A stretch of DNA of 50,940 nucleotides from a virus (lineage: Duplodnaviria > Caudoviricetes), in the IMG/VR virus record IMGVR_UViG_3300021432_000013, positions 1 to 50,940 of that record. The stretch is one strand, 5' to 3'. Shown here piece by piece: positions 1 through 50,940 of this stretch. Every line of letters starts with the position of its first letter. Position 1 is the stretch's first letter. Made by a program: the position numbers and the translations under genes. The notes below the pieces were generated by a model. The model was not told where the DNA came from. It ran no database searches and saw nothing but the letters and a program-made list of their open reading frames with translations.

Positions 1-250
1 GTCTGCACCGCTCAGCTCTGCAGCGCGCAGGTCTGCACCGCCCAGGTCTGCACCGCGCAGGTCTGCACCGCGCAGGTCTGCACCGCGCAGGTCTGCATCG
101 CGCAGGTCTGCACCGCCCAGGTCTGCACCGCCCAGGTCTGCACCGCCCAGGTCTGCACCGCCCAGGTCTGCACCGCGCAGGTCTGCACCGCCCAGGTCTG
201 CACCGCGCAGGTCTGCATCGCCCAGGTATGCACCGCGCAGGTCTGCACCG
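1..250. repeat. 15-bp tandem repeat GTCTGCACCGC(G/C)CAG encoding GADL(R/G) on the minus strand
   Basis: About 16 near-identical units directly visible. Confidence 0.97.
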
Positions 251-363
251 CCGTTTTTCTGCGCTTCAAGCGCCATTGCAAGCGTAATGGCTAAAGTATT
301 TCCTTCCACGGTATGCGCGAATAAAACATTGCCAGTACAGCGATTTTTGATCTCGATAAGCAT
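1..363 (-). CDS. Pentapeptide-repeat protein, N-terminal part (continues across the contig end to 50940-50285)
   Basis: ATG at 363 after an AAGGGGA RBS; reads [22 protein letters not shown]...[22 protein letters not shown], open to position 1. The ORF track shows only off-frame (AVQTW)n readings. Confidence 0.85.
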
Positions 364-574
364 TTGTATTTCCCCTTGATTTATTTTATTACTGCGTATC
401 CATGATTGCCCGATTTTGCCATTCCAAAATCTCCGCCAATACAGCGGCCAATCGGTAGCGCTGCCTTCGTTAAATCCTTCGATTTATCAGCCATGATTGC
501 ATCCATCATGCGGATCAAATCATCCTCGGATTTTGACTTCCTTTTCAAAAATTTGAACATAGCATTCCCCTTGA

Positions 575-709
575 TTACAGCTTAAGTTTTTCCAGCGCCG
601 CGACGATGGCGCGACGGATGAATTCGGACATGGAGCGTCCTTCTTTTTTCGCTGCGAGTCTGATGCGCTCGATCAGCCCTTCTGGAAAGTAAAAGTTTGT
701 GCGTTTCAT
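575..709 (-). CDS. Ribbon-helix-helix (CopG/Arc-like) DNA-binding protein, 44 aa
   Basis: MKRTNFYFPEGLIERIRLAAKKEGRSMSEFIRRAIVAALEKLKL: alternating beta strand followed by the G-x-S-x-SE-xIRRA RHH pattern; below the ORF-track cutoff. Confidence 0.8.
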   Translation of the reverse strand: MKRTNFYFPEGLIERIRLAAKKEGRSMSEFIRRAIVAALEKLKL

Positions 710-727
710 GTGCTAAGAATAGCACAT
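708..727. promoter_or_regulatory. Palindromic operator over the RHH start codon and -10 box
   Basis: ATGTGCTA-agaa-TAGCACAT perfect 8-bp inverted repeat; minus-strand TGcTATTCT lies 6 nt upstream of the ATG. Confidence 0.6.
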
Positions 728-804
728 AATTTACCAATCACAACTTTTATTTCCTCCCCTCCCTAGCTTTTAAAATTCCATTTGACCATGTGATGCGCGA
801 TGTT

Positions 805-2151
805 TTACAAATGGTTAGCCAAACTTGTCGGCTTTCTTTCTGGGACTGCTTTCGGGACTGGCCGATGCCTACGTGTGTCTTTGAACTGTGTGTACATGCC
901 TTCATACTCAAGCAACACATCATCAATTCGGCCTTGCCGATTCTTCGCAATGAATACGTCCGCAAACCCCTTCATATGCGTACTAGGATCGTCAACTTCG
1001 GCCCGGTGTACGAACATCACAATGTCCGCATCCTGCTCAATGGCGCCAGAGTCGCGCAGGTCTGAAAGCTGCGGACGGCTCTTGTTGGCAGCATTACGCG
1101 AAAGCTGCGACAGTGCATAAATCACCACATTCAACTCTTTAGCCAGTGCTTTCAAACCGCGACTGATTTCCTCAATCTGCATATTTCGATTAGAGCCTTC
1201 GCCCGACATGAGTTGCAAATAATCAACCACGATTGCATCCAGACCATGTTTACGCTTGACCAGTCTTGCCTTTGATCGCACATCAAGAATCGTAAGTGCC
1301 GGCTGATCATCGATATAAAGATTCATATTGACCAGCTTCGCGTTAGCCGCAGAAAACCGATTCCAATCATCGTTATCCATATCGCCCAAGATGACAGAGG
1401 AAAGCGATATTTGCCCCATGCTGGCAATAGCTCTATCCAACAATTCACCACGCTGCATTTCCTGCGACAAGAAAAGGACGCTATGGTTATGTGACATGTT
1501 GATCGAAATATTCAGCGAAAGCGCCGTTTTACCCATTGATGGGCGTGCCCCGATAATCACCAATGCGCCGCGATTCGGGCCTCCAGTCAGCAAAGCATCA
1601 ATATCTTCGAAGCCCGTAGCAATCCCGCGAAATTTCTTATCTATGCGTCCTTCCAAGACTTCGCAGTGGCTTACCATCGCATCGCTTGCGCGGATCGGTT
1701 CGCGGACTGCCCGTGTTTCGGCAAGCGCTGCAATTGCCGATTGAGCTAAGTCCAGAACTTCACCGGCTGTCTTACCAACTGGATTAAACGCCATCTCAGC
1801 CATTTTTGACGTTTCTGCAATCAATCCTCGCCGCAATGCCCGATCCCGAACAATTTCAGCATGGCGAGCGATATTGGCAGAGCTAGGCGTACTTTGTGCG
1901 ATCGAATTCAAATACATCAGCACTTCGGGGATCTTATCGCGTACTTGGTCAAATACTGAAATTACATCACAAGCTTTAGATGCCACCACCTGGCGCAGTA
2001 TCTCTCCGAATATAGTTCGATGATCCGCAACGTAAAAATGATCTATCCGCAAATCACCAATACGGTCTACCGCGTCATTGTCCAGAAGCAGAGCACCAAT
2101 CACGGCCTGTTCAGATTCCGTACTGTGCGGGCTTTCCTGTCCGTCAATCAT
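805..2151 (-). CDS. dnaB: Replicative DNA helicase
   Basis: N-terminal E-x-EQAVIGALL, Walker A GARPSMGKT, VVDYLQLM, LSQLSR, DLRDSGAIEQDAD, AKNRQG. Confidence 0.96.
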   Translation of the reverse strand: MIDGQESPHSTESEQAVIGALLLDNDAVDRIGDLRIDHFYVADHRTIFGEILRQVVASKACDVISVFDQVRDKIPEVLMYLNSIAQSTPSSANIARHAEIVRDRALRRGLIAETSKMAEMAFNPVGKTAGEVLDLAQSAIAALAETRAVREPIRASDAMVSHCEVLEGRIDKKFRGIATGFEDIDALLTGGPNRGALVIIGARPSMGKTALSLNISINMSHNHSVLFLSQEMQRGELLDRAIASMGQISLSSVILGDMDNDDWNRFSAANAKLVNMNLYIDDQPALTILDVRSKARLVKRKHGLDAIVVDYLQLMSGEGSNRNMQIEEISRGLKALAKELNVVIYALSQLSRNAANKSRPQLSDLRDSGAIEQDADIVMFVHRAEVDDPSTHMKGFADVFIAKNRQGRIDDVLLEYEGMYTQFKDTRRHRPVPKAVPERKPTSLANHL

Positions 2152-2936
2152 GTGGTCCTCGTTTCATATTTCTGCTCCCTTATTTTTGTAAAGTTTGCAA
2201 TTTTCGTCATCCATTCCAAATCGGCAAAGAATGGAGTCTTTCCAGCGCGCCCGACAAGAAAATCACATTGCGCCACGTATTCAAAAAATTGTCTCCAATA
2301 ATCCAGATTCTGACGGCTAGAATTTTCATTCCATCGCGTTCGCAATTGCGTAGCTCTGGCCGGCGTCCATTCTCGAATGCGCGGACACTGAGGCAAAACC
2401 TCATGGTAGATAGCGATAATCTCTTGATGAGGGCAATCCGGCTTTTCAGGTTTTGCAATGGTGGCCGCGTCGTCATCAGCTTCGCTGGGGACAATAGCTT
2501 TTGAACTTATCTCCTCTATTTCTACTTCTCCTCTCCTCTCCTCTATCTCTTGGCGTTCGGTTGCGTTCGGTTGCGTTCGGTTGCGTTCTTCTTCTGCTTT
2601 TTTTTCTCGCCACTCTTTAGCTCTTTCAGCAGCGCCATCTTCTTTCTTCGGTTGGCGTTTGTCCCATCCTGTCAGCCAATCTCCTTCAATCAATTTTCCC
2701 TCCATTGCATCACGAATTGCTGTGATACTTGCACAATCCATATCTAATGCAGACGCAATATCTTCATCGTCCCACCCTTGCGTTCTCCCGCGTTCGGTTG
2801 CGTTCGATGCGCAACAAAGCATATGGACATAGACTGCGATCACGCTACTGATAGACTGTTTTGAAATTCGTGCAATAGTCCTGAATTTTGGGTCATTCGG
2901 CATATCTGACCAAAGCCGCAACCAAGGACTAGCCAT
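2148..2936 (-). CDS. Phage replication initiator (lambda O-like)
   Basis: Likely start MASPWLRLWSDMPNDPKF at 2936, overlapping the upstream stop; C-terminal FFADLEWMTKIANFTKIREQKY; directly upstream of dnaB; contains internal iterons. Confidence 0.8.
   Translation of the reverse strand: MASPWLRLWSDMPNDPKFRTIARISKQSISSVIAVYVHMLCCASNATERGRTQGWDDEDIASALDMDCASITAIRDAMEGKLIEGDWLTGWDKRQPKKEDGAAERAKEWREKKAEEERNRTQPNATERQEIEERRGEVEIEEISSKAIVPSEADDDAATIAKPEKPDCPHQEIIAIYHEVLPQCPRIREWTPARATQLRTRWNENSSRQNLDYWRQFFEYVAQCDFLVGRAGKTPFFADLEWMTKIANFTKIREQKYETRTT
2551..2590. repeat. Iteron-like 10-bp direct repeats (TTGCGTTCGG), probable replication origin
   Basis: Four tandem copies (one degenerate at each end) within the initiator gene, with further copies at ~2778-2807 and purine-skewed flanks. 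Confidence 0.7.
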
Positions 2937-3429
2937 TTCTGCCTCGCCACTCTTCAGGTAATTTTTTGCCTTTTGATATATTGCATGGCTGGCAAAGAGC
3001 TTGAAGATTCGATCTTTCACATAAACCACCACGCGCAACAGGGATGATATGATCAACCACAAGATTATCGACAGCACCACATGCAGCACACTTTCCAGAA
3101 GAAAGTATGGAAGCGCGAATTTTCTTTCCGAGTCCTTTGCGCGTTGCACTTACATCGCAAAATCCGCTCAACGTCAAAATACCATTTTCATTCTTTAGCC
3201 AGCCTTGCGCTTGCATCGCAACAGAAAATCCTTCGATGCCAACAAAACGATCTACAAGCGTATGAACAGTTTTCATTTTCCCCTGCTTGCCATGCGTTTT
3301 AAACCATGCCGCTAAACGGTAAATTGCTAAAAAGGCGTCTGCCTCAGTTGTTTTTGTATCGCGCACGATGCACCAAAATTTAGGCATCTCCATAATCCCT
3401 GTGCGGAGGGTTATCCATTCACCGGCCAT
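2929..3429 (-). CDS. HNH endonuclease with N-terminal initiator-like helical domain
   Basis: CAACG...VDHIIPVARGG...NLQALCQPCNISKG. Confidence 0.85.
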   Translation of the reverse strand: MAGEWITLRTGIMEMPKFWCIVRDTKTTEADAFLAIYRLAAWFKTHGKQGKMKTVHTLVDRFVGIEGFSVAMQAQGWLKNENGILTLSGFCDVSATRKGLGKKIRASILSSGKCAACGAVDNLVVDHIIPVARGGLCERSNLQALCQPCNISKGKKLPEEWRGRNG

Positions 3430-3559
3430 GATTCCTGTCCCGAAGAATAGCGATCAGGTATTGGCAGAGAACATGCGCATACTCGCGCTTCTTTTCTTGG
3501 GTGGGTAAATTCTTGATAGCCTTTGCATGGCGCATGGCTTTTTCTTGATGGGTAAGCAT
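3419..3559 (-). CDS. Small hypothetical protein (46 aa)
   Basis: ATG at 3559 downstream of the structured leader; stop overlaps the next gene start. Confidence 0.5.
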   Translation of the reverse strand: MLTHQEKAMRHAKAIKNLPTQEKKREYAHVLCQYLIAILRDRNHGR

Positions 3560-3580
3560 TTTTGTTGTTATCCCTAGACG

Positions 3581-3680
3581 AAAAAAGGCTTCACCTACAT
3601 CCTCCCGGTAAGGGTTGGTCGAACGGGCCAGTACCCGCCAGGATGTATGTGAAGCCTTACTGATTTGGGTGCGACCAAGC
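3581..3680 (-). ncRNA. C4/seq-like structured leader RNA with terminator
   Basis: 19-bp stem (3585-3603/3640-3658) ending in a U run. Inner sequences TACTG and CGACCAA are complementary to upstream CAGTA and TTGGTCG on the same strand. Confidence 0.65.
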
Positions 3681-3688
3681 ACAGATAA

Positions 3689-3716
3689 ATTTTACAATAC
3701 TGTTGCATAGAGTCAA
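3689..3716 (-). promoter_or_regulatory. sigma70 promoter for the replication operon
   Basis: TTGACT-N16-TAAAAT on the minus strand just upstream of the C4-like leader. Confidence 0.6.
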
Positions 3717-3801
3717 GGGGATCAATGCACAAATAAAAAATATTTATTTATTCAGAACAACACCAACCCATGCTATAAATCCCCGAAACTCTGCGCCGGT
3801 T

Positions 3802-3828
3802 AAGAAAAAGCCGTCGCGTGGACGGCTT
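3802..3828 (-). terminator. Rho-independent terminator
   Basis: AAGCCGTC-cacgc-GACGGCTT followed by TTTCTT on the minus strand, after the 3860 stop. Confidence 0.7.
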
Positions 3829-3859
3829 GTGATGTATGTGGATAATCACATGGTTATTT

Positions 3860-4093
3860 TTACATCGGTGATAAAGCATGTTTAATGCCAGATAGATAAA
3901 TTGCCGCAAGTGTTTCCTGAAGACTGCACCCGGAATTCGTCATGTCCGTGAATATGCCTAAGGCTATACTTTCCAGTACTTCACGCTGTTCAGAAGTAAC
4001 GCTGGCGCGATCCATTCCTGCCGGCCTAGGCCGTGGCATATACTTGTTACGTTCGCCTCGTACAGACTCATGTATCGAGTGCAGTGGGTTCAT
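3860..4093 (-). CDS. Hypothetical protein
   Basis: Likely start MNPLHS overlaps the upstream stop (TAATG). Confidence 0.55.
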   Translation of the reverse strand: MNPLHSIHESVRGERNKYMPRPRPAGMDRASVTSEQREVLESIALGIFTDMTNSGCSLQETLAAIYLSGIKHALSPM

Positions 4094-4359
4094 TATTCGG
4101 CTTTCTTGGCTTGACCCACCTGATATGGCATCCAGGTGCAATAATCGCGGTAAAGCGGGATTGTGTCATCGTCTTGTAGAAGAGTTACCGATGAGCGTGC
4201 AAATGGAACGCCAGTGCTATCAAAGCCAGCGACGTTAATCATGCGATCGCCATGCACATAGCAGACAAATGCAGGATATGGCTGAGGATTAATGACATCG
4301 GGGCAACCATGCGCAATAGAGTAAAACCAAATCACGCGACCAATTGTAGGTTGAATCAT
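4093..4359 (-). CDS. Conserved phage hypothetical protein
   Basis: MIQPTIGRVIWFY...PAFVCYVH...WMPYQ; good RBS (AAAGGGA). Confidence 0.7.
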   Translation of the reverse strand: MIQPTIGRVIWFYSIAHGCPDVINPQPYPAFVCYVHGDRMINVAGFDSTGVPFARSSVTLLQDDDTIPLYRDYCTWMPYQVGQAKKAE

Positions 4360-4402
4360 ATTTCCCTTTCGTTATGCCGCATAATGGATGCGGAGACCAG
4401 TT

Positions 4403-4828
4403 TTAAACAGTAGCTTGAGCCAAGCAATCCACGCTCCATTCCATCGGAGACTTGATCGGGCCGGATAGGAAATGCTGGAGTGGCTCAAACGGAACTATGC
4501 GCTGCCTTATATCAAGGTCAGGTTCTTCTTTTGGCTCTACGGGGGGCCGAGGTTTGTATTTCACGTGCGCAGGTTCTGGAGGCTCTTCATCCGTGCCAAC
4601 CAGGAAATAAACACCGCGCCGAGGATTAAATAGGTCAATTCTTAAATCAGTGAATTGCATCTTGAATACCTGGCGCTTGATCTGTTCGTCAAGAGCTTTA
4701 GGAGCCAGAGGGCGAACTTTCGGCAGAAGCTCGCGATATTCAAGCCCCTGCGGATTTTGCAATAGCACTGTACGGATGGCCGATCGTATGTCGTGCATCT
4801 CATTGCGTTTCTCCAAAGGCTGACCCAT
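4403..4828 (-). CDS. Hypothetical protein, possible winged-helix
   Basis: ORF in operon with RBS GGAGG; helical N-terminus (IRTVLLQNPQGLEYRELL). Confidence 0.5.
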   Translation of the reverse strand: MGQPLEKRNEMHDIRSAIRTVLLQNPQGLEYRELLPKVRPLAPKALDEQIKRQVFKMQFTDLRIDLFNPRRGVYFLVGTDEEPPEPAHVKYKPRPPVEPKEEPDLDIRQRIVPFEPLQHFLSGPIKSPMEWSVDCLAQATV

Positions 4829-4841
4829 TATTTATTCCTCC

Positions 4842-5156
4842 CTAAGTTTGTAAAACTGAAAGCATGAATTTGATGGCATCACCACGTTTGACTGAATCGC
4901 CGTCAAAACGAAAGACCAACCAGCCAAGTTTTGCGGCTTCGTTGTATTTCTCCATGTCTGCAATGAATCCAGATCCTCGTGTATGGCGCCCACCAGTCCA
5001 TGCGGCGCCTTCACACTCGACAGCGACCATCTGCGATGGGAAAGCGAAATCAAAACGCCATTTGCGCAACGGATGAAATTTATACTCAGCTTCTGGCGTC
5101 AAGCCATAGGCTTTGCAATGCAATGAAAATGTGGCTTCAATCGGGCTTTTAGTCAT
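4842..5156 (-). CDS. PD-(D/E)xK endonuclease (DUF559/Vsr-like, possible resolvase)
   Basis: EYKFHPLRKWRFDFAFP...AVECEG...H...DMEKYNEAAKLGWLVFRF. Confidence 0.8.
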   Translation of the reverse strand: MTKSPIEATFSLHCKAYGLTPEAEYKFHPLRKWRFDFAFPSQMVAVECEGAAWTGGRHTRGSGFIADMEKYNEAAKLGWLVFRFDGDSVKRGDAIKFMLSVLQT

Positions 5157-5547
5157 CGTTTTCTAATAATTCCATTACCATGTCTAACAATTCATTTTGA
5201 GAGCCGTATCGGGCTTCAAATCGCGCCTTGTAGGGATGCACTGCTATCATCGATTTATCATTACCAGTACCATCTTGATGATGCCCTGCGCACAACGGAA
5301 GAACCTTTGTATGGCAACCTGGTTTTGTGCGGCCATCCATATGATGGATCGAGACATGCATATTACGATTACCATCCAGCGCGCAGGCGATGCAGCCAAT
5401 TCGATTCGCCATGCGATCCCATAACATCTTTTCCTCTGAAGTAACCGCCCGCTGCTTAGAAGTCAAGCGTTTAGGCATCTTTAACCGCTTCGGATCGGTC
5501 GGCACATAATCCGTCAGAGGCTTGCGAACAAATCCGGATCGTTTCAT
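5149..5547 (-). CDS. Ref-like recombination enhancement HNH nuclease
   Basis: Basic N-terminus; GCIAC...IHHMDGRTKPGCH..VLPLCAGHHQ...FEARYGSQNELL. Confidence 0.8.
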   Translation of the reverse strand: MKRSGFVRKPLTDYVPTDPKRLKMPKRLTSKQRAVTSEEKMLWDRMANRIGCIACALDGNRNMHVSIHHMDGRTKPGCHTKVLPLCAGHHQDGTGNDKSMIAVHPYKARFEARYGSQNELLDMVMELLENDD

Positions 5548-5599
5548 TATTTGATTCTACCTTTTGGCTTTGGCGGCTTCTTTGGCTTTGGGGATGGGG

Positions 5600-6346
5600 T
5601 CATGGTTTTAGAATCCGCCATGCTGTTGCTGCCACTCTTGGAACTTGGCCGTTACCAATGGCTTTAATTCTGTCCACCCTATGGGCAATCCCATGAGCCA
5701 CTCTGCCCAATCTGGGTTCAGCGGGCCACCTATGGCCTGAGGAAGAACTTCCCCGGATTTGCTGCCTGTTCGGTCCAATCTTGACCGTCCCGGATATTTG
5801 TGGTCCCTGGCACAAACTGTTGGCCACGATCCAGATTCGCTCGCGCAAATGGGGAGCGCCGGTATCTGCCGCAGATATGACGCCCCATTCAGCATCGAAC
5901 CCCATCTCGGCCAAATCTCCAAGAACTGTTCCGAGCCCCCTAGAAGTGAGCATTGGGCTGTTTTCCACGAAAACGAATCTGGGTCGTACTTCGCGAATGA
6001 TCCTTGCCATTTCTCCCCAGAGTCCGCTTCGTGCTCCATCAAGTCCCGCGCCTTTTCCTGCTGCGCTAATGTCCTGACAGGGAAACCCTCCCGAAACCAC
6101 GTCAATACGACCTCGCCATGGTCTGCCGTCAAAGGTGCGCACATCATCCCAAATCGGGAAAGGCGGGAGTGTTCCGTCGTTTTGTCGGGCCAGTAATACT
6201 GATCTGGCATAGGCGTTGTATTCGACAGCGACGATTGTTCTCCATCCGAGCAAATGGCCTCCGAGGATGCCGCCGCCTGCTCCCGCGAAGAGCGCGAGTT
6301 CTCGTAGTCCTTCATCATCGCATTGCTGATTGACCAGGCCATTCAT
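5600..6346 (-). CDS. C5 DNA cytosine methyltransferase, alpha chain (lacks motif IX and TRD)
   Basis: Motif I LFAGAGG, IV GGFPCQD, VI ENS, VIII PHLRERIW, X RIKAIGNGQVP. Confidence 0.9.
   Translation of the reverse strand: MNGLVNQQCDDEGLRELALFAGAGGGILGGHLLGWRTIVAVEYNAYARSVLLARQNDGTLPPFPIWDDVRTFDGRPWRGRIDVVSGGFPCQDISAAGKGAGLDGARSGLWGEMARIIREVRPRFVFVENSPMLTSRGLGTVLGDLAEMGFDAEWGVISAADTGAPHLRERIWIVANSLCQGPQISGTVKIGPNRQQIRGSSSSGHRWPAEPRLGRVAHGIAHRVDRIKAIGNGQVPRVAATAWRILKP
5608..6342 (-). CDS. Overlapping alternative-frame beta chain of the methyltransferase
   Basis: 244-aa stop-free frame nested in the MTase gene, ATG 4 nt from the alpha ATG; ends with motif-IX-like LNPDWAEWLMGLPIGWT. Confidence 0.7.
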   Translation of the reverse strand: MAWSISNAMMKDYENSRSSREQAAASSEAICSDGEQSSLSNTTPMPDQYYWPDKTTEHSRLSRFGMMCAPLTADHGEVVLTWFREGFPVRTLAQQEKARDLMEHEADSGEKWQGSFAKYDPDSFSWKTAQCSLLGGSEQFLEIWPRWGSMLNGASYLRQIPALPICASESGSWPTVCARDHKYPGRSRLDRTGSKSGEVLPQAIGGPLNPDWAEWLMGLPIGWTELKPLVTAKFQEWQQQHGGF

Positions 6347-6765
6347 TTACCCTCCATGCCGGCCAGTATCGCCTCTACGGAAAGGGCGCGGATAAGCCTT
6401 GCGCATCCATCGGCGGCGTACATATCGGGGTGCTCGAACATAGTAGAATGTTTTCGTGCTTTCTCATTGCATACATTAGCAGCCGCCTCAATCGTCGCTC
6501 GGATGATGGCTGCGGGATCAGGGGTGGGATGAGTGAATAATTCAGTTCCGTGGGCGATACCATACAAACCAGTAACGCTTCTAAATTCGCCACTGCCGCC
6601 AGAAAGTGATTCGGGTACGGCGGCCAGCATGGCGCAATATTCCCCTTGGATTGTTGCATCAGCGCCAGCGCGCGCATTATATACGCGAGCATCTACCATC
6701 ATATCGACGGTTGGAATTAGCGGGACCAACACATATTTCGTTTCGTCATAAGTTACGGACTTCAT
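6343..6765 (-). CDS. Phage hypothetical protein (early accessory)
   Basis: ATGA overlaps at both ends; YVLVPLIPTVDM...YCAMLAAVP module typical of lambdoid accessory genes. Confidence 0.65.
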   Translation of the reverse strand: MKSVTYDETKYVLVPLIPTVDMMVDARVYNARAGADATIQGEYCAMLAAVPESLSGGSGEFRSVTGLYGIAHGTELFTHPTPDPAAIIRATIEAAANVCNEKARKHSTMFEHPDMYAADGCARLIRALSVEAILAGMEGK

Positions 6766-6965
6766 TCTTCTTTTCTCCCTATGTTATTCAGACTGCCTGA
6801 ATTTTTTACGTAATCAGACCATGTTGAAATAGCGACCTTGATATCTTCTTCCATTTCAGGATAGATTGTTTTCAGCCGATCTACCAATGTCGGCAAAGTG
6901 CGAATGCCATAATTGCGCGAAAGATTGACGGCAGAGCGCAATATCTGAAATTGGATTTCGTTCAC
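6762..6965 (-). CDS. Hypothetical protein
   Basis: Start and stop overlap neighbouring genes. Confidence 0.55.
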   Translation of the reverse strand: MNEIQFQILRSAVNLSRNYGIRTLPTLVDRLKTIYPEMEEDIKVAISTWSDYVKNSGSLNNIGRKEE

Positions 6966-7426
6966 CGCATCATCCTTTGTTCGTTAGGGTTTGCACTAAA
7001 CATCACGCCAAGGCTTGCGCCGAATGCTTCGACTGCGGTTATGTAATCAGCGAAGAATTTTTTCTCAAGTAGCGTAGTTGAAACGACTACAGAACTACCA
7101 TCTGGCGATTCGACCCACTTTGACATTACGCTGCCATCTTTAATTATGACTGGATCGGCCATCAAGTTTTGACGTGCATATTCATGCCAAACCTCTTTAC
7201 TGAACTGCTTGCGGTTGAACCAGGCTTGCTCTGCAATTTCTGTTAGCCGTTTCCAGTACAGTCCATTTGCATCAAGGCCGCGAACCTTGACCAGTTCACG
7301 AACCACTAGCTCAAGCGGCCGCTCTTTATCGATCGGCAGGTTGCGCAATAGATTCATCGCGGTATCCAATTGGAGCGACCCGGACAAAGTTATCTTGCGC
7401 TCGACGAACTTCGGGCGGTCAGTCAT
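6962..7426 (-). CDS. ninB: NinB/Orf family recombination protein
   Basis: R.LDAN.LYW..L.EIA.Q...WHE...STT.L....F.DYI..VEAFGA..GV.F. Confidence 0.75.
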   Translation of the reverse strand: MTDRPKFVERKITLSGSLQLDTAMNLLRNLPIDKERPLELVVRELVKVRGLDANGLYWKRLTEIAEQAWFNRKQFSKEVWHEYARQNLMADPVIIKDGSVMSKWVESPDGSSVVVSTTLLEKKFFADYITAVEAFGASLGVMFSANPNEQRMMR

Positions 7427-7638
7427 TTCAACATCCCGCGCCAGCCAACAATGAATCCGCCATAACAGTCCACACTTTGACAGGTAGCCTTGGAAGCATT
7501 CTCAAAATGAAAATTTACCAGACACCACTGAGCACCATTCCAAAGTGAAAACCAAGTCATGTTGAATCTATCGATGACCTGATAAACCCCAATATTTATT
7601 GGGGCATCGCGCATTGAAAACCACTGAGTTACATTCAT
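7423..7638 (-). CDS. Hypothetical protein
   Basis: TQWF...P..IGVYQV...W.G..W...WRG; coupled to neighbours. Confidence 0.6.
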   Translation of the reverse strand: MNVTQWFSMRDAPINIGVYQVIDRFNMTWFSLWNGAQWCLVNFHFENASKATCQSVDCYGGFIVGWRGMLK

Positions 7639-7745
7639 TGTTTATCTCCCTTATCCGAAGGAATCAGCCAAAGCATTAGAAAGATCATTGCTGCGATGAT
7701 GACTAGAAAAATTATGGGGAAGGCCATTGCTTCGTCATTGGTCAT
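7635..7745 (-). CDS. Small single-pass membrane protein (36 aa)
   Basis: MTNDEAMAFPIIFLVIIAAMIFLMLWLIPSDKGDKQ; ATGA overlaps on both sides. Confidence 0.55.
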   Translation of the reverse strand: MTNDEAMAFPIIFLVIIAAMIFLMLWLIPSDKGDKQ

Positions 7746-7951
7746 TCCGAATCCTTTACAAGTATTTTCTTACGCTGATTTTCTTTCAGGTACTGATAAA
7801 GCTTGTTCAGTGTGCTTGCTCTAATGTCCCTATCAGAATGAAGCAGATACCCAATTGTGCGCCTGCTTACATTGGCTCCATCAGCTACAGTCTCCAGCTG
7901 ACCCTCTCGGCGATTTAGTTCTGCCAGAACGTATTCAAGTTTCGTGTCCAT
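7742..7951 (-). CDS. Cro-like XRE helix-turn-helix regulator
   Basis: LETVADGANVSRRTIGYLL...STLNKLYQY; first gene of the leftward operon. Confidence 0.75.
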   Translation of the reverse strand: MDTKLEYVLAELNRREGQLETVADGANVSRRTIGYLLHSDRDIRASTLNKLYQYLKENQRKKILVKDSE

Positions 7952-7958
7952 GCTTCAA

Positions 7959-7987
7959 ATTCTAGGATATTTACAATCCATAGTCAA
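7959..7987 (-). promoter_or_regulatory. Leftward sigma70 promoter (leaderless transcript)
   Basis: TTGACT-N17-TAGAAT followed after 7 nt by the ATG at 7951. Confidence 0.75.
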
Positions 7988-8033
7988 GCATATATGTGCA
8001 ATGGGTGATTCCAGGAAATATGCACAAATGTGC

Positions 8034-8062
8034 TTGACATGTAATTCGTCTGCAACTATAGT
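8034..8062 (+). promoter_or_regulatory. Rightward sigma70 promoter
   Basis: TTGACA-N17-TATAGT. Confidence 0.8.
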
Positions 8063-8095
8063 TCAATCCAAGCAGTGAACACATGGAAGAACAAA

Positions 8096-8302
8096 ATGGA
8101 TACGGAACTGAAATTCTCCAAGCAGTCTTTAATAGATACTGAAGCGAAAATAGGTCGTAAGCACTATGCATGGATTGCAAAGAAGCCATACGGATACTTT
8201 GTTACAGTAAGAGGATTGTTCAAGGACACGGTTTTTGCGGCGGGAAGCATGAAAGAAGCAAAAGATTTTGTAAGAACATGTGCAGAAATTGATTTGGCTT
8301 AA
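8096..8302 (+). CDS. Hypothetical early protein
   Basis: First ORF after the rightward promoter; ATG at 8096. Confidence 0.55.
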   Translation: MDTELKFSKQSLIDTEAKIGRKHYAWIAKKPYGYFVTVRGLFKDTVFAAGSMKEAKDFVRTCAEIDLA

Positions 8303-8325
8303 CTCAAACAACTACGGAGAACGAA

Positions 8326-8475
8326 ATGAAAGCATTCGGAGTTCATCGCTACTTGTATGTACCGGAATGGTCTGGCGCTTTTGGCGCTGGCTACATGGAC
8401 ATGTGGAATTTCGGGCCGCTCAATAAAGGTGGAATTCGTCGCGTTGTTCTTTGGGATCAAATATGCATCCAATGA
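8326..8475 (+). CDS. Small hypothetical protein (49 aa)
   Basis: GGAG RBS; MKAFGVHRYLYVPEW...; TGA overlaps the next ATG. Confidence 0.5.
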   Translation: MKAFGVHRYLYVPEWSGAFGAGYMDMWNFGPLNKGGIRRVVLWDQICIQ

Positions 8476-8651
8476 ACTACAAGACCGAGGAACTGGTACA
8501 CGGAAAGGTCGAGACTATTTTCCATCCAAATATCAAGGAAGCGAAGGAATGGCAGCATTCCGGTATCGACGTTAAGCTGCTGCGGAAAGATGGCGAAGGA
8601 TGGATCGAATCTGGATCGGTTGAATTGAAATTGATGGAATTGAAGCAGTAA
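8472..8651 (+). CDS. Hypothetical protein
   Basis: MNYKTEELVHG..., coupled to the upstream ORF. Confidence 0.5.
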   Translation: MNYKTEELVHGKVETIFHPNIKEAKEWQHSGIDVKLLRKDGEGWIESGSVELKLMELKQ

Positions 8652-8657
8652 AGATGC

Positions 8658-9053
8658 ACCGTAATGCGCCTTGGTGCGGCCGCCTGATCGACGTAATCGA
8701 TCAACCAATAATCAGGGAGTCCGACCGCACGGAGAATGCGGCGATCTGGTGGGAAGCCAGAGTCAACAAAGTAAGGGATTTCCAGTGAGTCTGGATGTCG
8801 TGGATGGCGTATTCAAGGGTTGATACTGACACCTTGATGTATCGGTGAGAGACCGTTGTGGCGACTGTGCCAGCATAAGCCCTATCTGATAGGCATCAGC
8901 CATTGCCGAGCGTATAGATGGATTAACGCCCATCCCCTTACTTTGTTGGCAACCACATGATCGGAATTGGACGGCTAGAACCCGCTCCCGAATTGTCCTA
9001 GCGAAGTCGAGCTAGCATCATCGTACAAAAATGAAGATAGCCTGGTTGCCAAC
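8658..9053 (+). ncRNA. Candidate large structured non-coding RNA
   Basis: About 400 nt with no good ORF; 16-bp stem 8762-8777/8935-8950, 11-bp stem 8945-8955/9043-9053, and many short hairpins. Confidence 0.5.
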
Positions 9054-9067
9054 TTCAAACAAAAGGA

Positions 9068-9484
9068 ATGAAAATGTTATTTTACATTGTGGGAACTGAA
9101 AAAAATCTCTCCGCCGAGCAGGCGATAGAGAAATATTGGGGTGGCGAAATAACTTCATCTTCCCATCCAAAATATGGTTATGGATGTGATGCTCTTCCTT
9201 TCGGATGGAAAGAGATATCTCATGAGGAATTTGCTAAATCTATTTTCTTCTGGTATAGCCCATTCGCTACTGCATGGTCAAGGACAGCCATCGGCGATGT
9301 GCGTATGTTCTTCATGCCGCAAGATTGCGGATTCGCCTTAATTGGCGAGTCTCACGGCGGCAAATTAAGCATCTTCAAATTTGGCTGTCAGCACGAATCA
9401 ATAGAAGAAAACGTCGGTCGCTGTCTCACGAAATACACATGCAAGAAATGCGGATTCGTTGAGACTGTCGATTCATCGGATTGA
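9068..9484 (+). CDS. Hypothetical protein with C-terminal Zn-ribbon
   Basis: GCQH...RC...YTCKKCG...DSSD. Confidence 0.65.
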   Translation: MKMLFYIVGTEKNLSAEQAIEKYWGGEITSSSHPKYGYGCDALPFGWKEISHEEFAKSIFFWYSPFATAWSRTAIGDVRMFFMPQDCGFALIGESHGGKLSIFKFGCQHESIEENVGRCLTKYTCKKCGFVETVDSSD

Positions 9485-9501
9485 CTTCAATTATCAACTA
9501 A

Positions 9502-9702
9502 ATGGGAAACAAGATGGAGCTCACAAAAGAAGAATGGTTAGAAAGATGTAAGGTTGAATTGCTTCGCCTAGCGCCTGATTTCGATGATGTCTTGGCGACA
9601 GACTTGGCAGACGTTATCTACGAAAACGAACAAGAATCTTGCATGCCATCGGACACGCCAGAAGAAGCGGCTTTATGCGAACTTGATGCGTGGGGAGATT
9701 AA
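9502..9702 (+). CDS. Acidic hypothetical protein
   Basis: ORF ending in TPEEAALCELDAWGD. Confidence 0.55.
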   Translation: MGNKMELTKEEWLERCKVELLRLAPDFDDVLATDLADVIYENEQESCMPSDTPEEAALCELDAWGD

Positions 9703-9798
9703 ATGAAACGCTTTTTCTCCCTCCTGAATAACAATCCCGATATAGCTCTCATCATCTTGGGCATTTTAATTTTGATTGTTGGAGTTTTCTATGAGTGA
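9703..9798 (+). CDS. Small membrane protein (31 aa)
   Basis: MKRFFSLLNNNPDIALIILGILILIVGVFYE; GGAG RBS; fills the gap between neighbours. Confidence 0.45.
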   Translation: MKRFFSLLNNNPDIALIILGILILIVGVFYE

Positions 9799-10153
9799 TT
9801 GGATTAGCGTTGATGTGGAATTGCCTGAGCCAGGTGTCGAGGTATTAATCAATGGCAGTGAAGGCGTGGAGATTGCATCATATAGTGCTGGCGAAGGTGA
9901 TCAGGTTGATCAGCCAGGACATGATCCCGGATTCATCGGATATAAATATGCAATGCCTGGGCGCTCATGGGGCACAGTATCATGCATGCAATTCCCTCAA
10001 GGTCAGCCTACACACTGGATGCCTTTACCTGATGCGCCAGAAATTGAAGATGACTCAGATACTTATAGCTGCCTTGCATGTCTGGATACTGGCGAAGGCA
10101 TCGCGCCAGATTCTCGCTGCCCGCATTGCCCGAAGAAAGGAAGCCATGACTGA
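9791..10153 (+). CDS. DUF551-family protein with C-terminal Cys cluster
   Basis: MSDWISVDVELP...PTHWMPLPDAP signature; CLAC...CPHC tail. Confidence 0.75.
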   Translation: MSDWISVDVELPEPGVEVLINGSEGVEIASYSAGEGDQVDQPGHDPGFIGYKYAMPGRSWGTVSCMQFPQGQPTHWMPLPDAPEIEDDSDTYSCLACLDTGEGIAPDSRCPHCPKKGSHD

Positions 10154-10388
10154 ATCTCAGATACGCGAAGCGCATGCGATCATCATCGCTCGCGAACAAG
10201 CCTGGATAAAAACAATCAACAATTGGGAGCCATCATGTTCAAAACAATTCGTAAATGGTACTACCGTAATGCAATCAATGGCATGTGCGAGCAGCTACTT
10301 ACCGCTCGTGACTCGCTGCACATCGAACTCATCAAGGCCGATATCAGAATGTTCCGGGCCAAGCTGAATAAGCTGTTGTAAATGTTGG

Positions 10389-10523
10389 CAGGATGCATTA
10401 TCCTGATTGCTGGATTCGTTGCGGACACATCGGATTTGAAAACCGTTATACGTGTAACCCTAGCCGTTAAATCGGCACTGTGTCCGCAGTGGGTTGCACC
10501 TATAACGGTTTTTTCGTTTCAGC
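10389..10523 (+). ncRNA. Candidate pseudoknotted or switching leader RNA upstream of the recombinase
   Basis: Crossing helices 10420-10429/10479-10488 and 10439-10460/10491-10512. Confidence 0.5.
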
Positions 10524-10548
10524 GTCGAATAATAAAATTGAGGGAATC

Positions 10549-11307
10549 ATGGAAAACGATTTAGTCACAATTGATGTGCAACGCTATGACATAGCACAAG
10601 CTCCATCGTCAGATTCAAGCGCCGTGATGCGCATGATCGACAAGGCCATGTCAACGCCAGAGTTTGACGTAGATAAGCTAATGAAACTGATGGACATGAA
10701 AGAGCGCTTTGACGCTGCTGAAGCCAAAAAAGCCTATGTTGCGGCAATGGCCGAATTTAAGCGTAATCCGCCTGAGATTTTCAAGACTAAGCAGGTCGGA
10801 TACACGAACAAGGACGGCACGTTCACCGGCTACAAACATGCCACGTTAGGCGATGTCACCACGGCGATTATCAAAGGCTTGGCCGACAATGGATTTAGCC
10901 ACCGCTGGGATACTGAGCAGCGCGACAATGCGCAGATTTATGTAACATGTGTTCTCACCCATAAACTCGGACACAGCGAAAGCACGACGCTGAATTCAAG
11001 TCGCGATGATTCGGGAAAGAAGAACAACATTCAGCAGATGGCATCGGCAATCAATTATTTGCAACGTTATACGCTTCTGGCGGCGACCGGCCTTGCCACG
11101 CAGGATGCTCAAGATGACGATGATGGCATCGGCACAGAATCACCAGAACCTACCAAGGCGCTGCCAATCATCAGCGGTAAGGCATTCGACAAGGCCATTG
11201 CTAGCGTCAAGGCTGGCACGTACTCGGCGGCCGAAATCAGGAAGTATTACGACCTTACGCCAGATCAGCAAATCGTGTTGGATGACACACAGAAAGGCTT
11301 GAAATGA
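10549..11307 (+). CDS. ERF-family single-strand annealing protein
   Basis: YKHATL.D......L..NG......VTC.L.H..GH...QQMASAINYLQRYTLLAATG...DDDG; GAGGGA RBS before the ATG at 10549. Confidence 0.85.
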   Translation: MENDLVTIDVQRYDIAQAPSSDSSAVMRMIDKAMSTPEFDVDKLMKLMDMKERFDAAEAKKAYVAAMAEFKRNPPEIFKTKQVGYTNKDGTFTGYKHATLGDVTTAIIKGLADNGFSHRWDTEQRDNAQIYVTCVLTHKLGHSESTTLNSSRDDSGKKNNIQQMASAINYLQRYTLLAATGLATQDAQDDDDGIGTESPEPTKALPIISGKAFDKAIASVKAGTYSAAEIRKYYDLTPDQQIVLDDTQKGLK

Positions 11308-11945
11308 TCCGCATACGTGCAAGTGGTATCGCTGAGTTAATGGCAGAGGGTAAGAGCGCTGATGGTCTTTCAGTTGGCGCTAAGACTGCTCTGAACGGCA
11401 TGGCAAAGGAATTTGTGTATGGCTTCAATGAGGTCATCAACACCAAATATTTCAATAAGGGCTTGCAGTGCGAAGATGATGCAATCGAGCTTTATAACAA
11501 CGTGTTTTTCACGAACTACAGCAAGAACGCAGAGCGTAAAAACACGGATATCTTGACGGGTGAATGCGACATTATCATCCCTGACAAGAAGATCATCGAT
11601 ATCAAATGCGCATGGTCGCTGCCGACGTTTCCCGCTACAGTTGATGAAGTAATGGCGACGGTAAAAAAGGCCGGTTACGACTATCAAGGCCGGGTCTATA
11701 TGCACCTGTGGGACGTTGACGAATTCGAGGTGGCTTACTGCATGGTGACGACCCCTGAAGACTTGCGCAGATACGAGCAGATTGAATTGCATGAAGTTGA
11801 CCATATTGATCCTGCTTTGCGCGTTACTCGCGTCACTATCAAGCGTGACAAGGCCATCGAAGAAAAGATGTTGGCTAAAGTTTTGGTAGCACGTGAGTAT
11901 CTAGCAAACCAAGTTGCATTAATCAATCTTGAACATAGGGGATAA
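11304..11945 (+). CDS. YqaJ/lambda-exonuclease-like nuclease
   Basis: IRAS...KG...EDDAI.LY...GECD...IIDIKC.W...Y..Q...YM.L; adjacent to ERF. Confidence 0.8.
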   Translation: MIRIRASGIAELMAEGKSADGLSVGAKTALNGMAKEFVYGFNEVINTKYFNKGLQCEDDAIELYNNVFFTNYSKNAERKNTDILTGECDIIIPDKKIIDIKCAWSLPTFPATVDEVMATVKKAGYDYQGRVYMHLWDVDEFEVAYCMVTTPEDLRRYEQIELHEVDHIDPALRVTRVTIKRDKAIEEKMLAKVLVAREYLANQVALINLEHRG

Positions 11946-11947
11946 CA

Positions 11948-13107
11948 TGACACACGAACTTTCATTGCCAGAACGCGCCGCGGTTGCACTCGGCACAGCA
12001 ACGCACGAAAAAGAACTAATCGCACTGGCTAAACAATCCACGGATATCATCACCGTCTCAAATGCAGCAGGACGCGACCAGGCGCACCGCGTTGGCATGA
12101 CACTGCGTACTGCCCGCGTCAATATCACCAAGGCCGGAAAAGAGGCTAGAGACGACGCTACGGCGTTTTCGAAGGCTGTAATAGCCGAAGAAAAGAGATT
12201 GATTGGCATTGTCGAGCCAGAGGAAGCACGCATCATTGGCCTGCGCGATGCATTTGATGCCGAAGAACAGGCGCGAAAAGATGCGCTGATAGCGGCTGAA
12301 CGGGTGCGGGTTGATGGCATTCAGTCTGAGATTAACAATATCCGAAATATCGCTTTGGATGCAGTTGGCAAGCCATCTGCCGGAATCAAAGCAATGATTA
12401 AAATTCTTGGTGATTTTGTCGTTACCGAAGATAAGTTTGCGGAGTTCGTCAAAGATGCCAGTGATGCAGTATTTGTAACATTGAAAGAGCTTAACGGCTT
12501 GTATGTAGCGACATTTGCATCCGAGGCTGAAATTCTGCGCCAACAGCAAGAGCGCGAAGCCACCGAGGCCCAAGCCAAGAAAGACCGCGAGGAACTAGCG
12601 CAACAACAGGCGCAACTGAAACGCGATCGAGAGGCGGCAGCGGCTGAGTTGCAAAAGCAGCGTGACCAGATCGAGGCCGAGCGCGTTGAAGCTGCACGCG
12701 TCGCGAAGGTTGAAGCCGATCGTGTGGCACGCATCCGGCAAATGGAAGATGACAAGCGTGCTTTTGACCTCAAACAAGCCCAGGATCTGCTCGCGAAAGA
12801 AAACGAAGATTTGCGCCAGCAACGGGCTGCATTGGAAGCAGAGCAAGCGCTATTGATTGCGGCTAGCGCACCGAAGCAGGAAGAGGTATTTGAAGTGCCA
12901 TACTTCGAGGAACAACCTGACGGCACGATAAACGAGGTTGATCCTGCGGATATAGGGATTGCTGCGATTGAGCGTCCAAGCCCCGATGAGATAGTGAAAA
13001 TTCCTCGCAATGAAATCATTCAGGTATTGATGGAGCATTTCGACGAATCGGCAGAAGTGGTTATTCACTGGATTCGCAATATTGATATCGATTTTAGCGA
13101 GGATTGA
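11948..13107 (+). CDS. Coiled-coil phage protein
   Basis: Long Ala/Glu/Gln/Arg heptad-rich helix; GGGGA RBS before MTHELS. Confidence 0.7.
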
Positions 13108-13298
13108 TTGTGAAGATAATCAGAAAAGGTGTTATTCCATCCGAAAAAGAGCATGAATGCATGTGTTCTAAATGCAAGTCTATTTTTACGTTCACCGAGC
13201 GCGAAGCACAACTCCGTTCAGATCAACGTGACGGCGATTTTTTCGAGTTAAATTGTCCTGTATGCGGCAATAAAATCTACAAGGATGCGAGAACATGA
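13104..13298 (+). CDS. Small Zn-ribbon protein
   Basis: CSKC...CPVC. Confidence 0.6.
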   Translation: MIVKIIRKGVIPSEKEHECMCSKCKSIFTFTEREAQLRSDQRDGDFFELNCPVCGNKIYKDART

Positions 13299-13582
13299 AT
13301 TCACTTACAGATGAAGACAAGGTAACGCTATCCTACGCCAAGGGGCAGAAGTCGAATGCGCTGATGCGGGATATGGTGGAGTTGGTGGAGAGGCTGGAAG
13401 CGAAGAAGATTGAATGGCCTATCGCTAAGCTGGATCAAGTTGCCGGAGGGTGGGAGTTGGAATACTCATTCTTAGCCAAAGTTGCAGATCATGCAAATCG
13501 CGATTCGGATTTTCAAATCAGCATGGAAGATGCGGAGCAAGTTCTAATAGCCGCAAGACAAATAACTAATTCGGAGGAATGA
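13295..13582 (+). CDS. Hypothetical protein
   Basis: ATGA-coupled ORF in the operon. Confidence 0.55.
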   Translation: MNSLTDEDKVTLSYAKGQKSNALMRDMVELVERLEAKKIEWPIAKLDQVAGGWELEYSFLAKVADHANRDSDFQISMEDAEQVLIAARQITNSEE

Positions 13583-14074
13583 ATGGATATTGATATTGAA
13601 GCAGAGCGGAAGATGTTTGATGAGTGGTATGCCAATCAATGGCCTTTATGTGTGAGAGCAATAGTTGAAAATCGCGCTTCTGATGATATTAAAGAACATT
13701 ACAATATGGCTTTAGAAGTATGGCAGGCACGCGCCGCACTGGCCGCGCCGCAGCAGGAGCTGGTAGTGCCAGTTTTCACTGAGCACGACCTTGGAATAAT
13801 CAGAGACATCGAAGTGATGGCCTCTGACAAGACTAACGGCTTCTGGTCGCAAGCGCTTGCAAATGCTGCGCTGCGTCTGATTCATCGGAAATCGCCGCCG
13901 CCAGCAGCTCCGGTGCTGAGTGATGAGAGAATATTAGAGATAATGAAGGCAGCGCTTAAATATGAACCAGCTAATCAATTCTATACTTACATTGATGAAC
14001 CATCTTGGAGTGGTCTTGAACAAGACTTGCTTAACGCTGGCCGCGCCCTCATCGCTAAGGTAGCAAAACTATGA
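13583..14074 (+). CDS. Hypothetical protein (mosaic lambdoid early type)
   Basis: GGAGG RBS; ERKMFDEW...WQARAALA and LSDERI...GRALI modules. Confidence 0.65.
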   Translation: MDIDIEAERKMFDEWYANQWPLCVRAIVENRASDDIKEHYNMALEVWQARAALAAPQQELVVPVFTEHDLGIIRDIEVMASDKTNGFWSQALANAALRLIHRKSPPPAAPVLSDERILEIMKAALKYEPANQFYTYIDEPSWSGLEQDLLNAGRALIAKVAKL

Positions 14075-14202
14075 TCCATGACTATTATTTGATGCAATGG
14101 AGAGCGCAATGAATTTTTCCGAGAAGATATGCAGCAGCCTTTTGACCATCCTACTATGGGAATGCGTACAATATGTTTTACGTCACATGCACTGGATCTA
14201 AT

Positions 14203-14407
14203 CATGACCGCCCAAATCCTAGAAGCACTTGAGATCGGACTTGATGCTGCTAGAGATGTGGCAATGCAATATCATTTAGCATACAAAGGGTATCGCCCAG
14301 AGGGACATCAAGCAGTTGATGACGATGTGCGCAAGATCGAGGCGGCTATTGCGCTTTATAAATCGCAAAAATCAGCAGCTAAGGCGCCATCCCATTCTCA
14401 CGAATGA
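14203..14407 (+). CDS. Hypothetical protein, last gene of the rightward operon (start approximate)
   Basis: MTAQILEALEIGL...; 3' end overlaps the convergent spanin gene. Confidence 0.45.
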
Positions 14408-14876
14408 ATGCTTGAGCTGCACGCCCTGTTGCCGCCGCTTTCTCAGTCTCCAAAATCAGCGACTTAACAGCTGCGTCCACTTCTGGAGGAAGTAGCCGGC
14501 CGGAGGAATCGACTCCATTGCCGCCGGTGGTGCTATTGGTATTGGTTTGTCCGGCAATGCTATGACAGAAGGAGGGGCCGACGCGCAGGCGCTTAGACTG
14601 AGTAAGAACAGTATTAAGTAGGTCGATTTCATGATCATGTGCCTTTTGAATATTATTGCTAGTCCCAATTTGGACGGTTTTCAGAAGCGTATTATCTTCA
14701 ACGCGCTTGTCGATCGCTTCCTTATTCTTGACGGCCTGCGCGACGTTAAATGCATTCCAGCGCGCTTGTACTACATGCTGGCCATGTAGGTCGCATCCAT
14801 ACGCGGCACCAGCGATAATCAGCAGATACCAGCACCAGCTCGGTACAATCTTGAAGATGCCGAGAATGGCGATCAT
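14379..14876 (-). CDS. i-spanin (Rz-like)
   Basis: N-terminal TM, coiled-coil periplasmic part, RLRV motif, AAQAFIR C-terminus; last gene of the lysis cassette. Confidence 0.75.
   Translation of the reverse strand: MIAILGIFKIVPSWCWYLLIIAGAAYGCDLHGQHVVQARWNAFNVAQAVKNKEAIDKRVEDNTLLKTVQIGTSNNIQKAHDHEIDLLNTVLTQSKRLRVGPSFCHSIAGQTNTNSTTGGNGVDSSGRLLPPEVDAAVKSLILETEKAAATGRAAQAFIRENGMAP
14456..14638 (-). CDS. o-spanin lipoprotein (Rz1-like) embedded in the i-spanin gene
   Basis: MKSTYLILFLLSLSAC lipobox followed by a Pro-rich mature part, in a different frame. Confidence 0.75.
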   Translation of the reverse strand: MIMKSTYLILFLLSLSACASAPPSVIALPDKPIPIAPPAAMESIPPAGYFLQKWTQLLSR

Positions 14877-15067
14877 GGCTTAGGATCCGGAAAGACCATC
14901 TTGATTGCAGCCGAGATAATGCCACCTAGACCGGCCGCCTGCCCCCAGTCCATCCCAGCGCCTAGCTTACAACCTGTCAGCGCTACGATAAAACCAATTC
15001 CTTGCCAGGTACTAGGCTCTTTCAGCCGGTCAGCAGAATATGTTAAAAAGTCGCGTAATTTTTCCAT
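14873..15067 (-). CDS. Holin-like small membrane protein
   Basis: RLKEPSTWQG motif plus two hydrophobic segments; lies between endolysin and spanins. Confidence 0.65.
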   Translation of the reverse strand: MEKLRDFLTYSADRLKEPSTWQGIGFIVALTGCKLGAGMDWGQAAGLGGIISAAIKMVFPDPKP

Positions 15068-15588
15068 TATTGAACTCCTAAAACTTGCTTCGCCACTGCA
15101 TACAATGCCTGCCGATCAGCAAGCCCGTTTGTACCACCATTGATTCGTTTTGTGATAGTTAGGAAATCGCCAGCATCAGCTAATGCATTTAGCCCATGTT
15201 GTGACCAGAACCACGCGGCCGAACGACACGCATTCTCTGGCTGTTCGACTACTTCTGGATGTTCGATACAATTGATATTCAGGGCCATCATCAGCGCGAT
15301 ATAGTTGCTGCGGCCGGTGATCTGAATCAAGCCACGACCCTTGTATTTGACGCCATCGCCTGATTGAGTATTGCCAAGATCAGCGCGCCATTCATAGGCC
15401 GCACCAGATGCCAACTCGCGCACATAGAGCAACTGTTCAGACTCATGCCCCACTTGCGCTAGAAACGCCGCCTGACGCATTGGCGTGTTGATCTCGAATT
15501 CATCCATGCAACTATTTAGTGGATCGATAAAGACGGCAGCGCGCAGTTTCGCATTCGGCATGATCTGGCGTAATTGGTCGAGCATCAT
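15067..15588 (-). CDS. Endolysin, glycoside hydrolase family 19
   Basis: AAFLAQVGHES, YKGRGLIQITGRSNY, SAAWFW, TKRINGG.NGL.DR. Confidence 0.92.
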   Translation of the reverse strand: MMLDQLRQIMPNAKLRAAVFIDPLNSCMDEFEINTPMRQAAFLAQVGHESEQLLYVRELASGAAYEWRADLGNTQSGDGVKYKGRGLIQITGRSNYIALMMALNINCIEHPEVVEQPENACRSAAWFWSQHGLNALADAGDFLTITKRINGGTNGLADRQALYAVAKQVLGVQ

Positions 15589-15839
15589 TTCGGCCCCCAA
15601 TAATGGCCAATTCCCCACAGTGCGGCGATAGCGGCCGCTACCTTGCCGATCCACACAAGTAATGCCCCAAATCTCCGCATCCATTTAAAGAATACGCCGG
15701 CATCGCCCCACATCTCCAACAGGTCTGAGGTCGATTCAACAAGCATCTTGGTTATTCGCGTATTTTCTGCTAGTTCTTTTTCAATGGCAGAAAATCGTAA
15801 TAAATTCGCCGCATGATTTTCAGACTCTGAATTTTCCAT
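15585..15839 (-). CDS. Membrane protein of the lysis cassette (holin/antiholin-like)
   Basis: Coiled N-terminus, C-terminal TM; coupled to the endolysin. Confidence 0.55.
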   Translation of the reverse strand: MENSESENHAANLLRFSAIEKELAENTRITKMLVESTSDLLEMWGDAGVFFKWMRRFGALLVWIGKVAAAIAALWGIGHYWGPK

Positions 15840-16148
15840 TTAATCCCCTTTAGCTGCATTCAAGCAGTGGTTAGGCCCGAAAATTGAATCAATGAATGGT
15901 GCTGCGATCTTGCCCCATCGCTTGCCCGCTATTAATGCCAATCCAGTACGCTTGCTGATTGTTTCTCGCGCATCGCCTCCGAGCAGGCTATTGCCGCACT
16001 CGTCCAGAGCAACAGCCATGCTCTGAGCGCGTGTAGTCGATCCCCACAGCGCCTGTAATAGCATCGCGATAATCAGAATCGGCACGACGATTGCGCACAA
16101 TAACCAGATGAAAAACAGGCGTAGGCGGATTGGCATTAGGAGCATCAT
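15840..16148 (-). CDS. Conserved phage membrane protein
   Basis: N-terminal TM; D..GN.LLGGD..ETIS.R...ID.IF..NHC motif. Confidence 0.6.
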   Translation of the reverse strand: MMLLMPIRLRLFFIWLLCAIVVPILIIAMLLQALWGSTTRAQSMAVALDECGNSLLGGDARETISKRTGLALIAGKRWGKIAAPFIDSIFGPNHCLNAAKGD

Positions 16149-16156
16149 GGCAGTCC

Positions 16157-18115
16157 TTATAGGTCGGAAGTAGTATCGGCCAGGCCGGCAGCAGGGAATG
16201 AAATGCCATCCAGCGCCAGATAGGTATTTTGTCCATGCCAAATAGTGACATTGCCAGCCGTGTCAATTCGGACTTCACCGAGAACCAAGGTTCCGGCGTT
16301 ATCACTCACAACCGAGAAACGGCCCGGTTGATCCGGACGGAATCCCACTGGTAACGTGAACATCAGTGTACCTTGCGTGATGGTGCCGGCATTCAAAACG
16401 CCTGCTAGATGCACGGTGCCGAGGATATCCTTATAGAATCTTCCAGATGCAGTAGGTGCAGTCGGACAATTCGCCCAAGCATTTGCAAATGTCGTGATCG
16501 GCTTAATCACGCCCATCGTTCCAATGCCGCCGTCTGTAACCTTGGTTGTGACGGCAGACCCGTAATTGTTAGCACCGATCCGCGTATTCGTCGCTGTCGC
16601 GCCAACGACAATCGCTACTGCGCTAGCATTCGAATTGACGAAAGTGTTTTCAGAGACAAGTGCGCCTTGCGTGTTGTTGATGTACAGACAGCCGGAATTA
16701 ACCACACTTGAAAACAGCCCGAAGTGGTTCCCGCGAATCTCCGGCAAGTTCATGGTGCCGTTGCCACCAGATACATTCATCATGTAGGTTGCACCACCAG
16801 TGAACGTTACTGTTTGTTCGCAGTTATTGCGCAAGAACTTGAAACGTGAACCGGCATCAATTTGCGCGACGCCACCGGTTGTGGTGATATTGTTATCCAC
16901 GATCGATAACAATGATGCACCCGAAACATTGGATGCATAAATACCTACGTTTGTCCCAGTGATGATATTTTTGTGAATGCAGTTTGAATCACCAGTATTT
17001 TGTAGATTGATGCCGCCGTAAAACATACTGTTTTCGAGATTGGCGCAATACATACCGCCATTCACATTGTTCGCTGGGTTATTAATCGCCAAGAAAGCAA
17101 CGCCAGACCCTTGCAAAATAGCGGTATCACGCAGCGTGAACTTAGGATTGAAAGACCCGGCAACATTGGTGTCCATATAAATGCCAGCCAGACCAACGCG
17201 TGTACCAGTCAGCGGGCTGCCAAGAGCAAACTTTTCCATCACGGTCAGATAGAACGCATTCGCTGGATTTGGTGCGATATGGATGTTATTGTTACCGGCG
17301 CCAAACCCAGCAGTCGGCTTCAGCGCTGAATAAAATCCATCACCATAATAATGACCGGGTGTAGTGATGTTCAGTGCTGTCCCAAAATTCAAAGCTTTAT
17401 TTGGGATATGTGCGACGTTACTATCTGTATTCAAACTGAATGCATTATTCAGAGCGGTTGCATTGTCCGCATTCGCTGGTAATACTTGGAATTGCCCGAC
17501 GTTCGGGTAGTTGAATTGGAACAGTTTCCAGCGGCCGCCGTCAGTCGCTACGATCAGGTCAATGCCGTTATCGGTCGAAGTCGTATCAGTACTGTCGTAC
17601 CAGAACTGACCTCCGCCGCCATCCCCATTTGCTGCAGCACCGGTCGCCAACGCATACTTCACCGAATTATGCGCCAGCGCGCGCAGGGCCGTAAATGAAG
17701 TCACAATCGCCGGTAGGCTCGATACTACATACACGATGATATAGGACCAAGTTGTCGCAGTCGTGCCGGGGATAATAGGATTTGCGCTGGTGATGCCCCA
17801 GAACTGAAATTGTTGGGAGCCACCGATAACAAGCACCGTCGTGCCGCTGACCAGATCCTGCGTGCCGTTCGCGTCAATTGAACGTGTCCATTGGCCAGTG
17901 GCTACATCCCAGATGCCATTATCAATAGGATTGGTCTGATTCTTTACCAGCACACGATCAGGGTAGCCATTGGCACCGATTGCCTTGACTGCTACGCCGT
18001 CGATTGTCTGCTCTCCTGACAGCACAATATTAACTAACGTTGCAGCTTGCACTGGTGCCTTGATTCCCTTATCACCCGTAACACCCATGCGTCGATCTGT
18101 AGTTGCAGAAACCAT
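16157..18115 (-). CDS. Tail fiber/tailspike with probable beta-helix
   Basis: Phage-tail N-terminal module (LSGEQTIDGV...RVLVKNQT...NGIW), GDGGGG.F...DNG...GRW linker, ADNATALNNA beta-helix entry, Asn/Thr-rich repeats, C-terminal FTLPVGFRP domain. Confidence 0.85.
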   Translation of the reverse strand: MVSATTDRRMGVTGDKGIKAPVQAATLVNIVLSGEQTIDGVAVKAIGANGYPDRVLVKNQTNPIDNGIWDVATGQWTRSIDANGTQDLVSGTTVLVIGGSQQFQFWGITSANPIIPGTTATTWSYIIVYVVSSLPAIVTSFTALRALAHNSVKYALATGAAANGDGGGGQFWYDSTDTTSTDNGIDLIVATDGGRWKLFQFNYPNVGQFQVLPANADNATALNNAFSLNTDSNVAHIPNKALNFGTALNITTPGHYYGDGFYSALKPTAGFGAGNNNIHIAPNPANAFYLTVMEKFALGSPLTGTRVGLAGIYMDTNVAGSFNPKFTLRDTAILQGSGVAFLAINNPANNVNGGMYCANLENSMFYGGINLQNTGDSNCIHKNIITGTNVGIYASNVSGASLLSIVDNNITTTGGVAQIDAGSRFKFLRNNCEQTVTFTGGATYMMNVSGGNGTMNLPEIRGNHFGLFSSVVNSGCLYINNTQGALVSENTFVNSNASAVAIVVGATATNTRIGANNYGSAVTTKVTDGGIGTMGVIKPITTFANAWANCPTAPTASGRFYKDILGTVHLAGVLNAGTITQGTLMFTLPVGFRPDQPGRFSVVSDNAGTLVLGEVRIDTAGNVTIWHGQNTYLALDGISFPAAGLADTTSDL

Positions 18116-18209
18116 TTTTATTTCCTTGTGTGAGAACCGAAGAATCCGCCAGCCCGCTACCTGCGAGGAGGAGAGATTCAGCTAACGCGCTGACGGCCTT
18201 CGGTTCGGT

Positions 18210-21200
18210 TTAATGTTCTGGTACTTTGCCTTTTAATAATCCCTGCACCCAATCCGCGATCGAATGCGGGTCAGCATCTCCATTCGTGTAATCCCATAGG
18301 AACTTGGTTGCCCTGAACGGCGCCGCAGTCGGCAAACCGGTCAGGTAGCCGGCAGCTTCTGCGGTATGCTTTGCCAGATTCGGCGGCGCTTCGCCTTCGT
18401 CAATTCCTTGGTAGATATCGCGGCCCGATTTAATGACTGTGTTGACTGCCTTGGCTACCGGACTCATTTCGTAATCGCGCCCTTCGATGGATGCCTTGGC
18501 AATGTCGCGCAAAACTGGGATGCCGGCCGGGATCTCGGCCGTAATCGCTTTCGCTGCCCATCCTGCCCAGGTTTCTTCCTTATCTTGATTCGGCCCCTGG
18601 TTCTGCGCGAATGCCTCGATGAAGGCAGGCATCGCCACGTACCACCAACTGCGCGCTAGCACAGAGCCGAAATCCTTCGATGCGGCCTTGTAGTCGCCCG
18701 CTTTCAGGTTGCCAATGCCGGACGATGCATCAATGCCGATAGAGCGTTGCCGGTTGTAGACATGGTTAAAGAAGTTGTAGAACATCGTCAACATCTGGAT
18801 CGGGCCTTTCTTGGTCTGGATCGCTGACTTGTCCACCAGTCCATTGCCGCCGTGGGCATTGCGCACGGTCTGGTCGGCATAATAGACAGCGTCGGCGTCC
18901 TGCATATTTTCAGAGAGGCCTTTGCGATACGCGCCTAGCCAGGTCGGTGCGGCAGTGCCTAAGTCCATATAGGAAATACCAATATGTCCAAAGTGCTGCG
19001 CCTGCTGCTGAAACTTGGTATAGGCACTATCCTTGAACAAATTAGCGTATTGCCCATTCACGTCTTGGTCATAATGCTGAAGGCGCTGCGCCATGTCTGG
19101 CGACTTGTCCTTGATGAACTGCCATTTCTCCGTCATGCCTGGGCCGTACAGTTCGCGGGTGCCGGCCAGCATCCACTTGGCACCAAGTTCACCCATGCTG
19201 TTTGATAGAGCAGTTGTTGCATGCTTGAAGTGCGTCATCGCATTAAAGCCGATGCCGACGATCACGGTATTCGTACGCGCCGTCGCGAGAATGCGATTCC
19301 ATCCCATCAACTGCGCATCGTCAATGCTGCGTGAATTGGCGATGTTTTGCAGCCATGGGCGCATCAGCTTGCGATATTCCGGCCCCATCACATCATCCAT
19401 GGCTTTCTTAACGTCTGGATGGTTCAATAGTCGGTCAGCATCGCGCAAGGCTTCACGCATGGCAATGTCGTGGATGGTCTGGCCGATCTTCCAGGGCGCA
19501 ATGTCGAGATCAAACGAGATAGGACGTTGACCGCCTATGCGACTGATTGTGTTGCCGTGCGGCGTGGTGGCGCGCGCGTAGCTGCTCGGGAATAGCTTGT
19601 CGGTTTCCTTGTTGGAGTTATCCTCTGCCCGGTATGAGCGCGCCTTATCTTCCACGATTGGGTAATAGCCGCCTTCATACTTGCCATACGGCGTGTCGAA
19701 GGCGTCCGCATGCACCATGTCCAGCCCGACACCCGTAGCGCGCACCTGCAAATCATCGAGAGGTTTTTTGTATTTATCGTAGGCATCCCAGACCTTTTGC
19801 GCGAAATCGAAATCTTCCTTCGTCGCATGCCGGTCGAGATAGCCAGTGAACGCTTCCTTTGACCACTTATAGCCCTCGGCGGCGCGGGTGATATTGCCGT
19901 CATTGCCACGGTTTAAGATCATCCCTATCAAGTCTTTACGCAAAATCTTGATGGGGCGGCCAGTCTTCGGATCGATCAGAGCTTCATCGGCTGGCACGAC
20001 CTCGCGCAAACCCTTTATCCAGCCCTTCGGCATGGTATCCGCAGCAGCCTTGAAATCCTTGGCGGTATCTTCAGACCAGGCATTGCGGTTATGTTCAGCG
20101 TCCTTCATGCGCCGGAAGATTGCCGTATTCAAGATGCCGAACGGGTCGCGTTGGTCGATCTGGCTGAATAGCTCCTCCATCCGCACCAGCAACGCGTCAG
20201 TCCCACGACCAGCGGCGAACAGCGCTTCTTTCTTGCGCTCCCAGAATGGCGCGCTCTGTGGATTCATGAAATCAGTCTGCTTGCGCTCATTCAATGAACG
20301 GATCTGTGCGACGATCTCATCCTTAACTTCCTTGAAGTCGCGCTGCGCTCCATCGACATTGATGATCATGTCGCTCTTGCCGACTTCCTGCATACCATGT
20401 ACAGCCAGCGCCAGCGCTTTGAATTCAGAAAGCTTCATGTCGTCTACCCTGCCGCCAGCCGCATTGAATAGTGACTGATCGACTGGTAATTCGATGCCAT
20501 GATCTTCCGACTGCTGCTTGACGAATTCCTCCAGCGTGCCGGACTTGGTACGCTGCAATTCCTCGCCGCGTCCAGAATCGAAGCCGAAGCGGGATATCAA
20601 GTCATGAATCTGGTTAGTGAACTCCTGCGCGATGTTCTTGAATGACTTCTTAGCCGCCAGCCGCGCCATCATGCCCTGATCCTTGTCGATCTGCGCGGAA
20701 TATTCTTTTGCCTTTACGTACAGGATGTTGGACAGGATTTGGCGCTGCTTGGCGGCGGCGGCTGCATTCCAGTCTTTCTTTAGAATCGCGTCCTGCACTT
20801 CGCGTGCGGCCTTACGCTCATCGCGTGCATATTTATTGAAATTGCCAATGTCGGCCACTGTCTTCGATTCCAGCAGCGTGGCGACATGCGCCCGTACCGC
20901 ATCCAGCATCGGCTTGGTGATGACGGTGGCTTCGCGCAATGCTGCTTGCGTCGTGTTGCGCTCGGCATCGTTCCAGCGGTTAGTCATGTTCAGGTCGGCT
21001 AGCTTCTGCTTCAGCTCATCGATCTTGGCTTCTGTCTTGGCCTGCTTGATCTGGTTCAACAGGTCAGCTTCGGCAGCATCCCAATCGGCTTTAGTCTGCA
21101 CTTCCTTGACAGCGTTACGGCCCTTACCGCGTTCGAGCAACGCTTGCGCACCCATGCGTTTCAGATAGCGCAACTCGGTTGCCAGCAATTCGGTCTGCTT

Positions 21201-24200
21201 GTCGGAATGGATCGCAGCCATCGCCTCATCCTGCATGGATTTTTCATCGAGGATGTCGCCATGCTTTTCGTCCATCCGGCTCTGTGCCTCCTGATCAATC
21301 AGAATTTGCCGGATACCGCGTTTCTCTCCGTCCTGCAATCGGGCTTCGCGCTGCTGTTGCTCCAAGGCCTGCAATGCTTTGACCATCTCGTCGCCCGAAC
21401 CATAGCCCAGCATCTCGGCGGCGATGTCGGGGTGGACGCCCTCTTTCGCGGTAGAGCCTTTGGGTAGGTTGGTGACGCCCTCCTTGCCGTAGGTAGTTTC
21501 GATGTCCGCACGCGACAGCTTCCATGACGATTCTGACGTGCTTCCATCCGGCATCCGATCCTTCGTCACCAGTTGCAGCGCCTGGATATCTGGACGCTTA
21601 TCGACTTCTGTGGCGATCTGCTCCTTGATAGCAGTCAATTCAGTTTTATATTCGGCAGTCCTCTGATGCCGTACCTTCGCCATCATCTTATCCAGCATGG
21701 TTGACTCGGCCATCTGGTTCGCCTTATCGATCGCACCGGTGTATGACCGCCATTCAGCCGTGGTCATACCCGCTTCTTCCTTCGACTTGAAGGCAGGTTG
21801 CAACCCTTGATTCGCCTTGGCGTCATCAATCTCGTTATCGGTTGCCAGTAGGCGGTCGAACACACCGCGAATATCATCGCTGATCTGCGTATTCAGGTTC
21901 TTGACGTTCTGATAAATCTTCGTCAGCCAAGTCTTGAAACGCGAGAACACACCTGCCAATGCTGGAGTGGGCGACTTGCCTTCCATGAAATAGGCTTCGA
22001 CCGCGCGCGCGAACTGCTCATGTTGCTCGACACCGATCTTGTCTGCGCTATCGACACCCAGCCATTGCAGCGTGGTCGCCATGTCGTCTTTGAGTTGCTG
22101 CGGTGCGCCGTCTATCTGAGCATCCTTGCTCAGCTCATCTAACCAGAGGTGACCTGTCTCATGGATCAAGGTTGATGCGTTCCCATCCTTGAAGATTGAG
22201 ATCAGTGCCTTACCATCGCTGAATGTGATCGACCCACGCGTAGGCTGATTCAATGTTTTGGCAGGCTCAGTGATTAATCCGCGCTTCTGTAAAGCGCTAA
22301 CCATCTTGGCGCCAACTTCCGTATGAGCGCGCCCAGGTGCAATCTTGTAGCCTGCATCCTGTACCGCCTTATACATTTCGGCGGCGATACCTTTTCCTTG
22401 AAAATTTGGCGCTACCTTGGCATTTTCAGCTGATACGGTGCCATCATCATGTATAGCGAAATCGACAAAACCACGGCGTGCGCCGCTTTCTTTGTCATGG
22501 ACTTCGACCATCAGAGAATTAGGCTTCGTAGCATCAACGCCAAAGGTCTTCGGTGTAATCTTCAGATCGTATGATTTACCATTCTTGTCGGTGATTTCAT
22601 GGCTGGCGATCGGTTCAGCCATAGACTGCGAAAAGTTACGCCCTTCGCCAGCTGGAACTGTATCTGCCTTCTGAATCTCGACACCTGATTGCTTATAGGC
22701 TTCCATCGGATCGACGCCGAGACGCTCAGCCCGCGCCGCGTACCTGCTTGCGTAAATCGCCGCATGTTGATTCGCCTGCGTCTCGGAATAGCCAGCCTTG
22801 ACCGCTTGCTGCTTGACATCGTCAAAGATGCCTTGCGTAGGACTAGGCGCAGAATCAGCTGAGTTTGCTGCGACTTCCGAAGCCGCATTCAACCGTGTCT
22901 GATATTCCTCGTGGAATGCCTTGGCTTCGTTGACTGACATGGCGTTCGCACCGACGCGGATATCTGGCAATAGATGGTCAGCCAGAGGCGTTCCAGACAG
23001 ATGCGTCAGGTAGTCAGCGGATGGAATAACTACATCGCCGCCGGAGTCGCGCGCCTCCTGCAACTGCTGATGCATGTCAGGTACGAACGCGAACGGGTCG
23101 CCTACCTTCTGGATTTGGTCAGGGTCTATTCCTACCGATTGATAGAATTCGCGAATCTTGTTGGCATCAATGTAGATGTTTTCGACTGGCGAACCATCTG
23201 TCTGTTTCTGCATGAAATCTTGGAACGCTTGGCTGTCGCGGTCACGGAGTTTAGAACTGGCTGCGCCATCTTGCAGATTTTTGAACATTTGCATGTTCGA
23301 CTCTGACCGCTGCGCTGCCTGGAAGTCTCCGTACAGCCCGATGCCATGCATCGCCGCATGCGTCGCGCCCAGCATTACGGCACCGTTTAGCGCAGCATCT
23401 GTCAGACGGTCAATGATCTCCTGCTTGTTGGTGTCGAAATGACCATCACTTAATGCTTTGCCGATTTCCTCACCAATGATGGAGCTACCTTCCATTGCAG
23501 TCATGATGCCAGCGCCTTGCGCCGCACCAGTTGCCGTACCCTTGGCAAAGGTTGCCATCGCATTCGTGAAAGTTGGCCTAGTCACGGCCTGATCTAGCGC
23601 TTTTTGCGCCAGACTTTCTGCTGTCTCACCAAACAGCTTGCTTTCGACAGCAGCAGCGTAGGTGCCGACTGCATAAGTCGCAGCCCCAGTGAACAGAGCG
23701 CCGAACTGTTTAGCGGGTTCGGACATCTGCTGGCCATCTGCGCCACGCATATTGCCCATCTTCAGATAAGCATTACCAGCGGCTACCCGCGCCATGTCCG
23801 CATTGAAGCCGATCGTACCGCCGACAGCAAAGCCCGCGGCCGCGCCAGGGATTGCCCCGACGCCGCCAGCCGCCGCACCAGCGGCGGCGCCAGCACCAGC
23901 ACCAGCGACGGCACCAGTCATGCCGCCTTTAATCGCGTTATCGAGCAGACCGCCAATAAAACCAGTAAAGTTCTGCACGAAACCGAATCCACCAGTCAAC
24001 TTTGGTTGCGCCTGCAACTGCTGGCCGACTGCTTGAATCTCCTGATCTGTCTGAGGCGTATCTATGCCAAGAATACCGGCAACTTGCTTAGTATTGCCCA
24101 ATCTTCCTAGTTCATTCTGTTGCAACGCTCCGGTAGTCCCAGACTTCAATGCATCCCATGTTTTCTCAATGAATCCGAGCTTTTGGAAATCATCCTGTGC

Positions 24201-24566
24201 CAAGCGCGCCGCGAGCGGGTTCTGTGCGACAAACGAAGCAAGATTTGGATTTTGATCCAGCGTATCAACATTCTGTTTCAGTTGTGCCTGTTGTTCATAA
24301 TTCGGCAAGTCCTGTTCGACGGCCGGCTGCGGCACGCCGTTTTGCTTCGACAACTGCAATGCCTTGGCGGCTTTATCTGGATTTGAACCTTGTGCATTAA
24401 GCAGATTTTGAGTAGCTAATACAGCGCCAGCTCGATCCATATTGGAAAACATGCTGTCATAGACATCAGGTTTGCTGACAGGTGGAGCAGCCAGTGCATT
24501 CGATACGTCCGGCGCACTCGGCGCTTTGTCCATATTCGCAAACATCGTGTCAAAAGCATCGCTCAT
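18210..24566 (-). CDS. Large internal virion (DNA ejection) protein with embedded GNAT and HExxH domains
   Basis: 2118 aa in the T7 gp16-equivalent position; Gly/Ala-rich membrane-like stretch; VAPNFQGKGIA; STLIHETGHLWL...HEQFARAVEAY. Confidence 0.8.
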   Translation of the reverse strand: MSDAFDTMFANMDKAPSAPDVSNALAAPPVSKPDVYDSMFSNMDRAGAVLATQNLLNAQGSNPDKAAKALQLSKQNGVPQPAVEQDLPNYEQQAQLKQNVDTLDQNPNLASFVAQNPLAARLAQDDFQKLGFIEKTWDALKSGTTGALQQNELGRLGNTKQVAGILGIDTPQTDQEIQAVGQQLQAQPKLTGGFGFVQNFTGFIGGLLDNAIKGGMTGAVAGAGAGAAAGAAAGGVGAIPGAAAGFAVGGTIGFNADMARVAAGNAYLKMGNMRGADGQQMSEPAKQFGALFTGAATYAVGTYAAAVESKLFGETAESLAQKALDQAVTRPTFTNAMATFAKGTATGAAQGAGIMTAMEGSSIIGEEIGKALSDGHFDTNKQEIIDRLTDAALNGAVMLGATHAAMHGIGLYGDFQAAQRSESNMQMFKNLQDGAASSKLRDRDSQAFQDFMQKQTDGSPVENIYIDANKIREFYQSVGIDPDQIQKVGDPFAFVPDMHQQLQEARDSGGDVVIPSADYLTHLSGTPLADHLLPDIRVGANAMSVNEAKAFHEEYQTRLNAASEVAANSADSAPSPTQGIFDDVKQQAVKAGYSETQANQHAAIYASRYAARAERLGVDPMEAYKQSGVEIQKADTVPAGEGRNFSQSMAEPIASHEITDKNGKSYDLKITPKTFGVDATKPNSLMVEVHDKESGARRGFVDFAIHDDGTVSAENAKVAPNFQGKGIAAEMYKAVQDAGYKIAPGRAHTEVGAKMVSALQKRGLITEPAKTLNQPTRGSITFSDGKALISIFKDGNASTLIHETGHLWLDELSKDAQIDGAPQQLKDDMATTLQWLGVDSADKIGVEQHEQFARAVEAYFMEGKSPTPALAGVFSRFKTWLTKIYQNVKNLNTQISDDIRGVFDRLLATDNEIDDAKANQGLQPAFKSKEEAGMTTAEWRSYTGAIDKANQMAESTMLDKMMAKVRHQRTAEYKTELTAIKEQIATEVDKRPDIQALQLVTKDRMPDGSTSESSWKLSRADIETTYGKEGVTNLPKGSTAKEGVHPDIAAEMLGYGSGDEMVKALQALEQQQREARLQDGEKRGIRQILIDQEAQSRMDEKHGDILDEKSMQDEAMAAIHSDKQTELLATELRYLKRMGAQALLERGKGRNAVKEVQTKADWDAAEADLLNQIKQAKTEAKIDELKQKLADLNMTNRWNDAERNTTQAALREATVITKPMLDAVRAHVATLLESKTVADIGNFNKYARDERKAAREVQDAILKKDWNAAAAAKQRQILSNILYVKAKEYSAQIDKDQGMMARLAAKKSFKNIAQEFTNQIHDLISRFGFDSGRGEELQRTKSGTLEEFVKQQSEDHGIELPVDQSLFNAAGGRVDDMKLSEFKALALAVHGMQEVGKSDMIINVDGAQRDFKEVKDEIVAQIRSLNERKQTDFMNPQSAPFWERKKEALFAAGRGTDALLVRMEELFSQIDQRDPFGILNTAIFRRMKDAEHNRNAWSEDTAKDFKAAADTMPKGWIKGLREVVPADEALIDPKTGRPIKILRKDLIGMILNRGNDGNITRAAEGYKWSKEAFTGYLDRHATKEDFDFAQKVWDAYDKYKKPLDDLQVRATGVGLDMVHADAFDTPYGKYEGGYYPIVEDKARSYRAEDNSNKETDKLFPSSYARATTPHGNTISRIGGQRPISFDLDIAPWKIGQTIHDIAMREALRDADRLLNHPDVKKAMDDVMGPEYRKLMRPWLQNIANSRSIDDAQLMGWNRILATARTNTVIVGIGFNAMTHFKHATTALSNSMGELGAKWMLAGTRELYGPGMTEKWQFIKDKSPDMAQRLQHYDQDVNGQYANLFKDSAYTKFQQQAQHFGHIGISYMDLGTAAPTWLGAYRKGLSENMQDADAVYYADQTVRNAHGGNGLVDKSAIQTKKGPIQMLTMFYNFFNHVYNRQRSIGIDASSGIGNLKAGDYKAASKDFGSVLARSWWYVAMPAFIEAFAQNQGPNQDKEETWAGWAAKAITAEIPAGIPVLRDIAKASIEGRDYEMSPVAKAVNTVIKSGRDIYQGIDEGEAPPNLAKHTAEAAGYLTGLPTAAPFRATKFLWDYTNGDADPHSIADWVQGLLKGKVPEH

Positions 24567-26884
24567 TGGTTGCCCTTTGGACGGTTTGCTTTCATTGTTT
24601 GATCAAATGTCATGAGTGCCTGTTGGTCATTGGGATGAAGCACAGACAATACCTTCGCCTGCTGTACTTGCGCATCACTTGGCTGATAGCCATAGCGTTG
24701 TGCTAACTTCGTTGTCAACGTAGCCTTCTCAGCCGGGGCCATCGGGATCACCGCATTCGATTCATTGCCCGCGCCAATCTGGAAAGCTTTCACGGTCTTA
24801 TCGCCAAACCCAAAATAACTGCCGCCAGTGATAGAGGCCTGCGCCAACAATGGGCGCCCAATCGCTTGTATTTCCTGCTGGGTAGGTGCGCGCTTGTTCT
24901 GCGTCTGAAAGCCATCCACTGCATCGCTGAGCAATTTTGTATAGGCGTTGTAGTCATCGTAAGAGGCAGTGCTACCTTTTTCAGCGGCACTCGGTAACTT
25001 GATCTTAGCGATTTCCATATCTGGCTTCATGATGGAAATCGCCTTTTCGATGTTCGCACCTTTGGCCATATTCTTGTCGATAGCCTGCCATGCTGAATAA
25101 ACTTGATTCTGGTTCGCCCGCGGTAGCCCTTGCGTGGCATTCACGATATCCAGACTTTTGAATGCCACGGGATCATTGATCGCCTGCCCCATGAGTGCCA
25201 GCGTCTTGCGGTCAGTGTCAGGTGTCGGCACAACCTTATCAGGGGTTTGATTCGAATCCCATAGGTTCATCAGGGAGTGCTGATTCTGGGGAGATAGTTG
25301 CGCAAACGTCGCTTGCTGTGATGGCGGTAGGTCGCTCAGTCCCTTGGCGCCAGATGGCCCGATCGACAAACCCAAGATATTTGAGAAATTGCTATAGTCG
25401 GTTGCCTTCTTAGCCGACAGATCAGATGCCCAGTTCTTGCGCGCCTCAGATACAACTTGATCCTGATAGACGAGATCACCAGGGCGACTGAGTTGCGCTG
25501 CGGCCTTGGCAGAATCTACAACCTTGCCTTCGGCACCCTCCAGATCAGCAGCCGATACGGGCGCTTGCGCGGTACCGTAGATTTGATTGCGCACTGCGGC
25601 CAGGTTGGCAACGTACTGTTTCGTGTTGGGGCCGTTCGGCGTGCCAGGGCCGTAGTACATCTGATCGACCTTCGACATATCGCCGCCTACAGTACCGCCA
25701 TACTTTGCCATCAGTTGCGCCATGCCGTTGATAGATTGTGTCGGGTCAGTGCGATCGGTGACACCAAGGGACTTCGCTGTGTCAGCGGTCAGTTGTCCTA
25801 GCCCGACTGCACCCTGCGAACTGGCTGCATTCGGATTGCCGCCAGATTCAGCGATCATGCGCAACTTCAATTCGGTCGGGCTTACGCCATATTTCGTAGC
25901 TGCATCGCCGATGATTGAATCGTAGGGACTCGGTGCTTTCACTGACGTGACGAGCTTGCTGATCTGGTCTGCACCATACGGCTTTACGGTATCAGCGCCC
26001 ATATCTGGCGGTAGTGGTCCAGTAGGTTTAGGCGTGATAACGCTTTGATAGGCGGTCTGACCCAACATGCGCGAGGTCTGCGCATCATTCGTTGTCTTCA
26101 GTTCGCGCCCTAGCATCAAGCGCGTATCTGGATCGAAGCTCAATTCGTTATCGTGGAAGAATGCCGCCGCCTTAATAGGGTCATCCATCATCATACCTTG
26201 CGTGCGGCTACTCAACGCCGCACTGGTGATCTTCGATTGCTCGGCCTTCGCCATATCCGATGAATAACCATTGCGCGAAAACTTTCCGGCCAACGTTGCA
26301 TTGATGCCATTCATCTCCGTGTCATAGACCAGTTGGTCGTAGGGATGGGCGGCGATATTTTTCAGGCCATTTTGTACCGTAGCATTGTCTGTGTTATTGG
26401 CAAAAACCGTCGTTTGTTGCGCTTGATGGGACAGCAATGAGCTTTGAAACTGCCCAGAGGCGATCTGTGCGCGCTGCTGAAACATCTGCTTTTGCTGTTG
26501 GTTCGCTAGGCTATCGCCGATCTGACTGACGGCATCCTGAAATTGCTGCGTATAGGCCTTGTTGAAATCCTGTCCAACGGCATTTGCGCCTTGCGCCTGC
26601 TTGAAACCAGTCTGTGGATCAAATTCAAGATTCGCCGCAGTCGTCTTCAGCTTATTAAACGCATCTTCGGCACTGATCGCGTCGTACTTCTGATTCGTTT
26701 GCGCGATGATATCGCCGGCCTGCTGCAACTCATTGCCTGCACCCTGGACAATCTGCCCAGCCAGACCAGCAAAGCGCGGATTCGGCGGCTCGTACTGCGC
26801 CACGCCCGCAGATGGTTGCGGGGCTGGGCGCTCGCCTAGCGCAGTGGCGTCTGGGAGGATGCTTGGCATTAGGAGGTCAGCCAA
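24563..26884 (-). CDS. Internal virion protein with lytic transglycosylase (SLT) domain
   Basis: AATKYGV...IAESGGNPNAASSQGAVGLGQL...DPTQSI. Confidence 0.85.
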   Translation of the reverse strand: MADLLMPSILPDATALGERPAPQPSAGVAQYEPPNPRFAGLAGQIVQGAGNELQQAGDIIAQTNQKYDAISAEDAFNKLKTTAANLEFDPQTGFKQAQGANAVGQDFNKAYTQQFQDAVSQIGDSLANQQQKQMFQQRAQIASGQFQSSLLSHQAQQTTVFANNTDNATVQNGLKNIAAHPYDQLVYDTEMNGINATLAGKFSRNGYSSDMAKAEQSKITSAALSSRTQGMMMDDPIKAAAFFHDNELSFDPDTRLMLGRELKTTNDAQTSRMLGQTAYQSVITPKPTGPLPPDMGADTVKPYGADQISKLVTSVKAPSPYDSIIGDAATKYGVSPTELKLRMIAESGGNPNAASSQGAVGLGQLTADTAKSLGVTDRTDPTQSINGMAQLMAKYGGTVGGDMSKVDQMYYGPGTPNGPNTKQYVANLAAVRNQIYGTAQAPVSAADLEGAEGKVVDSAKAAAQLSRPGDLVYQDQVVSEARKNWASDLSAKKATDYSNFSNILGLSIGPSGAKGLSDLPPSQQATFAQLSPQNQHSLMNLWDSNQTPDKVVPTPDTDRKTLALMGQAINDPVAFKSLDIVNATQGLPRANQNQVYSAWQAIDKNMAKGANIEKAISIMKPDMEIAKIKLPSAAEKGSTASYDDYNAYTKLLSDAVDGFQTQNKRAPTQQEIQAIGRPLLAQASITGGSYFGFGDKTVKAFQIGAGNESNAVIPMAPAEKATLTTKLAQRYGYQPSDAQVQQAKVLSVLHPNDQQALMTFDQTMKANRPKGNQ

Positions 26885-27489
26885 TCATTCGCCGAATAAG
26901 CGGCCGCTGTCGGCGCGCCACTATTCAGACTTGGACCACCACCACCATAACGCGAATACAGTGATGCACCGCCTTTCATCAAAGTGGACATGGCGCCTAT
27001 GTTGGAGGCATTGTTGACGGACTTCGCGCTAGTCAACGCCATCTGGCCACCCAGTTCGGTAGCGCTCGCCTGAAGATTCATTTGCCGTGCCTTGTCTGTT
27101 CCTTGATACAACGCCAGTGATTGACGATAAGCACTCTCGCCGGCAGTGCGGGCGATCAAATTGATGACGGTAGGATCTGATGCACCACCGCCAGATGCGC
27201 CGGCCACAGCCAAAGCATGCGATGTGATGTAATCTGTATTACGCTGGATATCGGCGGCTGACTGCTGCGATGCCGCAACCTGCTGACCGGCGTTCTGGCG
27301 TAATTGCTCAGCTTGGAACTGCGCCGCCTGCACGGAGGCTTGACCGCTGGCTAGATGGCTCATGCCGCCCATCTGCTGCCCAACAGAAGATAGCAGTGTA
27401 CCAGCGACTGACATAGCAGGCGAGGCAATCCCGGTGCCGCTGGCATCCCCCGACTGTGCCATATTGTTGAAGATATCCTCAAAACTCAT
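26869..27489 (-). CDS. Internal virion protein (gp14-like)
   Basis: Ala/Gly/Gln/Ser-rich, following the tail tubular protein B gene. Confidence 0.7.
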   Translation of the reverse strand: MSFEDIFNNMAQSGDASGTGIASPAMSVAGTLLSSVGQQMGGMSHLASGQASVQAAQFQAEQLRQNAGQQVAASQQSAADIQRNTDYITSHALAVAGASGGGASDPTVINLIARTAGESAYRQSLALYQGTDKARQMNLQASATELGGQMALTSAKSVNNASNIGAMSTLMKGGASLYSRYGGGGPSLNSGAPTAAAYSANDWLTS

Positions 27490-30188
27490 TTATATATCTC
27501 CGCATCAATGGTGGCAGCTAGGACGGTACATGGGCGCGGCGCCTGCGCTTGCAGACAAAGCCGCTGATCTGTTACCCATTCACCAGGAAATTCGATTGTA
27601 TTTTCGTCGTAGGAGGAGCGCATACCAGTATCGACAAGGGTTCCGTTCTCGATCATCGGCATGTCATCCATATAGGTAAATTCAGGACCGTATTTCAGAC
27701 CCTTGGGATGTACATCAGCCAGGATCAAGCCAAGATGATTAATCCGCTTCTGCATGTTCAATGGCGTATCGACGCCCTGCGCTGGCGTCCCGAGTTTGGC
27801 GCTTTTGAACTGTCCAGTGTATGGCAACCCGACCGTGACGTTAGAGGCGGGAGCGGCAAGCGTGATCTGGCCACCGGTGACGGTATAGCGCTGCATCCAC
27901 GGTGTTACCGTATCATCGGTGCCGACATCGAAGCCATCGGCCCACACAACAACCTGCTTACCTTCCAGATGCGATAGACCTGTGATATTCGGGTTTGGCA
28001 CGCCGGTATAGGTGGTGAATGAATCGGCTAGGTTGCACAGTTGTTTATCACCTCGGCAATCGATCTCCTGCGCCCATTTTTCCAGATAGCGCATGGTCGC
28101 GCCGTTGATAGTGCGTTTGACCACATAGTAGACCTGATCATCTAGATTGCCATTCAAGGCCGGCAGTGTCACCACATCCTCAATGATGCCATCCGTTTGC
28201 ACTTGTACCCAGGCTTGTACATCCTCGGTCGCATCGTTGACCATGACAATCGCTACCCCATCCGAACGCACGCAATGAATGCGGGTATCTGGCTGCCGGT
28301 GGCTATCCATGCGGGTGATGCCTGGTAGTCCCAATTCAGGAACAAGCGTCATCAAGTCGCTGGCGAGGTAGTCATAAGTTTGCAGGCTGAATGCCAGGCT
28401 GAACAGTTTCGCGCCGCTGCGATTTACAAACAGCCCATGCTGGTCTACCTTGATAGGCCGCACATTGCCTGATCCCTGCGTCGATGCCGCCTTTAGCATG
28501 AAATCAGTCGGCGTCAATGGCGTATCGAGCGAGGATGACCTGGCCGAGTATTCAGAGCCCTGAGCGCCAAGAATCATACGTTGCAGTGACAATATCCAAT
28601 TGATGGTATCTACCGGACCAGAGCCGATAGATCGTTGCAATGTGCCGGCATCGCCTAAAAATGTCGCATCAAAACTGTCGAACACATCAGATAATGAGCC
28701 GTAGATGTAGCCTTGCCCAGCCCACCACATACGGCCTTCGTGCAACGCAACACCAGTTGGCCAGCCGCGGCGATCTGACCATGATCCCTCTGCCCATGTA
28801 TTCGTCGGGGCAGTATCGCCGAAAGCTGTGACAACCTCGGCATTCACAGAAACTGGGCTGTTGTAATCCGTAATGCGCGCGACGCCGCTGATGCTGCCAG
28901 TAGAAATTGACAGCGAAACATCCACTTGCCCACTGGTATATTGCCCAGTCTTCACGCCAATGCGATAGTAAATCAGTTGATTGGACAACCCATCCTTGTA
29001 GGTTCCTGTAAATGGGGCGGCCCAAGAGACGCCAACAACATCATTCCACGGCCCGGCATTTGACCCGATAGAAGCTTGCAATTGTGCAGTTGCATTAAAT
29101 GTATTTGAGACTGTGATCAAAAATGTGCGTGTGTCGCCTACACCAATCACACGAATGGAGCTAGTGAATACATTGGCAGCGACGATGCTGGCCGAAACTT
29201 TTTGCGACGCTGAGGTAAGGCTAAAGAGCGCGCCCACATGCGTGCTTCGGAATATTGGATTCGATGCGGTAAGGATAACATTGCCCGTTGTGCCTCCGGA
29301 TGCGATCGTAGTAGGTGTCGTATTCTGTATCCGAAATGGCCCATCTGGCACAACGTAGAGCGCCACTGACCATGATCTAGGCGCCCGACGCTCAATACGG
29401 CGTTGCTGATAATTTGCACAGGCCGCGAAGATGATGTCGGCTGATTGGTCAATACGCACGCTGCCAATATCGCTTGCCTTCCATGGCGTGGGGATGACCA
29501 TATCGCCAGCCGGTTCAATATTGCAACCAGATACCCACACCACCGGTATTTGCCTACTCAGAAAACGTATCCAGAAATTACCAGTCGGAGTCAATGCAAG
29601 GGAGTGCGTTCCTGCTTGTAAAATAGCTTCGCGGACATAACCGTCATCGCCCTGCACACTCCCAACGCGTACAGTAACCGGGCCGCGTGCGATCGTAATC
29701 CGCAAGGCATGTTCTATATTTGGCGACAACACCGTCACTTGTTGGTCGCGCTGAGCGGCCGCCGTACCGTTGCTGGCCAGCTGCATGTAGTTCGGAGCGA
29801 CCCAGGACGACGTACCGCCAGCCTCATCGCTGAGAGTCCATCCTGATAAGTCCGTGGCAAATGTGCCATTGACAATTGAAGTGGCAACCGTAGGACGCTG
29901 AATCACCGCATCGTTGATCCATACGCGCATATTCTGGTCAGTCAACTCCAGCAACGCTGTATCTGTCGTGGAAAAGACAAATGGCAGAAACCGTGCAGAA
30001 AGACTGTTTCGCGTCGCCCCGATATATTGCAGACCAGGCCGTAGCGACATGGAACCAAGTACACGAGGCATCCAGTTGGTCATTACTTCAGCAGATAGAG
30101 CCAGCCGCTTGAGATCGATACGCGCTAACCCGAGGCGCGACACAAGCCCCCTGTTGAAGCTCAGTAGGGAAATTAGATTGCGACCCAT
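27486..30188 (-). CDS. Tail tubular protein B (nozzle)
   Basis: SFNRG..S...RID...N..P...G....RPG; GWP..V...EGR; 900 aa; synteny. Confidence 0.85.
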   Translation of the reverse strand: MGRNLISLLSFNRGLVSRLGLARIDLKRLALSAEVMTNWMPRVLGSMSLRPGLQYIGATRNSLSARFLPFVFSTTDTALLELTDQNMRVWINDAVIQRPTVATSIVNGTFATDLSGWTLSDEAGGTSSWVAPNYMQLASNGTAAAQRDQQVTVLSPNIEHALRITIARGPVTVRVGSVQGDDGYVREAILQAGTHSLALTPTGNFWIRFLSRQIPVVWVSGCNIEPAGDMVIPTPWKASDIGSVRIDQSADIIFAACANYQQRRIERRAPRSWSVALYVVPDGPFRIQNTTPTTIASGGTTGNVILTASNPIFRSTHVGALFSLTSASQKVSASIVAANVFTSSIRVIGVGDTRTFLITVSNTFNATAQLQASIGSNAGPWNDVVGVSWAAPFTGTYKDGLSNQLIYYRIGVKTGQYTSGQVDVSLSISTGSISGVARITDYNSPVSVNAEVVTAFGDTAPTNTWAEGSWSDRRGWPTGVALHEGRMWWAGQGYIYGSLSDVFDSFDATFLGDAGTLQRSIGSGPVDTINWILSLQRMILGAQGSEYSARSSSLDTPLTPTDFMLKAASTQGSGNVRPIKVDQHGLFVNRSGAKLFSLAFSLQTYDYLASDLMTLVPELGLPGITRMDSHRQPDTRIHCVRSDGVAIVMVNDATEDVQAWVQVQTDGIIEDVVTLPALNGNLDDQVYYVVKRTINGATMRYLEKWAQEIDCRGDKQLCNLADSFTTYTGVPNPNITGLSHLEGKQVVVWADGFDVGTDDTVTPWMQRYTVTGGQITLAAPASNVTVGLPYTGQFKSAKLGTPAQGVDTPLNMQKRINHLGLILADVHPKGLKYGPEFTYMDDMPMIENGTLVDTGMRSSYDENTIEFPGEWVTDQRLCLQAQAPRPCTVLAATIDAEIYK

Positions 30189-30189
30189 A

Positions 30190-30840
30190 TCAGCCGATCA
30201 GGTTGCCGCTGCCGCCACGATTGCCGCCATCGCGGTTGCTATTCCAGCGCATGCGAGACTTTGACCAGTTGCCTTGCGCACTGAACTGGGTCGGCTGCGT
30301 CATAGCACATTTTCCTTTCGCTTCTTTCAGCAACCGCTCGCGCAGTTTCATCATGCTCATTTCATTTTCACTGCTGTTGGACAGCTTTAGGATGATGCGG
30401 CTGGCGAAGTGAGCAGCGACGAACTCCCGGAATGAATCAGGCCAGCCGCCCAGGTTCATTCCATAGTTACTGTCGGTTGACACGTAGCGCACATAGATCG
30501 TGTCTAACGTGCTGTACCAATAACCGGCCTCATCCACATATTGTGTGAGTGGCACGCGGAAGAATTCATCATTGCACACTGAACAGGTTTCGACCCAATC
30601 AGCGGGCTTCTGAAAAGCGCGATTGTAGCCGTAGGTAGGCTGAATCGATGGGTCATAATCGATCTGGATGGTGCGCATGGCAAAGAACCACTGACCCTCT
30701 TCCAGACAGGCCTTGACACCACCCGAAGCCCATACTTGATCTAGCAGACGACGCGGCTCCCTCTGCTCTGTCAACGAAGCAAGGAATCTTTCCCCGACTA
30801 GGAGGAGCGCGTCGTTATACAACGAGAGCTGCGTCGTCAT
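30190..30840 (-). CDS. Tail tubular protein A (adaptor)
   Basis: N.AL..VGE, W.FA, Y...FQ.PAD, YV......WP.SF. Confidence 0.8.
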   Translation of the reverse strand: MTTQLSLYNDALLLVGERFLASLTEQREPRRLLDQVWASGGVKACLEEGQWFFAMRTIQIDYDPSIQPTYGYNRAFQKPADWVETCSVCNDEFFRVPLTQYVDEAGYWYSTLDTIYVRYVSTDSNYGMNLGGWPDSFREFVAAHFASRIILKLSNSSENEMSMMKLRERLLKEAKGKCAMTQPTQFSAQGNWSKSRMRWNSNRDGGNRGGSGNLIG

Positions 30841-30841
30841 T

Positions 30842-31285
30842 TCAGGCCGCTACTTTTTCATGTTCGCGCAACCAGGCGGCAGCCTCAGTCTTATCGAGGC
30901 AACCGGTCTTTATCTTTTCGCCATCGGACACCCGGATGACAGACCATTTGAATTGTGGCCCCTTGAACGCGACATCATACTTTTCGCTCGCGACTTCGAC
31001 AGTCGCAGCCTTACTAAGATCATGGAATGCCAGCGGAAATACCTTAGCCCAGTTGCGATCACAGGAGATAACCAGCAGTTCAGCTACCCACTCGCCATTA
31101 TCGATGCGCACTTCGATGTGGTCATACGGCTTCATTTGCGCAGACATATGCGCCCAGAATCCAGGGTCTTGAAGATCCTCTGGCGTGGTACCTTCTTCGG
31201 CATTGACGATCCAGTCCTGGCGCTCGTACTCAGCCAGCCGCATGCGCTGCGGATTCAGAATCAACGCCCGTTTTACTTGTTCCAT
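30842..31285 (-). CDS. Hypothetical virion-module protein
   Basis: GAGGAGG RBS; lies between the decoration-like gene and the tail adaptor. Confidence 0.65.
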   Translation of the reverse strand: MEQVKRALILNPQRMRLAEYERQDWIVNAEEGTTPEDLQDPGFWAHMSAQMKPYDHIEVRIDNGEWVAELLVISCDRNWAKVFPLAFHDLSKAATVEVASEKYDVAFKGPQFKWSVIRVSDGEKIKTGCLDKTEAAAWLREHEKVAA

Positions 31286-31335
31286 CTGCTACCTCCTCAG
31301 GTATAGGGATAGCGAGGCCGAAGCCCCGCCAGTTG

Positions 31336-31653
31336 TTACGATGTCAGGCTGGTCAGAGTGACGCCCGATGTGGACGACGCACCGATTACGCCCATGTATG
31401 GCAATGGTGATGTAGAGCCGACGCTGGTTTGATACACGACGAACACGATATCGCCGACCTTCATACCGAGCTGAACGCCATCGGAAAAGAAGTTCGCGGT
31501 CGTGACTTCGGTGGCCGAATTGGTCGAGCAATACGACCAGATCGCCGTACCTGGGCAGATGCGGTTAGCTGCACCGCCCAGAGTGTTCAGAAGTTCAAAA
31601 GGAGGGTTTGCCACGCTCGAAAGCTGTGTGGTCCCCAGGTAAGAAGCTGCCAT
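31336..31653 (-). CDS. Putative capsid decoration/cement protein, Ser/Thr-rich
   Basis: Small beta-rich protein after the capsid gene; NFFSD...MKVGDIV motif; about a quarter Ser+Thr. Confidence 0.6.
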   Translation of the reverse strand: MAASYLGTTQLSSVANPPFELLNTLGGAANRICPGTAIWSYCSTNSATEVTTANFFSDGVQLGMKVGDIVFVVYQTSVGSTSPLPYMGVIGASSTSGVTLTSLTS

Positions 31654-31656
31654 GAT

Positions 31657-32256
31657 TTAATACTCCTTATAACTATTTGATTTGGATTGATTTGCGTATG
31701 CAGTAAGAATTTGAAGGTTATTGTGGACATGCAAGCCACAGACTGTTTTTCCTTGAAGCGGAATAACATGATCCACGTGATACCACTCGCCGAGCAACAT
31801 GCTCAGTCCGTTCGCTGTCTCATAATATTCATCGATCTTGGCCTGGTCAGCCCATGCAGGAGTGGCGTTGAGACGCTTGGCGCGATATGCGGAGGTTTTC
31901 GCGGCACCCTTCGCAGGGTTTGCTTTTGCCCAAGCGCTCTTCGCAGCGCGCGTTTTCTCCAGATTGGCTTCGCGATATTTGCGTGCTCTCGCCGTTGCAG
32001 CTGGACGATTTCTCTTTTGCTCGGCGCTTTTCAGTGCCTTCACTTTATCGAGATTCGCATTGACCCAATTTCGTTTTTGCGCATTTCGCTTTTCTGGATT
32101 GCTACTATTCCATGCCTGCTTGCGAGTGCTCGCGCAAGCAGCGCATGCACGAGTGCTTACAAGGCGTTCAGAGGTATGACCATAAGGACATGGTTTCCCT
32201 GTAAAGTACCTTGTAACACCTGATGCAAGAGCCACTTTGCGAGACAATAAATTCAC
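31657..32256 (-). CDS. Free-standing HNH homing endonuclease
   Basis: RYFTGKPCPYGH..ER....CAAC; TPAWAD; YHVDHVIPLQG..VCGLHV.NNLQIL...N.SKSN. Confidence 0.88.
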   Translation of the reverse strand: MNLLSRKVALASGVTRYFTGKPCPYGHTSERLVSTRACAACASTRKQAWNSSNPEKRNAQKRNWVNANLDKVKALKSAEQKRNRPAATARARKYREANLEKTRAAKSAWAKANPAKGAAKTSAYRAKRLNATPAWADQAKIDEYYETANGLSMLLGEWYHVDHVIPLQGKTVCGLHVHNNLQILTAYANQSKSNSYKEY

Positions 32257-32280
32257 AATATTTCCTTTAAAATCAATTAC

Positions 32281-33132
32281 TTAAGCATATGCGCTTCCAT
32301 CGTGCGTACAAACAACGACACCTGTATTTTGTAACAACTTGGCGCCCATGAAAGCCGACGCACGCGCCCACGAATAATCCTGTTCCAGATCCACGCCGAC
32401 TGGGGATTGCATACCGGCGGTATCCATCGCATGACCGATTGCTGCCTTGTGATACAGGAACGACTTCTCGCTCGATGTGCCTTTACCTGGCAGGTTAGGA
32501 TGTTCGACGATCAGGCAATTTCTCCAGCGATAGGCCATAGGCTTATCTTTCCAGCTTGGATTTTCCTGGCCGGCGAATGGGCGTACATCGACGTATTGCG
32601 CATTGGCGAACTCAGTAGCTTGCTCCAGATACGCCAAGAAAGACGGCTGGCACAACAGCGTGATGTTCGAATCCCAAGGGATCGACGCATTCGACAGTTT
32701 GACGCGACCATTCTGGAACAGTGAGACGTTCGGGATGGTGCCGGTGGCGCCGATCGCGATGGTGCCATTGTTCAGCTCGTTGATGATCAGCGTGTCGATC
32801 TGGCGATTCAAGACTGCCATCGTAGTCATCTGCATAACCGAGCGCTGATTGCCTTGCGACGCAAACACATTGAAACCGGTTTTGCGAACCAGATCATGCC
32901 ATTCAGTTAGGGTGCAGGTGTTTTGGGTATTGGAGTCGGCTCGTGCAGGGATGCGGCCATTGATACCGCGAGTAACCGCAGTAGCAGCGCCAGAACCGGC
33001 AACGAGGAAGACCGCTTGTTGACCCTTGATTACGGCTTCGGTCGTGACCGTTTCGCGCAAAAGGGATTGATGTTGTTCGAAGGCTTGAATAAATTCTTGC
33101 CTATATTGAATCTGGAAGGCCGTGTCGCTCAA
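32281..33132 (-). CDS. Major capsid protein
   Basis: AF..QY..EF...F.Q..S.LR..V N-terminus; follows the scaffold gene; TTG start after AGGAGA. Confidence 0.85.
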   Translation of the reverse strand: MSDTAFQIQYRQEFIQAFEQHQSLLRETVTTEAVIKGQQAVFLVAGSGAATAVTRGINGRIPARADSNTQNTCTLTEWHDLVRKTGFNVFASQGNQRSVMQMTTMAVLNRQIDTLIINELNNGTIAIGATGTIPNVSLFQNGRVKLSNASIPWDSNITLLCQPSFLAYLEQATEFANAQYVDVRPFAGQENPSWKDKPMAYRWRNCLIVEHPNLPGKGTSSEKSFLYHKAAIGHAMDTAGMQSPVGVDLEQDYSWARASAFMGAKLLQNTGVVVCTHDGSAYA

Positions 33133-33144
33133 GATACTCTCCTA

Positions 33145-33288
33145 AAAAAACGATGGGATTTAACCGTCGCTTGGGGTATCCATGAGTGGCATTTTCCAGG
33201 GTGGCCTTGCGGCGCTGGAAGCCCGCCATTGTGTGGGGCCTCGCTACTGGTGCTATTGCTTACAGACCACTTTCGTGACCTGCAAGCA
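33145..33288 (-). promoter_or_regulatory. Structured 5' leader of the capsid gene
   Basis: 13-bp GAAA-tetraloop hairpin with three G-U pairs; nested TGGC/TTCCAG/GCC-GCAA-GGC stem; upstream TAGACA-N16-TATAAT. Confidence 0.55.
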
Positions 33289-33319
33289 TTATATATCACA
33301 CATTACTGATGTCTAGCTA

Positions 33320-34288
33320 TTATTTGCGGTTTTTCATCGATTCCTTGGCAGTTAATAGCTCACGGTAACGTGACTGCATAGTTTCATCCTTGTTGTACGC
33401 CGCCCGGTTCTCGCGCATGGTCTTTTCAATCTTGCCGATTTCGTCGTCAACAGACTGCATGATGTTGCCGCCGCTGTTCGGTACGACAGTACCGGCCGGG
33501 TTATCAACCAACGCCAGGCTCAACAGGAACTTGAGTGCCGCTGGAGAACTACCGATCGGCGTCCCATCTGCTAATCGCCCTCCCAGAAAACTCTCTTTTA
33601 GCTCGGCATCGGCGCTCTTATCCAGCAAGCCATGAATCAGATTTATATCGCGCCGGAATTCTGGCCCCCATTCAGCGCGCAGTGTTTCCTCAGCGGCTAG
33701 TTGTGCCTGTTGATCACGCTGCGTGCGCTGCTCATTGATGTGCATGTTGACATCGTAATAAGCCTTGACTGCGGCCTTGACTTGATCCGGCGTCTGGTTT
33801 GTCAGATGGGCAGCCTTCAGGAATTCATCGACCAGCGGCTTGTCTTCTGCGCTTATTTGGAAATCCTTGCCAAGATCGTACTTGTCTGGGCTTTCCGGAA
33901 TACCTTGTTCAGCGCGCCAAGCCTTGATCTCTTCGGCAGACGCATCCTTGCCGAGGACTGGCTTGAGTTCTCCAGAGCTGATACGGTTCTGCGCGGCGAT
34001 CAAAGCCGTGAGTGCTGCATCCGGATTTGCGTAACGGCTGAATCGAGCAGCTAACTTGGCATCGCCCTTGGAAGCTTTCTCGCGCCAGTCGTCAGGCCAG
34101 TAACCGCCTTCGGTGCCTTTGACTGCGGGTGGCGTTGCTGGCGGTGTGGCTGGAGGAGTATCACCTGCCGGCGGCGCTGCTGGGGCCGCAGGCGTTGCGG
34201 CTGGGGGCGTCTCTGGTGCGCCGCCATTCTCACCGCCATCGCCGTCATTCGGTGCATGCAATGCAAATTTCATCCAATTACGATTCAT
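33320..34288 (-). CDS. Capsid scaffolding/assembly protein
   Basis: Pro/Ala-rich N-terminus, GIPESPDKY, LRAEWG; lies between portal and capsid. Confidence 0.8.
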   Translation of the reverse strand: MNRNWMKFALHAPNDGDGGENGGAPETPPAATPAAPAAPPAGDTPPATPPATPPAVKGTEGGYWPDDWREKASKGDAKLAARFSRYANPDAALTALIAAQNRISSGELKPVLGKDASAEEIKAWRAEQGIPESPDKYDLGKDFQISAEDKPLVDEFLKAAHLTNQTPDQVKAAVKAYYDVNMHINEQRTQRDQQAQLAAEETLRAEWGPEFRRDINLIHGLLDKSADAELKESFLGGRLADGTPIGSSPAALKFLLSLALVDNPAGTVVPNSGGNIMQSVDDEIGKIEKTMRENRAAYNKDETMQSRYRELLTAKESMKNRK

Positions 34289-34304
34289 TACTCGCTCCTC
34301 AGCG

Positions 34305-34853
34305 TTAAATTAAAAAGCCTCTTTCCTGCATAAAATCTACTGGGTGCTTTGCATGCTTCTGCAAATTACACTTGGGCGTTAATAACTGCATATTGTCATC
34401 CGTGTTACTGCCACCTAAAGCCAGTGGCATTCGGTGATCAAGGTGGTATTTATTGCCCAATTTAGCCCCGCAACAAGCGCACTTTCCTTTTTGAAGAGCA
34501 TAGAGCCTTTCCGGTAAATTACTTGAAAGCTTGCCTGGATATTTTCGCTTTAATGCACGGCGGTTATTTTCATACGTCCTATATTTATCTGTGTTCGTCA
34601 AATAATAATTAGCCTGATAGGCGGTTACAGACTCTTTGTTTTTAGTCTTCCATTCTGCTTGAGCTGCCGCAATTGCGGCCTTGTGTTTAGCTCGATACTT
34701 AGCTTTATATTTTGGATCACTGGGACTGTTGCACTGCAAGCATTGGCCGCTGCTTGTGCGTCTCGCGGCAATATGCCCGTGCTTGCATGGCTTTCCCGTG
34801 AAATAATGGCGCGCTCCAAGAGCCTTCGCCGCCTTGCGGAGAATAATTTCCAT
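34305..34853 (-). CDS. Free-standing HNH homing endonuclease
   Basis: Likely start MEIILRK; HYFTGKPCKHGH...CLQC; CACC...HLDHRMPLALGG....NMQLL...CN.QK. Confidence 0.88.
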   Translation of the reverse strand: MEIILRKAAKALGARHYFTGKPCKHGHIAARRTSSGQCLQCNSPSDPKYKAKYRAKHKAAIAAAQAEWKTKNKESVTAYQANYYLTNTDKYRTYENNRRALKRKYPGKLSSNLPERLYALQKGKCACCGAKLGNKYHLDHRMPLALGGSNTDDNMQLLTPKCNLQKHAKHPVDFMQERGFLI

Positions 34854-34948
34854 CTGATACCCCTTACGGTAATTTGAAGTGAGCCAGTAATCCAACTGTA
34901 AGGAGTTGGAAACGGTTGCAACCGCTGTCCTGGCCCGTTCATTATAAG

Positions 34949-35224
34949 TTAATCTCCTTCACGTAATGCGGATAGATTCAACTTCGATAGCTTGATAACT
35001 TGCTGCCCCACGAATCCACGTCCGAGCGCAAATGCGGTGTCTCGTTCGCTGGGGTAATACTGAAACTCATACGTGCCGGCCGCCTGTTCGATGATCCACT
35101 TTAGGACACGCTGCTGTTGGAAAGCATCTGCCTCTCCGCGCATGAGCGCCTGAATTGCAGACGCATCAGCGATATCGTAGGCCGCTGGCGCATACGGGAT
35201 ATGAGCGCGTTTGTTGGTCGCCAT
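34949..35224 (-). CDS. Conserved podovirus protein downstream of the portal (Bbp19-like)
   Basis: QQRVLKWIIE...ERDTAFALGRGFVGQQV. Confidence 0.65.
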   Translation of the reverse strand: MATNKRAHIPYAPAAYDIADASAIQALMRGEADAFQQQRVLKWIIEQAAGTYEFQYYPSERDTAFALGRGFVGQQVIKLSKLNLSALREGD

Positions 35225-35445
35225 TAATCCCACCCATCTATGATTAGCGTTTTTGCCAACTCGACTGCGCCAAGAAATTGAAGTCGGTTCATTGCATCTG
35301 ACTTTTGCGCCCAGATACGCCCATCTTTACGAATTCCAATAACCAAAACGCATTCAAAGCCCTTGTCTAAAGCTAGCGTGAGGGTATCTTTTGCATCATC
35401 AAGGCAATGCTGCCTATCTGTCTGAAGTACTGTGATAGATCCCAT
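35224..35445 (-). CDS. Hypothetical protein
   Basis: Abuts the portal stop; VLVIG...G...LGAVELAK. Confidence 0.6.
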   Translation of the reverse strand: MGSITVLQTDRQHCLDDAKDTLTLALDKGFECVLVIGIRKDGRIWAQKSDAMNRLQFLGAVELAKTLIIDGWD

Positions 35446-37089
35446 TTACACTCCGATCGGACTGGATGAGTTGGCGCCAGGAGCAACACCGGCCTGACCC
35501 TGGCCGAGATTCTTGACTACGTTAGATCCAGTCTCCATATTCGCCAATTGGGTTTGCTGATCCTGCTGCTGTTGCTGTTTGGCCTTGGCTTCCTTGACGA
35601 ATGCCTCGGTATTCAGCCAGGTCGCTGGAACGCCTATACCGGTCAAGGCATCGCGCAGGGCAACCTCGGCCTTTGGCACCGCCGAGCAGGATGGGTCAAG
35701 CCCGACCGCGATAGAGATCAAACCTTGCGCCTCTTGGAACTTCTGGCCCTTCTGCTGCTCGATGGCGTCATGTAGTGGCGACTCAAAGTGGAACTCGATT
35801 TCGGCCCCGCGCAATGTCTTCGGCCAGGTCTTCGGATCGCCAAAAGCCCCATTGCGCCATAGCAGATCAAATGACAACTCGCACAAGGCAGCGTTGTATT
35901 CCATCTCCATCGGCTCGAATATCGGCAGGGCATTGCGGATATACTCCTGCACGCGCTGGCCAACCTCATAGGCTGTCATCTCTGGGCCTCGGCTAGGCAT
36001 CTGCAAGGCATCCAGAAAGAAAGCCTTGTGTAGCATGCCTTGCGCCGCAGTGTTCATCTGCACGCCGTAGTTGAAACCACGGAAGTCTTGCGCGATCGGA
36101 CGTAATGCATCGCCCATGCGCTCGTCGTATTCGTTGTCTACCCACGTGATACCACCAGCATAGATTGCGACATCTGAGCGTACCGCGTCCTGTGTAGCGA
36201 TCATCGGCGGGCTAGTGGCCTTCTCGCCTGCTTCGAGCAACGTATAGGTCATCGCCTGTATCAATCGCGCATCAGGCAACGCTGCTACTGTCGCCGGCGA
36301 GTACGAATACTGCGAGTTCGACACGGTCTGCCAGCGCGGTATCACGTAGTAGCGGCTCCATATCGGCACCGCTTCCATCAAATGATCATGGTCAACGTCG
36401 TACCAGATGGACCACTTTGGGCGCCCATTCGCATTGCCGTCGTACATATCGGCATCGACCACCATATGCATGACGTTGACCTCGACGAACGGCGTTTTCT
36501 CCAGCAACTTGGTGACTTTCTCGTGTACCTTGCCGGGGAATAGGCGCGACAATGATTGCGCGGTCGGCTTCCACTTGCGGAATACCGAGCCGATCACGCC
36601 ATCCTCGTTTTCTTGCCAGCACATATCGCGCAGATGCCAGCAACGATACAACAGGCCATTGGCCTTACTATTCATCTCGACTGAAATAGCGCACTGCCCG
36701 AAGGCGGCGAAGTCGTGATCAGCCTCCTTGGTGGCGCGCGTGAAAAGAGAGGGTGGATCATACATCGCACGCCGCTGGGTTTCCTCGAACCACTCCAGCC
36801 ACACCTTCGTATCGTTATCGAGGTTCTTACTGTACTTGATGGCCGTGTGGAACCATGGACGTGCAGTTGGTCGCAGCATGGTCGAGAACTGATTTCCCAA
36901 GTCACGCCGGCACAGCACCGGGTAGGATGTCATCAGGTTCGATGCGAAGTCATTGCCGATCGAACGCTGAATTGTGAAATCGGCACGTTCTGGATAGAAG
37001 TTATCGGCAATTTCCTGCCACAAAGAATTCAGTGGCGATTTCTTCGTGTACAGCGTTTCAGCCATTTCTCTGATCTGGCGGACATCCAT
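35446..37089 (-). CDS. Portal (head-tail connector)
   Basis: W.EIA..FYP, RPWF, AFG, PRW.....YS.SP...ALPD, MTAYEV..R..E. Confidence 0.9.
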   Translation of the reverse strand: MDVRQIREMAETLYTKKSPLNSLWQEIADNFYPERADFTIQRSIGNDFASNLMTSYPVLCRRDLGNQFSTMLRPTARPWFHTAIKYSKNLDNDTKVWLEWFEETQRRAMYDPPSLFTRATKEADHDFAAFGQCAISVEMNSKANGLLYRCWHLRDMCWQENEDGVIGSVFRKWKPTAQSLSRLFPGKVHEKVTKLLEKTPFVEVNVMHMVVDADMYDGNANGRPKWSIWYDVDHDHLMEAVPIWSRYYVIPRWQTVSNSQYSYSPATVAALPDARLIQAMTYTLLEAGEKATSPPMIATQDAVRSDVAIYAGGITWVDNEYDERMGDALRPIAQDFRGFNYGVQMNTAAQGMLHKAFFLDALQMPSRGPEMTAYEVGQRVQEYIRNALPIFEPMEMEYNAALCELSFDLLWRNGAFGDPKTWPKTLRGAEIEFHFESPLHDAIEQQKGQKFQEAQGLISIAVGLDPSCSAVPKAEVALRDALTGIGVPATWLNTEAFVKEAKAKQQQQQDQQTQLANMETGSNVVKNLGQGQAGVAPGANSSSPIGV

Positions 37090-37547
37090 TACGAGCCTAA
37101 CTTTCCGGAATCGTTATCTGTCAGGATCGTGCTTGCACGGCCACGGTTCGCAATCTGCTGAATGATGGCGCGCTGCTTGGCGGCGGCAACTGTGGCAGCA
37201 TCTGGCATTTCTGTCGGCGCTGGTACGCCTGGCGCTTTTGGCATGCTAGGGGTCATAAGTGTGCCGATGGCTTTACTCACGATCGCCGATCCAATGGCCG
37301 TCGCAGCCTGCCCAGCTAGACTAGTCCCCGCTACAGCCGTCCCGGCCGCTGCCGCAGTTCCAGTGCCAGCCGCCACACCAGCAGTCTCAGCAGCACCAGC
37401 GGCGCCCGCCCCTGCAATAGCATCAGCAGCACCTAATCCGGCCGCCGCAGCGCCGCCGGCTTCAGCTGCTCCAGCTCCTGCCGCTGCCTCACCCGCTCCT
37501 TTTGCGCCTTCTGCCGCGGCTGCCTCACCTACTCCAAAGTCTGCCAT
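37089..37547 (-). CDS. Ala/Gly-rich virion protein upstream of the portal
   Basis: Low-complexity N-terminus; RGRASTILT...KLG C-terminal motif typical of podovirus pre-portal genes. Confidence 0.7.
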   Translation of the reverse strand: MADFGVGEAAAAEGAKGAGEAAAGAGAAEAGGAAAAGLGAADAIAGAGAAGAAETAGVAAGTGTAAAAGTAVAGTSLAGQAATAIGSAIVSKAIGTLMTPSMPKAPGVPAPTEMPDAATVAAAKQRAIIQQIANRGRASTILTDNDSGKLGS

Positions 37548-37548
37548 A

Positions 37549-38034
37549 TCAAATATCCTTCACAGTGTTAAAACCAATCACGCGAAAGCCGCAATGCTGG
37601 TATAGCTTGGTCGTTGCTGCAATATTGATCTCTGTTGATTGCCCGACCATTACCTTGCGGGCGCCTTGTTCCTTGGCCCAGCGCTCGAAGTCGAGCAGTA
37701 ACATAACTGCCGCGGCTGATCCTCGTTTGTTCCCCATCACCCACCAGCCCATGTCATGCGCCAACAGCTCATCACAGAAGAATGCTCGCCGCACATTGCC
37801 AAAGAAACCGCCGAATACGACACCATCACGCACGGCCAGCCTGAAATAACGGTCAATCACCGTAGTGCCACAACAGGCCAATTGTCGGATCAGCTTATCT
37901 TCGTCAAACGGAAGATCGTGATAGATCGAATCACGGTGCATCTCACGGCCGATCACAATTGCTTGCTCGCGGTATTGATCGGCATAGGGAACAATCTGGA
38001 TTGATTGCCTAGCCTGTAAGCGTGCAATGTCCAT
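37549..38034 (-). CDS. GNAT-family acetyltransferase
   Basis: WWV...KRGS.AA..LL..FERWAKEQGA...KLYQHCGF. Confidence 0.8.
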   Translation of the reverse strand: MDIARLQARQSIQIVPYADQYREQAIVIGREMHRDSIYHDLPFDEDKLIRQLACCGTTVIDRYFRLAVRDGVVFGGFFGNVRRAFFCDELLAHDMGWWVMGNKRGSAAAVMLLLDFERWAKEQGARKVMVGQSTEINIAATTKLYQHCGFRVIGFNTVKDI

Positions 38035-39629
38035 TATTTCCTCGCAGTCAAAGGAGTGCGGCCGCCTAGCACTACATTGCCGCGACGCCCAGGCGCGAAT
38101 TGACGTTCGCGGTTATCCATCCATTCCATAGCGTCGGTGATCTCGCGCGGCCCTTCATGCCAGGACATAACGACAGCGTCGCCGGCATCTGTTGAGCGCC
38201 CGAGCCGTGCGCATACTTTATCTTTCGGTTCAGCCTTGATGCCGTTCGGTGTGATCTCGAACGTCGGCGCGGTCAGGTCAGCAAGTAGTTGCTGGTCAGG
38301 CGGGAGCGCAATCGGACTACCGCCTGGCTGCCCCGGATCAAGTGCCTCACGCATGCCCCAATAGGCAGCAGTACGCTTGTTCGTGAAATGCAGCTTGCCA
38401 TCACTGGAACGGCGATTGCTGGTTTCTGCGCCCTTATAGGCTTTGACTTCCACCGAATTGCCATGTAGATGTTCGTACATCGGGCCGCCATAGCCGCCGC
38501 CCATGTCGATCACGACCAAGGCATTGTTGCGGCGATACGATACGACGATGCCACCGCAGTGGGCACCAGCACGTTCCATCGGGATTTCCTTGCCGGGTAC
38601 GCGAATCAGTTCTGAGAACCAGCCATCGTAGCGACGCGCCAAGACCATCGGATCCTCGCCGCCGCCTGAGGCATCAACGCCGATACAGCACATCGGTATA
38701 TCGTCTGGCGGTTTCGGCTTCCAACGTTCTTGTGCCAGTTGTACCCATTTTGTCGGAATGATCTGATTCGGCAAATCCTTGAAACTCGTTTTGAAGCCGC
38801 CCATGAGCAGGGATCGGTAAGGCTCTGGCATGGCGTCCAGTTGGCGTTCGTAGTCGCTGGCAGCGTAGTATGGATTGTCGGATACCTTGGCCGGGATATA
38901 GGTGCGCGAAGTTGGCTTCATCATCTTGCCGTTGACTTCACGCGGCTCTGGGCCATCGACCCACTCATCCTTACCATCGGCGTCGGAGATCACCCAGCGC
39001 AATTCTCCTGGCTTGGCTGGGTTTGGGTAGCGCGGGTCTAGCCATGGGGCGAACATCTGATTGACCCATAGCCCTTCTGCGCTCAACGGTGGATTGGTGG
39101 CCAGCACTGTGCGAACCCGCTGGCCTGGGGTTTCTGTTCGGTTCCACCCCATGAGAAAACGTATCTGTGACTCGGCGAAATGGGTGGCTTCGTCAATCGC
39201 CAATAGGTCGCGGCCTTTACCCATCTGCCCCTGCTCATCGCCAACTCGGTGAGCGGCACCGAAGTTGATCATCTGAGTGTCAGATATCTTGAGCTTAGGC
39301 GGCGGCGAGCCATTGAAGCCTGCTTTGCTGCCGTGAACCTTAAGAGCATCCTCGACGATGCGATCGAGGTCGCTGTATTGGCGCCGCATGATTAGAGTGC
39401 GCTCATGCTCATTGAATGCGAGGCCGATCAATAGTTGCGACTTGCCACCGCCTGGCTCGCCGCCATACAGCAGCACATCAGCCTTGCTGAAGTAAGCATC
39501 CGTCTGCGGCCCAGGGTTCGGCACCCACTTGAGGGCCTTAGTCGCCTCCATCGTGTGCGAAGTCAGCTGTGCCTGATCCTTTGGCGACAGCCCAGCTACG
39601 CGCGCAATGATGGCGTCCAGGTCACTCAT
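38034..39629 (-). CDS. terL: Terminase large subunit
   Basis: PGPQ, Walker A YGGEPGGGKS, Walker B AIDEATHF, ATNPP, nuclease GVDASGGGED, RSTDAGDA. Confidence 0.92.
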   Translation of the reverse strand: MSDLDAIIARVAGLSPKDQAQLTSHTMEATKALKWVPNPGPQTDAYFSKADVLLYGGEPGGGKSQLLIGLAFNEHERTLIMRRQYSDLDRIVEDALKVHGSKAGFNGSPPPKLKISDTQMINFGAAHRVGDEQGQMGKGRDLLAIDEATHFAESQIRFLMGWNRTETPGQRVRTVLATNPPLSAEGLWVNQMFAPWLDPRYPNPAKPGELRWVISDADGKDEWVDGPEPREVNGKMMKPTSRTYIPAKVSDNPYYAASDYERQLDAMPEPYRSLLMGGFKTSFKDLPNQIIPTKWVQLAQERWKPKPPDDIPMCCIGVDASGGGEDPMVLARRYDGWFSELIRVPGKEIPMERAGAHCGGIVVSYRRNNALVVIDMGGGYGGPMYEHLHGNSVEVKAYKGAETSNRRSSDGKLHFTNKRTAAYWGMREALDPGQPGGSPIALPPDQQLLADLTAPTFEITPNGIKAEPKDKVCARLGRSTDAGDAVVMSWHEGPREITDAMEWMDNRERQFAPGRRGNVVLGGRTPLTARK

Positions 39630-40450
39630 TCAGTAGCAGCCTTCAGATATTGGCCAGACTGCATGCCATAAGGTGATGTCCATGTATCCATCGTATAGCG
39701 CTGGTTCTCGATCGCACCTTTCATGAACATCAGCCCTTGCTGGCCTTGCTGAACCTGCATATCGTGCTGCTGCTGGCGCTGCTGTAACTCGCGCAGGCGC
39801 GCAGTGGACTTGATCCACTGATGATCCCATTCGCACATGCCATATACAGGCATCGGGCGCAGGATGTCGGACTCAGGCGGAATGAAGACAGTAACGCCAC
39901 GGCGTAGCGCTTCCAGAATGAAGAACTGGCAGCCGGCGCGCTGGTATCCGTACTCTTCCGTGGCGGCCATATCGACCCCCCACATGCCAATGGTGTGTTG
40001 CTCTTTGTCTAGCTCGAGCGCAGTGCGTTGGTCATCGACCTGCTTGCATTGCAGGATAGCCAGAGCAAACATCATCGATAGCGAACTGGTCAGGAAGTAT
40101 GAACTGAACTCCGCCTCTACCTCTTTGATCGGGAATACAACATGCTGCGGCAGCTCATCAACCACGCCACCGGTGTAGACCGGCCCCTTGAACTGGCGCA
40201 TGAACTGCACATACTCAGGGCTGAACCATGGCTGACCAGGCTCCCAGCGGTGCAACTCGAACCATGCATCGCAGCGTTGCACCTGCCCATAAGCACCTGG
40301 CGAACACGCCCAGATGCGCCAATCTTCGTCAATATGCGGGGTAGGCGGCTGAATCTGCGTCTTGCCGCCCATGAATTGCTGATAACTCGCATCCTTGTAA
40401 GGGGCGAGGTGAATGGAACTTGGTGCTGAACCTATAAGCGCGATTTTCAA
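39626..40450 (-). CDS. Putative CMP-nonulosonate glycosyltransferase (GT42/GT29/Maf-like fold)
   Basis: KIALIGSAPS...WRIWACS...TSSLSMMFALAI...IGMWGVDM parallels the motif order of CstII-type enzymes (VIIAGNGPS...DVFRCN...TSGVYM..VAI...IYLSGIDF); TTG start after GAGGAG. Confidence 0.55.
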   Translation of the reverse strand: MKIALIGSAPSSIHLAPYKDASYQQFMGGKTQIQPPTPHIDEDWRIWACSPGAYGQVQRCDAWFELHRWEPGQPWFSPEYVQFMRQFKGPVYTGGVVDELPQHVVFPIKEVEAEFSSYFLTSSLSMMFALAILQCKQVDDQRTALELDKEQHTIGMWGVDMAATEEYGYQRAGCQFFILEALRRGVTVFIPPESDILRPMPVYGMCEWDHQWIKSTARLRELQQRQQQHDMQVQQGQQGLMFMKGAIENQRYTMDTWTSPYGMQSGQYLKAATE

Positions 40451-40472
40451 AACTGACCCCTCCTCGTAGCAA

Positions 40473-40952
40473 TCAGTAAGTGGAAAACGTTACGCCAGGG
40501 CTTGGCGGTGTCGCGCTCATCCAGATCGGGCCGGCTGCGGTGCTGGAACTCACACACGCAAGACTGACGCAGTGACCAACACCAGCGAACACTATCTGAT
40601 TGAATGACGAACCGGCCGATGTCACGATGTTGGCATTTGCCCCGAACTGCACGACGATGCCCAGGGTAGACGAGCTGAACTGCGTGATCTGCTTATACAC
40701 GCCAGGAACGGCTTGCAATAGCGTCATGATTGCGCTCGACGCTGCCGTACAGGTCAGTACTGAGAACCCATTCGGGACAAGTGATGTGGCTGCGGTGGTG
40801 GTGATGTTATCGATCGGCAGGCGCGTGTCTTGCTCGCCCACCTCGTAGCCATTGACGTCCATGCCGGCACGCCGACCCATCATCGATGTGACCATAGAAT
40901 TACGCAGCGTCTCGCGACTTACCTGCGCAAAGCTTGTGCTTCCTAGTGCCAT
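40473..40952 (-). CDS. Ser/Thr-rich putative virion protein
   Basis: AAGGAG RBS; beta-rich; about a quarter Ser+Thr. Confidence 0.65.
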   Translation of the reverse strand: MALGSTSFAQVSRETLRNSMVTSMMGRRAGMDVNGYEVGEQDTRLPIDNITTTAATSLVPNGFSVLTCTAASSAIMTLLQAVPGVYKQITQFSSSTLGIVVQFGANANIVTSAGSSFNQIVFAGVGHCVSLACVSSSTAAGPIWMSATPPSPGVTFSTY

Positions 40953-41027
40953 GATATTGCTCCTTCTTTATAAAGTTTCTCGCCGTAGCTGCTGCGAAGG
41001 ATGTCAGTGGCCGACTGACGGCGGTTT

Positions 41028-41633
41028 TTATCGAGGGCGCCAAGCACGGATAAAGCCGTTACAGGTCATTGTGCTGACGGTGAATACTGAGCTGGCAACC
41101 AGATACACCGTAGTGTTCGTATTCACGTTCACACGGTAGATAGGCGTCGAGAAAACTTGCGCTTGGCCTGCTGTAAAAGAGAGGGACCACGAGGTAGAAG
41201 CCCCTGTGTTGGCCGTTGCAAATGTGACCGATGTGGTACTTATACCTGTCTGCATGAGGGTCGGAACAGTCGATCCAGCTGGGATAAAGGTAGTTGTCCC
41301 CTGCACCAGCCAATCGCCGGCAGTCAGATTCCCGCTGGCGCAGTTACTGGTAGATGGGCTAGTCAAAGATGTGCCAGTGAGAGCATATGTCAACTCCTCG
41401 CCAAAGCTGCCAGCATTCGCATTATCGGCAAGCGTCGTCCCTACAATTCCGGCAGTTGATGATGGCGTTAGCGCGCCGGTCATGGTATCGCCAGCCTTAT
41501 TCACTGGCGTGTAGCCTAGAGCCTGTGTGACTGCCTGCGAATTAGGGATCTTTGGGCCTTCACTGAATGGGCGAGACTGCCCAAATGCGGCAACCGATGT
41601 GATCAGTAGTAATAATGAAATTAGCTTTCTCAT
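41028..41633 (-). CDS. Thr/Ser-rich protein with signal-peptide-like N-terminus and fiber-like motif
   Basis: MRKLISLLLLITSVAAFGQ; ALGYTPVNKAGDTMTGAL fiber repeat; C-terminal beta-sandwich-like region. Confidence 0.65.
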   Translation of the reverse strand: MRKLISLLLLITSVAAFGQSRPFSEGPKIPNSQAVTQALGYTPVNKAGDTMTGALTPSSTAGIVGTTLADNANAGSFGEELTYALTGTSLTSPSTSNCASGNLTAGDWLVQGTTTFIPAGSTVPTLMQTGISTTSVTFATANTGASTSWSLSFTAGQAQVFSTPIYRVNVNTNTTVYLVASSVFTVSTMTCNGFIRAWRPR

Positions 41634-41968
41634 CGCGCAAACCATGACATGGTGACGATGCCGCTGGACGGAGCAATCAGGGATAGACCGGTTGTAGTAA
41701 GTGTTGAGCCAATGTTACGCATCGTTGCGTTGAGTTCATTGCCACTACCATCAATCACATCGGACGACGGATAGACCGCCGCCGTGCTGCCGTATCTGAC
41801 GACGAAGTTGCAATCTGCTGAAAATGACACGAAGTTGGCGCCGGATGGTGTATCAAATGCGTGGCCACTAGATGCAGCAGCGAACACGCAATGGTTAATG
41901 TACTGTGGACGCGGCAGATTATCGGTCGGGTGCAACGTGCCAATAGGGAGAATTGTGCCGGCCATCAC
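41630..41968 (-). CDS. Small beta-rich hypothetical protein
   Basis: Coupled ORF in the late operon. Confidence 0.6.
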   Translation of the reverse strand: MMAGTILPIGTLHPTDNLPRPQYINHCVFAAASSGHAFDTPSGANFVSFSADCNFVVRYGSTAAVYPSSDVIDGSGNELNATMRNIGSTLTTTGLSLIAPSSGIVTMSWFAR

Positions 41969-42093
41969 TTACCGCCTTTCTGATAGGGAATCACAGGTGT
42001 TGTGGCTTTCTTCTTTGCCGGCGCCTTGCCCATCACGCTACTGAGTACCGGCGTCGAACCCTGATTCAATGGAACTTGCTTCTTCGTGGCCAT
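41965..42093 (-). CDS. Small basic protein (42 aa)
   Basis: MATKKQVPLNQGSTPVLSSVMGKAPAKKKATTPVIPYQKGGK; overlaps neighbours. Confidence 0.45.
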   Translation of the reverse strand: MATKKQVPLNQGSTPVLSSVMGKAPAKKKATTPVIPYQKGGK

Positions 42094-42287
42094 CATTTGC
42101 CTTTCATGTGCATGAGCGTCTGCGCAAGATTGGCGCGCTTGACGGTTTTGGGATTCTTGGACTTCTTCAACTTGCCTAGGACAGTCGATGTGATAGGCGC
42201 ATCACCTTTGATCATGCCGTCTGCCTTGGCCGTCTTGCGCAATGCACCAGGGTGCTTAATAGCACCAGCGATCCAGTTCTTCGTCAT
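42093..42287 (-). CDS. Small basic phage protein
   Basis: KNWIAGAIKHPGALRK...KRANLAQTL motif. Confidence 0.7.
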   Translation of the reverse strand: MTKNWIAGAIKHPGALRKTAKADGMIKGDAPITSTVLGKLKKSKNPKTVKRANLAQTLMHMKGK

Positions 42288-42682
42288 TTCTTGCCCCCGT
42301 AGTAGGACAGGGCTGAACCTGATACTTTCGGCGACTTCATCAGCGAACCAGCCTCCTTGTTTTCTTCTGCGGCTGAATCGTCAGGCTCTTGCCCTTCATC
42401 CATTACTTGCATCATGCACAGTTGGATACTGACGCACTTGGACTCGTCGGTGTCTTCACGATAAGCCTGCGACACGCTGGTCACGCGGCCAACAGCCATG
42501 ATGTGGAACTCATCGCCGACGCCAGGCAGATCAGTGATGCCAAGTTTCTCCAATTCGTCTTTCTCAAGCCGAATCTCCAGACCCCATGGATAGGCAGGCG
42601 GTTGCGGCGTAGCTAACTCAGTCGCCTCTTCCTTGCGCTCTTTAGGGGTGTACGACATGTCTACCATTTGCGCTGCCATCAT
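42284..42682 (-). CDS. Conserved phage protein (capsid-staple-like)
   Basis: MVDM...YPWGLEIRL....LEKLGI..LP.VG...V..VS...V.IQ. Confidence 0.6.
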   Translation of the reverse strand: MMAAQMVDMSYTPKERKEEATELATPQPPAYPWGLEIRLEKDELEKLGITDLPGVGDEFHIMAVGRVTSVSQAYREDTDESKCVSIQLCMMQVMDEGQEPDDSAAEENKEAGSLMKSPKVSGSALSYYGGKK

Positions 42683-43341
42683 GTTCCTTTGTGTATCGAT
42701 TGCGCCAGAAGGAAGGCTATCCGGCGAGCTAGGTCTTGTGGGTCTGCTACTACTGGATTACCGTTATCTGTGTCTTCATCCTTGCCATCGATGCCAAATG
42801 CTTCCCGCTCCAAGGCTACCAATGACTTCAGCGAGTCAGCCAAGCTCTTCATCGTGCCCGTGCGCGAGCTAAGCGAAATCATCTTTTGATACAACTCATT
42901 CAGCTTATCTACGCCCTTGTCATCAGGATTCAGCATCAATTCACCGAGTTGCTTGAGCAAATCCATGTTGTCCGTCTGATGCTCCAACTCGCTGAGCAGT
43001 GACATCACCAACTTACGGGATCGCTGAATATCCTTCCGTTGCTCCCGCCTAACCGTTGCCTGAAGCGTGGCATTGGCCTCAACCAGCTCTTTTTCCTGAA
43101 TCTTGGTTGCAGCTGTAACTTCGCGTGTAACCGCATCCTGTGTAACCAGAGCATCAGCCTTGGCGCGTATCTGTGCGGTCAAGTCCCGCCCTATCCCTGC
43201 TTTAGCCCAATGCTTGTCTATCGCGGCACGTGAAACGCCAAACGATTCAGACAGTTGTTGCTTACTCGTGATGCCTGCCCGCCATTCAGGCTCCATTGCA
43301 TCCCAGTCGATTACCTTCTTCTCTGCCATCTCAACGCCCAT
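42679..43341 (-). CDS. Terminase small subunit-like protein
   Basis: IDW...E.EWRAG..S...L...FGVS...I.K HTH; LEREAFGID; first late gene. Confidence 0.7.
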   Translation of the reverse strand: MGVEMAEKKVIDWDAMEPEWRAGITSKQQLSESFGVSRAAIDKHWAKAGIGRDLTAQIRAKADALVTQDAVTREVTAATKIQEKELVEANATLQATVRREQRKDIQRSRKLVMSLLSELEHQTDNMDLLKQLGELMLNPDDKGVDKLNELYQKMISLSSRTGTMKSLADSLKSLVALEREAFGIDGKDEDTDNGNPVVADPQDLARRIAFLLAQSIHKGT

Positions 43342-43376
43342 AAAAAAAGCCGCTCCTCGATTCCCGAGTGCGGCTA
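43342..43376 (-). terminator. Intrinsic terminator in the late leader
   Basis: AGCCGC...GCGGCT stem followed by a T run on the minus strand, just before the terS-like gene. Confidence 0.7.
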
Positions 43377-43439
43377 ATTCCCAACCAAGGGAGGAGACAA
43401 AGCATTGTATCTCTGTATCCTCGTTTTATTGCTGTGTAG

Positions 43440-43643
43440 CTATGTTGATATTTCAGCCAATTGATAGTGCTGCTTGTGCAGCTCCAATAGTTTCACGCCA
43501 GTCGAATAGCGAGGCTCATGCCCATACATCAGCGCTTGCACTGTACCGCGTGGAATTTCCAGTATCACCGATGCGCGGCGCGTAGAAATGCCTACCATGC
43601 GCAGGTCGAGCAGGATTTTTACCCAATTGGGACAGTCACTCAT
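43440..43643 (-). CDS. Small HTH regulator
   Basis: W..ILLDL...GIS....S..LEIPRGTV......EPRYSTG..LL.LH. Confidence 0.7.
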   Translation of the reverse strand: MSDCPNWVKILLDLRMVGISTRRASVILEIPRGTVQALMYGHEPRYSTGVKLLELHKQHYQLAEIST

Positions 43644-44644
43644 GGATATCGAAATAAATTACTAAGAAGGTCTTCCGTCAGCGGTGTACCAGCTTTCACA
43701 TTGCCCACAGCCATCCAGCCTATGACACTTTCATAATGGCTAGGGGCTATACCCAGAGCCGGCCGCGCCGTGTGCAGGTTATCAGCGGTCAGGATGTCGC
43801 CAGCTTTCATGTCCTTAGCGATGTAGAGCGAACGCCGCAATGCCGTTGACTCGGACGGCCCTGCCCCGTACTTGATCTCACCAATCGCTGCGACTGCTCG
43901 ACGGCATTCAACCACCATCTGCTTGAACTCGTGAGGCTCCATACTGAAACCGGCATCCGGGCCTCCATCTGCACGCGACAGCGTGAGGTGCTTCTCGATC
44001 ATGGTTGCGCCGAGAGCTGCTGCAGCGACGGCAACGCCGATGCCGGAAGAGTGGTCAGATAGGCCAGCATTACAGCTAAATACTCTTCCAATATCGCGCA
44101 TCGTCTTCAAATTAGCATCCGACGCATCAGCGGGATAGGCTGATGTACATTTCAACAGCGTCATATCACGTATCTGCGAAGTGGCATGCATGGCTGAATC
44201 TATTTCATCCCATGTAGCCATCCCAGTAGACATAATCATCGGCTTGCCCTTGCTGGCGACATGCCGGATCAGCGGCAGGTCGACCAGTTCAAAACTGGCA
44301 ATTTTGTACCTTGGACAGTTCAACGTTTCGAGGAAATCGACCGACTCACGGTCAAACGGGCTGCTGAAACACTCGATGCCACGCTCTGCACACCGATCAA
44401 ATATAGCTTGATGCCACCAATACGGGGTACGCGCTTCTGCATATAGATCAAACAGCTTGCGGCCGGCCCAAGGACCAGATGTCAGCGTGTAGTCGCGGTC
44501 TAAGCACATAGTATCCCGCTTCCATGTCTGGATTTTCACCGCATCGGCGCCAGCGTTCGCAGCTGCATCGACGATGGCTAATGCACGCTCTCGGCTGCCT
44601 AGATGGTTTGCACTCATCTCAGCGACGATAAAAGGTTGGTTCAT
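43640..44644 (-). CDS. pseI: Pseudaminic acid synthase (NeuB family)
   Basis: PFIVAEMSANH, GADAVKIQT, KIASFE, PMIMSTGMA, LKCTSAYP, GLSDH, IEKH.TLSR.DGGPD..FS; C-terminal SAF domain. Confidence 0.9.
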   Translation of the reverse strand: MNQPFIVAEMSANHLGSRERALAIVDAAANAGADAVKIQTWKRDTMCLDRDYTLTSGPWAGRKLFDLYAEARTPYWWHQAIFDRCAERGIECFSSPFDRESVDFLETLNCPRYKIASFELVDLPLIRHVASKGKPMIMSTGMATWDEIDSAMHATSQIRDMTLLKCTSAYPADASDANLKTMRDIGRVFSCNAGLSDHSSGIGVAVAAAALGATMIEKHLTLSRADGGPDAGFSMEPHEFKQMVVECRRAVAAIGEIKYGAGPSESTALRRSLYIAKDMKAGDILTADNLHTARPALGIAPSHYESVIGWMAVGNVKAGTPLTEDLLSNLFRYP

Positions 44645-44928
44645 AGATAGACTTCCTCATTCTTGCAATTTATTAATTTCGGGGTTCCAGTCTCTAAGCT
44701 TTCCACGATTTCGGTTCCCTCAAAAAAAACAGCACGATTACCCCAATTGCATGCCTCACAGTGTCGCGCATATGGGTCCACCATGAAATCCTTGAATGTC
44801 TCTGGGTGTAAAACTACGCGCCGCGCTATCTTCCCTTGAAATTGTTTGCGATGATCCTGTAGCGCTAGTCTGATGAAAGTCATAGCACCGCATGCAAATG
44901 TCTCATTCATGGGAATAGGTGTGCTGCA
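44641..44928 (-). CDS. Hypothetical protein (start uncertain)
   Basis: Fills the gap between the GNAT and pseI; stop overlaps the pseI ATG. Confidence 0.45.
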   Translation of the reverse strand, partial: CSTPIPMNETFACGAMTFIRLALQDHRKQFQGKIARRVVLHPETFKDFMVDPYARHCEACNWGNRAVFFEGTEIVESLETGTPKLINCKNEEVYL

Positions 44929-45301
44929 CGAGATTGAAGCCAAGTTCGGCAAACAGATCGACTGACTTGCGATTGCCGGGCGCCACATTGGCCAGGAACT
45001 TGCCAGGGTGGCGCTCCATGAGCAATTTTACCGCTGCGGCGCCATATCCATGCCCTTGATAACTCTTGAATATCCCAATGCCGATCTCGCGCTGCTTGCT
45101 CAGGTAGACAGCACCGAGACAGGCCTTCTCTTGGATTATCAAATACCAGTGCATATACGGTTCGCTTCCAACAAAAAGAGTGTGCTGCTCCCATGTAGGC
45201 ATAGCTTTATGGCTGATATTTGCTTCTATCGGCCGTTCTGCGAGTAAATGATAGAGCGCTGTCACGCCAAAATGGTGCTCGTAGACGCTGATCAGCTCCA
45301 T
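44903..45301 (-). CDS. GNAT N-acetyltransferase (PseH-like position)
   Basis: EIGIGI...YQGHGYG..A...ANV.PGN..S..LF..LGF. Confidence 0.8.
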   Translation of the reverse strand: MELISVYEHHFGVTALYHLLAERPIEANISHKAMPTWEQHTLFVGSEPYMHWYLIIQEKACLGAVYLSKQREIGIGIFKSYQGHGYGAAAVKLLMERHPGKFLANVAPGNRKSVDLFAELGFNLVQHTYSHE

Positions 45302-45465
45302 ATCGGCCCCATGTCATCTGCAAACCAGATCACCGCGACTAACACAGCGAGCATCAGGCATGGAAATACGTAATCCCAGAAAAACGACGACTTTTCTTCC
45401 TGAGCTTTAATCCATCCCTGCCCGCTGATCTTGTTGCCATATATTTCATGTTTTAAATCCGACAT
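45292..45465 (-). CDS. Small membrane protein (57 aa)
   Basis: MSDLKHEIYG...YVFPCLMLAVLVAVIWFADD...; AGGGGA RBS; overlaps both neighbours. Confidence 0.5.
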   Translation of the reverse strand: MSDLKHEIYGNKISGQGWIKAQEEKSSFFWDYVFPCLMLAVLVAVIWFADDMGPIWS

Positions 45466-46223
45466 GTGATTCCCCTTTGGTTGAGATATTCAGCGGCACC
45501 GCGAGGGGTGGCCTCTGTAAAAAGGAACAGGCTAGAGGCAGCGACCGCGCTAGCCCCAGCCGTGATCGCCTCATACATGTGTTCGTAGCTACCGCAGCCA
45601 CCAGAGGCAATCACAGGGATATCCACGGCATCCGATACCGCTCGGATCATGTCCAGGTCGTAGCCTTGCATCATGCCGTCGCGGTCTATGCTGGTCAGGA
45701 TGATCTCGCCAGCCCCATGCTCCGCAGTGCGCATACAAAGCTCAACAATGCTCAATATTTTTTCTGGCCTAATACCGTCTTCATATACATTACATGAGGT
45801 ATTCCCGCAATTCGTGAAATATTGAGCGCCAGAATAATCAATAGATCCAGTAATACATTGTGATCCATATTTTTGACTGACTTCTCGCAAAAATCGATGT
45901 GTTAAAAGATATGATCCAATCACTACCTTATCAGCTCCAGACAATAATAAATCTCTTACGACTTCTATGCTGCGTACACCACCGCCAACTGACACTGGGC
46001 AAAAATTTCCCTCCGTCATGCGTTCGACCATGGCGAAATCTGGGCATCTGCCCTCTGGCGTGGCACGAACATCGAGAATTAATAGCTCATCCACCCCACG
46101 CTTTGCATAAATTCTAGCAGCCTGCTCAGCAACGCCAACGCTACGCCATGATTTAAACTGCCTTCCTTTTACGAGTTGATGACCACGTATTAGTAATGTA
46201 GGAATGATCCGTTTAGCTAACAT
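45453..46223 (-). CDS. HisF-like cyclase (WbuZ type, amidotransferase ammonia channel)
   Basis: KRIIPTLL....LVKG, VDEL..LD, VGGGVRS, GADKV, GAGEIILTSIDRDG..GYD, PVIASGG. Confidence 0.88.
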   Translation of the reverse strand: MLAKRIIPTLLIRGHQLVKGRQFKSWRSVGVAEQAARIYAKRGVDELLILDVRATPEGRCPDFAMVERMTEGNFCPVSVGGGVRSIEVVRDLLLSGADKVVIGSYLLTHRFLREVSQKYGSQCITGSIDYSGAQYFTNCGNTSCNVYEDGIRPEKILSIVELCMRTAEHGAGEIILTSIDRDGMMQGYDLDMIRAVSDAVDIPVIASGGCGSYEHMYEAITAGASAVAASSLFLFTEATPRGAAEYLNQRGITCRI

Positions 46224-47262
46224 GAGCTTTAAACCTTTTTAAAGTTTTCATAAAATCAGGGCGATTAACGCCGATATAGTCAAGTACAGCATCGATCGGG
46301 ACATCCATATATTTTTCGGGGAATAAGCCGTCGTAATACTCAATCCACTTTAGCGCCTTTTCGCGTTCGACCAGGCCATCCCGCACATCGACGCTAATCT
46401 GTGCGCATCCGCGTCCGTATCCATACTTGAGAAACATTATGTGGTCATGGATACCGTGCAGAGCATTGTCCTGGTTCTCAGCCGCCCACCAGTTAGCAGG
46501 CGTCGGCAACAGCATCTTCATACCATGCTCTTGCGCCACTTTGGCGTTACGCCGGCTGTCCCACTCAAAATATTGGCCGAGAAAATGCGCTTCGGTTCCA
46601 ACATCCTCCATGCATTCATCTGAATACAACTTGTAATCCTGCATATCGCGCTCGGTGATGCCATCTATACCAACTACATCAGCCGGCCGCAACCCAAGTA
46701 AGCCACCGAACTCATTCACCCACCGTCGAGTCATTTCCTTGGCGGCATCGGTCCCTAACGGGCCGCCATAGGCTTGCTGCGGATTTTCACCGTAGAAAAT
46801 CAATGGAATATTCAAATCGACCGAAGCCCGAAATGGCGTCGAGAAGATGCTGACATGCTCAGGCCAACTGATATCACCTACCATTTCCAGCCCGATTTTG
46901 TTCAACTTAGCCCGTACCGTCTTGTTCGGCGAATATTCTATGGTCCGCGCATATCTTGCCAGGTTGTCGATGTTCTTGCGGCCTATCTCCGTCAGGTAGC
47001 AGGTCGTTGCGGTCACGATCGTGATGTCGGCGCCGAGTTCCAGAAGTTTCAGGACTTGCCAGGTCGAATCCTTACCTCCTGAGCTAGGTACGATACAGCG
47101 TCCGTCATGGCGGTCTAGCAGCGCTAGCAATTCAGCTTTCCGCGCACTCCAATCTATGAGCGGCTTCTTGCGCGCATTCACGCAGGCCGAGCACTCGCCG
47201 GATTCATCAAAATATAGGTCAGGCTTACTACGAGGATAACAACAAGTCCGGCAACGCTGCAT
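46213..47262 (-). CDS. N-acetyl sugar amidotransferase (PseA/WbuX family)
   Basis: C..C.....PD..FDE.G.C.AC; PP-loop SGGKDS; YGEN...YGG; HD...FLKYGYGR. Confidence 0.88.
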   Translation of the reverse strand: MQRCRTCCYPRSKPDLYFDESGECSACVNARKKPLIDWSARKAELLALLDRHDGRCIVPSSGGKDSTWQVLKLLELGADITIVTATTCYLTEIGRKNIDNLARYARTIEYSPNKTVRAKLNKIGLEMVGDISWPEHVSIFSTPFRASVDLNIPLIFYGENPQQAYGGPLGTDAAKEMTRRWVNEFGGLLGLRPADVVGIDGITERDMQDYKLYSDECMEDVGTEAHFLGQYFEWDSRRNAKVAQEHGMKMLLPTPANWWAAENQDNALHGIHDHIMFLKYGYGRGCAQISVDVRDGLVEREKALKWIEYYDGLFPEKYMDVPIDAVLDYIGVNRPDFMKTLKRFKAHVS

Positions 47263-47265
47263 AAT

Positions 47266-47841
47266 TCACCCCTGGTTCAATTCAATGTACCTGCATTCCG
47301 CAGATCGCCAGTCATCTTCGGTGTTGATGTCGCACACTCGGTTCGGATCGATCACGACCATTTGCGTATGTGCACCGACCAGTGGCAAATCTTCCTTAAA
47401 GGCGTCCACATCGCCCCAGTAGAACTGACCAGCATCGAACAAAGGCTCTGCGTTCACTGAGAATGCATAGCGTACGCCATTGCGCACCAGGGCGTCCCAG
47501 CCTCGCTTGAGGTCTTCCGGCAGCATCAGCGGGCAGGTAGCATAGATAACACAGGCGTGCCCGTAGCACTCAATTTCAGAGAGTACGTGGCGTGCGACAG
47601 CCTGAGTCCCGGTTTCATCGTCCGACAACTCCGTCGGCCGCATTTGCGCTTCGGCGCCATACTGGACGGCTACTGCGGCAGTCTTCTCGCAATCGGTCGA
47701 TACAATCACGCGGTCAAATAAGTGCGATCGCAGGGCAGTTTCGATGGAATAGGCCACGATTGGCTTACCATGAAACAGGCGCAGGTTTTTACCGGGTATG
47801 CGCTTGCTATTCTTTCGCGCTGGAATAATAGCGATCCGCAT
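47266..47841 (-). CDS. pseF: CMP-nonulosonic acid synthetase (cytidylyltransferase)
   Basis: IIPAR..SKRIPGKN....GKP, VSTD, DAGQFYWG, DINT.DDW. Confidence 0.88.
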   Translation of the reverse strand: MRIAIIPARKNSKRIPGKNLRLFHGKPIVAYSIETALRSHLFDRVIVSTDCEKTAAVAVQYGAEAQMRPTELSDDETGTQAVARHVLSEIECYGHACVIYATCPLMLPEDLKRGWDALVRNGVRYAFSVNAEPLFDAGQFYWGDVDAFKEDLPLVGAHTQMVVIDPNRVCDINTEDDWRSAECRYIELNQG

Positions 47842-48164
47842 CAGAAAACTTCCGATAGTACAGTGGAGACAAACTGCTCAGCCAGGTAGCCATCTGACCG
47901 TAATTTGTCTTCGCGCATGCTGGCCAGCATCAGGGCGATGCGCGGCACCAGTTTATCCCGGTGGCGCTGAATCAGCTCCGCCTTGAGTGTTGCCCCAGCT
48001 GGCTTGAGTCCATCACGCGCCTCGAATGCAGCATCGGTCATGGCGCAGGCAACATCAATGGCGTTCTGCGGATCGTAAAACACCTCGCGCATTGGCTCCT
48101 TGAACTGCTGTAGCACGCGGCCTTTTTCGATACTGATGATCATCTCTACGGCTTGGTCATTCAT
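47841..48164 (-). CDS. Hypothetical protein within the sugar operon
   Basis: Translationally coupled on both sides. Confidence 0.6.
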   Translation of the reverse strand: MNDQAVEMIISIEKGRVLQQFKEPMREVFYDPQNAIDVACAMTDAAFEARDGLKPAGATLKAELIQRHRDKLVPRIALMLASMREDKLRSDGYLAEQFVSTVLSEVF

Positions 48165-48775
48165 TTGAAAATTCCTATCTTATCTAGTTCCGGATATGGA
48201 TCATTTTTTAAATCTGCATTGTGTTTCGGCAGTGAATATAGCTTCAGTAAAAGTTGCGCCGCTGTCCCAGGGTTCATGTAGCAATGAAAACCTATCATAT
48301 CGAATACGCACTCACGCGGGTCAATGCCTTCCGTGCGTCCATCAAAGCGCGCGCGCCGCAGCCAAGCATCTGCCTCTTCATCATCATGCAAGAGAGCGCC
48401 ACCCTGTTCGATCCCGAGAATCTTAGACGCATGGAACGATACTGCCTGCATCTCACCAGGTATGAACATGTCCGAGGTGAAACGGCGCGCGCTATCCCAG
48501 ACTGGCAGCGGCTTGAGTTGATACGAGCCAGACCATTCTTCATCTCGGAAACTCACGCGGCCGCCGGCGTGAATGATGGACATCGGGACGCTAACATATG
48601 TTCTGGAAGGGATTTCAATCACATCCAGGCCTATTCCATCGCGCAGATGCCACGCTACGGCAAGCATGATGGCCGCCGTGCAGCTGTTTGTCGCCACGGC
48701 ATATTTTGCGCCGGTGTAATCGCAGAGTGCCGCCTCGAAGTCCTTCGTCACCGCATGCGGATTCTTAACGCTCAT
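48161..48775 (-). CDS. Minimal DegT/DnrJ/PseC-type PLP aminotransferase
   Basis: FE....Y.G.KYAVATNSCTAA..LA; WDSA; SFHASK....GG; only 204 aa. Confidence 0.85.
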   Translation of the reverse strand: MSVKNPHAVTKDFEAALCDYTGAKYAVATNSCTAAIMLAVAWHLRDGIGLDVIEIPSRTYVSVPMSIIHAGGRVSFRDEEWSGSYQLKPLPVWDSARRFTSDMFIPGEMQAVSFHASKILGIEQGGALLHDDEEADAWLRRARFDGRTEGIDPRECVFDMIGFHCYMNPGTAAQLLLKLYSLPKHNADLKNDPYPELDKIGIFK

Positions 48776-48906
48776 TTGTTCCTTCCTAGATACTCGTCAA
48801 CCGCGCGCCTGATAATTTCAGACACGGATAGGCCAGTCCTGGCCATGTGGGCCTTGAGCCGCTCAAGCATCTGAGCGGGAACCCTGATATTTAATCGTTT
48901 GAACAT
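48772..48906 (-). CDS. Ribbon-helix-helix regulator heading the sugar operon (44 aa)
   Basis: MFKRLNIRVPAQMLERLKAHMARTGLSVSEIIRRAVDEYLGRNK; stop overlaps the aminotransferase ATG. Confidence 0.8.
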   Translation of the reverse strand: MFKRLNIRVPAQMLERLKAHMARTGLSVSEIIRRAVDEYLGRNK

Positions 48907-48932
48907 GCGTACATTGTACATCCATTCGCACG

Positions 48933-48970
48933 AAAAAATAGCGCTCTTAAACTACCGGAGCGCTTATTTT
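48933..48970. terminator. Possible intrinsic terminator
   Basis: AGCGCTC...GAGCGCT stem flanked by A and T runs, after the 48970 stop. Confidence 0.5.
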
Positions 48971-49179
48971 TAGAAGCCGAGGATTTCTTTAGCCTTGGCG
49001 ATCAGAGCGGTAAAGCCGGCATGGAATTCTTCCGGTACTTTCAGGACTTCGGCTTCGATCTCTGCCAGAACGGACAGATGGGGTTGAGCTGCATCGATCT
49101 GCGCTTGGAGTTTGGTGACAATTTCCTGGTCAGCTGTAAGCGTTGCCTGGGCTGCGGTAAGTTGGTCTTGCAATGCCAT
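48970..49179 (-). CDS. Small coiled-coil protein
   Basis: GAGGA RBS; MALQDQLTAAQ... Confidence 0.6.
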   Translation of the reverse strand: MALQDQLTAAQATLTADQEIVTKLQAQIDAAQPHLSVLAEIEAEVLKVPEEFHAGFTALIAKAKEILGF

Positions 49180-49257
49180 GATGTATTCCTCGGTAGGTTT
49201 TAAAAATTGAGCTAGGTTAATGACACGAATTTTATGAAAGTTGAACATGTCAGCTTC

Positions 49258-49290
49258 AAAAAAGCCGCAACCCTTTCGAGGTTGCGGCAA
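49258..49290 (-). terminator. Rho-independent terminator
   Basis: GCCGCAACC-tcgaaag-GGTTGCGGC followed by T6. Confidence 0.8.
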
Positions 49291-49369
49291 AATGCAGAAG
49301 GGGACTACTGCATAGGGGAAAAATGTTCTGTAGACAGGATCACCTCCGATCAGCAGTTGAAATATGGTG

Positions 49370-49540
49370 CTAATGCTTATACTGGTTTTGTGCTGCTTCG
49401 ACCATGCTGATATGCTCAACAACTCCAAGCATGACCAATTTATCTAGTGCTATCTTCAAAAAATACAGAAATTCATCCGGAGCACCAAGTGCCGCGACGC
49501 CTCGCGCAATATCAGCAATAACGGTGTCGGAAGTTGCCAT
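49370..49540 (-). CDS. Small hypothetical protein (56 aa)
   Basis: MATSDTVIADIARG...; open frame in the operon direction. Confidence 0.4.
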   Translation of the reverse strand: MATSDTVIADIARGVAALGAPDEFLYFLKIALDKLVMLGVVEHISMVEAAQNQYKH

Positions 49541-49577
49541 GTGATTATTTTATGCGCTTTAATGTGCAATGGCAATA

Positions 49578-49874
49578 TCATGGCGCAGTATATTTGTACC
49601 CTCTGGTAGTCATGCAGGCGCCATAGGCTTCCCGGGTGTTCTGCCGAATCTGATGGATGGCGACAGGATAGCCGACCAATGTGGCACCAAGCGCAAATGC
49701 CTGCGCCTGGCGTTCGCTGGTATTTGCTGCGGTTGCCGCCTCATCTTTACAAGTCAGCATATCCACTTGAAATTGCTGATGTGTCTGTCCCTGTTCGCCC
49801 TTGGCATAGCCTAATGGATAACTGCCGCAGGCCGAGCAGAGCAGCGCTACGATAATGGTTAGCATAGTTTTCAT
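49578..49874 (-). CDS. Lipoprotein
   Basis: MKTMLTIIVALLCSAC lipobox; D...C and CM..RGY motif. Confidence 0.7.
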   Translation of the reverse strand: MKTMLTIIVALLCSACGSYPLGYAKGEQGQTHQQFQVDMLTCKDEAATAANTSERQAQAFALGATLVGYPVAIHQIRQNTREAYGACMTTRGYKYTAP

Positions 49875-50019
49875 ACATTACCTCTCGTTTTAACCTCAAC
49901 CCACAACTCCTGAACGCCAGGATCAGCGTAATTTCCGAGGAACGTTAGCCGCGTATCCAGACCAGAATGCCGACAGTTGGCCTCGAACTGGTGGCGTAGG
50001 GTGATTTCGTCTGATTTTG

Positions 50020-50259
50020 TCATGGATGAATTCCTTTGATGCGCAAATATTCTGCTTTCGCCCATCGATAAATAGCCCATTTATTCCAATGAATGCAGCT
50101 TTCCTGGGTGGCAGATAGATAGTAATAATGCGTTCGGTCAGGATTCAGCATCAGTGCAAATCCTTCAGGCATTTGGACAATTCCCAATGATTTTGAAGCA
50201 TCACAACATCCGATAGAAACGTCATCAGCAACAGCTTCTTCAAGAGAAGCGTAACTCAT
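50020..50259 (-). CDS. Hypothetical protein
   Basis: AAGGGGG RBS; ORF in the operon. Confidence 0.55.
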   Translation of the reverse strand: MSYASLEEAVADDVSIGCCDASKSLGIVQMPEGFALMLNPDRTHYYYLSATQESCIHWNKWAIYRWAKAEYLRIKGIHP

Positions 50260-50284
50260 AAATCCCCCTTTGTTGGATTATCTG

Positions 50285-50940
50285 CTAGGCCGCGCCATTC
50301 GCAGCTTCTTCCTCTGCCATGCGCTTCATGTCAGCTAAGGCTTTATCGTTATCGCAGTAGAAATTCGGTAGACGCTCTGTTTTCCAGCGCTCTGTATCAC
50401 TTGCTATATAGATTGCCATCGCTGCCGCAGGAGTTCCGATTTTTTCTTCAAGTACCTTTCCTTCCTCGCCGGCCAACGTTACAACCCATCCTGCACGGCA
50501 ATGCGTCGTCCCGCAATGCCATTGGCCCATATCCAATGCGCCAGGCGCAGAGGAAGCAGCAAAGACAGTTTGATGGATATTCGGGAGGATAGGTGCACCG
50601 CGCAGGTCTGCACCGCGCAGGTCTGCACCGCGCAGGTCTGCACCGCGCAGGTCTGCACCGCCCAGGTCTGCACCGCCCAGGTCTGCACCGCGCAGGTCTG
50701 CACCGCGCAGGTCTGCATCGCGCAGGTCTGCACCGCCCAGGTCTGCACCGCCCAGGTCTGCACCGCCCAGGTCTGCACCGCGCAGGTCTGCACCGCCCAG
50801 GTCTGCACCGCGCAGGTCTGCACCGCGCAGGTCTGCACCGCGCAGGTCTGCACCGCGCAGGTCTGCACCGCCCAGGTCTGCACCGCCCAGGTCTGCACCG
50901 CCCAGGTCTGCACCGCCCAGGTCTGCACCGCGCAGGTCTG
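50285..50940 (-). CDS. Pentapeptide-repeat protein, C-terminal part
   Basis: (GADLR/G)n then GAPILPNIHQTVFAASSAPGALDMGQWHCGTTHCRAGWVV...; in frame with 1-363 if the terminal GTCTG is a 5-nt overlap. Confidence 0.85.
   Translation of the reverse strand, partial: DLRGADLGGADLGGADLGGADLGGADLRGADLRGADLRGADLRGADLGGADLRGADLGGADLGGADLGGADLRDADLRGADLRGADLGGADLGGADLRGADLRGADLRGADLRGAPILPNIHQTVFAASSAPGALDMGQWHCGTTHCRAGWVVTLAGEEGKVLEEKIGTPAAAMAIYIASDTERWKTERLPNFYCDNDKALADMKRMAEEEAANGAA
50593..50940. repeat. 15-bp tandem repeat, same unit as 1-250
   Basis: About 23 near-identical units. Confidence 0.97.

Follow-up and report, generated by a model that had tools for sequence, protein, structure and literature searches.

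The uncultured tailed phage of virus record IMGVR_UViG_3300021432_000013 (Duplodnaviria; Caudoviricetes; ~51 kb) carries, in the window analysed here (the whole stretch of 50,940 nt), a sugar operon and, on the same strand, a gene for a candidate transferase, X274. There is about an even chance that this module makes a CMP-activated, probably acetamidino-modified Pse-type sugar and puts it on the phage's own virion. Of the readings considered, O-glycosylation of a spike on the virion with the phage-made sugar is the most likely, and the gene content, shared with many relatives, suggests that these phages coat their own particles with a sialic-acid-like sugar. Glycosylation of the phage's own virion proteins had been put forward in the original prediction; it gains partial support from the fold of X274, from co-occurrence with sugar genes and from a conserved Ser/Thr-rich neighbour of virion type, from which we infer the attachment itself. 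Candidate roles for such a coat are shielding, reduced sticking to debris, host mimicry and adsorption, and no description of such a phage system was found in literature searches.

A nonulosonate operon upstream of terS

The tightly packed operon that had been predicted was recovered gene for gene on the minus strand (43640-48921), with neighbouring genes overlapping at start and stop by 1-13 bases at most junctions. It is followed on the same strand by terS, encoding the small terminase subunit (42679-43341, minus strand; phrog_1206, E 4e-55). The operon stands at the head of the structural gene block and not in the early region, and the whole unit has the same orientation as the 35-kb structural block; the module would be expressed late. 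An assembly chimera, that is, a host fragment joined to the phage, is ruled out because the same gene set repeats in related virus records, many of them with direct terminal repeats, and because GC content shows no break.

The first gene encodes a ribbon-helix-helix (RHH) protein of 49 aa (48772-48921, minus strand; PF01402 RHH_1, E 3.1e-12), with an alternative Met start at 48906, and overlaps by 4 bases with the start of a DegT/PseC-like gene (48161-48775, minus strand). The product of the latter had been predicted to be a DegT aminotransferase, and family membership holds (PF01041, E 1.6e-19), but the protein is a conserved short form of 204 aa that covers only part of the 360-position profile, and that reaches 45.5 bits against TIGR03588 PseC, for which the cut-off is 423.5. 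It aligns with perosamine synthetase 3bn1 over residues 42-102 and 177-253, and retains the PLP-lysine motif. Compared with the canonical enzymes (PseC) it lacks the C-terminal domain as well as ~75 residues in the interior, so that it may not be an aminotransferase. Relatives keep the reduced size (about 200-235 aa), and the same form is found in 85-kb phages at 59-65% identity. The next ORF, of 107 aa (47841-48164, minus strand), is conserved behind the short DegT gene in some relatives, with tblastn matches in 5/80 loci, and has no Pfam or NCBIfam match and no meaningful PDB sequence match.

The core of the operon is made up of genes with recognisable sugar functions. A PseF-like CMP-nonulosonate synthetase (cytidylyltransferase) of 191 aa (47266-47841, minus strand; PF02348, E 4.2e-27) scores 203.2 bits against TIGR03584 PseF, 2.5 bits short of the cut-off of 205.7. 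It is followed by a WbuX-type N-acetyl sugar amidotransferase of 349 aa (46213-47262, minus strand) that matches TIGR03573 over its full length (1-341) with 216.1 bits, exceeding the 203.2-bit cut-off, and by a WbuZ/HisF-like amidotransferase partner of 256 aa (45453-46223, minus strand; PF00977, E 1.3e-55), for which the best model is TIGR03572 WbuZ (238.8 bits, under the cut-off of 299.7). The small membrane protein of the original prediction corresponds to a 57-aa ORF (45292-45465, minus strand), where a hydrophobic C-terminal stretch can be seen in the translation; it is not conserved, with tblastn matches in 0/80 loci. A GNAT N-acetyltransferase of 132 aa (44903-45301, minus strand; PF00583, E 8.9e-8), with no match among NCBIfam models, is a candidate for the PseH-type step. 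The ORF at 44641-44988 (minus strand) has no Pfam or NCBIfam family match and no PDB match; its true start is probably near 44910, giving 89 aa, and the homologue in locus L004 spans residues 31-115. The last gene encodes PseI, a pseudaminic acid synthase of 334 aa (43640-44644, minus strand) with PF03102 and SAF domains, which exceeds the TIGR03586 cut-off (418.5 bits versus 340.25) and falls under that of the NeuB equivalog (290.5 versus 399.65).

The predicted nonulosonate pathway was borne out for PseI and WbuX, both above their cut-offs, but is incomplete, as PseB, PseG and a HisH-type glutaminase (GATase) were not found in this genome, and PseB-like genes occur in some relatives only. 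According to the family models, PseI would join a 2,4-diamino-2,4,6-trideoxyhexose to PEP by condensation, the PseI product would be activated by the PseF-like enzyme with CTP, and WbuX together with WbuZ would convert an N-acetyl group to an acetamidino group. The positions of PseH and PseC would be taken by the GNAT and the short DegT-like protein, respectively, whereas PseB, PseG and the ammonia supply would have to come from the host or from ORFs of unknown function.

X274 and its Ser/Thr-rich neighbours

The X274 gene (39626-40450, minus strand) encodes 274 aa from a TTG start and, as predicted, overlaps by 4 bases with the start (39629) of terL, the gene for the large terminase subunit (38034-39629, minus strand; phrog_979, E 2.3e-22); terL comes after X274 in 79/80 loci. 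The protein has no Pfam or PHROG match and no significant PDB sequence match, and no Maf/DUF115 or GT42 Pfam model matches any of 35 + 93 members of its family, which comprises 2642 clusters at E<=1e-3. The AlphaFold (AF2) model (pLDDT 85) has a Maf/MptE/GT42 fold, in keeping with the Maf- and GT42-like character originally predicted for it. In a VIA search of 48,161 chains, where rows within 1 Z count as tied, first place goes to Maf, a flagellin glycosyltransferase (5mu5; Z 10.5, 153 residues at rmsd 3.0 A); MptE (HPPK; 8sd5) comes next at Z 9.8, then the GT42 sialyltransferase CstI (2p56) at Z 9.2, with GT29 sialyltransferases at Z 6.2-6.6. In Foldseek, an independent search, the leading matches are CstII (1ro7, E 1.4e-4) and a sialyltransferase from P. 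multocida, with E values from 1.4e-4 to 8e-4. The same P. multocida CMP-Neu5Ac sialyltransferase is the best of 177,635 PDB sequences for a broad family profile of X274, in an alignment that covers the motif SS..M.A.AI...G.D and whose E value of 2 is not significant alone. Polar residues invariant in the family are H67, D160, E166, Q170, S194 and Y203, and the translation begins without a signal-like or hydrophobic stretch. X274 is the candidate CMP-nonulosonate:protein transferase.

As had been predicted, the morphogenesis region contains Ser/Thr-rich ORFs: the three between terS and X274 have 22%, 29% and 25% Ser+Thr, against an average of 13.4% for 2354 open frames on the plus strand of related loci. 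The 22% protein, of 112 aa (41630-41968, minus strand), is not related to the unk159 family described below, and in relatives lies upstream of a variable fibre-like gene. The 29% protein, of 205 aa (41028-41645, minus strand), has a signal-peptide-like N-terminus and is fibre-like, its C-terminal part matching the tail fibre family phrog_11393 (E 2.3e-13). The 25% protein, unk159 (159 aa; 40473-40952, minus strand), is the candidate acceptor. It combines a conserved N-terminal motif with a beta-sandwich as in phage spikes and fibres; its AF2 model (pLDDT 78) matches CBA120 TSP4, a baseplate protein of KP1, the C-terminus of the Solidus tailspike and the capsid spike of Pa223 in VIA (Z 10.2-7.7, the next match being at Z 5.5), and the Pa223 capsid spike is also the best Foldseek match (E 2.3e-4).

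This arrangement is conserved. Wherever the flank upstream of X274 exceeds about 350 nt (76/76 loci), such an ORF directly precedes the gene, mostly with 24-31% Ser/Thr. In 68 of the 76 it is matched by the unk159 family HMM, as a protein of ~155 aa with 25-30% Ser/Thr. The same block holds a gene for an epsilon15-gp10-like capsid decoration protein of 132 aa (42284-42682, minus strand; PF21628, 48.2 bits, cut-off 27) that matches PDB 3j40 chain N 'gp10' (E 1.7e-8). In distant lineages, X274 and its Ser/Thr-rich neighbour come after the major capsid gene; the L169 MCP matches PDB 9ny2 (E 4.5e-56).

Co-occurrence of X274 with sugar genes

The predicted association of X274 with pseI/pseF-type genes was found in related and in more distant phages, with most of the co-occurrence coming from related genomes and not independent. 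In the 30 loci where the flank upstream of X274 is 7 kb or longer, WbuZ is present in 29, WbuX and GNAT in 27 each, PseI in 24, PseF in 19 and the short DegT in 17. Of the virus records with X274, 17/18 with a length of 40 kb or more have a NeuB-family gene, and 19/21 with a completeness of 90% or more have a NeuB/PseI gene; elsewhere PseI-like genes are rare (3/50,697 GenBank phage records). Three of the 19 are complete phages of 75-87 kb whose terminase/portal context is unrelated; they encode an X274 homologue, NeuB and CTP_transf_3, and the two 85-kb phages among them also encode the short DegT, WbuX, WbuZ and GNAT. In all three the sugar genes are ~20-55 kb away from X274.

The near-complete genomes G002 and G027 have X274 and the Ser/Thr-rich neighbour and no NeuB or cytidylyltransferase gene, and the record of a cultured Microcystis phage with an X274 homologue was not matched in the PseI search. 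Since these phages keep X274 with its conserved residues intact, the enzyme is independent of a donor pathway encoded by the phage.

Possible targets of the sugar

If the sugar is destined for the virion, a cytoplasmic X274 of Maf/GT42 fold would use the CMP-sugar to O-glycosylate Ser/Thr residues of the spike-like unk159, with the remaining fibre-like, Ser/Thr-rich proteins of the terS-terL interval as possible further targets, and the modified proteins would join the particle to give it an acidic, sialic-acid-like surface. Points that weaken a virion target are the incomplete pathway, the short DegT, the occurrence of X274 without nonulosonate genes, and a fold common to pyrophosphokinases. 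Besides Maf/GT42 enzymes, the fold of X274 is common to MptE, thiamine pyrophosphokinases (Z 8.1-6.0) and SteA (Z 8.9), with scores near those of Maf and CstI. X274 might be a nucleotide-dependent enzyme like MptE or thiamine pyrophosphokinase, or it might serve the assembly of the small spike protein without being a catalyst, its co-occurrence with the operon reflecting shared genome ancestry, a reading that we consider unlikely. The lack of significant Pfam or PDB sequence matches, the genomes with X274 and no nonulosonate genes, and a GenBank homologue labelled as a methyltransferase would fit it. However, co-occurrence persists in lineages with an unlinked operon and unrelated terminase and portal genes, the best PDB sequence match is a sialyltransferase aligned over the SS..M.A.AI...G.D motif, and the invariant residues favour an enzyme over a scaffold.

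It is similarly improbable that the operon boosts or alters the CMP-pseudaminic acid pool of the host, with the sugar ending on flagellin, pili, S-layer, LPS or capsule through host transferases, or through X274 acting on a host protein, possibly blocking superinfection or keeping progeny from sticking to debris. Maf enzymes act on flagellin, and this is the activity named in the title of entry 5mu5, the top structural match of X274. Moreover, without PseB, PseG and a glutaminase the pathway would work only in a host already making such sugars and having its own acceptors; for sugar enzymes of phages, Pyle et al. (bioRxiv 10.1101/2023.12.21.572611) float the idea of receptor depletion. Against host remodelling, X274 is tied to a phage spike-like protein in the head/packaging module, in distant lineages as well, the operon heads the structural block and not an early region, and family searches revealed no membrane-anchored or Und-P-type transferase in the region. 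Far less probable still is that the packaged DNA carries the nonulosonate on a hydroxymethylated base, attached there by X274, an alternative raised in the original prediction that found no support. The site beside the terminase genes, where X274 homologues of this clade and that of the Microcystis phage also lie, would fit, as would the C5 cytosine methylase encoded at 5600-6346; Pyle et al. also describe phage DNA glycosyltransferases that can put an ulosonic acid (Kdo-like mass) on 5hmC, some of them encoded near terminase genes. Yet the glycosyltransferases described there have GT-A or GT-B folds and not that of Maf/GT42, a search of this genome returned no TET/JBP dioxygenase and no thymidylate-synthase-like hydroxymethylase, no DNA polymerase is among the annotated ORFs, and distant lineages have X274 behind the capsid gene and Ser/Thr-rich proteins, not behind the terminase.

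The putative transferase X274

The 274-aa protein X274, a candidate CMP-nonulosonate:protein transferase, is encoded on the minus strand at 39626-40450, and the stop codon of its gene overlaps the terL start, as had been claimed from the sequence. X274 matches no Pfam or PHROG model, and PF01973 (Maf/DUF115) matches neither the protein nor those of its relatives that were tested. Relevant matches to Maf or GT42 models in Pfam were likewise absent among 35 close family members, 93 diverse members and 10 long forms. PDB profile searches returned nothing significant; the best PDB sequence match of a profile built from diverse members (A2) is the P. multocida CMP-Neu5Ac sialyltransferase 9c08, at only E 2, aligned over the SS..M.A.AI...G.D segment. 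An Atlas cluster in which 17% of members carry PF01973 scores 0.79, and serves as a lead only.

The AlphaFold model of X274 (pLDDT 85.1, pTM 0.73) places CstII and the P. multocida sialyltransferase first in Foldseek (probability 1.0 for CstII, E 1.4e-4 to 8e-4, TM 0.34-0.44). In an exhaustive VIA structure search of 48,161 chains, the top match is the Maf flagellin glycosyltransferase 5mu5 (Z 10.5, rmsd 3.0, 153 aligned), followed by the MptE HPPK 8sd5 (Z 9.8), CstI 2p56 (Z 9.2) and SteA (8.9), with thiamine pyrophosphokinases (Z 8.1-6.0) and GT29 sialyltransferases (Z 6.2-6.6) at lower ranks. Because Foldseek, VIA and the top profile match agree, the assignment of the predicted structure to a Maf/MptE/GT42 fold is considered sound. 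The part of the original prediction that concerned a fold shared with CstII, GT29 and Maf was upheld, no match to a sequence model was found, and the choice of a glycosyltransferase over a pyrophosphokinase rests on context.

The closest structural counterpart, the Magnetospirillum Maf protein, is matched via the central domain of 5mu5 (273-499). Maf proteins, such as those of Magnetospirillum and Campylobacter, resemble X274, as the latter is predicted, in being cytoplasmic and genetically tied to Pse/Leg biosynthesis genes. The acceptors of Maf are Ser/Thr residues of a surface-structure protein, flagellin, and Maf4 is reportedly a putative legionaminyl transferase (PMC9298399). In contrast to Maf (632 aa), X274 is without the flanking domains, in place of which the predicted model has a long C-terminal helix, and it is phage-encoded and paired with a phage spike-like protein, whereas Maf is paired with flagellin. 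The GT42 enzymes (CstI and CstII of Campylobacter jejuni, and the P. multocida alpha-2,3-sialyltransferase 9c08) have the same fold as the X274 model and the same order of N-terminal G-S-A-P-S and S-S...G-x-D motifs, the latter aligning to 9c08, but they are only 11-17% identical to it in sequence, and no sequence match reaches significance. The GT42 donor is a CMP-nonulosonate, as it would be for X274 in its candidate role, the evidence for X274 being genomic co-occurrence. The GT42 acceptor is lipooligosaccharide, whereas the proposed acceptor of X274 is a protein.

Within the X274 family, H67, G158, E166 and Y203 are invariant, and D160, Q170 and S194 nearly so. The family is large, with 1583 matches at 90% clustering (unnamed or 'hypothetical' throughout among the 120 matches listed) and 2642 clusters at E<=1e-3 in a library at 50% identity. 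A tblastn search with X274 of 50,697 phage records found one distant match among cultured relatives, at 27% identity in Microcystis phage Mvi-Yong1342-1 (GenBank PP496355.1, 34781-35584), where the homologue follows a 115-aa Ala/Ser-rich ORF and precedes terS and terL. It is annotated as a 'type 11 methyltransferase', a name that finds no support in the fold result for the family.

Nonulosonate genes in the window and its relatives

The sugar operon (43640-48921, minus strand) has the arrangement originally described, a chain of minus-strand ORFs with mostly overlapping stops and starts, and terS next downstream. The genes encode, in order, an RHH protein (PF01402), a 204-aa DegT-like protein, a 107-aa ORF, a PseF-like protein, WbuX, a WbuZ/HisF-like protein, a 57-aa ORF, a GNAT, an unknown ORF, and PseI. 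The PseI protein, also found in a whole-genome search, scores 418.5 bits against TIGR03586, above the cut-off of 340.25, whereas the NeuB equivalog stays below its own cut-off on the same protein; because of this difference, the predicted product is best read as a Pse-type sugar. The WbuX PP-loop amidotransferase passes the cut-off of TIGR03573 (216.1 versus 203.2 bits). For the 191-aa PseF-like protein, TIGR03584 is the best model by far (203.2 bits, cut-off 205.7), and TIGR03572 is the best of 34 models for the WbuZ/HisF-like protein (238.8 bits, cut-off 299.7). By analogy with the established role of the family, the presence of both WbuX and WbuZ makes an acetamidino group on the predicted product likely. 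The GNAT matches the PF00583 domain but no NCBIfam model, and is a candidate for the PseH step. Neither the 107-aa ORF nor the unknown ORF before PseI (probably 89 aa) has a meaningful match among PDB sequences.

The DegT aminotransferase was confirmed only in part, as the gene is DegT-like, but its short product is not a full-length PseC-type enzyme. It scores 45.5 bits against a PseC cut-off of 423.5, and does not extend over a full-length PLP aminotransferase. Its alignment to perosamine synthetase covers two stretches, residues 42-102 and 177-253, and it retains the lysine motif. Forms of about 200-235 aa are kept in relatives, and another lineage of phages has one that is 59-65% identical; the short protein is therefore a form maintained by selection rather than a decayed gene. 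The genome, 97% complete, shows no match to TIGR03589 for PseB, to TIGR03590 for the UDP-sugar hydrolase PseG, or to PF00117 for a WbuY/HisH-like glutamine amidotransferase. PseB-like PF02719 genes are present in five relatives examined (L040, L047, L015, L020 and L024), either beside the DegT-like gene or elsewhere within the sugar gene cluster. Compared with the PseBCHGIF and PseA/WbuXYZ pathways of C. jejuni and H. pylori (for WbuXYZ, E. coli O145 and P. aeruginosa O12), the operon shares PseI, PseF-like, WbuX, WbuZ-like, GNAT and DegT-like genes, but PseB, PseG and HisH/WbuY are missing, the DegT protein is short (about 200 aa), and the carriers are lytic-looking phages, only 4 small MAG contigs matching among 185,579 species genomes searched. 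As judged by gene content, the pathway in the window genome is streamlined and incomplete. A chimeric assembly, in which the operon would be a host fragment, is ruled out by its conservation across many related records.

The association of X274 with nonulosonate genes was followed through IMG/VR. A first motif search found 183 relatives among 189 matched stretches, and terL follows X274 in 79 of the 80 loci retrieved. Thirty loci have at least 7 kb of upstream sequence, and carry WbuZ (29), WbuX (27), GNAT (27), PseI (24), PseF (19) and the short DegT (17). NeuB is present in 17 of 18 X274 records of at least 40 kb, and in all 15 of those that are at least 90% complete; record G002 (96% complete) is without it. 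Conversely, a PseI-seeded search gave 23 loci, with X274 downstream in 14 of the 22 examined. The others are explained as contig ends, as a second arrangement within the same records, as a giant-virus MAG or as more distant PseI genes.

With alignment A4 as a more distant seed, 372 stretches matched and 348 of them were relatives, many in other lineages with no pse genes within 10 kb. Among 14 whole records from this set, NeuB is present in three, all complete genomes (86.6, 84.7 and 75.5 kb). The same three carry CTP_transf_3, which is absent from G002 and from G027, a complete 41-kb genome with an X274 homologue and no NeuB. In the two 85-kb phages, short DegT, PseI-like, WbuX, GNAT, WbuZ and PseF-like genes occur in a different order, and tens of kb from X274. 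Summed over all sets, NeuB is found in 19 of 21 X274 genomes that are at least 90% complete; the co-occurrence with pseI/pseF-type genes extends to distant lineages where the genes are unlinked. Clade members are non-independent cases, whereas the unlinked cases in other lineages are independent. PseI-like genes are present in 3 of 50,697 GenBank phage records.

Two relatives carry further genes in the sugar cluster or beside it. In one (L024:5973-7076), WbuZ and PseI are separated by the insertion of an ORF whose product has an HNH_3 endonuclease domain. In the other, an 82.9-kb record (L034:3186-3998), a calcineurin-like phosphoesterase directly follows PseI and might take over the nucleotide-sugar hydrolase step that is missing. 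A giant-virus-labelled MAG record of 102 kb (L099, L097) has a DegT-like gene as well as a PseI-like gene at 46% identity, with no X274 homologue within 10 kb.

Ser/Thr-rich neighbours and the proposed role of X274

Between terS and X274 lie an epsilon15-gp10-like capsid decoration gene and three ORFs with 22%, 29% and 25% Ser plus Thr, in agreement with the Ser/Thr-rich ORFs predicted for this morphogenesis region. The decoration protein (42284-42682) matches PF21628 at 48.2 bits (cut-off 27) and PDB 3j40_N (E 1.7e-8), a chain of the epsilon15 capsid. Directly upstream of X274 is unk159, a 159-aa Ser/Thr-rich protein (40473-40952, minus strand) and candidate acceptor. By single-sequence search, 57 of 76 loci have a homologue of unk159 in this position, and by a family HMM 68 of 76 do; a member of the family is found somewhere in 76 of 80 loci, the remaining four having at most about 350 nt of upstream flank. 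Family members are mostly 24-31% Ser/Thr, against a background of 13.4%.

The unk159 model is all beta (pLDDT 78), and its VIA matches point to a phage-appendage beta-sandwich: CBA120 TSP4 residues 80-180 (Z 10.2), the Klebsiella phage KP1 baseplate protein (10.1), the Solidus tailspike C-terminus (10.1), chain 6o38_A (8.6) and the Pa223 capsid spike (7.7), with the next row at 5.5. Foldseek ranks the Pa223 capsid spike first (E 2.3e-4), and matches in BFVD and the Atlas are confined to viral proteins that are uncharacterised and to leads of the fibre, cement or depolymerase type. In distant lineages, X274 and its neighbour come immediately after the major capsid gene. In the case of L169, the major capsid protein (PDB 9ny2, E 4.5e-56) is followed by a 177-aa unk159-family member (32% Ser/Thr), the X274 homologue and a further five small ORFs rich in Ser/Thr. 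The 85-kb phages have terL first, then a large portal-like ORF, X274, and an ORF with 25-26% Ser/Thr.

Of the other two Ser/Thr-rich ORFs in this interval, the 112-aa one at 41630-41968 is unrelated to the unk159 family. The second encodes a 205-aa fibre-like protein (41028-41645, minus strand) whose N-terminus resembles a signal peptide, an unusual feature in a virion fibre; relatives have variable ORFs of 490-800 aa in its place.

In the most economical model, X274 would be a cytoplasmic protein O-glycosyltransferase that loads a CMP-activated, partly phage-made Pse-type sugar onto the small spike-like protein unk159 before assembly, and perhaps onto other Ser/Thr-rich fibre proteins. Extended to the whole family, the proposal is tentative, and we would sooner doubt than assert it: a very large unannotated Maf-like family, which numbers 2642 clusters at 50% identity and which one motif finds in at least 348 IMG/VR contigs, would be at home in the head modules of tailed phages from the environment and would O-glycosylate small Ser/Thr-rich capsid spikes with nonulosonic acids, the sugar coming from a streamlined phage-borne pseudaminic/acetamidino pathway or from the host, and sialic-acid-like coats would be widespread on phage particles.

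Three observations count against a glycosylation role. The predicted fold of X274 is tied with that of pyrophosphokinases; the X274 pair, with conserved residues intact, occurs in G002, G027 and the Microcystis phage, genomes without nonulosonate genes; and the pathway in the window genome is incomplete. A role for X274 other than glycosyl transfer is judged unlikely, with the NeuB co-occurrence in independent lineages counting against it. We regard as equally improbable that the sugar system remodels the host surface; the neighbour conserved beside X274 is a phage-encoded, spike-like protein. Modification of packaged DNA, the other alternative raised originally, is largely rejected and has very little probability. 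It has a precedent in Pyle et al. (bioRxiv 10.1101/2023.12.21.572611), where phage sugar-activating enzymes are paired with a DNA transferase of GT-A or GT-B type, one product being a Kdo-like ulosonic acid placed on 5hmC by a GT-B enzyme. However, the clusters described there accompany 5mYOX or ThyS genes, both absent from the window genome, and no hydroxymethylating enzyme was found in that genome.

Returning to O-glycosylation of virion proteins, the two halves of the model are each familiar. Phage virion glycosylation is known from mycobacteriophages, and Maf-type nonulosonate transfer to flagellin is also known. In the mycobacteriophage systems, reportedly described by Freeman and colleagues (2023, Cell Host Microbe), a tailed phage is said to encode GT-A/GT-B-type glycosyltransferases that use host nucleotide sugars to glycosylate capsid and tail proteins; to our knowledge, these systems have no nonulosonate pathway and no Maf/GT42-type enzyme. 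The likeness to the system proposed here is that of a phage's own transferase acting on virion proteins. New here would be the joining of the two in a phage: in full-text literature searches, no paper was found to link a pseudaminic, legionaminic or nonulosonic pathway encoded by a phage with a Maf- or GT42-like enzyme, nor any characterised tailed-phage system of such design, as had been supposed. In the main text of a review on giant-virus glycans (PMC9614988), the terms nonulosonic, pseudaminic, legionaminic and sialic acid occur 0 times, and in passages of SugarBase (10.64898/2026.04.20.719630) phages are mentioned only as flagellotropic predators.

If the model is true, a tailed phage would build a sialic-acid-like nonulosonic sugar and place it on its own particle, and flagellin-type protein O-glycosylation would meet virion assembly, two fields so far apart. 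Such a role would also be the first function for a protein family with thousands of members and for its Ser/Thr-rich partner, with a bearing on how phage particles deal with hosts, grazers, mucus and immune lectins. The compact operon, with its short DegT and no PseG, could hold new enzymology for CMP-pseudaminic acids, and a cultured Microcystis phage has the enzyme-partner pair.

The phage genome and its other genes

The window is estimated to be 97% complete (IMG/VR record, 50,940 bases), and its gene order marks it as a podovirus of T7-like architecture, as the original prediction had it for a genome of ~51 kb. The portal gene is followed by those for the major head protein, tail tube A and B, the internal virion proteins, a 2118-aa protein and a tail fibre. 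DnaB, ERF, NinB and a C5 cytosine methylase are among the products of the early genes, and no RNA or DNA polymerase was seen among the annotated ORFs. The region 39000-49500 has no megablast match in GenBank phages. The portal is at most 28.5% identical to that of any cultured phage (pelagiphage HTVC010P-type and others), and thus no cultured member of the clade is known. GC content is smooth across the sugar region, no tRNAs were found in the window genome, and no host was inferred from tRNAs or MAG matches.

In a scan for promoters and terminators, counts were no better than in shuffled sequence, with the exception of one strong hairpin at 49288-49264 on the minus strand. It is terminator-like, with a 10-bp stem (7 GC) and a T-run after it, and lies within a predicted 152-aa ORF (48970-49428) that probably starts later than predicted. 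A transcription unit may end at this hairpin, just upstream of the sugar operon.

The 2118-aa virion-module protein (18210-24566, minus strand) has a sole match, to phrog_9880 (function unknown, 1015 bits). Between terL and the portal gene, an acetyltransferase-like gene (37549-38034, minus strand; phrog_1249) is present in only one of the 80 related loci (L003), and a 152-aa Ala/Gly-rich protein with no family match (37089-37547, minus strand) directly precedes the portal gene. The C5 cytosine DNA methylase (5600-6346, minus strand, 248 aa) matches only positions 4-161 of a 324-position Pfam profile, and a second long ORF (5608-6342) overlaps its gene in another frame. Two HNH/endonuclease VII-like genes lie inside the head module on the minus strand (31657-32256 and 34305-34895), where one follows the major head gene and the other the portal gene, and a third HNH gene is located in the early region (2929-3429). 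All three look like homing endonucleases.
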